From: Amoebophrya sp. A120
Taxonomy: Eukaryota; Protista; Dinoflagellata
Assembly: GCA_905178155.1 (NCBI GenBank)
Contig: CAJINV010000009.1
Coordinates: forward strand, 1,423,907 to 1,487,906
Direction: 5' to 3'
DNA: 64,000 bases
The notes under the pieces were generated by a model. It saw only the letters and a program-made list of their open reading frames with translations, searched no databases and had not been told where the DNA came from. The position numbers and the translations under genes were made by a program. Below, piece after piece: positions 1-64,000 of this stretch (the stretch's first letter is position 1; each line of letters begins with the position of its first letter).

Positions 1-219
1 CGACTGCTGAGGACTGTGCCGCATGTTGACAGGTGGAAACTGCCAGGATATGAGGAAAACTCCGCGGACTTCGCGAAAGCTGCCAGCACAAAAAGGTCAT
101 CTGCCGGGACAGGAGGACAAGACGAAAATAAAAGCGCATCTGCTAAGAACGGTAGCGAAAAAAGTGGCTGCGAAGACCCACGCTGCACAACTTCTAACTT
201 TCGTTTCCAGGATTTCTGA
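1..219 (+). CDS. 3' end of a gene running in from the window edge, unknown product
   Basis: Frame open from base 1 to TGA at 219 (RLLRTVPHVDRWKLPGYEENSADF...), followed by AT-rich sequence. Confidence 0.4.
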   Translation, partial: RLLRTVPHVDRWKLPGYEENSADFAKAASTKRSSAGTGGQDENKSASAKNGSEKSGCEDPRCTTSNFRFQDF

Positions 220-1417
220 GTAAAAGCAAAAGGAACTACTACTTTTTTTCTCGTGCATTAGTTTCTCTTCCTTGTTGCCAGCAAGTAGAGCACTGTCAAA
301 AAAGCAAGTTCGAATGTACAATATTTCTCGATGGTAAATCATTCAAGCAAATAAAAGCTAGAGGTCAAGTTCGATGTTCCAAAGCTCGAGTTTCAGAACT
401 TTGTGTTTTCATATCATTGTCAAGATCATCACATAGCCCTAGTTACCCCGCCACTTACTACGACGAGCATGAAAGTTGAATCGCCCACGGTGTACCTTGT
501 TTCAAACTTCTACCAATTTAGATAGCGCCTGAGCGGCAAGTCTTCAGCAAAGTATCATGAGCACTCAAATTATAGCACATTCTATCTATCACTACCCGTC
601 ATTGTTTCCAAACGTCGTCTTACATACAGCAACAAACAGTATCAAGTTTTTGAGTTCGAAAATACACAGGAAGTACCCACAAAAGCATGCAGTGAAGATA
701 TGAGGCGGCAAATCGACCGAGTCACCAAGATGTATCTCAGCAACTAGAATCTGAAGCTCTTGATGAAGTTCAAGCGAATCTTCCGACAAAAATGGAATCA
801 GACCTTGTAGCTGCAAGGACACGGCAATGAACCGCGTTGCACGTCGTGGTGGGATCCCGTGGCGGAGGCGTTCGTTGTTCATTTTAGTTCGCGTAAGAGC
901 AGCTGCAATGCGACCGGCTCCAACACGGTAACACATTTTTTTCGTGATTCTCTTTTGGCGATCTTGTCGTTCTCGTTCAGGATCTCAATTCGTCCGATAG
1001 CAGGCTATGGTGAAGAAATTTATGCTCGCTTCACGACAAGGCACTCGTTCAAATATACTATGCAGACTTTGCTCTCGTCGACCCTTTCGTTCATTTTCTA
1101 CTCATACTGTGCTAGCAAAGCTATCTCTTCGTTCACACTCGTGCTCGTCGTCGTCGTCGTCATCGTGAATGCCCCCGTTGTTTGTGCTTTTGTTCTTTCG
1201 TTCTCGGGATGGTGCAGTTAGTTCAACTAGACAGCACATATGTTTTCAAATTTGCCAGTGATTACCCTTGAGAAAATCCTCGATTTCTGCTTTAACCTCT
1301 CAAAGAACGCAAAACTTAAACTACCAACACCACTTGGTCAAAGAATTCAGAACCACCCTCATAACAGCTGTACAGCTTTAAAACTTGCTTTCATCTTTCG
1401 GCTCAAATCCACTAAAG

Positions 1418-3125
1418 ATGAACGTTCTCAACCTTTTGAAGTCTCGTCAACCTGAGTTCTCTGCCCCGAGCTGGGACAAGGACTCTTGGAGCGCTCGGTT
1501 TTGCGGAACGGAAGACTCGGTCCAGCTGTTGCCGGAACAGGAAAACTTATTCGAGCCGAAAACTTTTGCGGACTACTTCAAGTGGCAGTCTGTTGTGGAT
1601 GCGTGCATAGCCCGGCCGGGGAAGGAGGACAAATGCTTTTTCCACGCAGAAGGCGATGCAAAGACCGTCGAAAGCAGCAGCATTTATTTCCAGAACAAAA
1701 CGCAGCGGAAATACGTTTCAACTACAGAAACCCCCTCTCCCGCGAGCACCAGCGCACCCAGTAGCGACTGCGAGGACGAGATTGTTTCGAATGTTGGGAT
1801 CTTCCGCAGCTCTCCGCACCAGGTTGTTTCCGAGGTTGATTCCCAGGCCGATGCTGCTGCTGCTATTTTTCCTGATTCGACGACTTACGGAAACGACGAG
1901 AAAGATGTTGCTTTCGAATACGAGCACGATTCCATTGCTGACGAAATCGAGTACGACGACAGTGTCACGGTCATTGCCACGCGCGGACCCGATGAAGACT
2001 TCGGAATCTACAATGCGTGGGGAAGCGAGCAGATCGGGGCAGAGCAGCCGGATTGTACAAGCTATTCCCACCAGCAAACTGATTCCCATCTTCACCAGAA
2101 TGCCCTCGTTTCATCTGCGGTCACCACGGAATTCGAAGATGACATCGCTATCGGGGATGTCGCTGGTCCTGCTAGTACAACCAAAGACGAAGCAGTGGTG
2201 GAGGAAGCTCCGAAAAGAGTGCTAGCGGAGAAGGGCCAATTGCTGATCGCGTCTGCCGCTGAGTCTGCGCCGAAAAGGGACAAGTTCAACCTCATCAATC
2301 TGAGTCTCGGGCAGTTTGTTCAAGCCGTTCGTGTTGGGAAGAACGTCGCGACAGGAAAGGACCCCTACATGCTGGGAAACACCCTCATCAAGCGGTCAAA
2401 GCGGGGTCATGATCTGCCTCAGGTATACTATAACTGCTATACTTTTTTTTGCCGCTTGTTTGTTTCCTCTGTTGCAATTGGATCGTTTAAGGCTCCAAAG
2501 GATGAATATCATGATGTATTTGATAAAAAACTCAAAAATACAGGTGCTTAACCTCGATCGCTGCGACGCTTTACAAAAGAACATCGCGGTCACTTTCCAA
2601 GAATGCGCAGCACCGGCACCGATGGTTTTCTCAAAGTTGCAGCTCGTGGCGCTGGCGCACTACTTCAATTACCGGAAGAACCACGTCGGCGAGTTCCCTG
2701 CTACGGCAAGAATGATGCACGCGGAAAACCATTCGACTGGTGTGGAAACCAGAACTCTTTCCCTTCTGCAGGTGGCCTCGAATCGAATTTCTGATGAGCA
2801 TTGCTGGATGCCATTGCTTTTGCTAGTGCCCACCACGCTCACAAGCACGACTGCGCTGGCACTGATTTTCCGTGCACCTGGAACAACACACAAGTATTTT
2901 CCGACCCGCCTACCCCTACCTGATGCTTTTTCTGTTTTGATTTCGTCCCCAACATTCCGAGTTCACACGCGGCAGGAAGGCAGCGCAACGCCATTTTTTG
3001 CACAAGATTTTATCAAGACAGCCGTGGCAGGGTTGAACCTCCTACTCCGGTTTTTGCTCATTTCGTTTTGTAAAATTTTCTTGACAACGTATTTGCTTTT
3101 CTCGAGTAACACTTTCAACCTCTAG
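1418..3125 (+). CDS. Two-exon hypothetical protein with acidic/Ser-rich N-terminal half (exons 1418-2422, 2544-3125)
   Basis: ORF 1385..2551 joins ORF 2316..3125 in frame through GT-AG intron 2423-2543 (CAG|GTATAC...ATACAG|GTG), giving HDLPQ|VLNLDRC. Confidence 0.65.
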
Positions 3126-3486
3126 GAAGTGCTCATGCAGGGTTTTTTTTGTTGCTGGCTTTCCACATGTCTTTTTTTTGTTTCTTCATCCATGTTTTCA
3201 CTAGTTTGATCTCGATGTCTGATGTGATTGCATTTAAAAACAAGTAAAAAGTAGCATGTGCTAGTAGCACATGCTGCTCAGTTTTGCGGCAACATTCACT
3301 AAGATCTTGCAGTTTCGAATTCTCCTTAGGGAACGTGAATGCAATGGTCTTTACCTAAGGCGCACTTGCACGAATGACGTGGCATTCTTTGCACAATAAG
3401 TACTTGAGTTTTCCGTATCAGATATTTCCGGGTAAAAACAACTGTGACGTGACTGCTTGGTTGCGAATTCTTGTCCTTTTGTTCAT

Positions 3487-4911
3487 GCCAGTCGTTGTTG
3501 TGCGATGGCGTGTGCGAAGATAGTGACATTTGATGTGGTATTTTGCTCTTGTCGATAAACCGTATCGATGAAGTAATCTGATTTCGGTCTGCTAGTACCA
3601 CCCACACTCTAAGTCCTGCGCGCTCTCGATTAGTTACCACACTGAATTCATGAGACCTAGTCGACCTACATGCACATTTGATCACGACACTGCTGTGCAA
3701 CCATGGACGCAGAGCGGGCTCAAATAGACCGCAAGAAGCGGGATCTCTGTAGCACCCTGAGTGGGTGCAAGTGGTTCGACCCGCGACACATCTTGACGTA
3801 CAGAGCCACAGCACTAACTCTTACGAAAAGACAAAAGACTGCGCTGCTGGAGTTGCAGCGCATTGAGCTCGAACTAACACGAGAACAGCGAAAGGGTAGC
3901 ACGTGTGCGAATTTTCTTGCTTTGCCGTCTCAATATCTTCATACTTCCGCCCATGAGTATTGAAAAAGTGTTGATGGATATGAGTTACGAAGGGTGTCCC
4001 CCCCCCCTCATGTGGGAGGGCAACGCGAGTTTGTGTGCAGCACTCCTGCGCCAAGCGACGTACGTCTGCGGCCAATGTACGCCTGCGGCCAATATGTATT
4101 TATGCGCGACAGGTGCACAGACCCATGCGCTGCGGGGATTCTGGTCGGGACAAGGACGCGCACCTCTGCGCGGGCGCCTCGCGTTAGGCTGAGTGCCGCG
4201 GTAGTGCCGAGCCGTGCATCCGCACTCTCGGCCTCCGAGGCACAGCTCGCTGATGCGGGGTCGCACCAGCGAGCCTCATCCCCAGGGGACGGTTCTTCTG
4301 CTAAATGCAGAACTCTAGCCCCGGGCGAATTACGGACTCAGGCTTTTTCGGCATCTCGCGTAGGGCGAGTTTTAGAAGTGCCGCGCGCACTTTTTCAGAC
4401 CCGATGCTGATTCAGGTCGGGTCTAGAGTTCTTTTTCTTGTGTCCGGGGCTAATTACAGCAATCAGTCGACGCACTCGGCGATTGGGTAGATATGCGGCG
4501 ACTGGGAAGATACCAAATCACCTCGTGCGCGCTGAGTCGCATGCACGATCACAGGTACTCACGCCATCTGTATGGGCTCGGTCGTACCTGTTCGCACCTT
4601 GTGGAGCTTCGCGTGAAGCTGGTGCGGCCGCGCGACCATGAATAGGTCGCTTTGCTGTTGACGTGAAGCACTGTTTTCTTCGCGTTCGAAGGGTTCGCGC
4701 ATCTTGGGTTTTATCCTCTCTCGCGCGACCACAGGATCCGAGTGCCCGACCCGGTCGTGGTCGGTGTCCACGTGCTTACTGAGTTTAGGCAGATGCACGA
4801 ACATAGCCTATCGATCGAACTTTTAAAATTAAGCCAGTCGTTGTTGTGCGATGGCGTCTGCGAAGATAGTGACATTTGATGTGGTATTTTGCTCTTGTCG
4901 ATAAACCGTAT
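3487..4911. repeat. 79-bp direct repeat pair (3487-3565 and 4833-4911), one mismatch
   Basis: GCCAGTCGTTGTTGTGCGATGGCGT(G/C)TGCGAAGATAGTGACATTTGATGTGGTATTTTGCTCTTGTCGATAAACCGTAT occurs twice. Confidence 0.95.
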
Positions 4912-5413
4912 GTTGCATTTTCGTCTTCTGAATATAGGGGAAGTCGTACTTTGCGTAGTCGCACATGAAGTCATTTCGTACGTACCTTTGTGGCTGCGCA
5001 GTCTTCGTCTCGTTTCGTTCGACAGCGGTTATGCCTTACATCGTCCCTTTTCTTGTGCAACATTCTCCCGTTCGAGTTTCTGGTTTCGTTTCGTTCAGGC
5101 TCGTTCGTCTTTGCTTGTGTCTCCGTTTATGCTATTGCTGCATGGAGTTTGAGGTTGTCGTCGTGTAGTTGCGTCAAACTCTTTTGTCAGTTGCGTTGGT
5201 TTGTTTGTGCGAGGCGCGGTCAATGCAGTCTCCCCATCCGTTGTCACATTTTGAAAACGCCTGCAGTGTAAAAAGACCCGTTTACAACCCTTACGTAAGT
5301 TTTTCTCAAGCTTTCTTCGAGCAGGACTCGTTGTTTTGTGATTTGAAGTCGAGCTATTTTGTCATCAGCATTCTTTTTGTTTTCTTATTCTTCTGCAACT
5401 AGCTAGCAAGACC

Positions 5414-6667
5414 ATGCCGATGGACATGTTGGAGGCCTCTTTCGGGCCCTATCCAGCCACACAGAAGGTGGCGTCACCTAGCCCCGATGTTTATGTGCAG
5501 CGCATGGCTGCTTACCTCAGCCGCACCTGTGGAGAAGCTGATAAACAGTGTCGTGGTCGTTCATCGCAAGGAATAAATGGCTTCCCGGACACGAGAAACT
5601 CTGCTGGTACAACGAAGTCCACGAGCTGTGGAAGCGGTTTGTCAAGTGAAGGCGTCACCGAGAAGGAGCAGGGTCCTGCAGCGGAACAAGAGGTGCGTCC
5701 AGTTGATCAGGCTTCTACGATCATCGCAGATCCGTTATCTTCGCTCACGCATGAAGAATTGAGGTTTCAGCCGGATAAAGATACGCAGAAGCTGAGGACT
5801 GCCGCACTTGAAGCAATTGCCGTACCTGCGGTGTCACCAGCGGTCGCCCGGGTATTTGAATATGAACGAAAATCTCCCGAGGAGGGCGCCATGGAGAAGG
5901 AGGGCGACGGGGAAGAGTCCTTCGAAGACACGCCCAGCGAGTTCGAGGATGATGATGTGATGGACGCAATTCGGTTGGAGCAGAGCGCGGCAGCAGTAGA
6001 CTCTCCTCTTTACGAGGCGCCGAAGGAGTCTCTGCGTAGTTACATGGAACAGCCTTCGGCCCGGACCGATGTGGGGGTCGTGAAGCACACGGTGAAGACA
6101 GTTCTCGATTCAGCCCCCGGCCGCATTGCGTCCGGAGCTGCGAAATCTGCTGTTTGCCATGGCATCTTTTGCGGGCCCCACACAATGGCTCCCGCGGCTA
6201 TGAATAGTGTGCGCACCGGACTCGCATTGGAGGCGCTCAACGATACTGTTGCTGATCCTAAGCAGGAGCTAGAGCTCGAAGGCCCTGAAGCCGTAGGCGT
6301 TGCAAATTATTTACTTCCGCAAACGCTCGCCCGTACATGCAACGCCACCCTGGCAGCAGGATCCTCCCGTGACAACGTGTTGAAAAGTTTCAGCCGCCTC
6401 TACGCGAACCCACAGAGCCTCGTCGCCGACAGCGAAGAGTTTGTCGTGACCGATGAAGACCGGAAGACATTCTACCCGCCCCCGCCGAAGGATTACCACG
6501 GCAGCGCCGCAGCTGAAGATCTCAACACAGACTTCGGAACTACGCGGCCGGAGTTGCATCATGAACGCGAAGGCCATTTCGATCCGACCACGGGCCCTTG
6601 TTGGTGGTGGTACTGTTGTGGCGACTTTGTGGAGAGATTTATCGTGGGACACAGGCTGCTGACCTAA
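5414..6667 (+). CDS. Hypothetical acidic low-complexity protein; 3' structure uncertain, possible distant paralog of the 1418 gene
   Basis: 417-aa ATG-initiated ORF. Similar composition and a short FEYE...E(F/Y)(E/D)DD echo of the upstream gene; possible GT donor near 6713. Confidence 0.55.
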   Translation: MPMDMLEASFGPYPATQKVASPSPDVYVQRMAAYLSRTCGEADKQCRGRSSQGINGFPDTRNSAGTTKSTSCGSGLSSEGVTEKEQGPAAEQEVRPVDQASTIIADPLSSLTHEELRFQPDKDTQKLRTAALEAIAVPAVSPAVARVFEYERKSPEEGAMEKEGDGEESFEDTPSEFEDDDVMDAIRLEQSAAAVDSPLYEAPKESLRSYMEQPSARTDVGVVKHTVKTVLDSAPGRIASGAAKSAVCHGIFCGPHTMAPAAMNSVRTGLALEALNDTVADPKQELELEGPEAVGVANYLLPQTLARTCNATLAAGSSRDNVLKSFSRLYANPQSLVADSEEFVVTDEDRKTFYPPPPKDYHGSAAAEDLNTDFGTTRPELHHEREGHFDPTTGPCWWWYCCGDFVERFIVGHRLLT

Positions 6668-8520
6668 AAACCACGGCTGTGGACGAACTGCGGGTTGTGT
6701 ACGATGAAGATAGGTAAGAACCTGGTTTACGTCGGTTCCCGGCAGACGCGCTGCGGTGCTCCTCCACGAGTCACGGTCGTTTCCTAAAATGGGACGGACT
6801 GCAACAGGGGTCTCTGCTGGCATGGTGCCACCATTAGAGCTGGGTGAAGGTACTTCTGAGGCCCCAACAGGCTGAGCATGACAAGGCGCTGACCGCCGCC
6901 GGAAGTTTGAATATGGAGTATCGTTTGTGCTGGAGGTTGTTTACATGTTGCGATTTGACTGCGTGGCAAGCCCAGGGCAGTGGATGGGGAAGACCCGGCC
7001 GAATACCTTCACCTTCACGTCAACCGAAATAACTCTCGTTGTGGGCCCCAAAGTAAGGCGCAACTTGTTTTTTTGAGCGTTAATAATAGTCCAGCGAAGA
7101 CAGTCAGTTTTTTTTCCGTTTTTTGCCTGAAGATGATGTTTAGAGTGATGGTAATTTTTTGCAATGTCAGCAAGTATTTTTTCCGTTTAACCACCAAGTT
7201 CGAGCTTGAGACAAGACACAACTTCTTCCCACTCTCATTTTTAAGTTTCTGCTTCCTCGAGGTGGAGCCTCGGTTTTCTTTATCGTTTCCTCGACTTTCG
7301 AGAGAAGATGTTTTTTCGAATGATCCCTTTTCGTTGGTTTTAGCACTGGCGCATGCAGTTCCCTCGACAGAGTGCGCGTGCTAGAAAGTACAATAGATTA
7401 AACGGACACGCACTGCCATTGCCTGACAAGGGTAGAAGCAGCTAGCTACCCGTCGAAATTCGCATACACAAATATTTTGTATGTAGTACCCACAAAGATT
7501 ACCCCCTGCCGCCTTCAACCTTGACCTTGCGTTCCCAAGACCCTGTCCACTACTCAATTGCTATTTTTACGAAGACCCACATAACATTTCTTGCAACTAG
7601 CAGGATACCTGTACTTTTTTCGCAGGAAAGTACGACTCCACAATCCACATATGGACAAGCACGCGATTCATTCAAAGTATTTATGAATGTTAGTTTTGCA
7701 AGATAACGAACTTGAACGTTAGAACTCTGCCTGTTGAGAAAGCAAGCAACAAAGGTAAAAATGCCACTGGATGCGCTGTTGGAAGAATGCGTACCAAAAC
7801 TCGAACTTATGTTCGCGAAGCAAAATGTCTTAAGTGATCGCACTGGAAAGGCTTTGCGAAGGAAAATCCTGAAGGTTTCTTGTTTTGAATCGTCGTGTGT
7901 GACCCCCCTAGTCAGTCTGGGTGGCATGCATGTGGACGAGACAGTGTTTCATATTAAAAGAAGACGATCAACAGCACATATGTATCGCTGTATACCCTTT
8001 CGATTATGTCAGACGGGCAAAAAAAGAAAAAAACGTCTTCAGGGTTTCTGCACTTGCACTTGCGGACAAAAGCCGGATCTTCGCAGTGGCTCAACAGTGT
8101 CAAGGCGGACATCAACAGTCTGTGCTTACTCTGATCCTCACTTCAAATCTCCACACAGTTTAGAGGTTCTCGTACAGTGACACCTGTGCGCATTTATTTG
8201 CTTGATCAACGACATCGCATTCCTATATCCCCAACTATCCCCAACAAGGAGACGAGGAGGATCTGTGGCGTGTCAAGTGAAGTGATGCGCGTTTCCAGTG
8301 CGGAAGATCGCACGCGATCTTCCCACTGCCTGTGCCAGACCGGTCACGGGTGATGAAGACATGAGTTCCTCGAGGATTCTCGTGTGCAAACTTTCACGTT
8401 AACCTTTGTTCTTTTCTTTTTGTGAGGCGGTTTCTCTTTCTTCACAATTTTTTCGAACTCCGTAGCCGTTTTCACTCAAGCATTCTTCATGAGGTCGGTG
8501 TGAAGACAGAATGAAAGAAG

Positions 8521-11500
8521 ATGCGTTTTTTTTTCAAAACAGCAGGACCGGGCTCCGTCCCTCTGTTTTGCCTCCTCGTCCACCTGTGCAGCCACCGGCG
8601 TTTTTCTGCTTTCCAGCGGTCTTGCCTTTCTGCGACTTCAATTTCCTTCGTGATAGGGGCGCGCCACGTAATCCGGCGGGAAAGTGAAGACGCGGACACC
8701 TCCGGCTCTGCTGCGCGCGATCGAGGTCCTACTGATTCCGGGACAAACAACAGTTCCTCGGCCACTACTACAACGGCGCAGGAGGACCCGCAACAAGCCA
8801 CTTCGATTGTACCATCAGAAACGCCTGACAAGAATGCCACAGCGCTGCACTCCACCCGCGAGAGGCACACAGAAATTGGCGCAGGTCGTGGGGCGGACAT
8901 CGCAACAGGTGCGAACACTTCCACTTCTCCTTCGACGCCTCAAAGGCTGCACGAACGCAACGTAACCGGTGATGCAGTAAAGCTGGTTGACTCGTCCCCC
9001 GGTAGTTTACTTCCCCGCAACTTCAGCACGGGTGAGTCTCTATTTCTCGCCGACGAAGACGTCGATTATGTGCAGCGGCCGAAAGAGGAAGCAACCGCAG
9101 CAAAGGGACCGGGGCCGCTGGTAGCTGAGGTCCGCGGCGAAGATCGGGGGAAACAGGCGCAGATTGCAACACCGGAACTTCCCAGCGCGGTACCGATGAG
9201 GACAAACCATGATCATGAGCATAGCGCTTCGGCCGGAGAGAGAACAAAGAGCCCTGGTCGTGAAGTGGCTGAAGCTGGAAACGCCAGTGGGGCCGGGCAT
9301 ATTTCCTCAACAAACGACGAATCCAGTCTTCTTGTCAAGTATGAGTATAGCGCACCGCGCTGTCATTTGGAATGGGGAAATTGGTTTGGATGGCACGCGG
9401 AAAGGAACAACTGTCTTGGTAACCCGTGTTGGCGCGAAGACGGACAGTGGCAAGCTTGGGAAGAGGACAGCGGCATTGGCTATCCGGGTGAGGAGTCGAC
9501 AGATCAATGCGGATATGGTCAACCGAGAACATGGACAGGCCGGAGGCAGTATACAACAGAATATTCATGCATAAAACAAATCTGTGTCAACTTGGGGTAA
9601 CAAAATAAAAAAAGAGGGCCGCGGGGAACCTCTTGTCCACCCGGCCGGGTGGACAAGAGGTTCCCCCCTTTCGCTGCCGGAGCGGCCGGCTCGCAGAGGT
9701 CCCCCCCCAGCGTCGCCATGTCGGATCTCCCCCCTCGTCGTCGTCCGCCGCTCGCCGGGTGCCGGCTGTATACATTTCTTAAATTTCTAAAATGAATTGC
9801 AAAAGTTGTTGTTGTACCGCGCTAGTACCTATAAAAATAAAAGCGCGTGCATTTACGAACGAAATTCGTGCTGTGGATTTGCCATACTAAATAGATAACG
9901 AATGATGAAAAAAAAATTCGGGTTCCCGCCGTTGTTGCGCAACTTCCTCCTCGCCCCGAGCTGACAGGAGGTCCTGCCGCCCAGTCCGTCCCATCGTAGG
10001 TTCAACGGCCCCCATCCCAACGAGACCACTTCCAAATAGTTTTGTCGTAGAGCAAAAAACTTTACAGCGGTCGCCCGTTTTGCATCGGCCGAGGTTGCAC
10101 ATGCGCCCGGAGTAGTTTCCACTGAAGTCCCTCGGCATGGGTCGTATGATGTTTTTCGTCAGGTCGCGCAGCCTCTATTAATGCGATTCGGGTCGATCGC
10201 GCCCTATGGCTAGTGTCGGTGATCCAGTTCGACCATATATTTCGGGGGGCAGTAACGTGAAGGAAAAGCGTCCTTTCGGGGGCGCCTAGTAACCACGCAA
10301 TCACGAACCCGGATAACGCCCCCTATGGGTGACTATCTCCATACACAGCGGTCTCGCCCTATCTTTACTATCTTTCAGTGCAGCGGCTTACTGCACTTAT
10401 CGCCCTACGGAGACTGTGATCTGACCCCCCTCTACCTCCCCTGGTGGACGTCTGCCGCGGCTTACGGCTCTGGACGTTAACTAGGATCAGCGCGTTGTGC
10501 GGGTTTAGGGTTTTGAAAGTAATTTTGTATCTCCCACTGTTGCATGAACCTGCTGCAAGAACTTGTCATGCAAAACAACCTTCGGGTTGTTCCCGCGCTT
10601 CAGGAGTAGTCCTGTTGCGTGAGGGCGGCAGAAGATGAAAAATGGTGTTGGTTTAGGGGGTTGAAAAATTTTTGTGCATGTGTAATGCAAAAAATAAAAA
10701 AGATTCGCGCGTGGGAGCGCATTACTATGCACAACGGGCGGGCGTCGTTCCCGCCGTCACACAATCGCTGAAAATTGAAATCGAAGCACAAGAGCGGGCC
10801 AATAAAAAACAAATTGTCATGCGGATTTGCCACTATGCTTTCAACTTTTTACATACACATGGCAATACCTCCTAGATATGCAGACGCAATGCGCATCTTT
10901 TTGCGTCCGCCATTTTTTTACGGGCGGGGAGATTGAACCAAGCGGACATACAGAGGGAAGACGGAGACGGAGACGGGAAGATGCTTTTTGCATTGCAAGA
11001 AAAGATGGAGCGTTTGACGCATATGGATGCATGGGAAAAGTTAAACGCAGCTAGCAAGTCCGCATTACAGTAAACGCGCGCACTTTATTCGTACTCATGT
11101 ATGGGAAATCCGCATAACAGATTTAATATGGAAAATCCGCATTACAGTAAATGCGCGCGCTTTTTTTACAGATACTAGCGTGTTAAAACTTTTGCAATTC
11201 ATGTATAAACCTTCGAACAAATGCATACAGCAGGCACCCGGCGAGCGGCGGACGACGACGAAGGGGGAGATCCGACGTGGGGACGCGGAGGGGGACCTCT
11301 GCGAGCCGGCCGCTCCGGCAGCGAGAGGGGGGAACCTCTTGTCCACCCGGCCGGGTGGACAAGAGGTTCCCCGCGACCCTCTTTTTTTATTTTGTTACTT
11401 CACTTTCGGTACCGTCTGCTCGGGGGGTGATGAGTGCGATGCCGGCAAGCCATTCACGCGCCAACGGCCATCGTGGGGTAAATATGTCAACAAGGTTTGT

Positions 11501-14500
11501 GAGTATGATGATTGCAGGTGCGAGACATTCAATCCATACTGCGGCAGTGACCACTTACTCAATGGCGCGCACGCGTGCGGGCTCCGAACGCATTGCACCG
11601 CAGCCAATTGCTGTCGCAAGAAGTGTGCCTTTGCGACCTGTAGAACCACAGATGGGATCCCTGCGGCTGAATACCACATCAAAGATTCCGGCACTTGTCT
11701 CGATCACAGTTGCGCGAATAATAACGCGAACCATGTGCAGTGTTGTGCTTTGAATGAGCCCTGCCAGGCGTCGCTCTGTGCAGATTTCACGTCACTCAAG
11801 GACCAAGCGACGAGGCCGATGTATTGCGAAACAAGGGAGTGCGTGAGCAACGAAAACCAAAACCGTGCGCATTGTTGTGAGGACAACGAGAGCTGCAAAG
11901 ATATGAAATGCAATACGGTTTCTCGTCGGGGCTGGCTGCACAAGTCGAATATTGAAGACGACAACCTCCGCTGCAACGCAAAGAGCTGCGACGCATCTGA
12001 TTCGTCCGCTGATCTTGAGCATTGCTGCGTGGAGGGCTGCAAGCGTCCAGTGGATTCGGACCGCTACTATGGATTCGACATTGCGAATTGGGACGATCTG
12101 CGCGAGCAGGAGCAGCTGTATCCGAAGTCCACGTCCGATTTCCAGGCGTCTTCCAAAGTTGGATGTAGCACGACGCACTACGAAGACCACAGTGTTTCCG
12201 AAGTTGTCAAGTGCACGGGGTCAGGTGCTGAATTAGAGCTGAACCCTAAAAAGTGCCTCGAGCTCTGTAGCTCATCCGGAACGGTCTGCAACAGCAACCA
12301 GCTTCCAGCTTCGGGGGCGTATTGTAACACGCACCGCTGTGAAAATACTGAGAACTCGCATTGTTGTCGGGAGAAATGCACGGAGATCGACTGTCCTGCT
12401 CTGCCGCACTTCGATCCCGGCGTGGATACCGCTATTCCGGGCGGTTGGTTCCAAACGTATGACGAAGCTGCTGTATGCGTCGAAGCCTCGTGCGACCCGG
12501 CGAAGGATACGGATGTAGAAAGTTGCTGCAAAAAAGGCTGCTACGGACCACCGGAGGCCGATCGGGTGCCGTACAATATTGCTGGGAACGATTGGTACAC
12601 GCAAGTCTTGAAGAAGACATACTTCGACACTGCGAATAGTGCTAAAGTCGGTGAGCACTCGGAGTGGGTAAATGACAGCGACTGGAGCTGCTCACCCCAC
12701 TACCATGGAACACCGGAATTCAAGTGCCCACGGAGTGGGGAGGTGCTGCAGGTGAGGGGCTGCCATCCGACTTGCCGCTGTACAGCCGACTTAGGGGATG
12801 ACAGGGCCCTGGGGAATCCGGAGAGTCCGTGGGGGGTTGACGGTTCCGGATTCTCGGAAAGTCGCTATCGTAAAGCTGTGGATGGTAAAATCATTGACGT
12901 GGGCACATGCCCCGCGCCGGGCTCGTCCAAAGGACGGCAATTCTGTGGCACTTGCAAGCCCGGGTACGGTAGGCTGCTTTCGCACAAGCCAGGAGGAGAA
13001 CTTCGCGAATTTCTTCAGCATTATATCCCGGTGGAGGTTTCGAACAAGATGCAGGCTGATAACGTCGCAGTGAAAGACGAGGTCCGGTGCTGGGCTGTGT
13101 GTGCGGAACAGGTGCAGTGTGGGGTGGATGCAGATGCAAAAACCAACAGCCCCGGCAACTGGGCGGATCCTTGGGCTCCCTACTTCGTGACGCGGAAAGG
13201 TCATGACCGCGTGCTCGTGGCAGCAAGGCTCCAGCCCGACTTTGATTTTTCACTTGCGGTTGACGCAGAGACTCCTACGGACACTGAAGAGACCCTGCTG
13301 TGTAGCGGACAGGAGGGCACAACAGCGAACTGTCGCGCAAGTTGCTGCGTGCAGGGCTGCAAGAGACCAAGAGGAGATGGAATTTGGTCCCACGATGTGA
13401 CCCATGACTCCGGAGCCGGGTACGCTGTAGCAGTGGGCGGGGATGAAGACCGTGGCTGGGAGGAAATGCTGACCGACGCTGCTGGGAATCTCGCCTACTA
13501 CCCTGACAACGGCGGCGACAGGTGGAGTACACACCAGCGCCTTCGTTGTGCGGATGGATACAAGAAGTCCAATCCGGAAAAGGAGCCAGAGTACCAGTGC
13601 GCTGGCCAAGGCGAATACGTTCAGTTGAGGGGGTGTGAGCCCGTATGCAAATGCACTGATGGCGAGGGCGCTGATGTTGGCGAAGTGGATCAGGAACTTT
13701 GCAACCGCATGGCGGTACCGGGTAAGCAGGCCTGCAAGAGCTGTACCAATGCAGACACACTGTTAAGAGAAGAAACAGAGGACACCATATCCACAGAAAA
13801 AATTCCATCCACATCCATTTTTTGCATGACAAACACGCGACTTGATACGTGGTTTGCGTGACAAATTGGATGTGGATGGGTTTTTTTCTTTGGATACACC
13901 AACGCCGGAAGAGAGAAGAAGTGTTGGGCATGGTGCGAGGGTCAAACTATGAGGACCACCTACGGATACCAGTACGCTGGTCAGAGCACGACGGGAAATA
14001 AATGCAGTGTTCAGGAGGAGGACGGGGACGCCTGGTATCAGAGGAAACGAGAGGACCCTGAAGACGACACCTCCAGTTTGGTCGTGTATTGTGAAGATTG
14101 GAAGTTCGACAGTCTCAACTGCTTTGAGTCGTGCTGTGTTCTTGGCTGCAGTCAAGTTTCGGCAGATGCGAGATATGTACAACCCCAACCCGCCGGCACG
14201 TCAACCCAGATCCCGATTTTGTACGAGTACGATCTCAGCGCTTCTTCTCGGAATGGAGTAGAGAACGATTGGCAGGCGGTATTGCAAAGCAAACACCTGT
14301 ACCCAAACCCACACGCCACGTGGAAAAGCTCCATCGAATACTGGCACTGGAATGGAGAGAGCCTCATCGAAGACGACGGATGGGGACGCTGCAGTGACGG
14401 TTACTATCCTGACGCTGTGTTGGAGATCCGCTGTCTGGGCGAAGGGCAGGAAGTGAAGGCCCGAGGTTGTTCCGATAACTGCAAGCTGGTTCAGCAGAAC

Positions 14501-17500
14501 GCTGACATTGGGGACGCTAAGATGTATCGTTGCGGCGACTGGGGCTACGGGGCCGCGCTGTACGCCAGCCAACGGGTTGTAAAGCCGGACGTTTTACAAG
14601 ATCGCGCGGCAGGCTACGAATCCGTGCGCATAAGCGACACTAACAAAGAAGGAAACAGCGGCCCGCTAACTGTGGCAAGTTGCTGTGGCCAGGGAACGCA
14701 GTGCGGCGGTTTGTTTCTGCACGAAGGAGACCAGAGCCGGGACCTGGGGACATTTGCAGACATTGGCAGCGCAAATCGGCCCCGAGCGAAACACTTTTGC
14801 AGAGACATGTTTGGTTACGGAGACCCCAAGCCTAATCATGTCCCAGTCGCAGCACCTTTTCGGCCAACCGCCGTGCAGACACCGCACAACGAAGGTTGGA
14901 AAGAGTGCTGCGAACCTGTAGCCAGTTGCAAGGACGGCTACTTCGCAGAAGCTTTGGCCGAACCATCCCCGCCGCAGGTGAGTGCTCAATTTTTCTGGTA
15001 TGGTGCTGCATATTCAGGGCGGGACGATGGCACTATCATCACGAAACCCTACCGCTGCCCGGATCGCGAGTTCCGGTTTGACCTTGATTCGCTGCACAAT
15101 GCGCGCCACGATGTGCAGGAGCACGGCTCTGCCGGCGTTACCCAAGGCGTCGGTGGCACGACGGGCTTTCTCGGCAACCACAGTGGGCGTGTCAGAACCG
15201 CTGGCGAGGGTGCGGCCGGCGGGTTTGGATTGCACAACGGCACGTGTGGAGGAAGTAGGCAGTGCTCCTGGCTCCGCGACGAGGTGTCCTGCTGTAAGCA
15301 GCGCGCGGTGTGCCCGTTTCACAACCCCGTGGTGCTGGAGCAGCAGATGCGGCGCGCCGGTATGGCCTACGTCTACGATAGGCACTTCATGTTGTACAGC
15401 CAGTACTTCAGTTTTGAACAAGACCGCACAAAGAACAGCAAAGTGTTTGCTTTGGTCGACTGGTGTTCGCACATGGCGGCGGATTATGGTGCCTACAGCC
15501 TCGGAATCCCGGACTACGATCCGAGCAAGATCAGCGGTGAGATTAAGCTGGACTACTGCAAGTCCGATGAGTGCAAAGTTACCGACCTGCGGACCTGTTG
15601 CGTCCTCTACCAGGAGTTGCCCCGCCCGGTAGATAGCTCCACCGGCCAGTCCGAGCTGGTGCCAAGAGCATGCAGCGCAGCTAGTGGAGCAGTAGGGGCG
15701 TACGACTGCATCGCTAACGAAGTGTGGTTTTACCACTGCGACGAGCGGGGCACTCCCGAGTTTCACTACAGTCACGAGAGTGCAGCATGGGCGTGCAACG
15801 CGTTGGGTGTTCGGTGCCATGGGTACCAGTACTCTCCGTTGTTCGCGCGCTACCACCCCAGGAATCCCGACCCCGAGAACGCGCTGTACACTTTGCTTGT
15901 GGATTACGGCGAGTTTGCTGAGTACTACGCGAACGCCTCCAGTCCGGCGACTGGTCATGTGACGACGCCAGCAAGTGCAGAAACCCCAGCGGAAGCAGGC
16001 GCGACGAGCTCGAGCTCGTTCGAGCGGCCGACGGATCACATGCTGTGGGCGGGCACTGGCATCGGACAATGCGCAGCGGTGTCGGCGGACGAAAGGATCG
16101 GGTTGGGCCTCAACGACAACCAGCGTGGAGTACAGAGGGATGAAGAACAAATACAGAGCATTGACACCATGCGGACGCACCTGAGTGGAGCCCTGCGTGC
16201 CTGCCTTGATTCCCCCGACTGTTGCTACGTCCGCTACGACTTCAATGGGCCAGATTTTCTTGTCGACGGCTTGTCCCGTGTCGAGTCTGTGGGGCACCCG
16301 GTAAATAATTACATCTCGGATATGGATGACGCAAAGAAAACGCGTGTGCCGGGCTTCACCCCAGAGCGGGAGGACGACGACGCGGACCGACTGCTCTTTG
16401 AGCTGACCGACGACGCGTTTGAGTTGCGAAAGAAGATGCAGTGCTGCCTCCGTCGGTATTCCTGCACTGAGAACATTTTGCCCCAGGTGGGCAGCAGCAT
16501 CCAGGAGACGTTCGTGAAAGCCAGCTGCTTGGGTCAGCAGCCAGGATTGCCCATGCCCATTACTGCGCCAAACGCCAGGCCGTGGAGGGTGGCGACCGAA
16601 TTTAACCCGACAACGAACCAGGACTGGTTTCCGCTGTGGGTGGAAGATGGATTCGATCCCCCCGACGGGCCGGAACTCATCAAGGGCGCCAGTAGCGCCA
16701 CACGTGCGGACGACATTGAGCACTACCACGGAAAAGGGCACAACGGGGAGGATATTGAGGTTTCCGTCAAAGATCGGGGAGAGGAGCAGTACTGGTTCCA
16801 CGAGTGCGCCGAGTACTGTCAGCAGGATTTCGCAATGGAGGTTTTGCGCGCGACGAAAGAAGCGGTGCGCTGCCAATGTTGGCGGAGGGAGGCGGACTAC
16901 GAGAAACGTGTCGCCTGGCTGAAGAGCAAGCAAGACGACTACCGACCGAAAGTAGACAGTGAATCCAGCCGGGCAAACGCGGGGTTCTCCTTTTTCTTTC
17001 TGAACACCGATGTGAAGCAGCCAGTCAAGTGCGCCAGGATTAGCTACAAGGAGCTCCTGCAAGACTACAACGAAAATTTGCTTGCGGCCGCAGCGGAGCA
17101 AGACAAGGAAGATCAGTCGGTGCGCGAGTTGTTGGCGGGAAACGCTGCACCCGGGGGATCAATCCCCGAGATTTCCTTCGAGAGCCTGCGAGTGTCGAAG
17201 GAGTACCTCGTCGACAACGGGCTTGTGTCCCGCGTCTACCTGAAAGACAACCGAGTACTGGAGCGCAGCTGGCCCGCGGGAGATCCGAACTCGAAGGACA
17301 ACGTTTCCCCAGCGGACATCAAGGCAGAGATCCCTCCATTCGTGGGTCAGCGTGCGCCATTGCCTCCCGGAGCCAGTTGGTTGACACCACGGATTTCGAT
17401 CCTCGAGTCTGACCTGAAAGCTTTCTACGGGAACAGCTCCGCGCTGCGACGGGGAATGGAATCCGCCCTGAACAAGCATTTGGCGCACCAAACGTCCGGA

Positions 17501-17668
17501 GGCTCCAACGTGGACGCTGACGTTGGCGTGTTTTCACCGTATAACGGCACGGAGGACAAAAAAACCAGTGACGCAACGATGGACGCTTCGAGTTCCGTCG
17601 ATTCGGCATCAGCACTGCTATCGCTGGTCGCCGAAATCAAAGAAGTAGAAGCAGATTACTTTAACTAG
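8521..17668 (+). CDS. Large (~2,400 aa) probably secreted cysteine-rich repeat protein; exons ~8521-9593, ~11401-13787, 13902-17668
   Basis: Hydrophobic N-terminus. Cys-rich coding resumes in frame after each TIR insert (CIKQICV..|..FGTVCSGGDEC; EETEDT|NAGREKKCWAWC). Four CC(V/K)xGC modules. Confidence 0.75.
9623..9666. repeat. Perfect 44-bp palindrome in left TIR
   Basis: GGGGAACCTCTTGTCCACCCGG|CCGGGTGGACAAGAGGTTCCCC. Confidence 0.97.
11329..11372. repeat. Identical perfect 44-bp palindrome in right TIR
   Basis: Same sequence as 9623-9666. Confidence 0.97.
13788..13896. mobile_element. Introner-like element (TAT...ATA ends, 5-bp TSD CACCA) forming a 114-nt non-canonical intron
   Basis: IR TATCCACAGAAAAAATTCCATCCACATCCA / TGGATGTGGATGGGTTTTTTTCTTTGGATA; CACCA at 13783-13787 and 13897-13901. 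Contains the in-frame stop, and removal fuses the two large ORFs. Confidence 0.9.
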
Positions 17669-18147
17669 CAACATGACACATAGTGCTCCGATATGACATA
17701 TGGGCACGGCGACATGAAAACTCCTGCAAGAGCACCACTTCTCATATTGTAATTGTTGTTTTGTATAATTGTCATATTATTGCATATTGCTCGTGACCGG
17801 CTGACGGTGACGGCTGAAAATTGGCCCCAACCAAAACGCTGTCTCTCGGCTGTTGTGGCCATGAGGTTAGGGCGCGCATGCTCTTGCGCCGACTTTGGGC
17901 CGATCGAGCAGGCGCCTACTGTGCACCTCTTTTGCGCCTCTTGGCAAGGCGTCTCGCCAGCCTACAGTGAGGGCGGCGCTAGTCCGCTCGGGCTCCCAGC
18001 AGTCTACTTCTTCAATTGGTGTCGCAGCTGCGCCATGTAGTGCGCCGCTGTGTCTTTTTGCAGCATCTGGGCCGGGAAGCTGGCCTCGCAACGCAAGTAG
18101 CGGCGGGCGCTGCCAGGTCGGCTTCCAGGTCCCGACGTTCAGCAAGG

Positions 18148-18265
18148 TCATATTGCTCAAGCTCTAGCAGTCATATTGTCATTTTGTGATATTGCCATAC
18201 TCGTATTGCATATTGTTATTGGTAAAAGTGTCGAAATTTTGCTCGTTAATGCAATATGTAGAAGG
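18148..18265. other. Candidate small IR-bounded intron/element built from CATATTG repeats
   Basis: CATATTGC...GCAATATG inverted ends, AAGG direct repeat (18144-18147, 18262-18265), AT-rich island. Upstream exon frame not resolved. Confidence 0.4.
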
Positions 18266-20420
18266 CCGTCCGCCGCGGGGCCACGACCACGACCAGGCAG
18301 GAGCTACAACAACTGTAAAGAGGGCCAGCACGGTTGACGATAATACGAGCGGCAGAATAAATGGCGTAGAAGATAACGCAGTCATGCTTTCACGGGAAGA
18401 AAAGCAGCGCGCTGCGCTAGAGAAGCTGCAGCAGCGGGGCGGCGGTTCCGATTCCGAACGACTTGAAGAAAGCACGAGCCAGAAAAAGGCCAAGCTTCTC
18501 CGCTCGATGGCAACGTCTGCTGCAACTTCCACAACAGATCCAGACGATAAGGATTCTCGTCGTGTCTTAGCTGCGACCGACGGGAGGAGCGGCAAGACTA
18601 AATCGCTGCTGCGACTATTGCAAGTTTTGCACCGAAGTAGGAGTGCCTCGGCGACAGTCATAGGAGTGTTGAGTGGCCACTTTCTGGGCGAAGAACCCCC
18701 CGGAGAGAACGACGCGGAGTACTACGAAAGTGGCGGAGCTGCAGGCACTTCCGTAGGTAACAAGGACGCGGCCAACACGGAAAGCAACTTGTTTGCAGAA
18801 GAAGTGTACGTGGATTCTGCTGCCGCAGCGAAGGCAGCAGGGGGCGACCGCCGCGACGCACTCCTCTACGAAGAGGGCGGATTTTCCGTCCATCTCGCGT
18901 TTCTCACGCAAGCCGCGGAAACTGAAGGGGCCAGCAAGGTGGCAGAAGTGTTGCTGCGTGACTTTTCCTCCGATCCAGCGCAACAGGAAGGGGTCGCCAC
19001 CATCCTGGAAAAATACCTAAAAAAGTACATTGCAGAGGAGCAGCAGCAGAAGGGCTTGGGCTCTATGACCGAGGAGTCTTTTCGCGTACTTCTCAAAGGT
19101 CCGACACGGGTCGCCTATCCGTTCGATCCAGATGGACTTCATGCCGCACTAAAGGCCTCGGCGTCGGGAGGTGGCGGCGAAGGTAGCGCGTCGAGTCTCC
19201 TCCACATGGCTACAGAAGCTTCGGCAGCTGCAGCCGTTTCAAACGTGTCCTCAACTTCACCGTCCGCCTTGTTGTTGTCTGCTACGCCCCCGGCCTCGCA
19301 GCTGACGAGGTTCTCGCGAGGAACTACTACAGAACAGGAAGCTACAACGGATCGTGTTGAGGATCTGCGACTTGAGGACGTTTCGCAACACCAGAAAGAG
19401 ACGCAGGTGCTCCAAGAGAAGACGACAGAAGAAGAACAAGAAGGAGCCGCAAACACTACAAGGCGTAGGAGAGAAGCTGCTTCCTTCGTCGTTCCTCAAG
19501 TGGATTTGCAAATAAGAGCGAATCAAGCACGGGCCACCCGACGAGGCGATGACGTCGACAGCCAGGACGAGACGACTGCAGACGCCGGAGGCGCTGCAGA
19601 CCGGGCAGAGAATACAACGGCGGCCCTTACGGAAGGGGATGCGGCCAAGGCAGAAGAACAGTCCTGGTGTAAACTAGTATTCGATCCTGGGTACGCCGAG
19701 CTGTTTCAGAACACCATCTACGGCATCTGTGTCTTCGGAGAGGTGATTCTTTTCGTGGTCTTCTTACTGTACACCTGTAGGCATAACCTGCTGGGTACCC
19801 GTCGGGAAAACCCGCGCGTTGCTGAATTGGAGGAGCAGCGCGAAAGCGCGCGCGCAGCGGCCGAGGAAGCAATGGAAGATGCGAAATTACAGCTCTCGCA
19901 TTTCCGCGGCCGCGCAAAGGCGAAGCAGGGGATGCAATTGGCGACCGGAAAGCTTGCAAAAGCCGGGCAGGCGCTCGCAAAACAGGCCACGACGGACAAT
20001 GCGGCAAAAGCCAAGCCGCAAGGAAAAGGGCAGCGGGAACCGGGCGCGTCCGAGGGCGTTGGCAACGCAGCCATGCGGGGTGCGGGTGGCGTTTCCATCA
20101 GCGGCGGCAGTAGTGCTTTTGGGCAGATGGGGAAAAGTGCCACTGCAAGCGGGGCCTTCGGGAAGAATGCGGCGACCGGCGGCGGAAGCTTTGCGTTTGG
20201 GGGAGCTGCGGGCGGCAGCGCGGCCGTAGCTTCAACTGGAGGCGCGGGGCCAGCTGGCAGCGTCGGTTTTGGAAAAGCCGCAAACGTTGCAGGTGGGAGC
20301 ATGGCATTCGGCAAGTCCGTCGGTGTTGGAGGCAGTTCGGCTTTTGGAGCGAAGCCCTCCATTGGTGGAAGCTCTGCTTTTGGTAGCGCTAGCACTGCTT
20401 TCGGGAAGAAAACAGAATGA
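18186..20420 (+). CDS. Single-pass membrane protein with coiled coil and C-terminal Gly/Ser/Ala FG-like repeats; true start uncertain
   Basis: 744-aa ORF; TM segment IYGICVFGEVILFVVFLLYTC; eight FG motifs, mostly (S/G)xAFG, at the C-terminus. Confidence 0.8.
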   Translation: MILPYSYCILLLVKVSKFCSLMQYVEGRPPRGHDHDQAGATTTVKRASTVDDNTSGRINGVEDNAVMLSREEKQRAALEKLQQRGGGSDSERLEESTSQKKAKLLRSMATSAATSTTDPDDKDSRRVLAATDGRSGKTKSLLRLLQVLHRSRSASATVIGVLSGHFLGEEPPGENDAEYYESGGAAGTSVGNKDAANTESNLFAEEVYVDSAAAAKAAGGDRRDALLYEEGGFSVHLAFLTQAAETEGASKVAEVLLRDFSSDPAQQEGVATILEKYLKKYIAEEQQQKGLGSMTEESFRVLLKGPTRVAYPFDPDGLHAALKASASGGGGEGSASSLLHMATEASAAAAVSNVSSTSPSALLLSATPPASQLTRFSRGTTTEQEATTDRVEDLRLEDVSQHQKETQVLQEKTTEEEQEGAANTTRRRREAASFVVPQVDLQIRANQARATRRGDDVDSQDETTADAGGAADRAENTTAALTEGDAAKAEEQSWCKLVFDPGYAELFQNTIYGICVFGEVILFVVFLLYTCRHNLLGTRRENPRVAELEEQRESARAAAEEAMEDAKLQLSHFRGRAKAKQGMQLATGKLAKAGQALAKQATTDNAAKAKPQGKGQREPGASEGVGNAAMRGAGGVSISGGSSAFGQMGKSATASGAFGKNAATGGGSFAFGGAAGGSAAVASTGGAGPAGSVGFGKAANVAGGSMAFGKSVGVGGSSAFGAKPSIGGSSAFGSASTAFGKKTE

Positions 20421-21763
20421 AAAACTAAAATTCAAATCAATGCAAATACTGTAACAACGTGTTAACTACTCAAAATATTCAATACATAGACTTCGATATC
20501 ATAAACTCTACTTTCACTGCATCTCGCACCGCAACGACTCGTAGGAGACCTGGACGAGGGCGACCGCGAACACTTTCTGCCATGCGTGATTGCTCTTAAA
20601 CTTTTGAAGAATTGCAAAAGACTTCTAGTACAGGCACACAAGAATAAGAAATGCACATCGTGACCCTTGTTTACAACGCTTAGTATTTTTCAAGGTTACT
20701 GAAGACTACATTCAGGAGCCACATGGTGCAAAAAGTACTTTATCAACGAATATTGCAGTCTTTTAAAGAAGATGCAGTCTTCTTCTTCATGACGACCATC
20801 TTGTATGTGAAAAGTCACAATAATGTAAAAAGAAAGCGTTCTTTCACCAGAAACACGACAACGGAAAAAAATGGGCGGATCACGGTTCCCGTTTCTAGAG
20901 GGAAGGCACCCTGTAAGCGAGTTTGTCCCTCTCCAAAAAAAGTGATCCTCGCTTATCGATTGGACTTTTTTGTTTTGATCTTGACGGTGAAGATCATTGC
21001 TTGCGTATTGGCACCTGCTGGTGATCGCACTAGTCAGATCATCCTAAAGCATTGTATAAAATTGCGGGAAGAAAAATTCGATTGAGAAACTAACAAGCAA
21101 CGATACAATTGAACCGCAAGTTCCGATAGATGATTGCGGTGCCCCTCCTGTATGTCAATTGATTTTTTGCGCCACAACTGTCGCGTTGACTACGATATGA
21201 TCAAACTTTGACCGATGATCATGCCTGCGCCTGTGGAAAGCGAAAGCTGAGGTCTCGCCTTCTGTGAATTTCATGGTATGATCTCAAGCTCCTTGATTGT
21301 GTTTTTGTAACAGTCAGCGATACTGGATACATAGTACTAGTAGTGACAAACCGATTCGCTCGCGATCGGTCGCCGGGTCCCAACTTGGCAACGACCACAC
21401 GAGCTAGCAAACATATCCCGATTGGATATCTTAAACCACCTATCATCCCTCACATGTGAATACACATTGACATTAGAAGGCAACAAACGACCGAGGCGAC
21501 TCGTTTTATCGTGGCTACTTGTAAATACATCTTGGACCAAGAACAGATGCCAAACATTGGCCACCTCTCGGCCAAGCTGGTTCAAAGCCACTAACTAAAT
21601 GGACAGAGAAATGTACTACGTAAAGAACTTTTTTGGAAATAACACTGAGATACACAAACTGATATGAAAAAGGTGCAGCATTATCGTACCAGTTTTTACA
21701 TGAAGAATTTTTTCGTATTTTGATGTGGAGACCGGCAAAAGCAAAACTAACTAACTTTCTGCC

Positions 21764-24700
21764 ATGAAGTATCTTTCTAAACTCCTCCTGGTACCCTTCT
21801 GGTACTGTGCCCATCGAGCAGCGGCGTTAACTTCCGCGTCGTCTTCCGCAGCTGCCGCTGGAGAAAAGCATAACACGTCAGCCTTCGGGGCCGCACAACG
21901 ATCCGCGACCTCGTCGAAAGCCCGGCGTGGTGCGACCACATTCGTGGTTCCCGAGCCCCAACCGAAAGCTAGCATCCTGGGCGCGCCAGCCGCGGGCCTA
22001 GGAGAACGAGCACACGACGGAAATGTTTGGACGACGAAAAGCGTTTGTGGCGCTGCGGCTTGTGGCGCGGGTGACCACGACAAGCAAGAAGATAAATGTG
22101 CTAGTTGTACTCTTCCGGCGTCTTCACTGTCACGGCTAAAGCGACCGGACAGCGATAGCAACCTGCTAGAGGATGTGGACGACGACAGCAGCTGCAGCGG
22201 CGGTAGTTCTCCAGTGATGGAACGCCAGACCAGCAAAGATCTCTTGGTTCCACTAGATGAGAATGATGGGGACGGTATCGACAGGTTTTGCGGTCCGGAA
22301 GAAGGCGGGAACAAGAAAATGCTACGCAGCCGGGAAAATAATCGAGATCAGCATCAGCGTCACGACTGGTTCCACTGCACCGGCACCAGCTGCAGCAGTG
22401 ATTTGCAGCGGGTTTCTGTGGGTAGTGTGTGCTCCAAAAGTACCGTCTGCCCCTCCAGTACCGCGTCTGCATCAACATCGCCAGCGACACTAGTGGGCGT
22501 TGACCTGCTTCGCAGAGATCACGGATGCCATGGGCAAAGACAGTCTTGCAAAGCGCGGACGTCTAGCAAGGACCGCGGCTCAACGCAGTCTTCGCGACAG
22601 AGGTCGAAGCCGCTGGGAGAGGAAAGCACCAGCTTTTCGGGCACCAGGTCCTCGTTCCGAAGCAAAGGGACCACGTGCGACACGCAACTAGCCGACCGCA
22701 GGTACATTCGGAAGCTGTGGCAGCGTTTCCTCGCGTTCGTGGTTGGTGCGGGGACTTTCTCGGCCGGCTGCTACAGCATTCTGCAAGCACAGCAGGCCAC
22801 GAGGGAGGAAAGCCGCGAGGCTCTGCGGTGCCTCACTGCCATCACCGGGCACTACATTTCCAGCGGGAGCGAGTTGTTTCTCACACCGCAGCGGGTACTG
22901 GAGGACCTGTCTCGCGGGACGCTCGAATCTCCCGGGGGCGCGAGAGTGCCGGTTTTCGGCGGGACGCTGGGACAAGGAACACGCTCGCACTGCTTCCCGC
23001 CGGTGTCGGATGTACTAGTAGGCCGATCCGGTACGATTGCGGTGCAGCCTCCGTCGCCAGGACCCGTTTCGGGGGGAGATGTTGACACCAACGTGAACAA
23101 CTCCACCGCCTTTCGTCCCACTACCGCCGTGCCACCGGACAGCGCGGATCAGGAGTTGTACCTCGACACACAAGTACTGAATCTGCGAAATAGCGGCCGC
23201 CATGTTTCTCCCGCGACGGGAGAGAAGAACTCGACATCAAGAGAGATTTCCGCGATCACAAATCCGCTAGAATACGTCCGAGCGGAGCTGCAAGACTGGT
23301 ACGAGGACGATTTTGTGCCCTTTGTCGACGATTGCTGTCCGAACGTGTTGGTCGCTCCTCGCAGCAGGGAACAATCTTCGTCAGCAACACAGTCTACTAC
23401 GGAAGAAGAAGATGAACCGGCCTGCGTCTGTCCGAACCTGCGGCAAAAGCAGGTTGCCTGGGCGTCGCGTTTCCGAGCGGCCCAACTACACGCGGAACGC
23501 CTCGTTGACAAGCACGCAATGGAGAGCCAAATCGTTACGCTTGCCGGGACTGCGTGCCTCGTCCCGGCGCTGTGGGCGGCGTCGCAACTGGCAGCTTCGG
23601 CCTTGCGTGTCGTCCGGCGCTTGGGTGGTGGAGGGGGAGGTAAGCGATCTTCTCAGCGCGGAGGTTCCTATGAGGAACAGGAAGCAGGAACAAGCACGAT
23701 GTTGGTGGACGAGGAAGATGCAAATGAAAAGCCGGACGACCTCGAGTCGTACAACGACTGGCGAGCTAGAGGCAGCACGGGTTCATCCGATTGCTCTTTG
23801 GATCTTCAGCAGTCTCGTGGGGGGGGACTGTTGTCTTCCCCTTCAGTGTCGAGGCCGGCGACGCCCGAGAAGAGCTACAACACAAAGCAACCCGACAGGT
23901 TCAACTTTTCGAGTGAAGAGGTAGGAAGCGTTAATGGCACGGGCGAAGTGGTTGACCACTTCGATTTTCTCCCCGTTTCTGCCTTCTCCCCGCCGATGTT
24001 TGTTCTACCAAGCGCGTTTCCTGTGCAGGATCCAGACCATGCGAAAGTAGCTGGTGCCGCATCCGCAACGCAGGACGGTCACGGCTACTCTAGAACAAAC
24101 AAGATGTCGTCGAGCGACAAGCGAACAGTTTCGGGCGGAGATTCATCGACGGCATGTGCAGACTCGTCCGCGACTTTCTCGTCGTCCTCGGCAAGCTCCG
24201 CGCAACCCCCCGCAAGGTGGGTCTTGGATCAGCAGCATCGGTGGGTGAACGGAACGGCTTTACCAGGCAGCATCGGTCCGGTGATTGGTTTGGAGGAGGA
24301 AGCGAAGGGGCCCCCGCGTTCTGTCTGGGCGGGCAGCGGTGGGGATATCGACGTTTCTTCGGATTCTGAAACCGTGTCAAGAAGAACAACAAAAGTTTCG
24401 CCGCGAGCGTCCCTCCTCGCTACCGCGGAGCAACGGAGCAAGACCAAGGAACGTCCGTCGGGCCGACCAAGTGGACAGCATCAAGGGGCGATGACTTACA
24501 GCGATATCGTTCCGGGTGGAGCTGTGGGTGCTTCGACGACGCGTTTCGAACACGCGCCTCCACCCATGCCGGGCGCAGCCTTTCCTGCCAATAATCATGA
24601 TTTTTTTCCCGCAGGGTTCTCCCTTGTATCCCCTGCTCTGAGAAGTTTGCCGTCGCTGCAATTATCTTCCTCCGAGGACGAGTGCGTTTACTTCAAGCCT

Positions 24701-27700
24701 GGTCAAAGCGCGGGGGCGCAGCAGTTCCCACTCGCTGAACAATTTCCGAGTGCCTTCCCATGTTCCGTTCCCCGAAGTAAAGCCTCGCAGCACGGTGGTG
24801 CAAGTACGGATCCGCTTATGCGCGGTGGCAGAGATCCCCTCAGCAGGGCTTCGACGCGGGACGTCGGCACCTCCACGAACCCGAGCACGTTCACTTTGTC
24901 GAAGGAAGGCAGCAAGGAAGATCTTGATGGGTGTCTGTCGATCTTCGAAAACGTACCCAAGCAGTCCGGCGAACAACGCAGCTTGCTCGCTGCTGGTGCT
25001 GTTGACGCGGAGCTATACGCGAAAGAAGGCACAACCGGCGCAATGGATACTCTCAATGATGCCGTGGTTGCAGATTCGGATACCTTTGACGCGGATGAAG
25101 TACCACTTTCGGTGCAGCAACTCCTGTGGCAGAAGTCCGGGCACCTGGAAGACTCGCGGCAGCTCAAGGTGCCCAAAAGCTGCGAAGAGATGCACGAGAC
25201 CGGGTATCTGTATACGGGTGGGAAGGTGGCTCGACTCACGCCGGCCGACTGCCGGAGGCTGGCTTCGACGGTGCAGGGAGGGCAGGGCAGGAGAGTTTCG
25301 GGCGACTTGCTAAACATGCACGTGCAGGGAACGTACCGCGACGCAATAAAGCCCATCAGTACAACAGCGCGCCAGCAGGAGCAGGAGGAGCTCCATGGAC
25401 AACATGACGGCAATGGAGTTTGGCAGGGGGCGAGGCTCTCGCCAGGAGAGTCCGTTTTTGTACAGGTGTTCGAGAAGCTGGAGGGCACCTACAATGGGGT
25501 GTTGGATGCGCTCGATGCAGAGGAGCCATTCGATGTGGGCAAGCATTTGAGCGATCGAGATTTGGAGCGCATGGGCGAAAATATACGGACAGCGGTCAGT
25601 ACTGACGTAGGGTGGAGGCAGGAAGGAGATCTGGAAGAAGGACTGGACAATGGCGACATGCGCCAAAGTTTATTCTTGCCGCACCACAGTGCATCATCTT
25701 CATCGCCAACCGCGAGGCGGGGCAGTTCGTATCGCAACTTTCTGGCCGAGACCTCGATCTTAGAGCAAATTGAGGAGAGTGTGTCGGCGAAGGTTCTGGA
25801 CGAAAAGCAAGAGGCCGGTACGCTATTTCCGGACAGCGAGGAGGCCCTGCTTTTCACCGGAAAATGGGAGAAGGTGACTGAAAACACTGGCGCCGACAGC
25901 GATGAACAAGACGAAAGGCACCTCCACCGACCCGGCTCCACCTCTTCGCTTCGGCCTCTGTCGACCGCTTCGCCGGTTTTGGAGATTCTCGGGCACGAGA
26001 TCAGTCACCACGGATCTGTCACCTACAGTTACGATCTGCAAGATCCGGACTTCCTGCTCTCGCACGACCAGCACGCGGCCCTGGCGGCGACGGCGCGCGC
26101 CGAGGAACAGGCAAGTCGCTTTCTGCAGAGCACGAGCACCACGGCCGACTCCAATCTCCCGGGCGCGGATGCGCTTCGGCCGCGCGACGGGGGGACAGCT
26201 AATATTCCTCTCAGCCTACAGTTCAATTTTCTCCCGCCCGTCTCGCCGCGCCCTCCTGCCGAGTCTGCTACTAGTACCGTAGGTGCGTCGTCGTGGTCTA
26301 CACCTTTGATGTTACAACCGGGCCACCACGCTAGTACACCAAGAAATGCGTCATCTGGGGGCGGCTCCCGTAGTCACAAGACGAAATTCTCCTCCTGGCG
26401 CGCCGTGAAGAAGAGGCAAATCACGAAGAGGCACACTGACCTGCTTCGCAAGACCCCGCATGGCGTGCGGCGGGACCGACTCGCGAGTCAGACCAGTGGT
26501 CCGACCACACCGGCCTTTGGGACCAGTGGCGGCTCGGTGGCCCAGGAGGAGGCGCAGTGCTTTGTCGTGGACGAGCAAGACGAAGGGAGCCGCCAGCTGC
26601 TGAATGAACCGATCCTGCAGCAGATTCTGCAGTTCCAGCCCGGAACTTTTTCTTTATCTTCCCCGATCGACCAATATTTTGAGGAAAATGTGATTCTCGA
26701 CTCCAGGCCTGAGTACCAGTTGCACCCGGCCGGGCTGCGGTTGATTATGTGGCAGCGCTCGCCGAGTGCCCGCCGTGGGGGGACGGCGCTGGTCATGAGC
26801 ATGCGTTTGCTGCGCGCCGTCGCGGAAGGGGGCGGTGGAGCCGGGTCGCCGGCACAGCGCTGGGCGGAGTCGGACTGGAACTACATGATTCGCACGCGGG
26901 AACGGCAGGCCCATCCCGTCCTCTCCGGCGCACAGAGCACGGCGCATTTTCCCGGGTCGCCTCCCTCCGAAATCACCTCGACCACCCTGTACCGTCGGTT
27001 GACCCCTCGGCTCAAATTTCTGCCCTCGCCGGACGAACGACGGAGGAGGAAGACGCGAAGTTTACTACTTGATTATTGAAAGGAAAAATCCCCCCTCCCC
27101 ATATTGAAAAGGTATGTCTCCGAAAATTTGTGTTGCTGATTTGAGGCCACAAATCACATTTGTCGCGCAAGAAGGCGACCCTACTGTCTCCGCCGCACTA
27201 TGCGCGCGGTTTGTGATGCTGCCTGGCCTACAGCATAGGCATTTGTGATGCTAAGCGTCCACGTCAGAAGCTCTGTACTCAGGCACGGCGCATGCCTTCA
27301 GTCCTGCACTGCAAGACAGCCCTGATTTGTGTACGGAAATCCAGCATCAGAAACTTCGTTTTGATATGGGGAGGGGGGATTTTTCCTCACAATATTGATG
27401 GCACGCAAGAACGCGGCCAACAGCAGGCCGCAGAGTTGTCCTATTTTCAGCTCAACGAACTGCTCTCGGTGTACGAGCTGTCGGGCGTCTGGCAGCGCGT
27501 GGTGCCAGGCTCCTCGCTCTCTGCGGAGGAACAGCGTGCAAAAGACAACGGCGCGCCACGAAGAGAGGAGCAGAATCGACGAAATAACCGTTTTAGTTCC
27601 GGTTCGTTTCGCATATTTGGCACCCGCATTGTCCCGCTAAATCGGGAATCCGAAGTGCAAATTGTAGGAGATGCTGGGCGAGGCGCGGCGAACACGAGGC

Positions 27701-28086
27701 GCTCATCTTTCGCGGCAGTCGGCCAGGCGAAGGCTGTGGACAAGCTTCGTGGCGAGGCGTGCGCGCCGCGTAGCAGTTCTTCGAGTACTGGCGGAGCTGT
27801 CTTGCAGTTCTTTCCCGTTCTGTCGGATTCTGCTCTTTCGCAAGCGCCTGCACAGCGTCGAAATCGACCCGCGGCAGCAGAGCCGCGAACGCGGTACGAA
27901 ATTTACCTGACGGCATCCGAAGACCAAATTGACCGGGGGCTAGAGGGGGAAAGTGGTGACGTTCATCTGGGCGAGGAGAGGCATACGATCCGGGTGCCTA
28001 TTTGGTACTCTCCGATGACGCCGACCTTCATGTTTGTGGGAGGGACGCTCTTCATGCGTGAAACACCGACGCTAATGCTTGCGTGA
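21764..28086 (+). CDS. ~2,000-aa Ser-rich low-complexity protein with signal-like N-terminus and 1-2 hydrophobic segments; exons 21764-27073, 27400-28086
   Basis: 1771-aa ORF joins ORF 27292..28086 in frame (SLLLD|GTQERGQQ) after removal of 27074-27399. Confidence 0.8.
27074..27394. mobile_element. Introner-like element (TAT...ATA ends, 5-bp TSD TTGAT) forming a 326-nt non-canonical intron
   Basis: IR TATTGAAAGGAAAAATCCCCCCTCCCCATAT / ATATGGGGAGGGGGGATTTTTCCTCACAATA; TTGAT at 27069-27073 and 27395-27399. Confidence 0.9.
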
Positions 28087-28614
28087 ACGGGGAAGCAACG
28101 ACAAAATGACTAGCAGTTCAAAAAAATGTGCTGCGCTGAAAAATGTACTGCGCTCTACGCAGGAATAAAGATCCAGCACTCCAGCAGGGAGATTATTGCA
28201 AAGCGAGAAAATGAAGAGCGCTAGTACACTGAGAAATGAAGAGAACACGACTAGCACACTAGAAAATGAAGTACACTACTAGTACACAATCTCAAATGTA
28301 TGATCAGTCACTACACACGACTCAAGCACGATGAGACTGTGCTAATTATACACAAATAGGCTTTATTGGTTGAGAGGTTGCAGCACGGGTGCAGATACGA
28401 AATCGAAACAATGTGCGCCCGGCTCGTGGAACAAACAAGGCAGACCAAAGCAGGCACGCCGTATCAAAATCCTCTCGTTTATGATCTGTAGCTTTTAGAC
28501 ATGAAGATTAGTTGTGTGACGTCAAAGGAGTCGTGGGCGTTCATCCTCGAGCCTATTCGCGGAGTAGGTGACATCTGCGGAAGCACTTATCAGCTGTAAT
28601 TAACAAAGGCCTCT

Positions 28615-28899
28615 TATCCTGAGTAAAAACGTACCCACGCCAGAGTTGTAATGCAGATTTGCAAAGACAGCGACAGGAAGACTCGTACTGCGCATCCCCA
28701 TGAGGGCCATTTCCAGTCGTGTTTTGGAATTTGTGATGCTGTGAACAGGATGAGCAGATGAATCTGTGATGCGGCTGCACTTGCTAACCTGCACTACACT
28801 GCAGAGTGCAACTTGTCATGCGTGACTCACAAAACTCCTAGGATTGTGTTGCAAAATCCTCATCCTGACTCTGGTGTGGGTACGTTTTTCCTCAGGATA
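28615..28899. mobile_element. 285-bp MITE/introner-like element (TAT...ATA ends, 5-bp TSD CCTCT)
   Basis: IR TATCCTGAGTAAAAACGTACCCACGCCAGAGT / ACTCTGGTGTGGGTACGTTTTTCCTCAGGATA; CCTCT at 28610-28614 and 28900-28904. Confidence 0.9.
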
Positions 28900-29070
28900 C
28901 CTCTGCCTCTCCAAGTACACTAGAAAGTTGGGCCCCGTGGTGCCGGTTTCTCGGCGCGATGCGTTTTCGCATCGTTGTGAGAACAGACGTTGACGCTCCG
29001 TACTACTTACTAAACAGTGAACGCAAGAGACGCGATGAAGTTAGTATCACTGTGATTTCGTTGCCGATAA

Positions 29071-32000
29071 GTGAAGGCATTCGAAGCGGAGCGATGCACC
29101 CACTGCAAGGCGAATGATCGCTCGACCAAAGACTGGGGAAGCCTATACCTAAAGACCCCTGCATTATTTTCAATAAGAAGAAAAAGGGCGCAGGCAAACG
29201 GTGAGCGACTTGTGACGCGCCCAGTTTCGAAAACATCTCCCGACATACTAGTATATGAGTCGAGATATTTTAGTCACGAAAACACGACGGCAGTGAAAAT
29301 GAAAGCAAGTGACCACAGCCTGCTAAAGACAACGATAAAAGTCACAGATAACTTCCTCGAGTTGCATGATTTTGAAACAGAGCCACCGATACTTATAGAG
29401 AATCAAAACAGAGTGATTTTCAAGGTGAAAGAGACCACGGACAAGGAATGGGAAAGGTTCACACGAGAAGTAGCGAAGTTGTTTCGAAAGGTGAACATAG
29501 GAGATGAGACAGACGAAACAAAAATAGTCGACTATTGGACGGAGGGGATTCTTCGCCGCGAGGACTGGGTGCCGGGGCAGGAGATCTCGACGAAGAAAGC
29601 AGATGGGCTCTTGATAAAAATGCGAAACATCTTCAAACAGGTCGGGAGACGTACGCTGAAGTTCAAGCATGAGAAGAAAAGGAAGAAAGACAAGAAGAAC
29701 AAGGAGGAGCAAAACATGAACAAGCAAGACGTAGATGAGAAAAATCACAACGAAGAGAAGGCCAGCCGAGAAGAAAAGCACGGAGACGAGCAGGAAGACG
29801 TAAGCGCATCCCCCCCAGAGATAGACTGGGATGGGATCATCAAGAGAAAAGGCAAAAGCAAGTGGAGCACAGGCTTCCCCAAAATGATGGTGAAGAGCGA
29901 CGAAGCGACAGGAGTAAAGTATCTCAAGAGGGCGACGGGGGTCGAAGCCAAGGACCTGAGCGAGGCCAACAAGGAACTAAAGGCGCGAAAAGTAAACATA
30001 CCCCCCCTAGAAGACGAGTGCACGCGGGCGCCGGCGGAGATATGCAGGATAATAAAGAACTTCTTCAGAGAAAAACCGTTCAAAGTTTACGAAGAATTTG
30101 CAACGCGTCCGAGCTCGAAAGACGAAGTCGCGCAGGCGTGGGGAAAAGCGGAAGCCGACTACAGGACAGCGCAGGCAGAGGCGAAAGAGGAAGGAGGCGC
30201 GACGTGGTCGCTCTCATACCAAGAAGTGGAGGCAGCAATAAGAAAGTTGGAACCAGGTCGCACGCCCGGTTTTTGCATGACAACGCATGAAATGATCAGG
30301 CATGCAGGGCCAAATATGAGATGGGCAATATTTCAATGCATGGCGGCGTATGTGAAGGACGGAACGTATCCGAAGATGGGAAGGCAAATATCGATGGCAG
30401 CAGTGCCAAAAGTTTCCGGAGGTTGCTACATAGAGTCCCTCATGCGACCGGTGAGCCTTTGCTCCGTTTTCAGCAAGCTCCTAGACAACGTGCTGGACAC
30501 ACAGACGACAGCCCCTCTTCCTAGACGGGTGGAAATGGGAGGGGGCGACCCTCCTCGGAAGAAGCAAAGCGGTCCAGCCGGAGTTCTCCAACGCGTGCAG
30601 GCAGTCACACGGTAAGGAGTTTTCGACGGTCGTCATCGTAGATGGCATTTTCAGGCAGGCGCACTGCTCAGTCATCCTGAATGACTGCTGTTCGGGTTTT
30701 GATATTGTTTGTCATGTAGAAGCCCTAGGGCAGCTGGAGTATAAGCTCTGCCCACCACAGCAGCGAGCATCGGTAGCAGGTTTCCTGAAAATGAGGAAGA
30801 TAAAGCTACCAGGAGGAAAAGAGTACAGCCTGTGGGTCGGCAAGCCGCAAGGATCACCGTTGAGCGGCTCGGTGTGGAACGGATACACAATAGAATTAAT
30901 AGTAGACCTAGTTGCCCTAGACGTTGTGAAGGCGCTGAGTGCGTACAGCGACGACATCACCGCAGTAGTGGTCGAGAAAGACGAGTCCGAGAACATCCCC
31001 GAGAAGATGCGACAGCTAGGCCTGAAAAGAAAAATCTTCTTCGACGCGAACAAGCACAAGCGGATCACATTCAACGCGAAGCGGCCACCAGCTAAGTCAT
31101 GCACAGGGGTGGGGAAGTCTCTCGGCGTCACGTACGACGGGACATACTCCTTCACCTCGCAAGCGGATCAAGTCCTGAAAAAAGTAGGAAAAGAGTTTGC
31201 ATTTTTGCAAACAGAAAAAGGATGGAGCAAAAAACAGAACAAGATGCTCATCGAATCTTTTGCATACCCAGCAGTGACCTCAGTCTCAGTAGTAACATTT
31301 CCATACTTCACGCAGACAGCGAAGAAAGAAATCGCAAAAGAGTTCTCGACGAAAATAAAACAACGACTAGGCATTCCGAGGCACTGCAGCAATTCGGTCA
31401 TGTATAACGCCACAGGGCTGCCGCACCCAGTAGACAGTCTGCTAGTTGAAGCATTAATGACTTTCTACAAGGGGGCCGCGCTCAGTATCTGGCCCTTCCA
31501 CCAGGAGGAGGAAGAGGTGCCAGATTTCAGGCCAAGCAAAGAACTAGAGCGAGCAGCAGGCTCGCAACCCCATCCCCCCACACAGGTACAAGCCCCGCCG
31601 GAGGAGGCCGCGCAGCCGGCGGCAGCTGTCTCGCACGGCGAATCGCAGGCAAGCGCGGACATCCCCCCCCCCCGACGACATCCCGGGCGACGATGCAGTT
31701 GCTGCTCTGCGTGACCCAGTTGCAGCGACAGTAATAAGAGACAATCCCCTATGGGCCCACTGCGACGAAGCATGGACAAGCAGAATGAACCGAATAGCAC
31801 TAAGCCAAGAATTCCAACCCATAGCAGCAAGCGCCGCCAATCTGCAAGTAGGGCGGCAGTTCTGGCGCGGCGTGAACAGGATCCAAGTCTTCCCAATGAG
31901 CAAAATAGCGAGCAGGTTCCGTCTACGTGATCCCGCGGACATCAAGAAGCACAAAATGAAGAACAACACGAGGCGCATGATCTCGCGCCTGATAGAGAAG

Positions 32001-33158
32001 GAGGCCAGGCGGCACCTTACGCACGCGGACACGATGGCGACTTTCACGGACGGAGGAGCAAAAGGCGAGCGGGGAAGTGGCGGGGGAGCAACATGGCACA
32101 AAGTCCTCCCGTCGGCGCCGAAGCCTGCGCCAGTAGTAGCCAGCTTCTGCGGAGTAGAAGCAAAAATCCACTACGAACTAGAAATCAACCCGGACTCCTT
32201 CGACGGCGAGTGCTTCGGCTTGAAGCATCAGATTAATGAAATACTAGAGAAAATACCTGCAGCAGTACTGAAATCCATCAAGCGGCACGTCTTCTACATT
32301 GACTCCAGCGGGCTGGTGATGGCGATAGAAGCACTGCGGGACAAATCCAATGTCATGGTGATTGACATTGTGCGAGCACTTGAAAGACTAGAAGAGGCAT
32401 CAGCGCCAGGAGTTGAAATTATTTTCAACTGGTGCCCGTCGCACCTAGGGTGCTACTTCAACGACTTTGCAGATGCGATGGCAACAAGAGGCCTGAAGTA
32501 CGTAGGAGACTCGTCGCAGGGACGTAAAACCTTTGAAAAAGTCATAACCGAGAAGCTGCTAAGAAGGATGATCAGTCAGATCGTCTACAGCTGCCCCAGA
32601 GGCTATAGCAGCACCCACCCCGCCTTACTACGCAGGTCCGAAAAGCTCGGACAGTACCAAAGCGACGAAAAGCGCCCTCGCTTCATCGACAACGTCATGG
32701 CTCTAGTTTGGCTAGGGGTGGGAAATCAGGGGCAGCTAGGAATGGGCAAGACAGTTCATGACGCTAAAAAACCCGAAGCAAGTTATATGCAGTGTCCTAT
32801 CTGCAAGAAAAAAGCGACCCCGACTACAGATCGCGCACTGTTTGAGTGTGAAGACGTGCAACTAGTGCAATTGCGCAAAGAGTGTCTAGGCTGGCCACGA
32901 CAGATGTCGTGCGAAAATCGCAGAAGTTACCTACAGGAGCGGAAAAACGTGAAGAACATTCTGAACTACTACGAAGCGGCATCGCAAAAACACGCGGGAA
33001 TTCTTCCCACGGGGCTAGCCAACGCGATCCGGGCCGGGCAAGAGAAATTCAACGCGGCGGAGTTCCAAGACCTGCAGGAGTGGCAACCGGAAAAAGCACA
33101 GACGAAAGTGCACGAGCGAGACCTAGAAAAAATTGCGAAGTGGATCGGCGACCTGTAG
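29071..33158 (+). pseudogene. LINE pol polyprotein in three frames (frameshifts at ~30500 and at the C-run 31663-31673)
   Basis: ORFs 29071..30615, 30791..31714 and 31785..33158 are colinear pol parts. The second and third frames stay open back to the ACACAC and poly-C sites. Confidence 0.85.
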
Positions 33159-33720
33159 CGCGACGGCGACAGCTGCATGAGAAACAGCAGAAAAAGCGGC
33201 ACGGCGCAGCTTCTTCCCTTCCTGTTGATTGGCGCGGCGCCAATCAACGGACGAAAAAACCACAGCCCCGACCACCCCCAGAGCCTGTCTTCTACGGCGC
33301 AATTTTGCCACCGAACCAAACCGCAGGGCAGTACCACGAGGCGAAGCAGAAATCCCCACCCTCCCCCCCACAGTCTGGCCATGGCGGTAAGAGATACCCC
33401 AGGCGGTAGGGCAAGTGTGGGGCGTTAGTGCGGGAGGAGCGGAACCACACACAGTGCGTCCCCTGGGCTCTCCGGAGCCGGAAGTCAGGCAACGTGGGTG
33501 CGCCAAGTGGGAGGTGGGGAGGCCGAGCAGCCAGACGGAGACAAAGAAGCGTGAGATGATGTTGAGGCGCGTGTTGAGGTGCTAACATAGCTAAAGGCAC
33601 CAAGCTGCAGTGCATAGTTAAACAGAACAAGTAGCGCAAAAAGCTGTCCCTACTGAGCTCGATCGCGAGTTCAAGGCGCGGAGGGCATCAGAGGAGAGCA
33701 GTATACTAAACAGCGGCTGT
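29071..33720 (+). mobile_element. Non-LTR retrotransposon (APE endonuclease - RT - RNase H architecture, as in I/Ingi-group LINEs), 5' degenerate; ends approximate
   Basis: APE C-terminal motifs TRPVSKTSPD...SDHSLL; RT motifs RPVSLCSVFSKLL, ND..SGFDIV.H, PQGSPLS, YSDD; RNase H motifs FTDGG, E, IDS, WCPSH.G...NDFAD; C-terminal CPIC. Confidence 0.9.
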
Positions 33721-35781
33721 TTGGGACCGGCGCGGTGGATGATCATTTTCGTCCCATTTTCTGCCGGATTTCTTTAGTTTAAGATCCGTCGACGGCCGCC
33801 TCTGTTTGGTCGTCGATCGATCCCTTGGAAGGACCTAAATTTTCACAATTTTGAAAATTTTCAAACAAAAAGTCATCCTTTTTGTGTTCCGAAGTCGTCG
33901 CTTCCGCCCCTGTTAAGGTTTTGGCGGTCAGTGTGTTCCGCAAATGCAGCAGTCGCGGTCGTTAAGTATTATAATGCGTTTTCGAAGTAAAATAGATAGG
34001 ATTTGTGATGCAGAATCTGTCGATCCGCATCACAATATGGACTCGACAGCGACGGCATGGCCGTCCGCACTTTTTCGTGCTAGTGTTCTCCCCCATGCTA
34101 TGCCGATGATGATGCTTGTGTTCGTCCGCGCATCTCCTAGCTATTTCGAGGTCGTATCGTCGTGTTTTCTTCGTGTGTGTTCAACGCCGACATCGGGGAC
34201 CGCTAGCAGCGACCACCGAGTGTGCAAGCCGGGCGCCCCGGATTGGATTGTATCAAAAAAAAAATGGAGACAACTATCGATAACTAAACTAGACAACCCA
34301 AGAGGTGACGTGCATGCGAAACAGGTGGTACTAAGTGCATCGCGTTCTCCATGCATCTCGTGACTCGATTGCGACATTATATTTAAACAAGAAAAAGCAA
34401 AGTGATTAGTACTGCCAGCTCCGCAACCTTTTTGGAGCACGTGGTCGCAATAGTTGGGTCGCATGTCAAAAAAAATGTTGTTGTCATGCGCTTTTGCATG
34501 TTGTCTAAGTCTTTTCGATAGTCGTCTCATGATTAACCACGGGCATAAAGCGGCCGCACCGAAAGCCGTCGTTTCCAGAAGATCGTCTTGAACTACACCC
34601 GATCGCGTCGTACTGCATCCAGGAACAGCCATCGGAGTCGTTGCGGAGCCGGCGATGCATAACGGAGACGCAGGTATGGTCATCGGAATCGGAGGAACAT
34701 ATCGACGAAAAGTATGATACTAATGATTGAAAGCTAGCTACACACGAAGTAGCTTCGCTGCTTCGTATATTCTTTTTGGTCTGTAGTTGCAAAGTGTTTA
34801 GGTCAAATGCAAATAGAAAACTGCCATCTTGCCTCCGAAAAAAGTAATGCGATTTTAGTGCACCACGTGATGAGAAAGCGTACGACTTCCCTACTAAGCT
34901 CGGACGCATCAAGCGTCTAGGCAAGTGGGATACCCACGAACTGACAATATAAGTCTGATGCTTTTTTCCTTCTTTCACAAAACCAAAGCAGGACGACCGC
35001 CGCTACGACGAATGTCTTCGTGTCGCATCTATCGCAGTCAAAACGCGGGCGAAGGCCTTGAGAAGAGTGTTTTGCACGTGGTCGTGTGCAACAGTAGCTG
35101 ATGAGAAAGAAAATGCAAAGTCGAATTGTAAGTTTTTGCCCGAGTGTAAGTGTTTAGCAGCGTCAATCTGACTACCCTGGGAAGCATTCATCTTAGATGT
35201 ACAAGCACCGCCAAGGATGAGAAATCTAATGAATGCGAAGGCGAACTCGAAGTAGTTCGGGACCGCTGCCGAAAACAGCAAAAATCCGGATGAAACTCTG
35301 AGGCGTTTTTTCCATCGAAGTGTTCTTACTTTTCTGTTTTCGTGTCGCAAGAGCGGGCGTGTACATCGAGTGAAAAGGGTCGAGCATTAGGTCGGTGCTT
35401 TTTTTTGCTTTTGTTTTTGCTTATGTACTAGTTTATAGCTCAAACAAGCGTACTACCGTTCGCATTTGTTGCATTTGCAGGAAGAAGAGCGGAAAGTCAC
35501 TTCTGCGAGGGAATGAGTACGTTTTTCAACGCACTTCGTGCGATAATACTAACGGGGAAGATGAGAGTGTTTTTCGTGTAGGTTTCGAGCAGATAAAGCA
35601 GTACAAGAGCGAAGGAGCGGATGGACAATGGAAGAAGAAGTCGAGACGCAACGCAGGAGAAGATGCGAAGCACAATATTTTCTAAAATACTAGCAGCTTC
35701 CCCCCTGGTTGTAACATCAACATACCGCCGCGGTTTGTTGATCTAACATCTGCGTCGTAGTATCCCCGCAGGTTTTACAAG

Positions 35782-38700
35782 ATGAAAAAGCAGAATAAGC
35801 GGAAACCTGCGGAGACGGACCTGGTGGTAGCAGAGGAAGTACCTGCTCCACCTCCTGGGCCGCGAGAAAACAATCCGGTGATCGACTTCTTCTACGGGTT
35901 AGGAGAAGTGCCTGCTCGCGCCGCGTGGAGGTTGAATAGTTTGCTGTGCCGAAACGCGAAAAGCACATCATCGACGTACTTCAACGACATCAAGTACGAG
36001 GTCGTCGATGTAAAATGCGAAATGGACGGATCGACGACCCAACAACTATTCTGGTCCGGGTCGACAGTGGGCAGGCTGCGAATATTTGCGCACATCATGT
36101 TCATGTTTTGCACGGTGTACTTCATCATCGGGGGGTACGACAGTATCGGCACCGTGTGCATTCCGGCACATGCAGTATTGTACCCGAATAGCAGCAAGTA
36201 TCCAAATGAAAAAACTCGATGCTGATTGGTGTGATCATTTTCATTCTATTTGCATGACAAATCTCAAAACGTCCGCAGATGATAGTCAACATCACCTGAT
36301 GATAATAAATACCAGCTGCCTCGCAGCTGATCTGTAATGCAGAACTTGTGATGCAGAAGCACTAATCTTTCGAGTCACGTCAAGCATCGAGTTTGGTTGT
36401 GATATTTTTTTTGACCGTGCCAAGCTGGGCGAGAAGAACGCATCCTGTTTTCGGGGCTTCAGTGAAGCGTGGGAGGTGGCTGAGCAGCTGCTCAGCTACA
36501 TCCGACCGGAGGAGTGGTATAAAAATCTACACCCGGCGACCGTCAAAATTTTTAGTCCCTCGACTGATAGTGGCGGATCCACAATCAACAGTTTTTTTTA
36601 TGTGGGCGCCGTATTCCTGTCCAACTCCTGGCTGCGGAGCAACGTGATCCTGTGGCCGACTCGGTGCCTCGCGCACCAAGTCGCCATCACCGGCCGCAGC
36701 AGTGTCGAGCTGTATCTGGGATTGTGTGGACTCGACAAAACGCGATGGCAACGGAGGGTGTATCTGCAGGTATGAAAATTTTTGTCATGCAAAGGGTGAT
36801 GCTGTGAAGATGTGGATAGTATGCAAAATAAATTTATTATTTATTTCTTACAGGGGATGAGCATCAAGCTGATGCAGGATCGGGTGCATGCAAAGCTGGC
36901 AGAGATGAAAGTGCACATCTCGCAGGCGTCTAGCGAAACCTTCAACCCAGCACCGCAGCCGGAGTTCGTCGACTTCGTAAACCGGATCCCGATTCCAATC
37001 AAGAAGAAAGAATTCTTCTTGAAATGCAACGTAAAATGCACCAACCTGATGGCGCCCCACGCCGCACGGGAACAGGCTATGCAGGCGGTACATAAATTGT
37101 ACAAAGGAACCAGATTGCCCGTCTGGACCAGATGGCTAACTGTGTCCATCGCACTGGCACAGTACGCGGCGATGTGTGCATTTTGTTTGCCGCTGATTCT
37201 CATCGGGCTGGGGTCGACGATAAAGTTCGGAGATGAACAATACTTGTCCCACGAATTCCAGCTTAACATGAGCGGAAGCACAAGTTTTTTTTTTTGATAT
37301 TTTGTTGTGATTCAAGATATGACGCAGAAAGAGCACGCGTGGCTCTTCGTTCTAGATTTTGCAATGCAAGTGTCATGCTAAAGCAACCACATGCATTACA
37401 GAGTCGTCGCTTCCAGAATGCATTACAAATTTCCAAATCTGAAAACACGACCCAGATATGCAGTTCATCTACAACATTAGCATCTGGATGGCGATGATTA
37501 TCCTGAACCCGTCGGACAACTACTGCCGCGAACTTTTGAAGTCGAGCGACCGAGACGAATCGCAGAAACTGTGGCGGACGTTTTTGCAGGAGGTAAGCGA
37601 CGCAGTAAAATACCTCGGGAACCGGGAGGCAGTTTTGTCTGACATGAAGTTCTTGTTTTGCCGGGTCGGGCAGCCGGACGTGCAATTTTCCGCAGCGCAG
37701 GAGGCCTTGGTATCGACGTTGAAGATTGCTTGACTAATGCAAACCTGTTTTCGCATGACAAATTTCCAACATCATCATCAAATGCATGACAAATTCTTTA
37801 CAGATCGACTTTCACCGCGTTGCGGCGCAGTTGGGATTGTACTTCTCGATTACATCAATGCGGTGCCGCGAGTTTTCAACCAACAAACACGACTCCTGGC
37901 TCGTCAAGTACATGTTCAAAGACCGCTCCAAGTGCATCGAAGAATTGGAAAACTGGCAGGACGGAAACTACGAGCAGGGGGATCCGGGAACGATGGCACT
38001 GGAAAGCCTCGCGGCGTGGTACAAGGCGCAGCCGCCGAAGCAGCGGAAGAGTCGTCTGCATTCGGCGTGCTGCTATTTGTACCGGCGGAACCGGCTGACG
38101 AAGAACGTGGAGAGGAAAATCGGCCGGTGCAAGCGGGTATCGCGGGAAGTCCGCCACGGTTTGAAAAGCACACCAGGGGCCGACACGGCCTGCAACAGGA
38201 CGGACTGGCAGAATTGCAGGGATTCTGCTGTGGACGAAGCAAAGCGGTTCGACACCACACCCGCAGACGATGACACGCAGGCCCGCGCACCTGCGGCGAA
38301 GAAGCGCACCTACCACGTTCCGCGCGCAATCGACATGAAACGGAGTCACCAGTGCAAGACGGTGGAAAAGCAGGAAGGAAAGCATGGATCGCTGAAGACA
38401 ACGCACCTGCTGAACAGTTGGGGCAGTGCTGCGGAGCAGACGAAGTACGAAGCGATGGCGCAGCTGCAGAACAAAAAAGAAGTCAAAGCAGGACCCAAGT
38501 TCGAGTCGGAAAGCGAAAGCGAGGATGAGTGGCCGGATCGCGCGGAGCCGGTGGCGCTGGCGGAGCGTGGTTGCTACCTCGCGGTGGAAGACGCAGTGTG
38601 TAGTGAGTTTGTCACTGACAAGAACGATTACCGGAAGCTGTTGCCAATCTCCACCTCCCGGGTCCTGCAGCCACTGCAGAACGAATCTCCGCCGGAAATA

Positions 38701-38838
38701 CGCGTCAAAGCGCGGAAGGTGCCACTGGTCGCGGCGATATTGGATAAGTACGTGCGGGCGAAGAGCAAGACGCTGAAAGAGAAGTGCAGCACGGATACAA
38801 AAGAAACGAAGAATGGTATCACAGTGAAGAACTACTAG
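35782..38838 (+). CDS. Divergent hAT-superfamily-like DDE transposase, multi-exon (~35782-36198, 36425-36769, 36854-37261, 37464-37709, 37804-38838); further 5' and 3' exons likely
   Basis: Motifs in hAT order: EMDGST (36025), TDSGGS (36563), RCLAHQV CxxH (36662), TRWLT (37127), ITSMRCREFS (37849-37878). All four junctions are in frame; two are GT-AG (36770-36853, 37710-37803). Confidence 0.7.
36199..36424 (+). other. Non-canonical 226-nt intron in the transposase gene
   Basis: CAAG direct repeat at both junctions, TATCC start, internal IR AAACTCGATGCT/AGCATCGAGTTT. In-frame join PNSSK|LGEKN; no sliding register gives GT-AG. Confidence 0.65.
37262..37463 (+). other. Non-canonical (CT...AG) 202-nt intron in the transposase gene
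   Basis: CAG direct repeat; in-frame join SHEFQ|FIYNIS; AT-rich interior with TGTCATGC and GCATTACAAA motifs. Confidence 0.55.
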
Positions 38839-38940
38839 CTTTTCAAAAAGAATGCGAGCTTGTTTCGCTTGACCCACAATTTGTAATGCAACACTTGCGC
38901 ATGACAAGTTCTTTTTTGCAAGAAAAAGCGTGTTTTTTCT

Positions 38941-40699
38941 GTGATACCTTCTTCATATGTGGAGCAATTGCAGCTGCACCACCTGCAGGACGACGAAAGC
39001 TTGGAAGATAACCTGCCGGAGCCGGAACCAGAAGCGGAGATCATCGACGGAGATTTGAAGGTTGCTGCCGCGGTGGAAAAGTTGGCTTCCGACTTGAAAA
39101 AGCTGCTGACAAACGTCTTGATCACGAAGCTGCGGCACAAGGAGACGAACGAACTGCACGACTTCATGATCCTGGAGATCATGTGCGGTCCGGCGCATTT
39201 CAAGGCGATACAGCTGCAGAAGCTGCCTGCTGGAAAAGACGAAGTGCAGGGCGTTTTTGACGAGAAATTCGCGCCAACCTGCGTGATGGTTTACTCCGAC
39301 TGCGACGTGGATTACGACCTTGGGGAGGCGCACAGCTTCTTCACGATGAAGCTACTACCGGACGCAAAGATGGCGCTTCCGTGCGTGTGTCGCGGAGAGC
39401 AGGTCACGATTAACCTGGATAAGACGGTGAAAGTGAAGCCGCAACCCGACAAGACCATCTCCGAGGACGCGATCAAGCAGATGTCATTGATGGAGAGATA
39501 CGCTCTCAATGATAACGTTCAGCGGACGATGCGGCCGGTGGCACTGCGTATTGTATCGGTGGAAACGTAACCAAGCAGCTTCGTGGTCGGTTGCTGGAGA
39601 AATACGACCAGAACGAGCGACTGGTGTTGCGGTTGGTGCTGTGGATAAAAAAGCACTGCTCCGCAGCCGAAGCTGCGACTGAAATACAAGCATTTTGTCA
39701 TGCAAAAAGCATGCATATGTGACGTTTCTCCGAACAGACCGGGTGCTTGGTTACGTTTGCAGCGTGGATAAGCTGCTGACCCGCAAGTACAGGACAAAAT
39801 CTACGTGGTGAAGGAGAAGCAGAGCGTCGTGGTGCGGCTGCACCGCGAAGTGGATGAAGATGCCGCATTGGCTGCTGACGACCTTATTCCGGAGCTCTCT
39901 TCGCAGAGCAAGCAGAAGGATACCCAAACGCAGCAGACGTCTCTGGATTCCCAAGTGTCGCAGAAGGCGACTGTGCAGATCGATGGACGGGAGTACAAGG
40001 AGTTCGTTTGGCAGAAGAAGATCGTCGCATCCCGGATGCATCCGCTGCGAATTTCCGGCTTCAAGGTCAGCGAAAATACCAGCAAGTCCGACAACCGCGG
40101 GAAAGCCAAGGACAGCTTGCGTTTCAAGGTGGAATGCATCCACGGAACGATGAAAAAGCAGATCGTGGACTGCTATTCGTCGCGGTGCTTGAATATGAAG
40201 ACCGGGGCAACGAAAAACGCCGTGAAGTACATGCGGCATGGCGAGCACAGCGACCACTTCTTCGTTCACCGAGTTGATGCTAAACGTGTGGAGTTGCCGT
40301 GCGCGCTTCATAGCACCACGAGCCGTCCTCCACAACAAAGATCCCACCGCTTTTCCTGGCCAACACCACGTGGATGCGCTGAAGCTGCAGTACGACGAGG
40401 CGATGAGCGAGATTCTGGAGTACGCGAAGCAGGTGGTAACCGTGAACGGGAAGAAGTGGGTGGAGATCGAAGCTGAAGCGACAATCGGCGACGGTGAATT
40501 GAAGTGCTTGGGCCCTGCGTTTGTCGCGCCGCATTACCACGATTTTCCGGCAGCGGAGGACGCGTTGGATGGTGATGAGTTGCCCGTGCTGCTGGAGAAG
40601 AAGAAGCGAAAGAAGAAGAACGGAAAGCTGCCTGCTATTGCGGAAGAACCAGAGCCGGAATCCGCAGAGAACCTGTTGCGGAAAATGGGCACCGCGTAA
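38941..40699 (+). pseudogene. Coding-like segments downstream of the transposase (C-terminal extension or cargo gene), apparently frameshifted
   Basis: ORFs 38941..39570, 39805..40476 and 40238..40699 look coding (GC-rich third positions) but switch frames near 39550 and 40300. Basic NLS-like KKKRKKKNGK near the end. Confidence 0.5.
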
Positions 40700-42099
40700 C
40701 GGGCGGATCGACGACAAGAACACAACGATTTGGAAGGACCAGGGGGGAACGCAACTCGTTCTCCAGCAGCAGCCGGCAGCTTCAGAAAATAAGCACTCAT
40801 TTTCTCTCTTTTAAGACTCTTCTGTAGAAAGCGTGATCATTTGGTAGTCAAAATATTAAGAAAATATTAAGAAAATCTTATGTAGAAAAACATAAATTAT
40901 TTTGTCCATTCGAGAAAATAATGAGACCTCTATAACCGTGATCGTAGCATCGTGGAACGTACAAAATAATGGACATACGTTTTTGAAAATAATGAGATAG
41001 TAATTGCCTCAATAATTCTACTCAAAATCTTGCTCTCCTTCTTAAGTTTTCGCGAGTCGTTCTAGTTGAAGTATTCTTAATAAAATGAACAGCTTTCTTC
41101 TTGTAAAATCTAGATTTTCACGTTCCCAACTTCAATCATCTGTAGCCGGAATCGACGAGAAGGTGACCAGGATCGACTTGGCATGACCTCCGCCATGTAG
41201 AGCAGCCTGGATCTGATGCGTTCATGAGCTTGTCATGCTGGCAGCTTTGTACTTCAAGAAGGCGACCTTCTGGATTTGTAATGCAGCGTTCCTGAGTTTG
41301 TATTGCCAAGGAGATCCTGCAGATGCATACCGAAGACCGCGATGAACTCCATGGCCACGTCCGCGTCGACCTGCACGACCATGGTGTCTACTTGGTGGGC
41401 TGCACGATCTTCGTCACCTTCTCGATCGACTCCTCCAATAGTACCTGATAGAATGTAGGATAGAATAACAAATAGTAGAAGCACGCTTTACAGTAGTAGG
41501 CTTCGCAGTAGTAGACGTCCACTAACAGAGGTATAAAAGCGACGCGATGTAGTACATGAAAGTGAAGAAATAGTAATAGAATACATGAAGAAAAGTAACA
41601 CATCTTGCATGGCATGGGAAAGCATTGAGTTGAAGCTTGGAAAAGGGATAGATGAACACAGCATAGCAAACATAGTGGAAAAGTAACAAAAAAGCACGCG
41701 AAAATCTTGTACAGTTTCAGTGTATAACTTTGCTGCATACTTCGCATCAGTTGCGCGTCATATTTACAGTACAAAACCAGAAAAGAAAGTAGTAGTACCT
41801 ATTTGCCAGCGTGCTTGAGCTCGTTTTCACATCTTCTGCACCGTGTTCGCGTCGAAGGTCTTGATGAATAGAAGTTCGCTGAAGTGTATTTTTCGCACAT
41901 GATGATTGAAAAGTGATCACGGATCCAGTTTCGTACTACAGATTTGAAATATAGTAGAAGTACTTCTTTGTTTCTCAGCGAATTGATATCGCTGCACACA
42001 CAGAGTCGGTTCTTTCTTTCTCTTTTTTTTCAGAGCGAGGTAGCTGCTGATTTGAATTCTTTGAACGTCCTTTTCAATAAAAAACCGTAGCCGATTATT

Positions 42100-45000
42100 A
42101 TGAACAGCCAATCCAGCCTTCGCAGTACTCCTACATCAGAGCGCTCTAGCACTTATCACACTTTGGGACTTCTGAGCGCTACACTGTGGGCTGGTGAGGC
42201 TTTAGCAGCAGAGAGTATTCTTGATCGTGAGTCTAGTTCTGAGGAATCTGAGCCACTCATGCCACCGCGCCTTACACGACATGATACTGAGCAGGTGGCT
42301 CAGGCCGTCGCAGAGTCGACGCGCATGACAGTAAAGATGGGTTTTCGTTTTGTTAGATACTTAGATGGAAAAGATGCGATGCTTTTGAAAACCAGAGTTC
42401 CTGATGAACCGGTATAATGAATGTTTTCATCATGCAAAATGAGAAACAGATGCAATGCTACTTCAATTTCAAATTCAAAAAAAAAAAACATCACAGAACT
42501 CGGCGTCGATTTTCGAAGCTTTGAAGCAACTTGTGCGTGATCAGAATTATACGCGTACAAAAATTAACGCGAGAATCGCGGCCCTGGGACGTAAGTCCCA
42601 GGCAGAAATTCAAAGACTTCCTTTGAGTCATGAGCGACTGATTGCGAAAGCAATCAAACGGGTGCCGACATTTATTCGTGAAGTTTTGCTGCTGACCCGT
42701 TTTGATCGTATTTTGTATGATAGTAAATTGTGGGAATTCTGTGATGTATTCGTGCACTTTGTGTCTAGTTCTGCATGACAAACTTGCAATTCTAGAAAGA
42801 GTCATCTTGAATCATCTGCGCATCAACTATTTTGATGTCGCGACGCATGACAAAGCAGCTCAGGAACACTTGACAACTAGGCCTCAACATACAAAACAGG
42901 AATTCCCACCTTGCATCACCATAACCGCGCGACGTTCCGCGACTCCGACAAGACCGTTTTGAGAGGCTGCGCTGATGAATCCGTGCAGGCGCTCCTGGTA
43001 CTAAAATATTTCAACATGTTCACTTGCATCTTGTCTTGCGTAGATTCAAAAAACTGGCTTTGTCGCCAAGGTACATACGACACTGCATGACAAATAAGAA
43101 CTTTGTGCCAATTTCCTAGCAGCATGTCAAGAAAGGGATTTTGTGTGATCAGAAAAGCAAGATCATGTTGAAATTGCATAAAAACTTCTTTCAGGAACAC
43201 CTGATGAGCCGCGCGTTGAGTCTCAGCGACGAGTCCACCGCCTTGTCCGCCTTGTACGTGTTCGATTGGTGCGCTGAATTCTGCAGCGACAACTGGTTGG
43301 CCTGGTGCGAAGTCGGAGCCATCGACTGTCTCGACCAGGGTATCGTGAACGCGGCGAGGTCCAATGTGAACACCAAGATCCGTACGTTGCAGGGAGTGGC
43401 AGAGTGGTATTTTTGTACTTCATGTGAGCATCAAGTCTAGTAGTGATACATGTGTTTTTCATCGATGATGCAACTATTGCGCTTTCTATCTTGGACTCGT
43501 GTAATATTGAAAAAAATACTAATACCAGGGCCGAGAACCGCGGTCGTTTCTTCATCGGACCTACCACGCACATGCCCGACTTGAAGGCCAACTTGAAGCT
43601 GGTGATCCGCGCCTGCCGCGAGAAGAAGGTCCAGAAGCTCCAATTGAAGATGCGTGACGTCATCGCCCTCAACCAGACCGAAACGCCCCAACATAAATTT
43701 TGGATGAAACTCGAAACGGTATGTCATACATAGCACCGTTCTGAACTTGCATAAGCAATCACTTTCGCATGACACAGTGAGGCTTTCATGAAAGAAAATC
43801 CCTCTACTTGCATTTGAAATTACGTACAGATTGTGAATACCGCTGCGACGGTGGAAATGTTGGAGGAGGGCTTGGTCAAGGTGGTGAACCACATGAACGA
43901 CCCGATGCTCATGTCGATCGACAGCGCGTACGTGTTCAAGCTGCTGGATGCCCATGAGTGCGGTGAACTCTTCATCTGGAAGGTGTACAACAAGGCCCAC
44001 GGGATGGTCGAAGTGACACTGTTTCAGCTGGTACGTATCTGTTTTGTACATCAGTGTTGAGTCGGTTCAGTTTCACACATTAACGTAAAAAATACAACAT
44101 CACGTGGCACAACGTCATATTTCGGCTTTCGGTTTACTTCGGTTTGATGTGCATAGCATGTAGTGGAAAGAAAAGTCTGAAATTAAATTAATACCATCAT
44201 CACTACAGCGTCGTGATGACATGCGCGACTTCATGCAGAACTTGATCGACGCCGTCGGATCCCTGGACGACATGCCGCACCCCTGCATCTCCAGCTTGGA
44301 TCGCCTGCGTCAGTCCATCCATGAGAACGACCTGGAGGCCTTTGCCAAGTTACCCGCCCGGATCACCATCGATCTGGTCGGGGAGGTGCGCTCCATGATC
44401 CTCAAGCTAGATGAAGAACGGATTGTCATGGACGTGAAGCGGATGCTGAACATTTTGTCGAAGATGAAGATGATGTTCGAACAGACGCAGGATGCCGGCG
44501 GGAACCACAACGTGGCCCTCCGCGACGAGGTCCACGCTGCGTTGGCCGAGTACAACAACTTGTCCGTCCGCAACCAGTTTCGTCCGTTGATCCTCGCCTG
44601 CAACATCGTCCACTCCGAGTACCAGATCAACCTCGAGACGGGCGAGCAGAAGGCCCGGCAGGTCGCTGCCCACTTGGACTATGTAGTGCAATTCGATGTT
44701 TCCATCACGCTATCGTCTTCGGTTCTATGCATAACAATGTCATGTAAAAACAACACTGGCACAAGTTCGAGTCTCGCATGTTGATTCTATGTTAGCTGGA
44801 AATAATGCTGATCTTGAAGTGAAAAAGCGTGACAAAGAGACGAAGTAGTGTGATGGAAACAATGCTTTCGCTTCCATATCGCCGTGTGCCGGAACAAAGT
44901 GTTTTTGTCCTACAACGAGGTCGAGGTCGCCTTCCAGGAGATGATGTCCGCGTTCCGCGTGTACACCCTGTTGCCGGCGCAGGCCGCGATCACCACGGCG

Positions 45001-45523
45001 ATTATCGGAAGTATGATTTTGCTTTTTGTTTTCTAGATCGGTTGCGAGAAAGAGTTGTGAAGAGGGAGAGGAAGTGAAGAAAGAACAGTATGAAAAACCC
45101 AAACGCGAATCTTCATGCCTAGTTGCACTTCATGCAAGAAAACTTCATCACAGACATGCAGATATGTTCTTCACTACACAAAAACAGCTATCAGGTGACT
45201 TTGATGCTGCCAGCTTGGCGTTCGAAAACTCGGATGAAGTCTGGGAATTAGCGTGTGGGGAAGGTCGTAACAGTCTGTACCGCCAGATTACCAGGAAATG
45301 GCCGAATGGCAATCCCGCCGACGGGGATCAGGCCATGCCGCTGCAGATGCGACCGGACATGTACGTGCAGAGGCGCAGGGTGTCTATGGACTTGGGCGAT
45401 GACTTGGACGCCGCGAATGCCGCGCCGCAGCCGATCGAGGATGCCAACAACGACAATGTGAACAACAATGAGGCCAGCAACGGCATCGAAGACGAGGAGG
45501 ATGACCTGTTGGCCGATGACTAA
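42100..45523 (+). CDS. Multi-exon cargo gene of unknown function, helical with acidic C-terminal tail
   Basis: Five consecutive in-frame GT-AG introns after 42412-42496: 42708-42899, 42998-43194, 43407-43528, 43719-43829, 44031-44208. Another intron at ~44683-44919; junctions at 45010-45195 unresolved. Confidence 0.7.
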
Positions 45524-46379
45524 TCGGCTTTGTAAAAAAGCGAAGGCTATTGTGCTACATTTATTAGTGTTTTATTAGTAACATCTAGTGATCACGAAGT
45601 AAGTGTTGTACAGTAGTTTTTACTTTTTGTTCATGTAGAGAGCTGGCAGAAAAGCACTCTCTCTTGAACGTATGCTCTGTAAAAGGGCAAATAGGATTTG
45701 CGTTCTCCGCGCAGCGATGCAAAGATAGTGTACCTGGAGCATAATTTCGAGGTCGCATCATTCGAGAAAATAAATCTGCGTGGGTTTTCCCAAAAGACGT
45801 GAGGGTGTATCTGTTAGCCGTCTATACAAAAGTTTCTGTTTCGAGAAACCCACCAGATTATGCGACTATTCGAAAACAAACAATTTATTTGTCGATGAAA
45901 GTAAAGGACCTGTGCAAATCCTTCTTTTTGAGACCACAGAGTAAAAGTGAAAATAAAAAAAGAACGTGCACCGCAACAGCTTTTTCAAAATGCAAGCCTC
46001 GATGTTCTTTCCACAAATGCAATATCGAATTGATCACCTTTCTCTTTCTCACATGTGAAGAATGCAAATGTAACAATCGCGACGCTGTTATTGATTACAA
46101 ATGCAAAAGAGTGTCGTATTATGTCTTTCGGTTTGTGGCAATTGATATTGTGAAAAGTCTTCACTTACAACACCAGCGACACATGAGAAAGAGAGAATTA
46201 TGCGGTGAGTATGTTTATTGATTCATAACAAAGACCGCACTTGATGAGAAAGCATTAGCTTAAGTTCATACTAGTTACAACACCACCTCTTCCGCAGGTG
46301 GTGAATGAGTGAGAGATTCTGCTGCGCTGTCTCGCGCGGCAGCTACTTGGAGCCGCGGTTCGACTGCTGCTCTGGGCCA

Positions 46380-46975
46380 CTTGGAGTTGTGGTTCGACGG
46401 CAGCCGCTACTTGGGAGCGGGTGCGGGTGGAGGCAGCGTGGACGGTTGAAGCCGTCTTACCGCCGTCCGATGCCGTGGACGCGCAATCGTCCAATGCCGG
46501 GTGGAGGCAGCGTGGATGCCGGGTGCCATCGATGCACCCGACGGTGGACTCTGCAGATACGGACGAGCAGCTGCGAGTGCGGGTGGAGGAGCAGCTGCGA
46601 GCGCGAGTGGAAAGGCAGCTGCGATGGAGAACGGGTGGACCACCAGCTGCGATGGGTGGACGAGCCACCACTGCGCGTGACGCAGCTGACGGTGGTCACG
46701 GCAGCTGCGAGTGACGCCGTGGACGGGTGGAGGAGCTGCTGCGTTGCTCAGTGGAAGGTGGATACGGCAGCAGCTGCTGGCGCGAATCGAGGAGCAGCTG
46801 CGAGTGCGGGTGGCACTGCGAGTGCGGGCTTTCCCGCGAGTGCGGGTGGAGGAGCAGCTGCGACGGAGGACGAGTGGACGACCAGCTGCGCCGGCGAGAG
46901 GAGCAGCTGCGCGTGACGGAGCGGACGGTGGACACGGAAAGCAGAAAGGAGAAGCTGCGGTGGAAGCGGAAATTT
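46380..46975. repeat. Degenerate GC-rich ~24-bp tandem repeat (GGTGGAGGAGCAGCTGCGAGTGCG)
   Basis: About a dozen CAGCTGC cores; translates as (V)EEQLRVR repeats in one frame. Confidence 0.8.
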
Positions 46976-47579
46976 GGACTACGGGCATTGGAGCCAGCGC
47001 GTCGAAGGAGCGGACAGCGGTTGTTTGATTCGATCAAACCTGATGGAAATCGCATGGGACGCCGCGAATATCCAAAAAAAAGAGCTATGGCCAAATCAAT
47101 AAGCGGTGGTGAAGGTCATGTCAAAGTCCCATCGTGGAATACTTCTTCAACTCAGGCAAAAAAAACGATTGCCTTGTATCTATGTCGCGTTTTGTATGTA
47201 CCACATCGATTTCAAAAAAACCCCGCTTCGCATGTTCCGGATTCAATGCAATCTTTTTTTTGCGACACGACGTCAAGTCGACAATCGTTTTGACGATGCA
47301 GCACGTGATCGACATTTTTGCACAAAAGCATGATCGCGCGCGACTGCGAGTTGATGATGGCCATAGCGCTTTTGTTCTGCATATCCTGGCAGCAGCGGAT
47401 GCAGCGGACCGGCGGCGAACAAGGACGAAAGGAAAAAGAGGAACAGATGCGAAAACGCCGCCGGATGGAAAAATGGAAGCGCGGAGAACCCAGCGGTCCA
47501 CGGATGGTGGTCGTGCATTGCATTTGCATTGCACTTGATAAAGAACCGCTTCTATCAAAAAAAAATCTCTCATGTTGCT

Positions 47580-47820
47580 TGCGAACACTGACATATCGGG
47601 CTGAAGCTTCACAGTGCAGTGGTTTGCATGCTTGGGAAGATCGAAGGCAGTAGCTCATGAGAATTTGATCTTCGTGAAAAAAAGACTTTAAATACGCATT
47701 TAGATCCTACATTGAGGCGGAGGTAAAATCTCACCGGATCTGCACTGTGAAGCTTTTAGCCCTTTAACTTCTCAGATATGCATGTAGTGTGTCAGTATGG
47801 CGCTAATGATCACAAGCATG
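47580..47820. repeat. Inverted-repeat pair, possible decayed MITE inside the large element
   Basis: GGGCTGAAGCTTCACAGTGCAG (47598-47619) vs CTGCACTGTGAAGCTTTTAGCCC (47740-47762); weaker outer pairing ACTGACA/TGTCAGT. Confidence 0.6.
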
Positions 47821-48217
47821 TCGTTTGCATATGAATAATGCTTCACAAACCAGCAGCGAACACACGGCAGGAGAAGCAGCCGAACAGGAGCCGCCGACTA
47901 TCGTCTAAGCGAGTTCGTGTTGCGGACAGACAGAACGCCTTCCGTAAAGTGCGTGGGTGGCTTTATTCATGTCACCGCGATGCACACCAAGTGCTTAAAC
48001 TAACTAGAACACAAGCTGCTGCGACACAGCAGCGACGTGACTATGCAGGATCGGTTGCTTCTGGTGTTCAACAAACATTGAAAAAAAAATTTTAAACTTT
48101 AAGAAATCCGGCAGCTGTCTGGTTTGCGTCATTCATCAAACCGCGCCGGTCCCAAGGCTGTCGCTCGCCCGCTAAGCCACTCCTAGCCACGAGAGCTCTA
48201 GCGTAACAAAGACAAAA

Positions 48218-49314
48218 TCAGGCGGACGGCCCGGGGCGGGGGTGCTGACTAAATTCGCGCTATAATCTGGCTAAATTTTTCCGCAGGCCGCGCAGCTTTT
48301 CGGCCCCACATTGATGGGCCGCGCGCCTTTGCCCGGCCTGCGCCCGCCTCGTGCGTGGGGCGGCCGGGCGCCGGGGGCGTTCCGCGGCTTCGCGCGAGGC
48401 CCTTTGCGCTCCTTTTTCGGCGGTGCCCCCCGTGGCGCCGCCCTCGAGCGATTAAAAATTTAAAAATTCGGAGTGGTTTCCGTCCGAATTTTTAAATTTT
48501 GCAAAGGCCGGCCCGCGCCCCTGCCGGCTTCGCGGCCCCGCGCCACCGCCCGCCGGGCGAGTTCGCCGCGCTGCCGGACCCCCGGATCCGGAATTCGGGG
48601 AAGCTAAATCGGACGGATAAATCTTCGTGATTTTCCGCAGAAATTTGGCTAACCGGACGCCTAAAATGCCGCTAAAAGTGCGCTAACTTCCCCGCTAAAT
48701 ATGTCGCTAAATATGTCGCTAAATATCGCGCTAAGTGTGTTGCTAAATCCGACAACAGGGAAATCCCACTGGATTTGGATCCGCGGACCAAATTTAGAAG
48801 ATTCCCGGTCGGAATTTAGAACACATTTTTTTAGAACGATATTTAGAACGATATTTAGACACATACTTAGACACATATTTAGAAGCATTCCAAGTGGATT
48901 TCAGCCGCACCTTCCACCCGCGATCCGATCGTGTGTGAAAGGTCCAGCTGACTCTCCGGGGGCGAAGGGCAAGGTGTTCTTCCGTCGAGCGCGGGACGTA
49001 AGCTCCGCGCGCAAGCTTGGGTAGGTCGGCGGGCGTTGACTTGAAGTTGCCCGGCCGCTCCCGGCAAGCAAGGTCCGCAGCAAGGTTCCAAGCTCCCCGG
49101 GCGTGATGGCCGGGTGGCCGCGCCGCACGGCCCGGGCCGAGCGAAGGCCCCGGCGCCCGCTCTGCGGCGCTTGGCAGAGCGGGGGCGGCGGTTGTTTTCC
49201 CGCGGGCTTTTTCTGCTTTGCCTCTTAGGCAGTTTCCTGTCTTTGGGGCCAAACTATTTAGCGGGAAAATAGAACAAATTTAGCGCGTTACACCGCCCCG
49301 CCTCGTCCGTCTGA
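48218..49314. mobile_element. 1.1-kb non-autonomous TIR element (MITE), TCAG...CTGA ends, 6-bp TSD ACAAAA
   Basis: ~59-bp imperfect TIR TCAGGCGGACGGCCCGGGGCGG / CCGCCCCGCCTCGTCCGTCTGA; ACAAAA at 48212-48217 and 49315-49320. Many CTAAAT/ATTTAG repeats; internal hairpin AAAATTTAAAAATTCGGA...TCCGAATTTTTAAATTTT. Confidence 0.88.
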
Positions 49315-49853
49315 ACAAAAAACTTTTACACGGGCTCGAGACGTCTAAGCCCATAAGGCTTACGCGCTAAAATAGCCGCGTCGAGCCGTCGCAGGGGAAC
49401 CGCAGAAGCCAGCAGGCTGCTCTATGGAGGGGTTTTCCTTAGTTCGGCTCGCCGGCAGGTTGCGTGGAAGAGCACCGGCGGGGGCCTGTCGCCTTTTGTT
49501 CAGCTTCGCAGGCTCATTCACAAAATAGCCCGCTCTTGGCCTGATCCTTAATATTTACGTGCGCGCCACGACCGGTTAGTACAAGACAGCGGCGGTGCTA
49601 CAAGGCCACAGGTAAACCATCCCTACGCCTTCCGGTTGACCTTGACGAACTGACTACCAAAACCGTTGCAGATCTCTTCAGCATCGCAGTCGCCCAGGGT
49701 TACAACGCCGCGCATCCCGAGGGTAGATCAGACGGACCACAGAAAGGCGTTGCGAGGTGGCCAAACGACACCACGATAGCGGGAGAGCGGAAGCAAGGCC
49801 TTTGTTCTACTGTGTGGCGTGCGTTGTTCTAGTCCTGTCTAGCTTGCTAGAAC

Positions 49854-49906
49854 AACCTCTACGAGTAGCAAGAGGGACCTCTGTCAAGAACCTCTACGAG
49901 TAGCAA
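49854..49906. repeat. 18-bp direct repeat AACCTCTACGAGTAGCAA x2
   Basis: Copies at 49854-49871 and 49889-49906. Confidence 0.85.
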
Positions 49907-50244
49907 TAAAGCGCCAGTTACTCACTCCTCTTATGTTCAAAGACCGCCCACATACGTCGTTCAGCATTACAAATTCCGTTTTCACTTTCCGCGTTTTGTT
50001 TTGACATTACAAGATCTACCCGATTTTTATCTCGTTTGTCATGCGGCTCAGCCGCCCGACATCACCATGCTGCTGTCCACGACCTGTGCTGTTCTGCATT
50101 TGGAGATAGTCTCTCTCTTATCTGCTTTGCACTTGAAGAACGAGCTCTCTTGTCTCTCTCTTTCTCTTTTACAATTTCTTTTTTTTTCACTTGTTTAAAC
50201 GGATCTCGTGATTATTTTTTTCGAACTCTGTTGCCTTTGCAGCG

Positions 50245-51140
50245 CATTAGCACTTACCACGGTGTGAACGTTTTGCACGTCTCGCCTGGCCCCGAAGCGT
50301 CTGCGTTTTGCTCAGTGATAAATATTATCTCCCCGGTGTAGTGCTCGCTTGATCTAATGCCCGGCGTACTTTGCAAGCGTACGTTACGCCTTATCCCGAT
50401 GAGAAACACGCGATCTTATCCCCCCGACCTAGTAATCGCTTGCGCCTTAAATATATACTCTTTTTGAAGAAATTGCACAGTTTTTATCTCCCCGAGCGGT
50501 AGTTGGTTTGAGGGTGTCGAAGGGGTGTGCGCCCTTTTTCCGGCTACAAGGCGTGTTTTGCTCAAGAAGTCACTTTGCACGCCTCGCCTCGTCTATCAAA
50601 AGTGTCTATTTTCCCGATCCAATACTCGCTTGCGCCTTAAGTCTAAAACTTTTTCATTCGGCATCGGGGTTTTGTGACTTAGCGCTTAGCATGGTATACG
50701 CGATATTCGAGGTTCAACTCGAAAGGAAGGCGTATGGTTTTCTTAAAAATAATCACTAGCTCCCCGACTTATAACTCGCCTGAGCCCATTTTCGGGCGTG
50801 TCTGCTTTTTCGATCTCTTGCAGCTTTCCACGGTATACGCGATAAGATCGCCTCGCACTTCTCGCCTTGTCCCGACGAAAAGATGACGCGTGTGCGGTTT
50901 TCTTAAATAGCTGTTTACGTCTTTCCCCCGTGTGTTAGAAGGTTCGAAAGATCGAGCCGTTTTTTGAAGTCCTAATCCCGCCGAGCTAAAACAGCGACTT
51001 TTAGAAAAACAAGTAAAAAATGAAAATTTTCAGAAGGATCAAACTGACTAAAAAGACTTACCCCGCCGGGCTAAAAGAGCTGATTTGTAGTCCTTTTGAT
51101 ATTTATTCACTTTCGCAATTGATCTTACCACGGTATGCTG
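50245..51140. repeat. Degenerate tandem array of irregular ~90-190-bp units
   Basis: Recurring CCCG...TCGCTTGCGCCTTAA-like blocks (~50344, 50436, 50625, 50775) and CCACGGT/GGTATACGCGATA blocks (~50257, 50693, 50828, 51127). Confidence 0.6.
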
Positions 51141-52580
51141 GATGTGAGTTCATATCTTTTTGATGTCTTTTTGATACTTTCTGCGCCTTTGCACCACTGT
51201 TCATTCATTTAGTTTTAAAATCACTATGGAAAAAAAAGATAAAAACGTGGCTTGTAATGCTTATTTGTCGCATTTCCGCAGATTTTGCTGTAAAATCCTT
51301 TAAAATTTATGCACCACCGCTGTGAGACGGCTACATGGATATTCAAAAGTTGCCGCGCATCTCAACTCCGTTGCGCTACGGCGTTTTAGTCGTCATTTTG
51401 TGTCTAGCATTAGCTTCTAGTGTTTACAGGTGGTAAAATCACATGATGATAGCAACGCATCCGAAGTTGCTAACTTAGTTCCGAAATCAGCTGACCCGGG
51501 CACCTCCGTGCCAGCAAAAGTAAAATCTTTTGGCACGACTGTAAAATTTGAAAGGCTCCTTCTAGTTATTATTGTGGAAGGTGCAGGTCTTAGGGTTCAC
51601 CAAATTTTACTCACGTTTTGGTCTTGCAACCTCATGCTTAATGATCCATGCCACAGTGCCTCTTTACGCTTTACCGGGCTAGCATTGTAGGCGCACAGCA
51701 TTTTCAAAAACAAAAAAAATAGCAGAAGTCGCCACGAGAAGCAATCGCAACCCCCGGCTATTTTAGTTCTACCATAAATTTTTGCGCATTTAGTCATAGT
51801 CCGCATGTAGATCTGGCATCGCCCGCCGTGGCTCCGGTTTCAGCTTCCACTTCTCCTGCTCGGCCATTCGGATTCTTGGCGATATTACGGCGGACTCGCT
51901 CGCTATGAAGAGGCGATGGCAGCGACGGTTATAACAAACCGACCCCCAGATGTTCTCGCAAGCCCGTGCTGGCGATCCGGTCGAAGTCTCGCTCTCGGTC
52001 TGTATTTCTGGCTGCGTGCGCACCGACTTTGACGACTGGCGGTCCAGGTGCTCCGAACAACCACCGCGGGCATTTACTATAGTGTATAGCACAATCACGA
52101 AAGAGTACATTTGTCCTGCGCACTGCTCATGCTTTTCTTTTGTATTTTGTCGGCTGATCGGCCCCATTTAGCCTGTGCTACAAACTTTCATAAATGCAGC
52201 ACTACCAAGCTCGTGTAGATTTTGTTTCCCCGACCCGGATACACGCTTCCCCCGCTGCTGCCTCTCGGTTGGACACCTCTTGGGTGCTCAGCTGTTTGTC
52301 AGGGCTTTTTACATGCGCGTGTGATCCGGTGGTGCAGGAAAATGCGCCACGATGGAGGTAATCCCCCGGTGTTTCCCCCTGTCCCGCCCTTGCGCACTCG
52401 GGTTCCGCCGTGGACATGAAAGCTTTATATGATGATCGGAGGCTAGTTCGTTGTCTGCGGAGTTCCATCATGGCGTCTGATCGTAGATAGCTTTGGGTCA
52501 GGTCTGCTAATCCTGGCAAGTAGTTTCATATGGCGCCGGAGCTCTAAACAACTTACTTGTTCCTCAGCGCTATTGCGCTT

Positions 52581-53355
52581 GCTACTGCTGCTTGTCAAAA
52601 AGAAAGTTTTATTGTTTGATCTCCGCTTGTGGATGATCGGCGATTCGCGCCTGCTCTGGTCTGCTAGCCGCGCGCTACTCTTTCAGTTCGTGTGGGCTCC
52701 TGGTGCTGCGATCACCGTCGGGAGTTGAACAACATGAGAACATAAGGACGTCGGTGTTTGAGAGCTATTCAGTATTCGACTTCCTACTACGTTTTGATCC
52801 TTTTGCATCCCTCACGCACATCCAGGATCTTTGTGTAGTTCGAAGCCCGCCGAATTTTTGCGAGCGGATTTAGCTTTCTTACCCCCTCGAAAAAAGGGGA
52901 GTCTCCTGACCCTTATGGTCGTCCCTGCCGCCGGTGGTCACGTCCGCGTGGCGCTTTCAGCTATTACTACGCCTGGCGTTACTACGCCCGCTACTGCTTT
53001 TTGGTTGGTAAGTGGATAGATATTTTAATGTTTGGTCTCCGCTTGTGGATGGCCGGCGACTCGCGCCACAAATGCACGTGTAGCTGCGCGCTACTCTTCA
53101 AGTTCGTGCGGACTCCTGGTGTTGCTGCCACCGTTGGGAGTATAAGAAAGAAGAACATAAGGACGTCGGGTCTTTGAAGGCTTTACTTTGCAAGACCTCC
53201 TTCCGTCATTTTTGCTCTTTGCTGCGTTCACGCGCAAATTGTATTTTTGATGGATTGAGGCCCGCCGAAGTTTTGCGCGCGGGTTTAGCCCTCTTCTACC
53301 CCCCGAAAAAAGGCACGTCTTCGGACCCTTCAGGTCGTTGCCCCTCCGCCCGCGT
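52581..53355. repeat. Tandem duplication of ~410 bp (52581-52989 and 52990-53355), diverged
   Basis: Shared blocks TCTCCGCTTGTGGATG, GCGCGCTACTCTT, GAACATAAGGACGTCGG, GCCCGCCGAA, CGAAAAAAGG. Confidence 0.85.
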
Positions 53356-53401
53356 TGCGCCCGCGCTTCGCCATCAGCATCAGCATCAGCTATATAGGTT
53401 G

Positions 53402-53403
53402 TC

Positions 53404-53440
<37 letters not shown>
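53402..53440. repeat. (CT)n microsatellite
   Basis: Near-perfect TC run. Confidence 0.95.
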
Positions 53441-55173
53441 TTCAATAAGAAGAAAAAGGAAACTGTTAGTAATTACATCAGTTGTTGTGGCTTTCCTCCC
53501 AAGAGGTGCTAAAGAAAAACCTCAAGCCTTAGAAAGTCTTTGCCTACTGCTCTGTTGAATGCCAGCGAGTCCTACCTTCAGCACGCTCGCTAATTGCATA
53601 TTGGAGTTGGTTTTTATAATTTTATCTCCCTCGATGTCGACCCGACTCATCGCAAACAGAGCCTCTGCGCAGAAGAGTATGATCCGCTTTTTTTTTTGCG
53701 TCTCACGCAGCGAACATTTAATAGAATGCAGAACAAGAAGGCAATCTCATACAGAGTTTCCCAAGACCGTTTTTTTTGCCCTGCACGTGACTCGTTTCTC
53801 GATTTTCCTTTTTTCGAATTACCGTAAGCCTTATACAGTACCTGAGCACACCATCATACTGGTAGAAAAAGAATACTGGTTTGTCTGTTGGTAATTAAAT
53901 TTTTTTTTTTCCGATCAGATGAATGTGTAGGGGAAGCGTGCCGCAGCAACCATGTTTTTGCTGTTTTGTTATCTCCCTCTGGTACAAATGAGGGGAAGCG
54001 ACGTTGTGGCAGCGGGAATTCTCCTATTCGTTCTGATTGCGAAGTAGCACTGACGACCAATAAGCCGAAGTGAAGATTTGTTTTTACCGTTACGTAATAT
54101 CATAATAAAAATACCTTTTTTTTGTTGTTCCCTAATACCAAAATTTTCTCATCCTTCTGCGTAGAAGCAATGCGCATTTGTGTCCAGTTCTTAGTTTCAT
54201 GCTTAAATAAATGAAGCAGTCCGCTCGCCTTGAAGCGGAAGTCAGCACAGGATACTTTGATGTATGATTTTTCTATGTGGAGTCTTTTTGTTGTGAGAAA
54301 AACGGCAAAGATACCGCTCTTGATGCGGTATCGCGTTTCTCTTTCCCACTCGTAAATAAATGCAAATCTAACGAGAGGAGGCATGTTTCGCACTACCTCT
54401 CAATGTAGTACTAAAAAGGCATGTCGCTATGTTTTTTTCTCTACAGTACTTACTATGAAGACTACTATGGCAACTACGCGAAGCTCAAGCTATAGTTTTA
54501 CGAAGAAGAGCAAACAAAGACTAATATCCAACTGTTGTTGGCAGTCATAATGATCATCCGCATTATCAGAGTTTGCAGCTTCTGAATCTGACTGATTCTG
54601 CAAGCAAAAACAATGAATCGAAGCCCACGACGTAAAAAGTTTTGTCTATAGTCGGACCTGCTGTACTGCTCAGCAATTCGAAGCTTCGTGACAAAGCTGA
54701 TTGCGAAAGACTTCTTGGGGATTGCGAGCGAGCCAGCAATGAACACGCATCGCAAGAACAAACTTCTCGAAAACCTGGAGCTTTATTTTTGCAGTCACAT
54801 CAACATGATCTACACCAGAACTCAAAAAAAATTGACTCTGGTTTCGTATTTCTTGGCAATGCTACTTATTTCGATTTATTAATTGCAGTTGTTCGTCAGA
54901 TCGGGACGACGACAAGTGCTGGCAATGGTGGACAAGTTATGGTCACATGGCCAGGTTTCTTGCACGTGCTCTGGCTGCATACTTTCGCACTTTAGCTTTC
55001 GTTGTCTTGTTCGTCCATGTCCCTCGTACCGCAGTTTTTGTTTCAAGTCACCAATTCAATTCTGACCAATTATCTTACGCACAATCGTTCGTACCCGCAA
55101 CCTTGCGTCTTCTATTACTTGTCAGAAAAAGTAATCTAATCACAGCCGAAAGAGGCCAAAAGGAAAAGCTGCT

Positions 55174-56927
55174 ATGCTGCGTCGTCGGCGCGTGGCTCCG
55201 CGCCGGAGCGTGACCAATCAAACGGGTCGCGCCGACACCACGTGTCGAAGCGGTATGCTGTCCGTGTCCGATCTTTTTGTCCTCAAGAAAAAAATCGAGC
55301 TCCTTCGTTTCAAGGGCGCAAAATTTCATTTTCAGCAGGGCGAGTGGACCATTGCGCTGACGCAGTCGCCGCAGCGCGCCCAAGAATCCGCGATCTCCGC
55401 GATGAGCTCGGCCATTTTGGTGTTTGCCTTGCTTTTGAACTCCGTGGCGTCCACCGCTTTTTCGCCGCTTTCGAACGAGAGAAATGACGTCACGGGCTTC
55501 GCGTTCAACTGGGTTCTGGGACTCTGTTTCACCACCGCTGGCGGGTCTACGCTGTTCATGAGCTACGCTTGTCTGATTCTGACACTAGAGTCCGAGTACG
55601 GAGCGTACCGCCAGCTCATCCGATACGAGCAACTGATGGAGTTCTTTCTTTGGCTCACGGCGATCGCGCAGTGTTCCATGGTGGCACTTGCGATGCTGGC
55701 CGTGGTGTACAAAACGAAAATGGAAAACAATTCCGCGATGCAGGGCGGGTCCGAAATAAATCAAGAGGATGCAAACCAGCGCGACTTATACTCCTACCTC
55801 ACGCTCGGCACGATGCTGCTTGCCTTCCAAGCCCAATTTTTCTGGTTCTACCACCGTGGACTCACAGTGATTCCCGTCCACCTACGGCACTGGGCACTGT
55901 GGCTTGCCCCGTTCGTGCTACAGATGCACTCCAAGCAGAACCAGGTCGACTGCGCGAGGGTCGGAGAACAGTATGCGCGGATGATTGTGCAGAACGTCAA
56001 CAAATATTTCAACTGGCGCATGTTCCCATACGACCCCTTTTTCTGGTCGGATTTGACCTTCTTTCCGCTAAGTCTTGTCCCTCCTGTGGGAGATGAAATT
56101 GCTGGTGCCGACTACAACTACACCAAGGAGGCGGGGAAACAGGATGGTGGACAGGCGGAGAAGTTCGGTATGAAGGCCGGCGAAGAATTTCACCAATGGT
56201 GCAAACTGCTGAAGGAGTGGCATGTCATAGAGAATGCTGAAGGTGAAATACCGCAGGGTGCTGGGGCCGGAACAGGCGACGACGACGCTGCGACGAAACT
56301 TCTGGAAGATGAGTTTTCCTCTTGGTGCGTTCTCAACAGTGAGTTTGTCGACAAGCACAAAGTGGAGCTTGTGGCTACTGAATTAGTGATGAATGACTTG
56401 TGCTTATCAGATTTCAAGAAGATGGCACTTTTGAGTGCTAGTGCTCTGCCGGGCGAAGTGACAGCGGCCACCCATGGCGGTAGTCAGCTTTCGTGCGTCG
56501 AATTGTGCTTCCATCTTCTTGACTCAGCGCTGGAACCAAGTTCTGCCGGTGGCAGTGGCGGGTCCACTGTGCTGCTTTCTACTGGACAAAAAATGAAACT
56601 TGCAATGGCCATCTGCAAATACGCTTTTGAGCGAACAAGTCCGTCATTTTTGTGTAGGAGGTGCTCCCGTATAGGTGAGTGTGCCGCACTGCTTGTTTGG
56701 AATGATTTGTGCGGTGGAACTGGCGTGGTTCTAATCCTGTCCTTCCGTGTAGTCGGGGGGCAATAGCGCGAAGACGCGAGTAGTAACCTTTGGGACCACT
56801 CCTGACACTGATGAAAAGACTTAGTCGCGCTCGCAAGCGAAGCGAAGAGAGATTCACAGCCAGATGTATGCAGCTTTCGCTTTGTTTCCTATTCCTTTTC
56901 GTGTCTTTAGGCGGCTCTTGCGTGTGA
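55174..56927 (+). CDS. Multi-pass membrane protein (about 4 TM segments) with possible C-terminal SAM-like region
   Basis: 530-aa ORF with four hydrophobic stretches; LSTGQKMKLAMAI resembles the last SAM helix. If 56620-56846 is removed the frame runs to TGA at 56927. Confidence 0.7.
56620..56841. mobile_element. Older introner-like IR element with imperfect 5-bp TSD (GCAAA/GCGAA)
   Basis: Left TACGCTTTTGAGCGAACAAGTC...GTGTAGGAGGTGCTCCC pairs with right GGGACCACTCCTGACAC...GACTTAGTCGCGCTCGCAAGCGAA. Confidence 0.6.
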
Positions 56928-57025
56928 GTGTGAGACTGACGACGAGGAATGCAGCGAGCGTGTGGGTGCAGTTGAGTCGACAGTAGTACTCGGTGTGTAC
57001 ATCTGGATAGGACATGTAGCGAACC

Positions 57026-60000
57026 ATGGTCGGAACCGGAACCGCGTCGAGCGATTACTCCAAGACGGAGGGCACCATCAGTTCGCGTGGGGGTGCTACA
57101 ACTTCTGCAACCAAGCCGAAGCAGGAGGGCAGCAGTTCGCGCGCCAAGCATGCGCACGGCGGGACATCTAACAGAGCCAACAAGTTGCCAGTGGCTGGCA
57201 GCTTTCTGTTGCAACACGCTCGGCGAACTGGCACACCCAGGTGGTCGGCCGAGGAATCGCAAGGCCGGACCCCCCGAGAGCTTGCGACACAGAATACCAC
57301 GACGAGCGAGTGCCTTTCGCCGTTTCCGCGAGTCTTCCGTACCCCACGGGGTGACCCTGGTAAAGCGGAGCAACAATCGACCCACACAAGGACTCTGCTG
57401 GAGGATCATGAGCAGGGTAGTTTACTACACGAGGGGAAGAGATCTGCGAAAGCGAATTACAAAGCACACTTCCTGACAGGAGTTAGCACTGCCACTGCAG
57501 AGCGCGACGAAAGCGCTCGGAAGCACGATCGCTTCGAGCAGATTCAACGGATCTACCAGGTACTGCGTGCAGCTGTCGGGGCTGCATCTTTTAGATACAT
57601 TTGTTCTCGCTAAAAGCTCTTTCAGCATGGGAAGATTTGTCTTGTCAGCAATATCACGAACAACCTCGGTGTAAGTAGTGAATGAAAAAAAGAAATCATT
57701 TTCGTCCAGCCTGAAGTGTTCGCGTCGCAGCAGTCCGCGGCTACGCAGAACCCCCCTGGTCAGAGCGGGGAAGCAGGGACCTTGGGCGACGCAGCGGAGG
57801 ACGATAAAGACAAGGAGAAAGAGGTCCAAGACCACCCGGGCCACTTCCTCGAGGCGGAAATCGAAAATTTGCGCACGGGAGAGCAAGCGATCGCGTTTTT
57901 TGCCAAGCATGGTGGCACCACACGCAGGAAATTCGTGTACGCACGACGGCGCTATCTCGTTGAAAATAGGAGCGGACTGGTGATTGGGGGGGACGGCAAT
58001 GACGATGCGGGTGTTCTTGACTTTCAAGGTCCTCGACAAGGTGCACAGGAATCGTCTCACTCAGGAGTTCTTGCAATCCCAGGCGCATGTCCGACAGCGG
58101 TACTTTCTCCTACAGCGACACCGCGTCGAGGAAGTAACTCGGCCCGTCTGCAGGCGCAGCGAGGAGAGCCAACCCAGCAGGTTGCGGCCGATTTGCGCCG
58201 CGAGCAAAAGCAGGCCCACCTTGTGGACCAGCATGCCTTCTGTGAGCATCTGCCGTCCGTGGGAGGCTTGAAGCTGCAGGTGAACATCGCCCCGTTGCGG
58301 CGAAAGAGTCGCCAGCTCGTGCAGAGCGCCGATTTCGAGGAAGGCGCGCGGTTCGAAGACATCCCGGTCTCATCACCGAGGACTGCCGCAGCTCCACTTG
58401 GCGCAAAGACGAGCCAGCCGTACAATGATCAACATCCGGACCAATATTATCGTGGACACGTAAAAAGTGATTCATCCCCAGGAGTCTCTCCCGGAGCTGC
58501 GGCTGATGACGGGGGCGAGGAGGAAGACCATTCGCCTAGTCCAGTCCACGGCCAGGATTTATTTGCAAGGCTCGCGAGCCCGGGAGATCCGTTTGCAGCG
58601 TATCACGACAACTCGAGTTTCGCTGCGAGCTTTTACGACCTGGTCTTGGTGCCGGAATCCGAAGTAGGGCATGCAGCAGATAGTACCGCAGCTTGTAGTG
58701 CCGGGGCTGGAAAAAATCATGCTTCTGTCAGTACAAGCGAGTACTTCACCATCTCGTCCACCGGCGTTGTGCACATCGCACCAAATCAGCCTAGTGAGCA
58801 GATCAGTCTGGCGAACTGGTTGCATCAGCGGCTGATCCTTTCGGTGTGCCGACCGATGAAGTTCTTTAAGAACTGGCGGAAGTACAAGATGCTGCAGATT
58901 TGGTTTCGCAAAGCCAAGTACGGGAAATTTGTGGAACGACGAAAGCTGCTGCAACGGAACTGCTTCTACCTAAAACCTTTGTTCGCCCCTGTGATAGCCG
59001 AGATCTTCCAGCAAATGGCGATGAAATTTTCCGCAGGAGGGGTGGTGGCAAGTGGTCATAGTACCGGCTTCGTTTCCTCTTCGAACGTCGGTGGAGGCAA
59101 TGTTGTGGCGAGTAGCACGAGTGGAGGTGGGGTTTCATCATCTACTCACGGCAATACTATGATAAACGCCACCAGTGGTGCTACGTCAACGATTGGCGAT
59201 CATCAAATTGGCGGGCAGAGCCATCTCAACCTGAATCTTCTGGGCACGAAGACTCTGACGCGTTTACCCGTAACCACAGCTGGGGCGACAGCTGTGCTGC
59301 AATCTGCAGCTTCCCACCACCAGCACTCTAACGACCTGAAAGCTCCTCCTGCAGTCGGTAGCGGTGCTTCCGCGACGCACGCGAGCATGGTGACGCAGGC
59401 ACAGCAGGCGGCCAACGGAAGCGGTGCACCGAACACGGCGGGGCAGTTGAGCGTGCACGTCCTGATGAACAAGGTGAAGCTGCTGAACCTCGGCGCCCAG
59501 TCCGGAGCCGTATACCAGCTGGAGGAGTTCTCGGAGCTGCAGCGCGTGCAGCGAAACCACGCGATCAAACAAATCGAGCAGGTATTTGAGAAGATTTCGC
59601 TCGCTTTGGAGCAACTGGCGAAAGAGGCCTGCGCGGTGTTTCAAGTGCTGGAAAAGCAGGAGATCTTGACCAAGTCCATGGCGCAGTACAAGCTCGAGGT
59701 CAAGGCTCTGAACCGGGCGCGCAAGCTTTCGAGATTCGACATCGAGCAGGTGTTTCCCAAACTCGTAAAATTAGCCGACGTATTTCTCCTAGCGGAATTG
59801 GTGAAAACGGTGGAGGAGGAGGCGAAACGGTTCGAAACACGGCTGGACTCGGGGGTGAAACTCTTCTCCGTCACTGTGTCCTTCCCGAAAAAGGCAGCGG
59901 GAAACAACGCGGACAGCCAGGAGAACAACTCGTCGCGGCGAAATTCCCACGTGTCTAACAGTACGCTGGACGGAGCGGGGAGTGACGCCGATCTTCATGA

Positions 60001-62927
60001 CGGACTGAACACCAGATCGCCCTCCAAGGCGGTAGGAAACTCCGCGTCCGTGGTGAATCCGATCGACGGGACGAACGCACTTCTGAGAAACCTGATTCCG
60101 GGCAAGGTATACATAGCAAAATGACGAACTTTTTTGATTCTACCGTAATAATCTGATCAACACAAACTTACAGGAGAATGACACGAGTGTGGCGCAAACG
60201 ATAATAAAAACAGTCATCGATGACTGATGAGTCATGTATTTAGAACAACATCGACGACAGAAACTTCGGCTAGGGAACAGCGGAGGCGGGACTAGTAGCA
60301 GCCAAGGTCTGCTGGAGTCGATGCAACTCGAGCCGGGCTTGCCCGAATTGCAGGAGATGGTGGCGACGTTGTGGAGCAGCACCCTGCAGACACTCTCCTC
60401 CGCGGTGCCGAGCTTTGTCACCCACATGCAAGACCGCCTGGCAAATCTGCAGAACAATTCTAGCGCGACGGTTGGAGCTGCTGGGAATGGGACCACGAAC
60501 AGTGCTGCTGGCGGAAGTTCGTCGGAATTTTCCGTCGAGGGATTCCAAAAGTTGAAACTGAACTTTTGTGGCGGAGAAATGCCGGAAGAGGTGGCTTTAA
60601 CCGATATTGCCGATAGCAGGAGCGGCACCACGGCAGAAGGAAACACAAAAGAAAACGCTCCCCAAAAGGGAGAGGATAAAACTCAAATATCGGAGCGCGC
60701 CGCAAAAACCATGTCACTGCAGGAGCTTCTCACCGGCAGCAGAAATGCAGCCACAGACGAGAGTCATAGTGCACCATCAAAAGATCATGCCCCCAGCACG
60801 ACCGAGACCAGTAAAGCAGCAACGGCAAGTAGAGCAAGTGCGGCCATGCATGGAACCACAGCAGCGGCATCGAAAACTAGGAAGAACAGGTCCAATTACA
60901 GTGTCACAATTGAGCAGATCCACCACAAGATCACGGCTGCGTTCCAGAATGCGCAAGTATACGCGGACACCACGTTTTCGCAGTTTCGCCGCATTTTCGA
61001 CTACGGTTTGAAGTGGAAGCCGGAAAAGGTGCAGTTGATGGAGAGCCATTTATTCTTCTTCAAAGAAATGAACCTGATGCGCAACTTCCAAGAGGACCTG
61101 GAGAAATTTCGCCCACACCACGTGGTTTCCTTCATTCTGCTGGACGCAAAGGTTCTGAAGACCGACATTCTGGTGCCAATCCCGCAGAAGGTGCTCGTCG
61201 TCATGAAGGAGTGCTTGCAGTTGATTGCGCGGAACATCTGCAAGCAAGCCGTGCAAACCTTCGATACCGCAAACAAGTCTCTGGAGATTCCAACGCAGTT
61301 TCTCTCCGCGGTCGGCACCGGGACGACCGCGACGGACCCAGCGACGTCTGACGGGTCCACCGCAGCAGCTCCGGCTGCGTTGCAGCAAAACCAAAAACAG
61401 CTCTCGCACCTCTTGCCCCACTACATGGACCACTTGAAGGTGTTGAAAAGGATGATCGAAAACAGCCGCGAGATGGACCACGAGAGGGAGCAGGCCGACG
61501 TGGTGTTCGCCTTTCTGCGCGGCTACACGAAGACCTCCATGGACGACCAATTGCTGCTCGAGCAGCTGCACACGAAGGCGGAGGAGCTGAGCTCGAGGCG
61601 CATCGTGCAGTCGTTCCAGTTCGTGAAGACCAACCGGTCGCGCATGCTGCAGGAGTTCGGCGCGCGCGTGCAGAAGGTGGAGGAGGACTGTGCGCACTTC
61701 ACGGAGGAACTGTCGAAAAACCTGTTCGTGAACGTGGAAGCGCTGACCGGGGGCATGCAGGACAACGTTTTGGCGGAATTGAAGCATCTGCACGACAAGT
61801 CCATCAATCCCCTCGAGGAGAAGGCGGACCAGTGCTTCGAATTTTCGCAGCTTTTCCACTGGAAGTACCGACCGCCCGTGACCAGCAACAGTCTGTGGGG
61901 TGCGGGCGGGGCAGCGGGACACAGTCCGGGAGCACCAGGCGGAGATCACAACATGATGCTGGGAAGCCCAGCCTCAGCGCACCACAACAACATTTTTGGG
62001 AGCACGACCAGAACCTTGTTGGAGTCGCCGTCCTCCCCGAAGAAAACGGAAAACCTGATCACGAAAAGTCTACTCGACGATTTGTACGACGATTTTGAGG
62101 ATTTGAGCGGAAACAACTTTGAAGGAGCGGAGGAGCTTTCCGCGAACCAGCCAGGGGACTTCGGGTCTTTTCGTCAGGGGGCTACGTCGCGCAGCGGGAA
62201 CAACGGGCAGCATAGTTCTTCGCAGAAGAGCAATAGCGCGTTGCCGGGCGGGAATGTCATCGTCGTTCCGGAGTTGAGTACCGAAGTTTTGCAGCGACTA
62301 AGGGACACGTTTGATGCGACAAAGCGTGTCTGGGAGCTCGCGGAAACGTGGGCGGTAAACGTCCAGAGCTGGCTGAATACGCCGTTTGTCACATCCCTGC
62401 TGCAGAACTTCGACCAGAATGTCGCGCAGAAATGCGAGGAGACGATGCGGCAAATCGACGACCTCCTGGAAATCGACAAAAATCTGGCAGCCTCCGGTAG
62501 CGGTGACCATTTTCAGCTCCAACTGGACCGAAAGTCGCAACGAAACAACACCAATGCGGCAGTCGGAAAGGAAAGGAGCTACACCGGTGGAAGCAGTAGT
62601 CCTGCGAGCAGAAATACGAGTCCTAGGCCGCTGACAAACCTGATCCTGGCGCTGAGAAAAGAGATGGAGAAGTGGACGGTCGAAAAGAACCCGACTCTGC
62701 TTTTACTAGCAAATATCGGTCCGCAGCAGGGAGCTGCTACCGGGCAACAATTCCCCCTCAGCTCGTCGAGCATCTGGGAGCACGTTTTCAAAGAGTGCGG
62801 GGTGCCGGCAAATTCCACCATAGCCGCACAAGTGCAGACCATTTCGCTGGCGAATTTGGAGAATTACGGCCTGTTTTGGAAAAAAAAGGACTTCTTGCAG
62901 CAAATTGCCCGGGATTACTCGTCCTAG
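57026..62927 (+). CDS. Axonemal dynein heavy chain (DNAH6-like) N-terminal tail homolog with low-complexity insertions; exons 57026-57559, 57710-60106, ~60261-62927
   Basis: FYDLVLV...EYFTISSTGVVH...ISLANWLHQR...KFFKNWRKYK..QIW resembles the DNAH6-type N-terminus, followed by helical tail sequence. GT-AG introns 57560-57709 and 60107-60260 (second acceptor uncertain). Confidence 0.65.
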
Positions 62928-64000
62928 AGCACATGACTTGTCTTGGGTCCACATTGCTTTTTTCATGTAACTGAGTTGCGTTTTACATTTACTGTTTCTG
63001 TTTCACTATTTGATAATATTTGTCGCTTCCTGAAGTTGTGGCTGAAAACGAATAAGCTCATCTTCCATCCCATATAAAGGAAGATCAACGAAGATGACTC
63101 TCTCCGCAAGTAGTTCCGCCAAATGACGAGTAAAGGGCATCGCCTACTGGAAAAGTAAAGACATGAATTATGTGCCGGAGAATCTATGTGCCGGAGAATC
63201 ATGAAGTTGAAGACTAGTAAACGAAAATTTAGAACATGAACAAATATTAGATGAAAAATCTATAGCAAGTAGAACCGGTGCTTTGACGCCATGCCCACGC
63301 TTTGGGCCTTGAACCTTTGACGCCATACCCAGGCAAGGAAAGAAAGAAAGCGCCGGTGCTGCGGTCAGAGCATACAGTAGATCGTGATCTCAAAAGTATC
63401 GCAAGAAGTGTATAAAAATGAATTCGAAAACTTGATGACCTACAGCAGTCTTGCTGATCGAAAAATGTAAAGAAATGACGTACAAGCTGCACGACTCCGA
63501 GATGGAAGACATATTACACCGCAGCTCGTACAAGTTCCATTTGATCCGATCGTAGAGAAATCAATCTGTGTTCATCGACTACTCACGACGTAAAATCACG
63601 CTTTTTTCATCTCGGCGCGAGCTTGTCTAGACGATCAAAGAAGGAGAATGAATTCGACGGCTCGCGGCCAAAGATAAGGAAGCAAGTTAGTAAAGACATT
63701 ACTGTGAAAAAAGTTCGAGTAGTGCTTTGTAGACCATACTAAACTAAGAAACTAAGTAGATGCCAGAGCCAGTTGGAATCGCGCTCGTCTAACGTTAGTG
63801 AAGCGCTTCGTAAAGCTAAAGCAAATACTATCTCAACTTTTTCTTTTTCGTTTCAAATCCGCTATCAAAAAGACCGTGACTGTTTGTAACTGAAACTGTA
63901 GGATTATAGAGACCCGTACAAACGAGATATCTTTTTTTCGGTATTTGTTTCTGTATGATTTTTGTAACAGAGAAGCTGAACAAGTACAAGCAAAAGAATG

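Follow-up and report, generated by a model that had tools for sequence, protein, structure and literature searches.

The window (the whole 64,000-nucleotide stretch of Amoebophrya sp. A120 DNA that was analysed) contains a segment of 14,435 bp with TTGGG...CCCAA tips (33721-48155), in which two predicted multi-exon genes lie between terminal inverted repeats (TIRs) and which is bordered on both sides by a 6-bp target-site duplication (TSD). It is inserted 562 bp downstream of the last ORF of a non-LTR retroelement (LINE), within DNA that sequencing depth shows to be repeated. The flank and the ends comprise the following features:

29071..33158, + strand: non-LTR retroelement ORF (RT, RNase H), frameshifted; RVT_1 E 4.3e-08, RNase_H E 0.018
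33715..33720, unstranded: left TSD, GGCTGT, read from the sequence; a single hexamer stands at the paralogous empty site (loose end at 33706)
33721..33785, + strand: left TIR, perfect blocks 33721-33736 and 33761-33774; contigs begin exactly at 33721 in both DNA runs
48089..48155, - strand: right TIR, perfect blocks 48101-48114 and 48140-48155; contigs stop exactly at 48155
48156..48161, unstranded: right TSD, GGCTGT, read from the sequence

Ends and insertion site

An earlier note on this DNA had described bipartite TIRs, TTGGG ends and a perfect GGCTGT duplication, all of which are exact in the sequence. The outer blocks (16 bp, 33721-33736 and 48140-48155) and the inner blocks (14 bp, 33761-33774 and 48101-48114, in register) are perfect and fall within an imperfect TIR about 65 bp long. 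The two GGCTGT copies are identical and directly adjoin the TIR tips; the TIR stops short of the TSD, and an 8-bp TSD register does not fit. A 16-bp inverted repeat alone is common by chance, since 25 simulated 64-kb windows yielded 16 pairs, none of which (0/16) was accompanied by an adjacent 6-bp direct repeat. The repeated DNA at the insertion site, beyond the last ORF of the flanking LINE, is probably the 3' UTR of that retroelement. A clear subterminal repeat array was looked for in the element and not found; the candidate GCATGACAA, enriched in the element (11 inside, 7 outside), was rejected because it is intron-associated and also present outside. The TIR pattern found no relative in viral contigs. 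Calling the element giant was an overstatement, as its 14.4 kb falls below the 20-kb cut-off set in a review of giant transposons, which cites multi-ORF En/Spm elements of 16-20 kb (PMC6431247).

Copy number and age

Copies were assessed from the contigs and depth of two DNA runs (X1 and X2) of one sample, possibly the source of the window. In both runs the contigs break precisely at 33721 and 48155, and depth inside the element is about 1.8 times that of the unique flank (in X1, 70-75 versus 41-43); two-allele bubbles (48/41 and 40/36) are present. Two contigs run out of the left end into other, foreign flanks, one contig leaves the right end into a foreign flank starting TGTTGA, and loose contig ends are present at both termini. 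For the second copy the left flank is a mixed consensus of two contigs, no more than compatible with TGTTGA. The TSD reading comes from a single locus, and the paralogous empty site carries one hexamer, which fits a 6-bp TSD. From the contig breaks at the tips, the depth, the foreign flanks and the empty site, the element is present at about two loci, in copies roughly 0.5% apart.

A segmental duplication that carries a pair of ordinary host genes, with chance inverted repeats at its bounds, would also account for only about two copies and for a 16-bp inverted repeat taken alone. Against it, the doubled depth begins and ends exactly at the TIR tips, the two copies have different flanks, there is an empty site, and the motifs and predicted fold of gene 1 are those of a DDE transposase; this explanation is largely refuted by the contig and depth data and we regard it as highly improbable. 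The segment is a genuine and young DNA transposon; in the explanation that we consider probable, it was recently duplicated and is likely mobilised by cut-and-paste through its own divergent hAT-like DDE transposase, the predicted product of gene 1. The search for further TIR-bounded copies and for an empty GGCTGT site, both suggested in the earlier note, thus gave a second copy with different flanks and a paralogous site with a single hexamer, bearing out its reading of a true TIR transposon.

Gene 1: model, motifs and predicted fold

35782..40699, + strand: gene 1, predicted transposase of ~1,330 aa; open spliced core; homolog P0004 matches window 36596-40654
36025..36027, + strand: first Asp of the predicted catalytic triad (MDGST); closes strand 1 of the homolog model
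36566..36568, + strand: predicted second catalytic Asp (TDSGGST), just past strand 4; DSGGST invariant in 5/5 aligned rows
36665..36676, + strand: CxxH (CLAH), immediately past strand 5, where the helical insertion domain begins
37124..37135, + strand: WTRW, likely counterpart of the hAT/MULE hairpin tryptophan; W[TS]RW in 6/6 aligned rows covering the site
38110..38112, + strand: Glu of the predicted triad (NVERKIG); the window shares E-x-K-[IVL]-G with P0004, P0005 and the metagenome loci L001 and L002
40261..40264, + strand: 4-base frameshift insertion in the C-terminal part, from comparison with a contig of the other copy and with homologs

The predicted exons of gene 1 are ~35782-36198, 36425-36769, 36854-37283, 37456-37709, 37804-38816, 38949-~39546 and ~39772-40699, with a putative start codon and last junction. 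The core of 1,022 aa is open, with 0 stops, across five introns, and together with the DDE motifs and the predicted RNase H fold it agrees with the spliced transposase-like gene announced earlier; the further multi-exon gene announced with it corresponds to gene 2, with eight introns in its predicted model. Raw RNA run X4 gave one read over 19.5 kb and X8 seven short pieces, too few to speak for or against expression. The four extra bases at 40261..40264, which one contig of the other copy lacks, shift the frame in the window copy; this late frameshift probably impairs it, whereas the other copy may be intact at the site. Alignment of homologs led to two candidates being dropped, a mini-exon at 37316-37369 and 'CREFS' as the holder of the catalytic Glu, and RCxxH and W[TS]RW are conserved in the family alignment.

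The structure models are those of homologs and not of the window protein, with mean pLDDT of 61 (P0005) and 60. In the P0005 model the core runs strand-strand-strand-helix-strand-helix-strand, followed by a helical insertion; D58 ends strand 1, D175 follows strand 4, CxxH follows strand 5 and E561 lies in a late helix. The same RNase H core layout with helical insertion is described in PMC8230255. In one Foldseek list Hermes ranked second with 565 aligned columns, and in another list it had the highest query TM (0.30) among the matches listed, its best E being a weak 0.03-0.05. In VIA, Hermes was the only transposase among the best 50 (Z 5.6, rmsd 4.4) and had the longest of the listed alignments, with 148 aligned; its matches (Z 5.3-5.6) score below unrelated RNase H-like folds; the whole-model VIA search, set aside, returned helical bundles only. 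In the comparison with Hermes proposed at the outset, Hermes is the best transposase fold, but the match is weak and was made with homolog models. Atlas matches with hAT-related Pfam families (0.80-0.81) are leads only and its best clusters (0.90-0.92) are without names, while LAGLIDADG-like matches of exon 2 alone (0.80-0.85) were rejected as weak noise.

Domain searches were negative: Pfam, NCBIfam and PHROGs gave no transposase match for any exon or for full-length P0004 and P0005, Pfam at E<=1 gave 0 matches for P0004, P0005 and other family members, and a PDB sequence search gave no match. A pattern search for a BED finger found none in any of the three + frames of the upstream window sequence or in the N-termini of five of the six homologs; the one loose match, in P0003, falls inside the catalytic core.

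Relatives of gene 1

Once two of the eleven protein matches (P0010, P0011) had been dropped as repeat artefacts, the family comprises nine proteins 23-44% identical to the window core; all named matches are from Amoebophrya and the rest are unnamed metagenome sequences. It includes at least three unnamed paralogs in strain A25 and one in AT5.2, without a Pfam transposase match, and gene 1 has a C-terminal extension of ~700 aa in common with P0004 and P0005. A word-index protein search with exon 2 returned nothing, the same search with the family profile returned P0005 itself only, and no relative was found in viral contigs. No TIRs were recognised at L001 and L002, both of which are cut by contig ends. 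In the literature searched no description of the family was found: in the one supplementary file of Farhat et al. the three A25 gene ids and the word transposase are absent, and among 60 of the 63 places with 'hAT' in the table of Gozashti 2025 one Amoebophrya row is a terminus-profile match, finally classed as non-LTR/unknown. Gene 1 is predicted to encode a hAT-like DDE transposase, and its family, centred on Amoebophrya, is apparently undescribed. Of the undescribed multi-gene lineage proposed earlier, the family is supported and the multi-gene layout as a mark of it is not; no gene-2 homolog was found anywhere, L001 and L002 included.

Gene 2, introns and nested repeats

42100..45523, + strand: gene 2, predicted orphan of ~719 aa whose tail is acidic; 7 GT-AG introns and 1 introner-like (44693-44863), 8 in all; exons 1-3 uncertain
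36199..36424, unstranded: gene 1 intron, non-canonical and introner-like, with direct (4-nt) and inverted (12-nt) repeats; junction from homolog P0001
38817..38948, unstranded: non-canonical introner-like intron in gene 1, with inverted ends
39563..39758, unstranded: 15-bp inverted-repeat element in the last intron of gene 1, from the sequence
41156..41424, unstranded: 269-bp inverted-repeat segment; 5-bp direct repeat, weak minus-strand coding signal; either a nested MITE or a decayed third gene
46542..46940, unstranded: GC-rich imperfect tandem repeat, 12/18/24-nt, no consistent reading frame

The gene 2 model (719 aa plus stop) is open over its eight introns, and the gene is at two-copy depth and present in both copies of the element. 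No homolog was found in protein or domain searches, at L001 or L002 or in viral contigs; a word-index protein search with exon 7 returned nothing, and neither TET/JBP nor any other Pfam domain matched. Gene 2 may have been captured or may serve as an accessory gene, and since it has no homolog the label 'cargo' is unproven: the second multi-exon gene inside the TIRs that the label implied is there, but its nature as cargo rather than as an accessory gene is not. Gene 2 may be a Pack-type acquisition of host or foreign DNA confined to this family, whose basic element would be ~8 kb and hold a transposase only, a possibility that we put somewhat below even. Its GC3 has a composite look (0.47 in exons 1-3 versus 0.80 in exons 4-9, with 0.56-0.69 in nine host ORFs), the related transposase at L001 is followed within ~0.5 kb by an unrelated kinase ORF, and in one contig the match is limited to the final 55 bp at the right end, the interior being different. 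On the other side, the model of gene 2 is complete, open and rich in introns, the gene is at two-copy depth, and no parent host gene was found in the protein word-index search. Capture is compatible with the main explanation, a recently duplicated transposon.

Introns bounded by inverted and direct repeats occur in both genes and elsewhere in the window, which alone holds three 5-bp-TSD elements and one 6-bp-TSD element. Since both genes hold such host-type introner-like introns, the element has likely long been resident in the genome.

Proposed mechanism and significance

By analogy with Hermes and Muta1, the gene-1 enzyme would bind the bipartite TIRs and cut with a D/D/E triad that an RNase H core carries; CxxH and the tryptophan of WTRW would make a hairpin of the flanking DNA. 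A stagger of 6 rather than 8 bases in strand transfer would give the GGCTGT duplication; without a BED finger, the ends would be recognised by other parts of the protein, perhaps the C-terminal extension. Gene 2 moves along with both copies, as an accessory or captured gene.

A domain search by Farhat et al. 2021 gave two putative transposases in A25 and none in A120, and this scarcity was taken to rule out general transposase-mediated mobilisation of introners (PMC7789003); the genome paper of a fourth Amoebophrya strain likewise reports no DNA transposons (PMC12005148). That premise is weaker than stated, given a young, near-intact TIR transposon and a family in A25 and AT5.2 that is invisible to Pfam. 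A two-copy element with a predicted transposase also makes it likely that the Amoebophrya lineage has recently active DNA transposons, largely missed by surveys. The family profile makes the introner-transposase question testable, by comparing TIR-bounded members, their ends and their TSD lengths with introner families; any part of the gene-1 enzyme in moving introners would be hypothetical, and the ends of the element differ from the introner ends seen in the window. With the gene 1 family, the hAT/MULE mechanistic group would gain a branch that has a 6-bp TSD and no BED finger. A broader proposal, to which we give little weight, is that Syndinian parasites keep their own mobile hAT-related lineage (short TSD, BED-less, giant C-terminal extension, accessory gene), unseen by domain searches; its many divergent paralogs would then supply the 'missing' enzymes for the miniature elements with 5-6-bp TSDs and for part of the introner invasion in Amoebophrya genomes.

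Comparison with known systems

Like hAT elements (Hermes, Ac, Tam3), the element has short TIRs (10-25 bp in hAT), CxxH and a conserved W in the insertion domain and, as modelled for homolog P0005, a predicted RNase H DDE core that a helical insertion interrupts behind strand 5. Among transposase folds Hermes matches best, though weakly. Unlike hAT elements, it has a 6-bp instead of an 8-bp TSD, ends of the TT..AA type, the long C-terminal extension and a second gene, and it has neither a BED finger nor a Pfam hAT domain (Dimer_Tnp_hAT and related). The termini of hAT elements follow the consensus (C/T)A...T(A/G), which TTGGG...CCCAA does not fit. A multi-exon transposase gene is shared with hAT (five exons in BuT2), whereas hAT elements measure 2.5-5 kb (PMC3942097). 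Exceptions with TSDs of 5-7 bp are known, the 6-bp TSD being shared with hAT6 and the presence of a second gene with TET+ hAT7, from which gene 2 differs in having no TET/JBP match; hAT5 and hAT6, compared by description, belong to the animal Blackjack lineage, whereas the relatives found here are from Amoebophrya and metagenomes only (PMC12730594). The Amoebophrya introners occur in the same kind of genome and resemble introns of both element genes; they are short and non-autonomous, their direct repeats measure 3-5 nt, and their end sequences are different from those of the element (PMC7789003).

The element could also be a real TIR transposon with a transposase from a different CxxH-type group (MuDR, Dada-related, Kolobok, P) or from an unnamed superfamily of its own, which we consider unlikely. 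The TSD, the ends, the missing BED finger and hAT Pfam match and the unnamed best Atlas clusters would agree with this, as would the spacing in gene 1 (D-D 105-117, H-W ~123 residues), which is unlike that of Hermes; yet Hermes is the top-ranked transposase in both Foldseek lists as well as the only one among the VIA best 50, and TRW- and ER-like motifs are of the hAT type. The TSDs of MULEs are ~8-11 bp. MULE/MuDR elements and Pack-MULEs share C/D(2)H and W, hairpin chemistry and genes between the TIRs (PMC5499845, PMC6431247), whereas the element has short bipartite TIRs and no MULE match in Pfam or the fold lists. The C/D(2)H and W motifs and the hairpin chemistry are common to hAT and MULE (PMC5499845), and CxxH and W fail to separate hAT from MULE or Dada. 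Dada elements have 6-7-bp TSDs, C/DxxH and lengths of 4.7-11 kb and occur in the related alveolate Perkinsus, but they are without TIRs and target small RNA genes (PMC3706591); here TIRs are present, the insertion lies in a repeat linked to a retroelement, and Rfam gave 0 matches over 33000-50500. IS3EU fits in its 6-bp TSD and not in its TAYGG..CCRTA ends (PMC12730594). Among these systems, the element works like a hAT transposon and is not filed as a hAT member, because it departs from the 8-bp TSD, the BED finger and the Pfam hAT domains.

Ends of the element and evidence of mobility

The 14.4-kb element is bounded by a perfect inverted repeat of 16 bp (33721-33736 and 48140-48155), with a second perfect inverted block of 14 bp in register with it and the hexamer GGCTGT on each side, exactly the ends that the earlier note had described. 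In 25 dinucleotide-matched simulated windows, 16 inverted pairs of 16 bp arose by chance and none of these carried an adjacent 6-bp direct repeat, so the significance lies in the combination of inverted repeat and target site duplication (TSD) and not in the inverted repeat alone.

Copy number was assessed by placing contigs from public sequencing runs onto the region, which is present in two runs, X1 and X2 (share 0.87 and 0.85); these represent one sample, are not independent and may be the source of the window itself. In both runs contigs start exactly at 33721 and contigs end exactly at 48155. Depth in X1 is 70-75 within the element compared with 41-43 on three unique flank contigs, which show 0 differences from the window; within the element, contigs and window mismatch at about 0.5% (30 in 6,244; 29 in 6,238; 35 in 7,253) and two-allele bubbles occur (48/41 and 40/36). 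Foreign flanks are entered by two contigs at the left end and by one at the right end. The other copies with different TSDs, for which the earlier note proposed a search, are represented by a second copy with foreign flanks. At the right, the foreign flank begins with TGTTGA; the left flank is a consensus mixing two flanks (agreement 0.62), compatible with TGTTGA only under an assumed tie rule, and for this reason the second TSD was not read out. In one more contig the match to the element is confined to the final 55 bp at its right end, suggesting a derivative or a sister family.

An empty site, sought in other copies of the flanking repeat, was also found: a contig of this repeat (loose end at 33706) joins the left flank directly to the right flank through a single hexamer, AGCTGT. 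This site is paralogous, not orthologous. The element is inserted downstream of a frameshifted RT/RNase H retroelement, 562 bp beyond its last ORF, and the repeated DNA around the insertion is probably the 3' UTR of this retroelement. Altogether, the element is almost certainly a real transposon.

Gene 1 and its family

The exons of gene 1, the predicted transposase gene, show coding bias. When exon 2 served as the query, exhaustive searching with HMMER returned 11 matches (9 belonging to the family and 2 repeat artefacts), and all named homologs come from Amoebophrya (AT5.2 and A25), with 23-44% identity. Splice junctions were set by homologs; since one of them, P0004, aligns to the window from 36596 through 40654, the whole span forms a single gene encoding about 1,330 aa. 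After splicing, its core reads open over 1,022 aa, and the modelled core introns comprise three of the GT-AG type and two non-canonical ones with inverted ends, the last junction being uncertain. Introns bounded by IR/DR are found in the window, and similar ones are reported for Amoebophrya (PMC7789003). Together with the named homologs, they suggest an Amoebophrya-type syndinian dinoflagellate as the host. Four extra bases near 40261 in the window copy are absent from a contig of the other copy. The conserved motifs are a D (DG[ST]-like), DSGGS, RCxxH, W[TS]RW and E-x-K-[IVL]-G, and a long C-terminal extension is conserved among the A25 relatives. Searches with the family gave no transposase match in Pfam, NCBIfam, PHROGs or PDB sequences, no BED finger was found in it, and literature searches turned up no description of it.

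Structural predictions were obtained from homologs, namely an AlphaFold model of the P0005 core (17 rows, pLDDT 61, pTM 0.34) and another one covering the N-terminal exon of P0002. In the P0005 model, the first D ends strand 1, the second D lies just past strand 4, CxxH comes after strand 5 and is followed by a helical insertion carrying W, and E resides in a late helix; PMC8230255 describes this arrangement for DDE transposases that contain an insertion domain. Fold searches placed RNase H-like folds on top, and Hermes (a hAT transposase of solved structure) was the best-ranked transposase: rank 2, E 0.05 and 565 columns for the P0005 model, Z 5.5 and 5.3 for the insertion, and E 0.034, TM 0.30 (also Z 5.6, rmsd 4.4, 148 aligned) for the P0002 model. 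These fold matches, a comparison with Hermes that the earlier note had proposed, are weak but consistent, and none reaches a significance threshold. In Atlas, a protein-cluster resource, unnamed mollusc, basidiomycete and cnidarian clusters scored 0.90-0.92 and hAT-related clusters 0.80-0.81.

Differences between copies in gene 1 (35858-40620) were tallied among 40 of 100 rows listed, a pattern noticed post hoc: 15 of 19 exon differences fall at codon position 2 (context-matched P 2e-4), 18 of 19 change the amino acid (context-matched P 0.006), and 21 of 35 transitions lie in GpC context versus 26% expected.

Gene 2 and remaining sequence

The gene-2 model comprises 719 aa in 9 exons, with strong coding bias in exons 4-9 and not in exons 1-3. 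Its exons found no match in any search, nor in L001 or L002, the two metagenome loci with a related transposase (confirmed from 108 candidate stretches), and no TIRs were seen at either locus. L001 carries on the opposite strand (3843-7265) a protein-kinase-like ORF of 1,141 codons directly after its apparently truncated transposase. L002 terminates inside its transposase gene, which adjoins a minus-strand ORF (1-2916) with integrase-like motifs (LTR retroelement, by eye). Gene 2 may be either cargo or an accessory gene. Both genes together span about 8.3 kb of the element; what remains consists of its non-coding ends, along with an IR segment of 269 bp and a minisatellite rich in GC.

Other elements in the window

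13788-13896, small element with TAT...ATA inverted ends and a perfect 5-bp duplication; it splits a long host ORF as an introner would
27074-27394, small element with the same type of ends and duplication
28615-28899, small element with the same type of ends and duplication
48218-49314, second TIR element (1.1 kb) with imperfect TCAG...CTGA ends and a 6-bp duplication, ACAAAA, 56 bp from the right TSD of the 14.4-kb element
9597-11398, 1.8-kb element between host exons, with inverted arms of about 190 bp that contain a perfect palindrome of 44 bp; it has neither a long ORF nor a clear TSD
3487-3565 and 4833-4911, direct repeat of 79 bp, 99% identical, spacing 1,346 bp
52607-53148, diverged tandem duplication, unit about 416 bp
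57686-62927, long host ORFs; weak match to the N-terminal part of dynein heavy chain (E 0.0045)

For elements of the TAT...ATA type, chance yields 0-2 weaker matches per simulated window. The 1.1-kb element is entered by three contigs from other flanks and is likely a non-autonomous member of a related family with 6-bp TSDs. The ends of the small and 1.1-kb elements are unlike those of the 14.4-kb element, so a direct link to it is not shown.

Meaning for Amoebophrya

The interest of the element lies in its host more than in its size. Surveys of Amoebophrya strains counted two, zero or none when reporting DNA transposases (PMC7789003; PMC12005148), and one of them rejects transposase-driven spread of introners (short intron elements) on that basis (PMC7789003). 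The gene-1 family is Pfam-invisible and recently mobile, which weakens this premise.

Proposed mechanism

The data show the structure, copy number, empty site and motifs of the element, and its mode of transposition is proposed from them by analogy with Hermes and Muta1 (PMC5499845). The transposase would bind the TIRs and strand transfer would proceed with a 6-base stagger; DDE cleavage would involve a flanking-DNA hairpin, aided by CxxH and W. Speculatively, the C-terminal extension may stand in for the BED finger. A hAT-like mechanism is quite probable.

Comparison with known transposons

The mechanism would be like that of hAT elements, and the element's ends do not fit typical hAT ends. 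As the 8-bp TSD, the BED finger and the hAT Pfam domains are lacking too, the element is filed, on features rather than tree placement, as a hAT-like variant and not as a hAT member. What the earlier note observed holds up, and its interpretation holds in part. At 14.4 kb the element has roughly threefold the length typical of a hAT (PMC3942097), and the label "giant" overstates this size, which is below the 20-kb line drawn in PMC6431247. Dada elements share the TSD length and differ in ends or target (PMC3706591; target judged from an Rfam search), and IS3EU shares the TSD length with different ends (PMC12730594). Both hATs with a 6-bp TSD (hAT6) and hATs with two genes (hAT7) are already known (PMC12730594).
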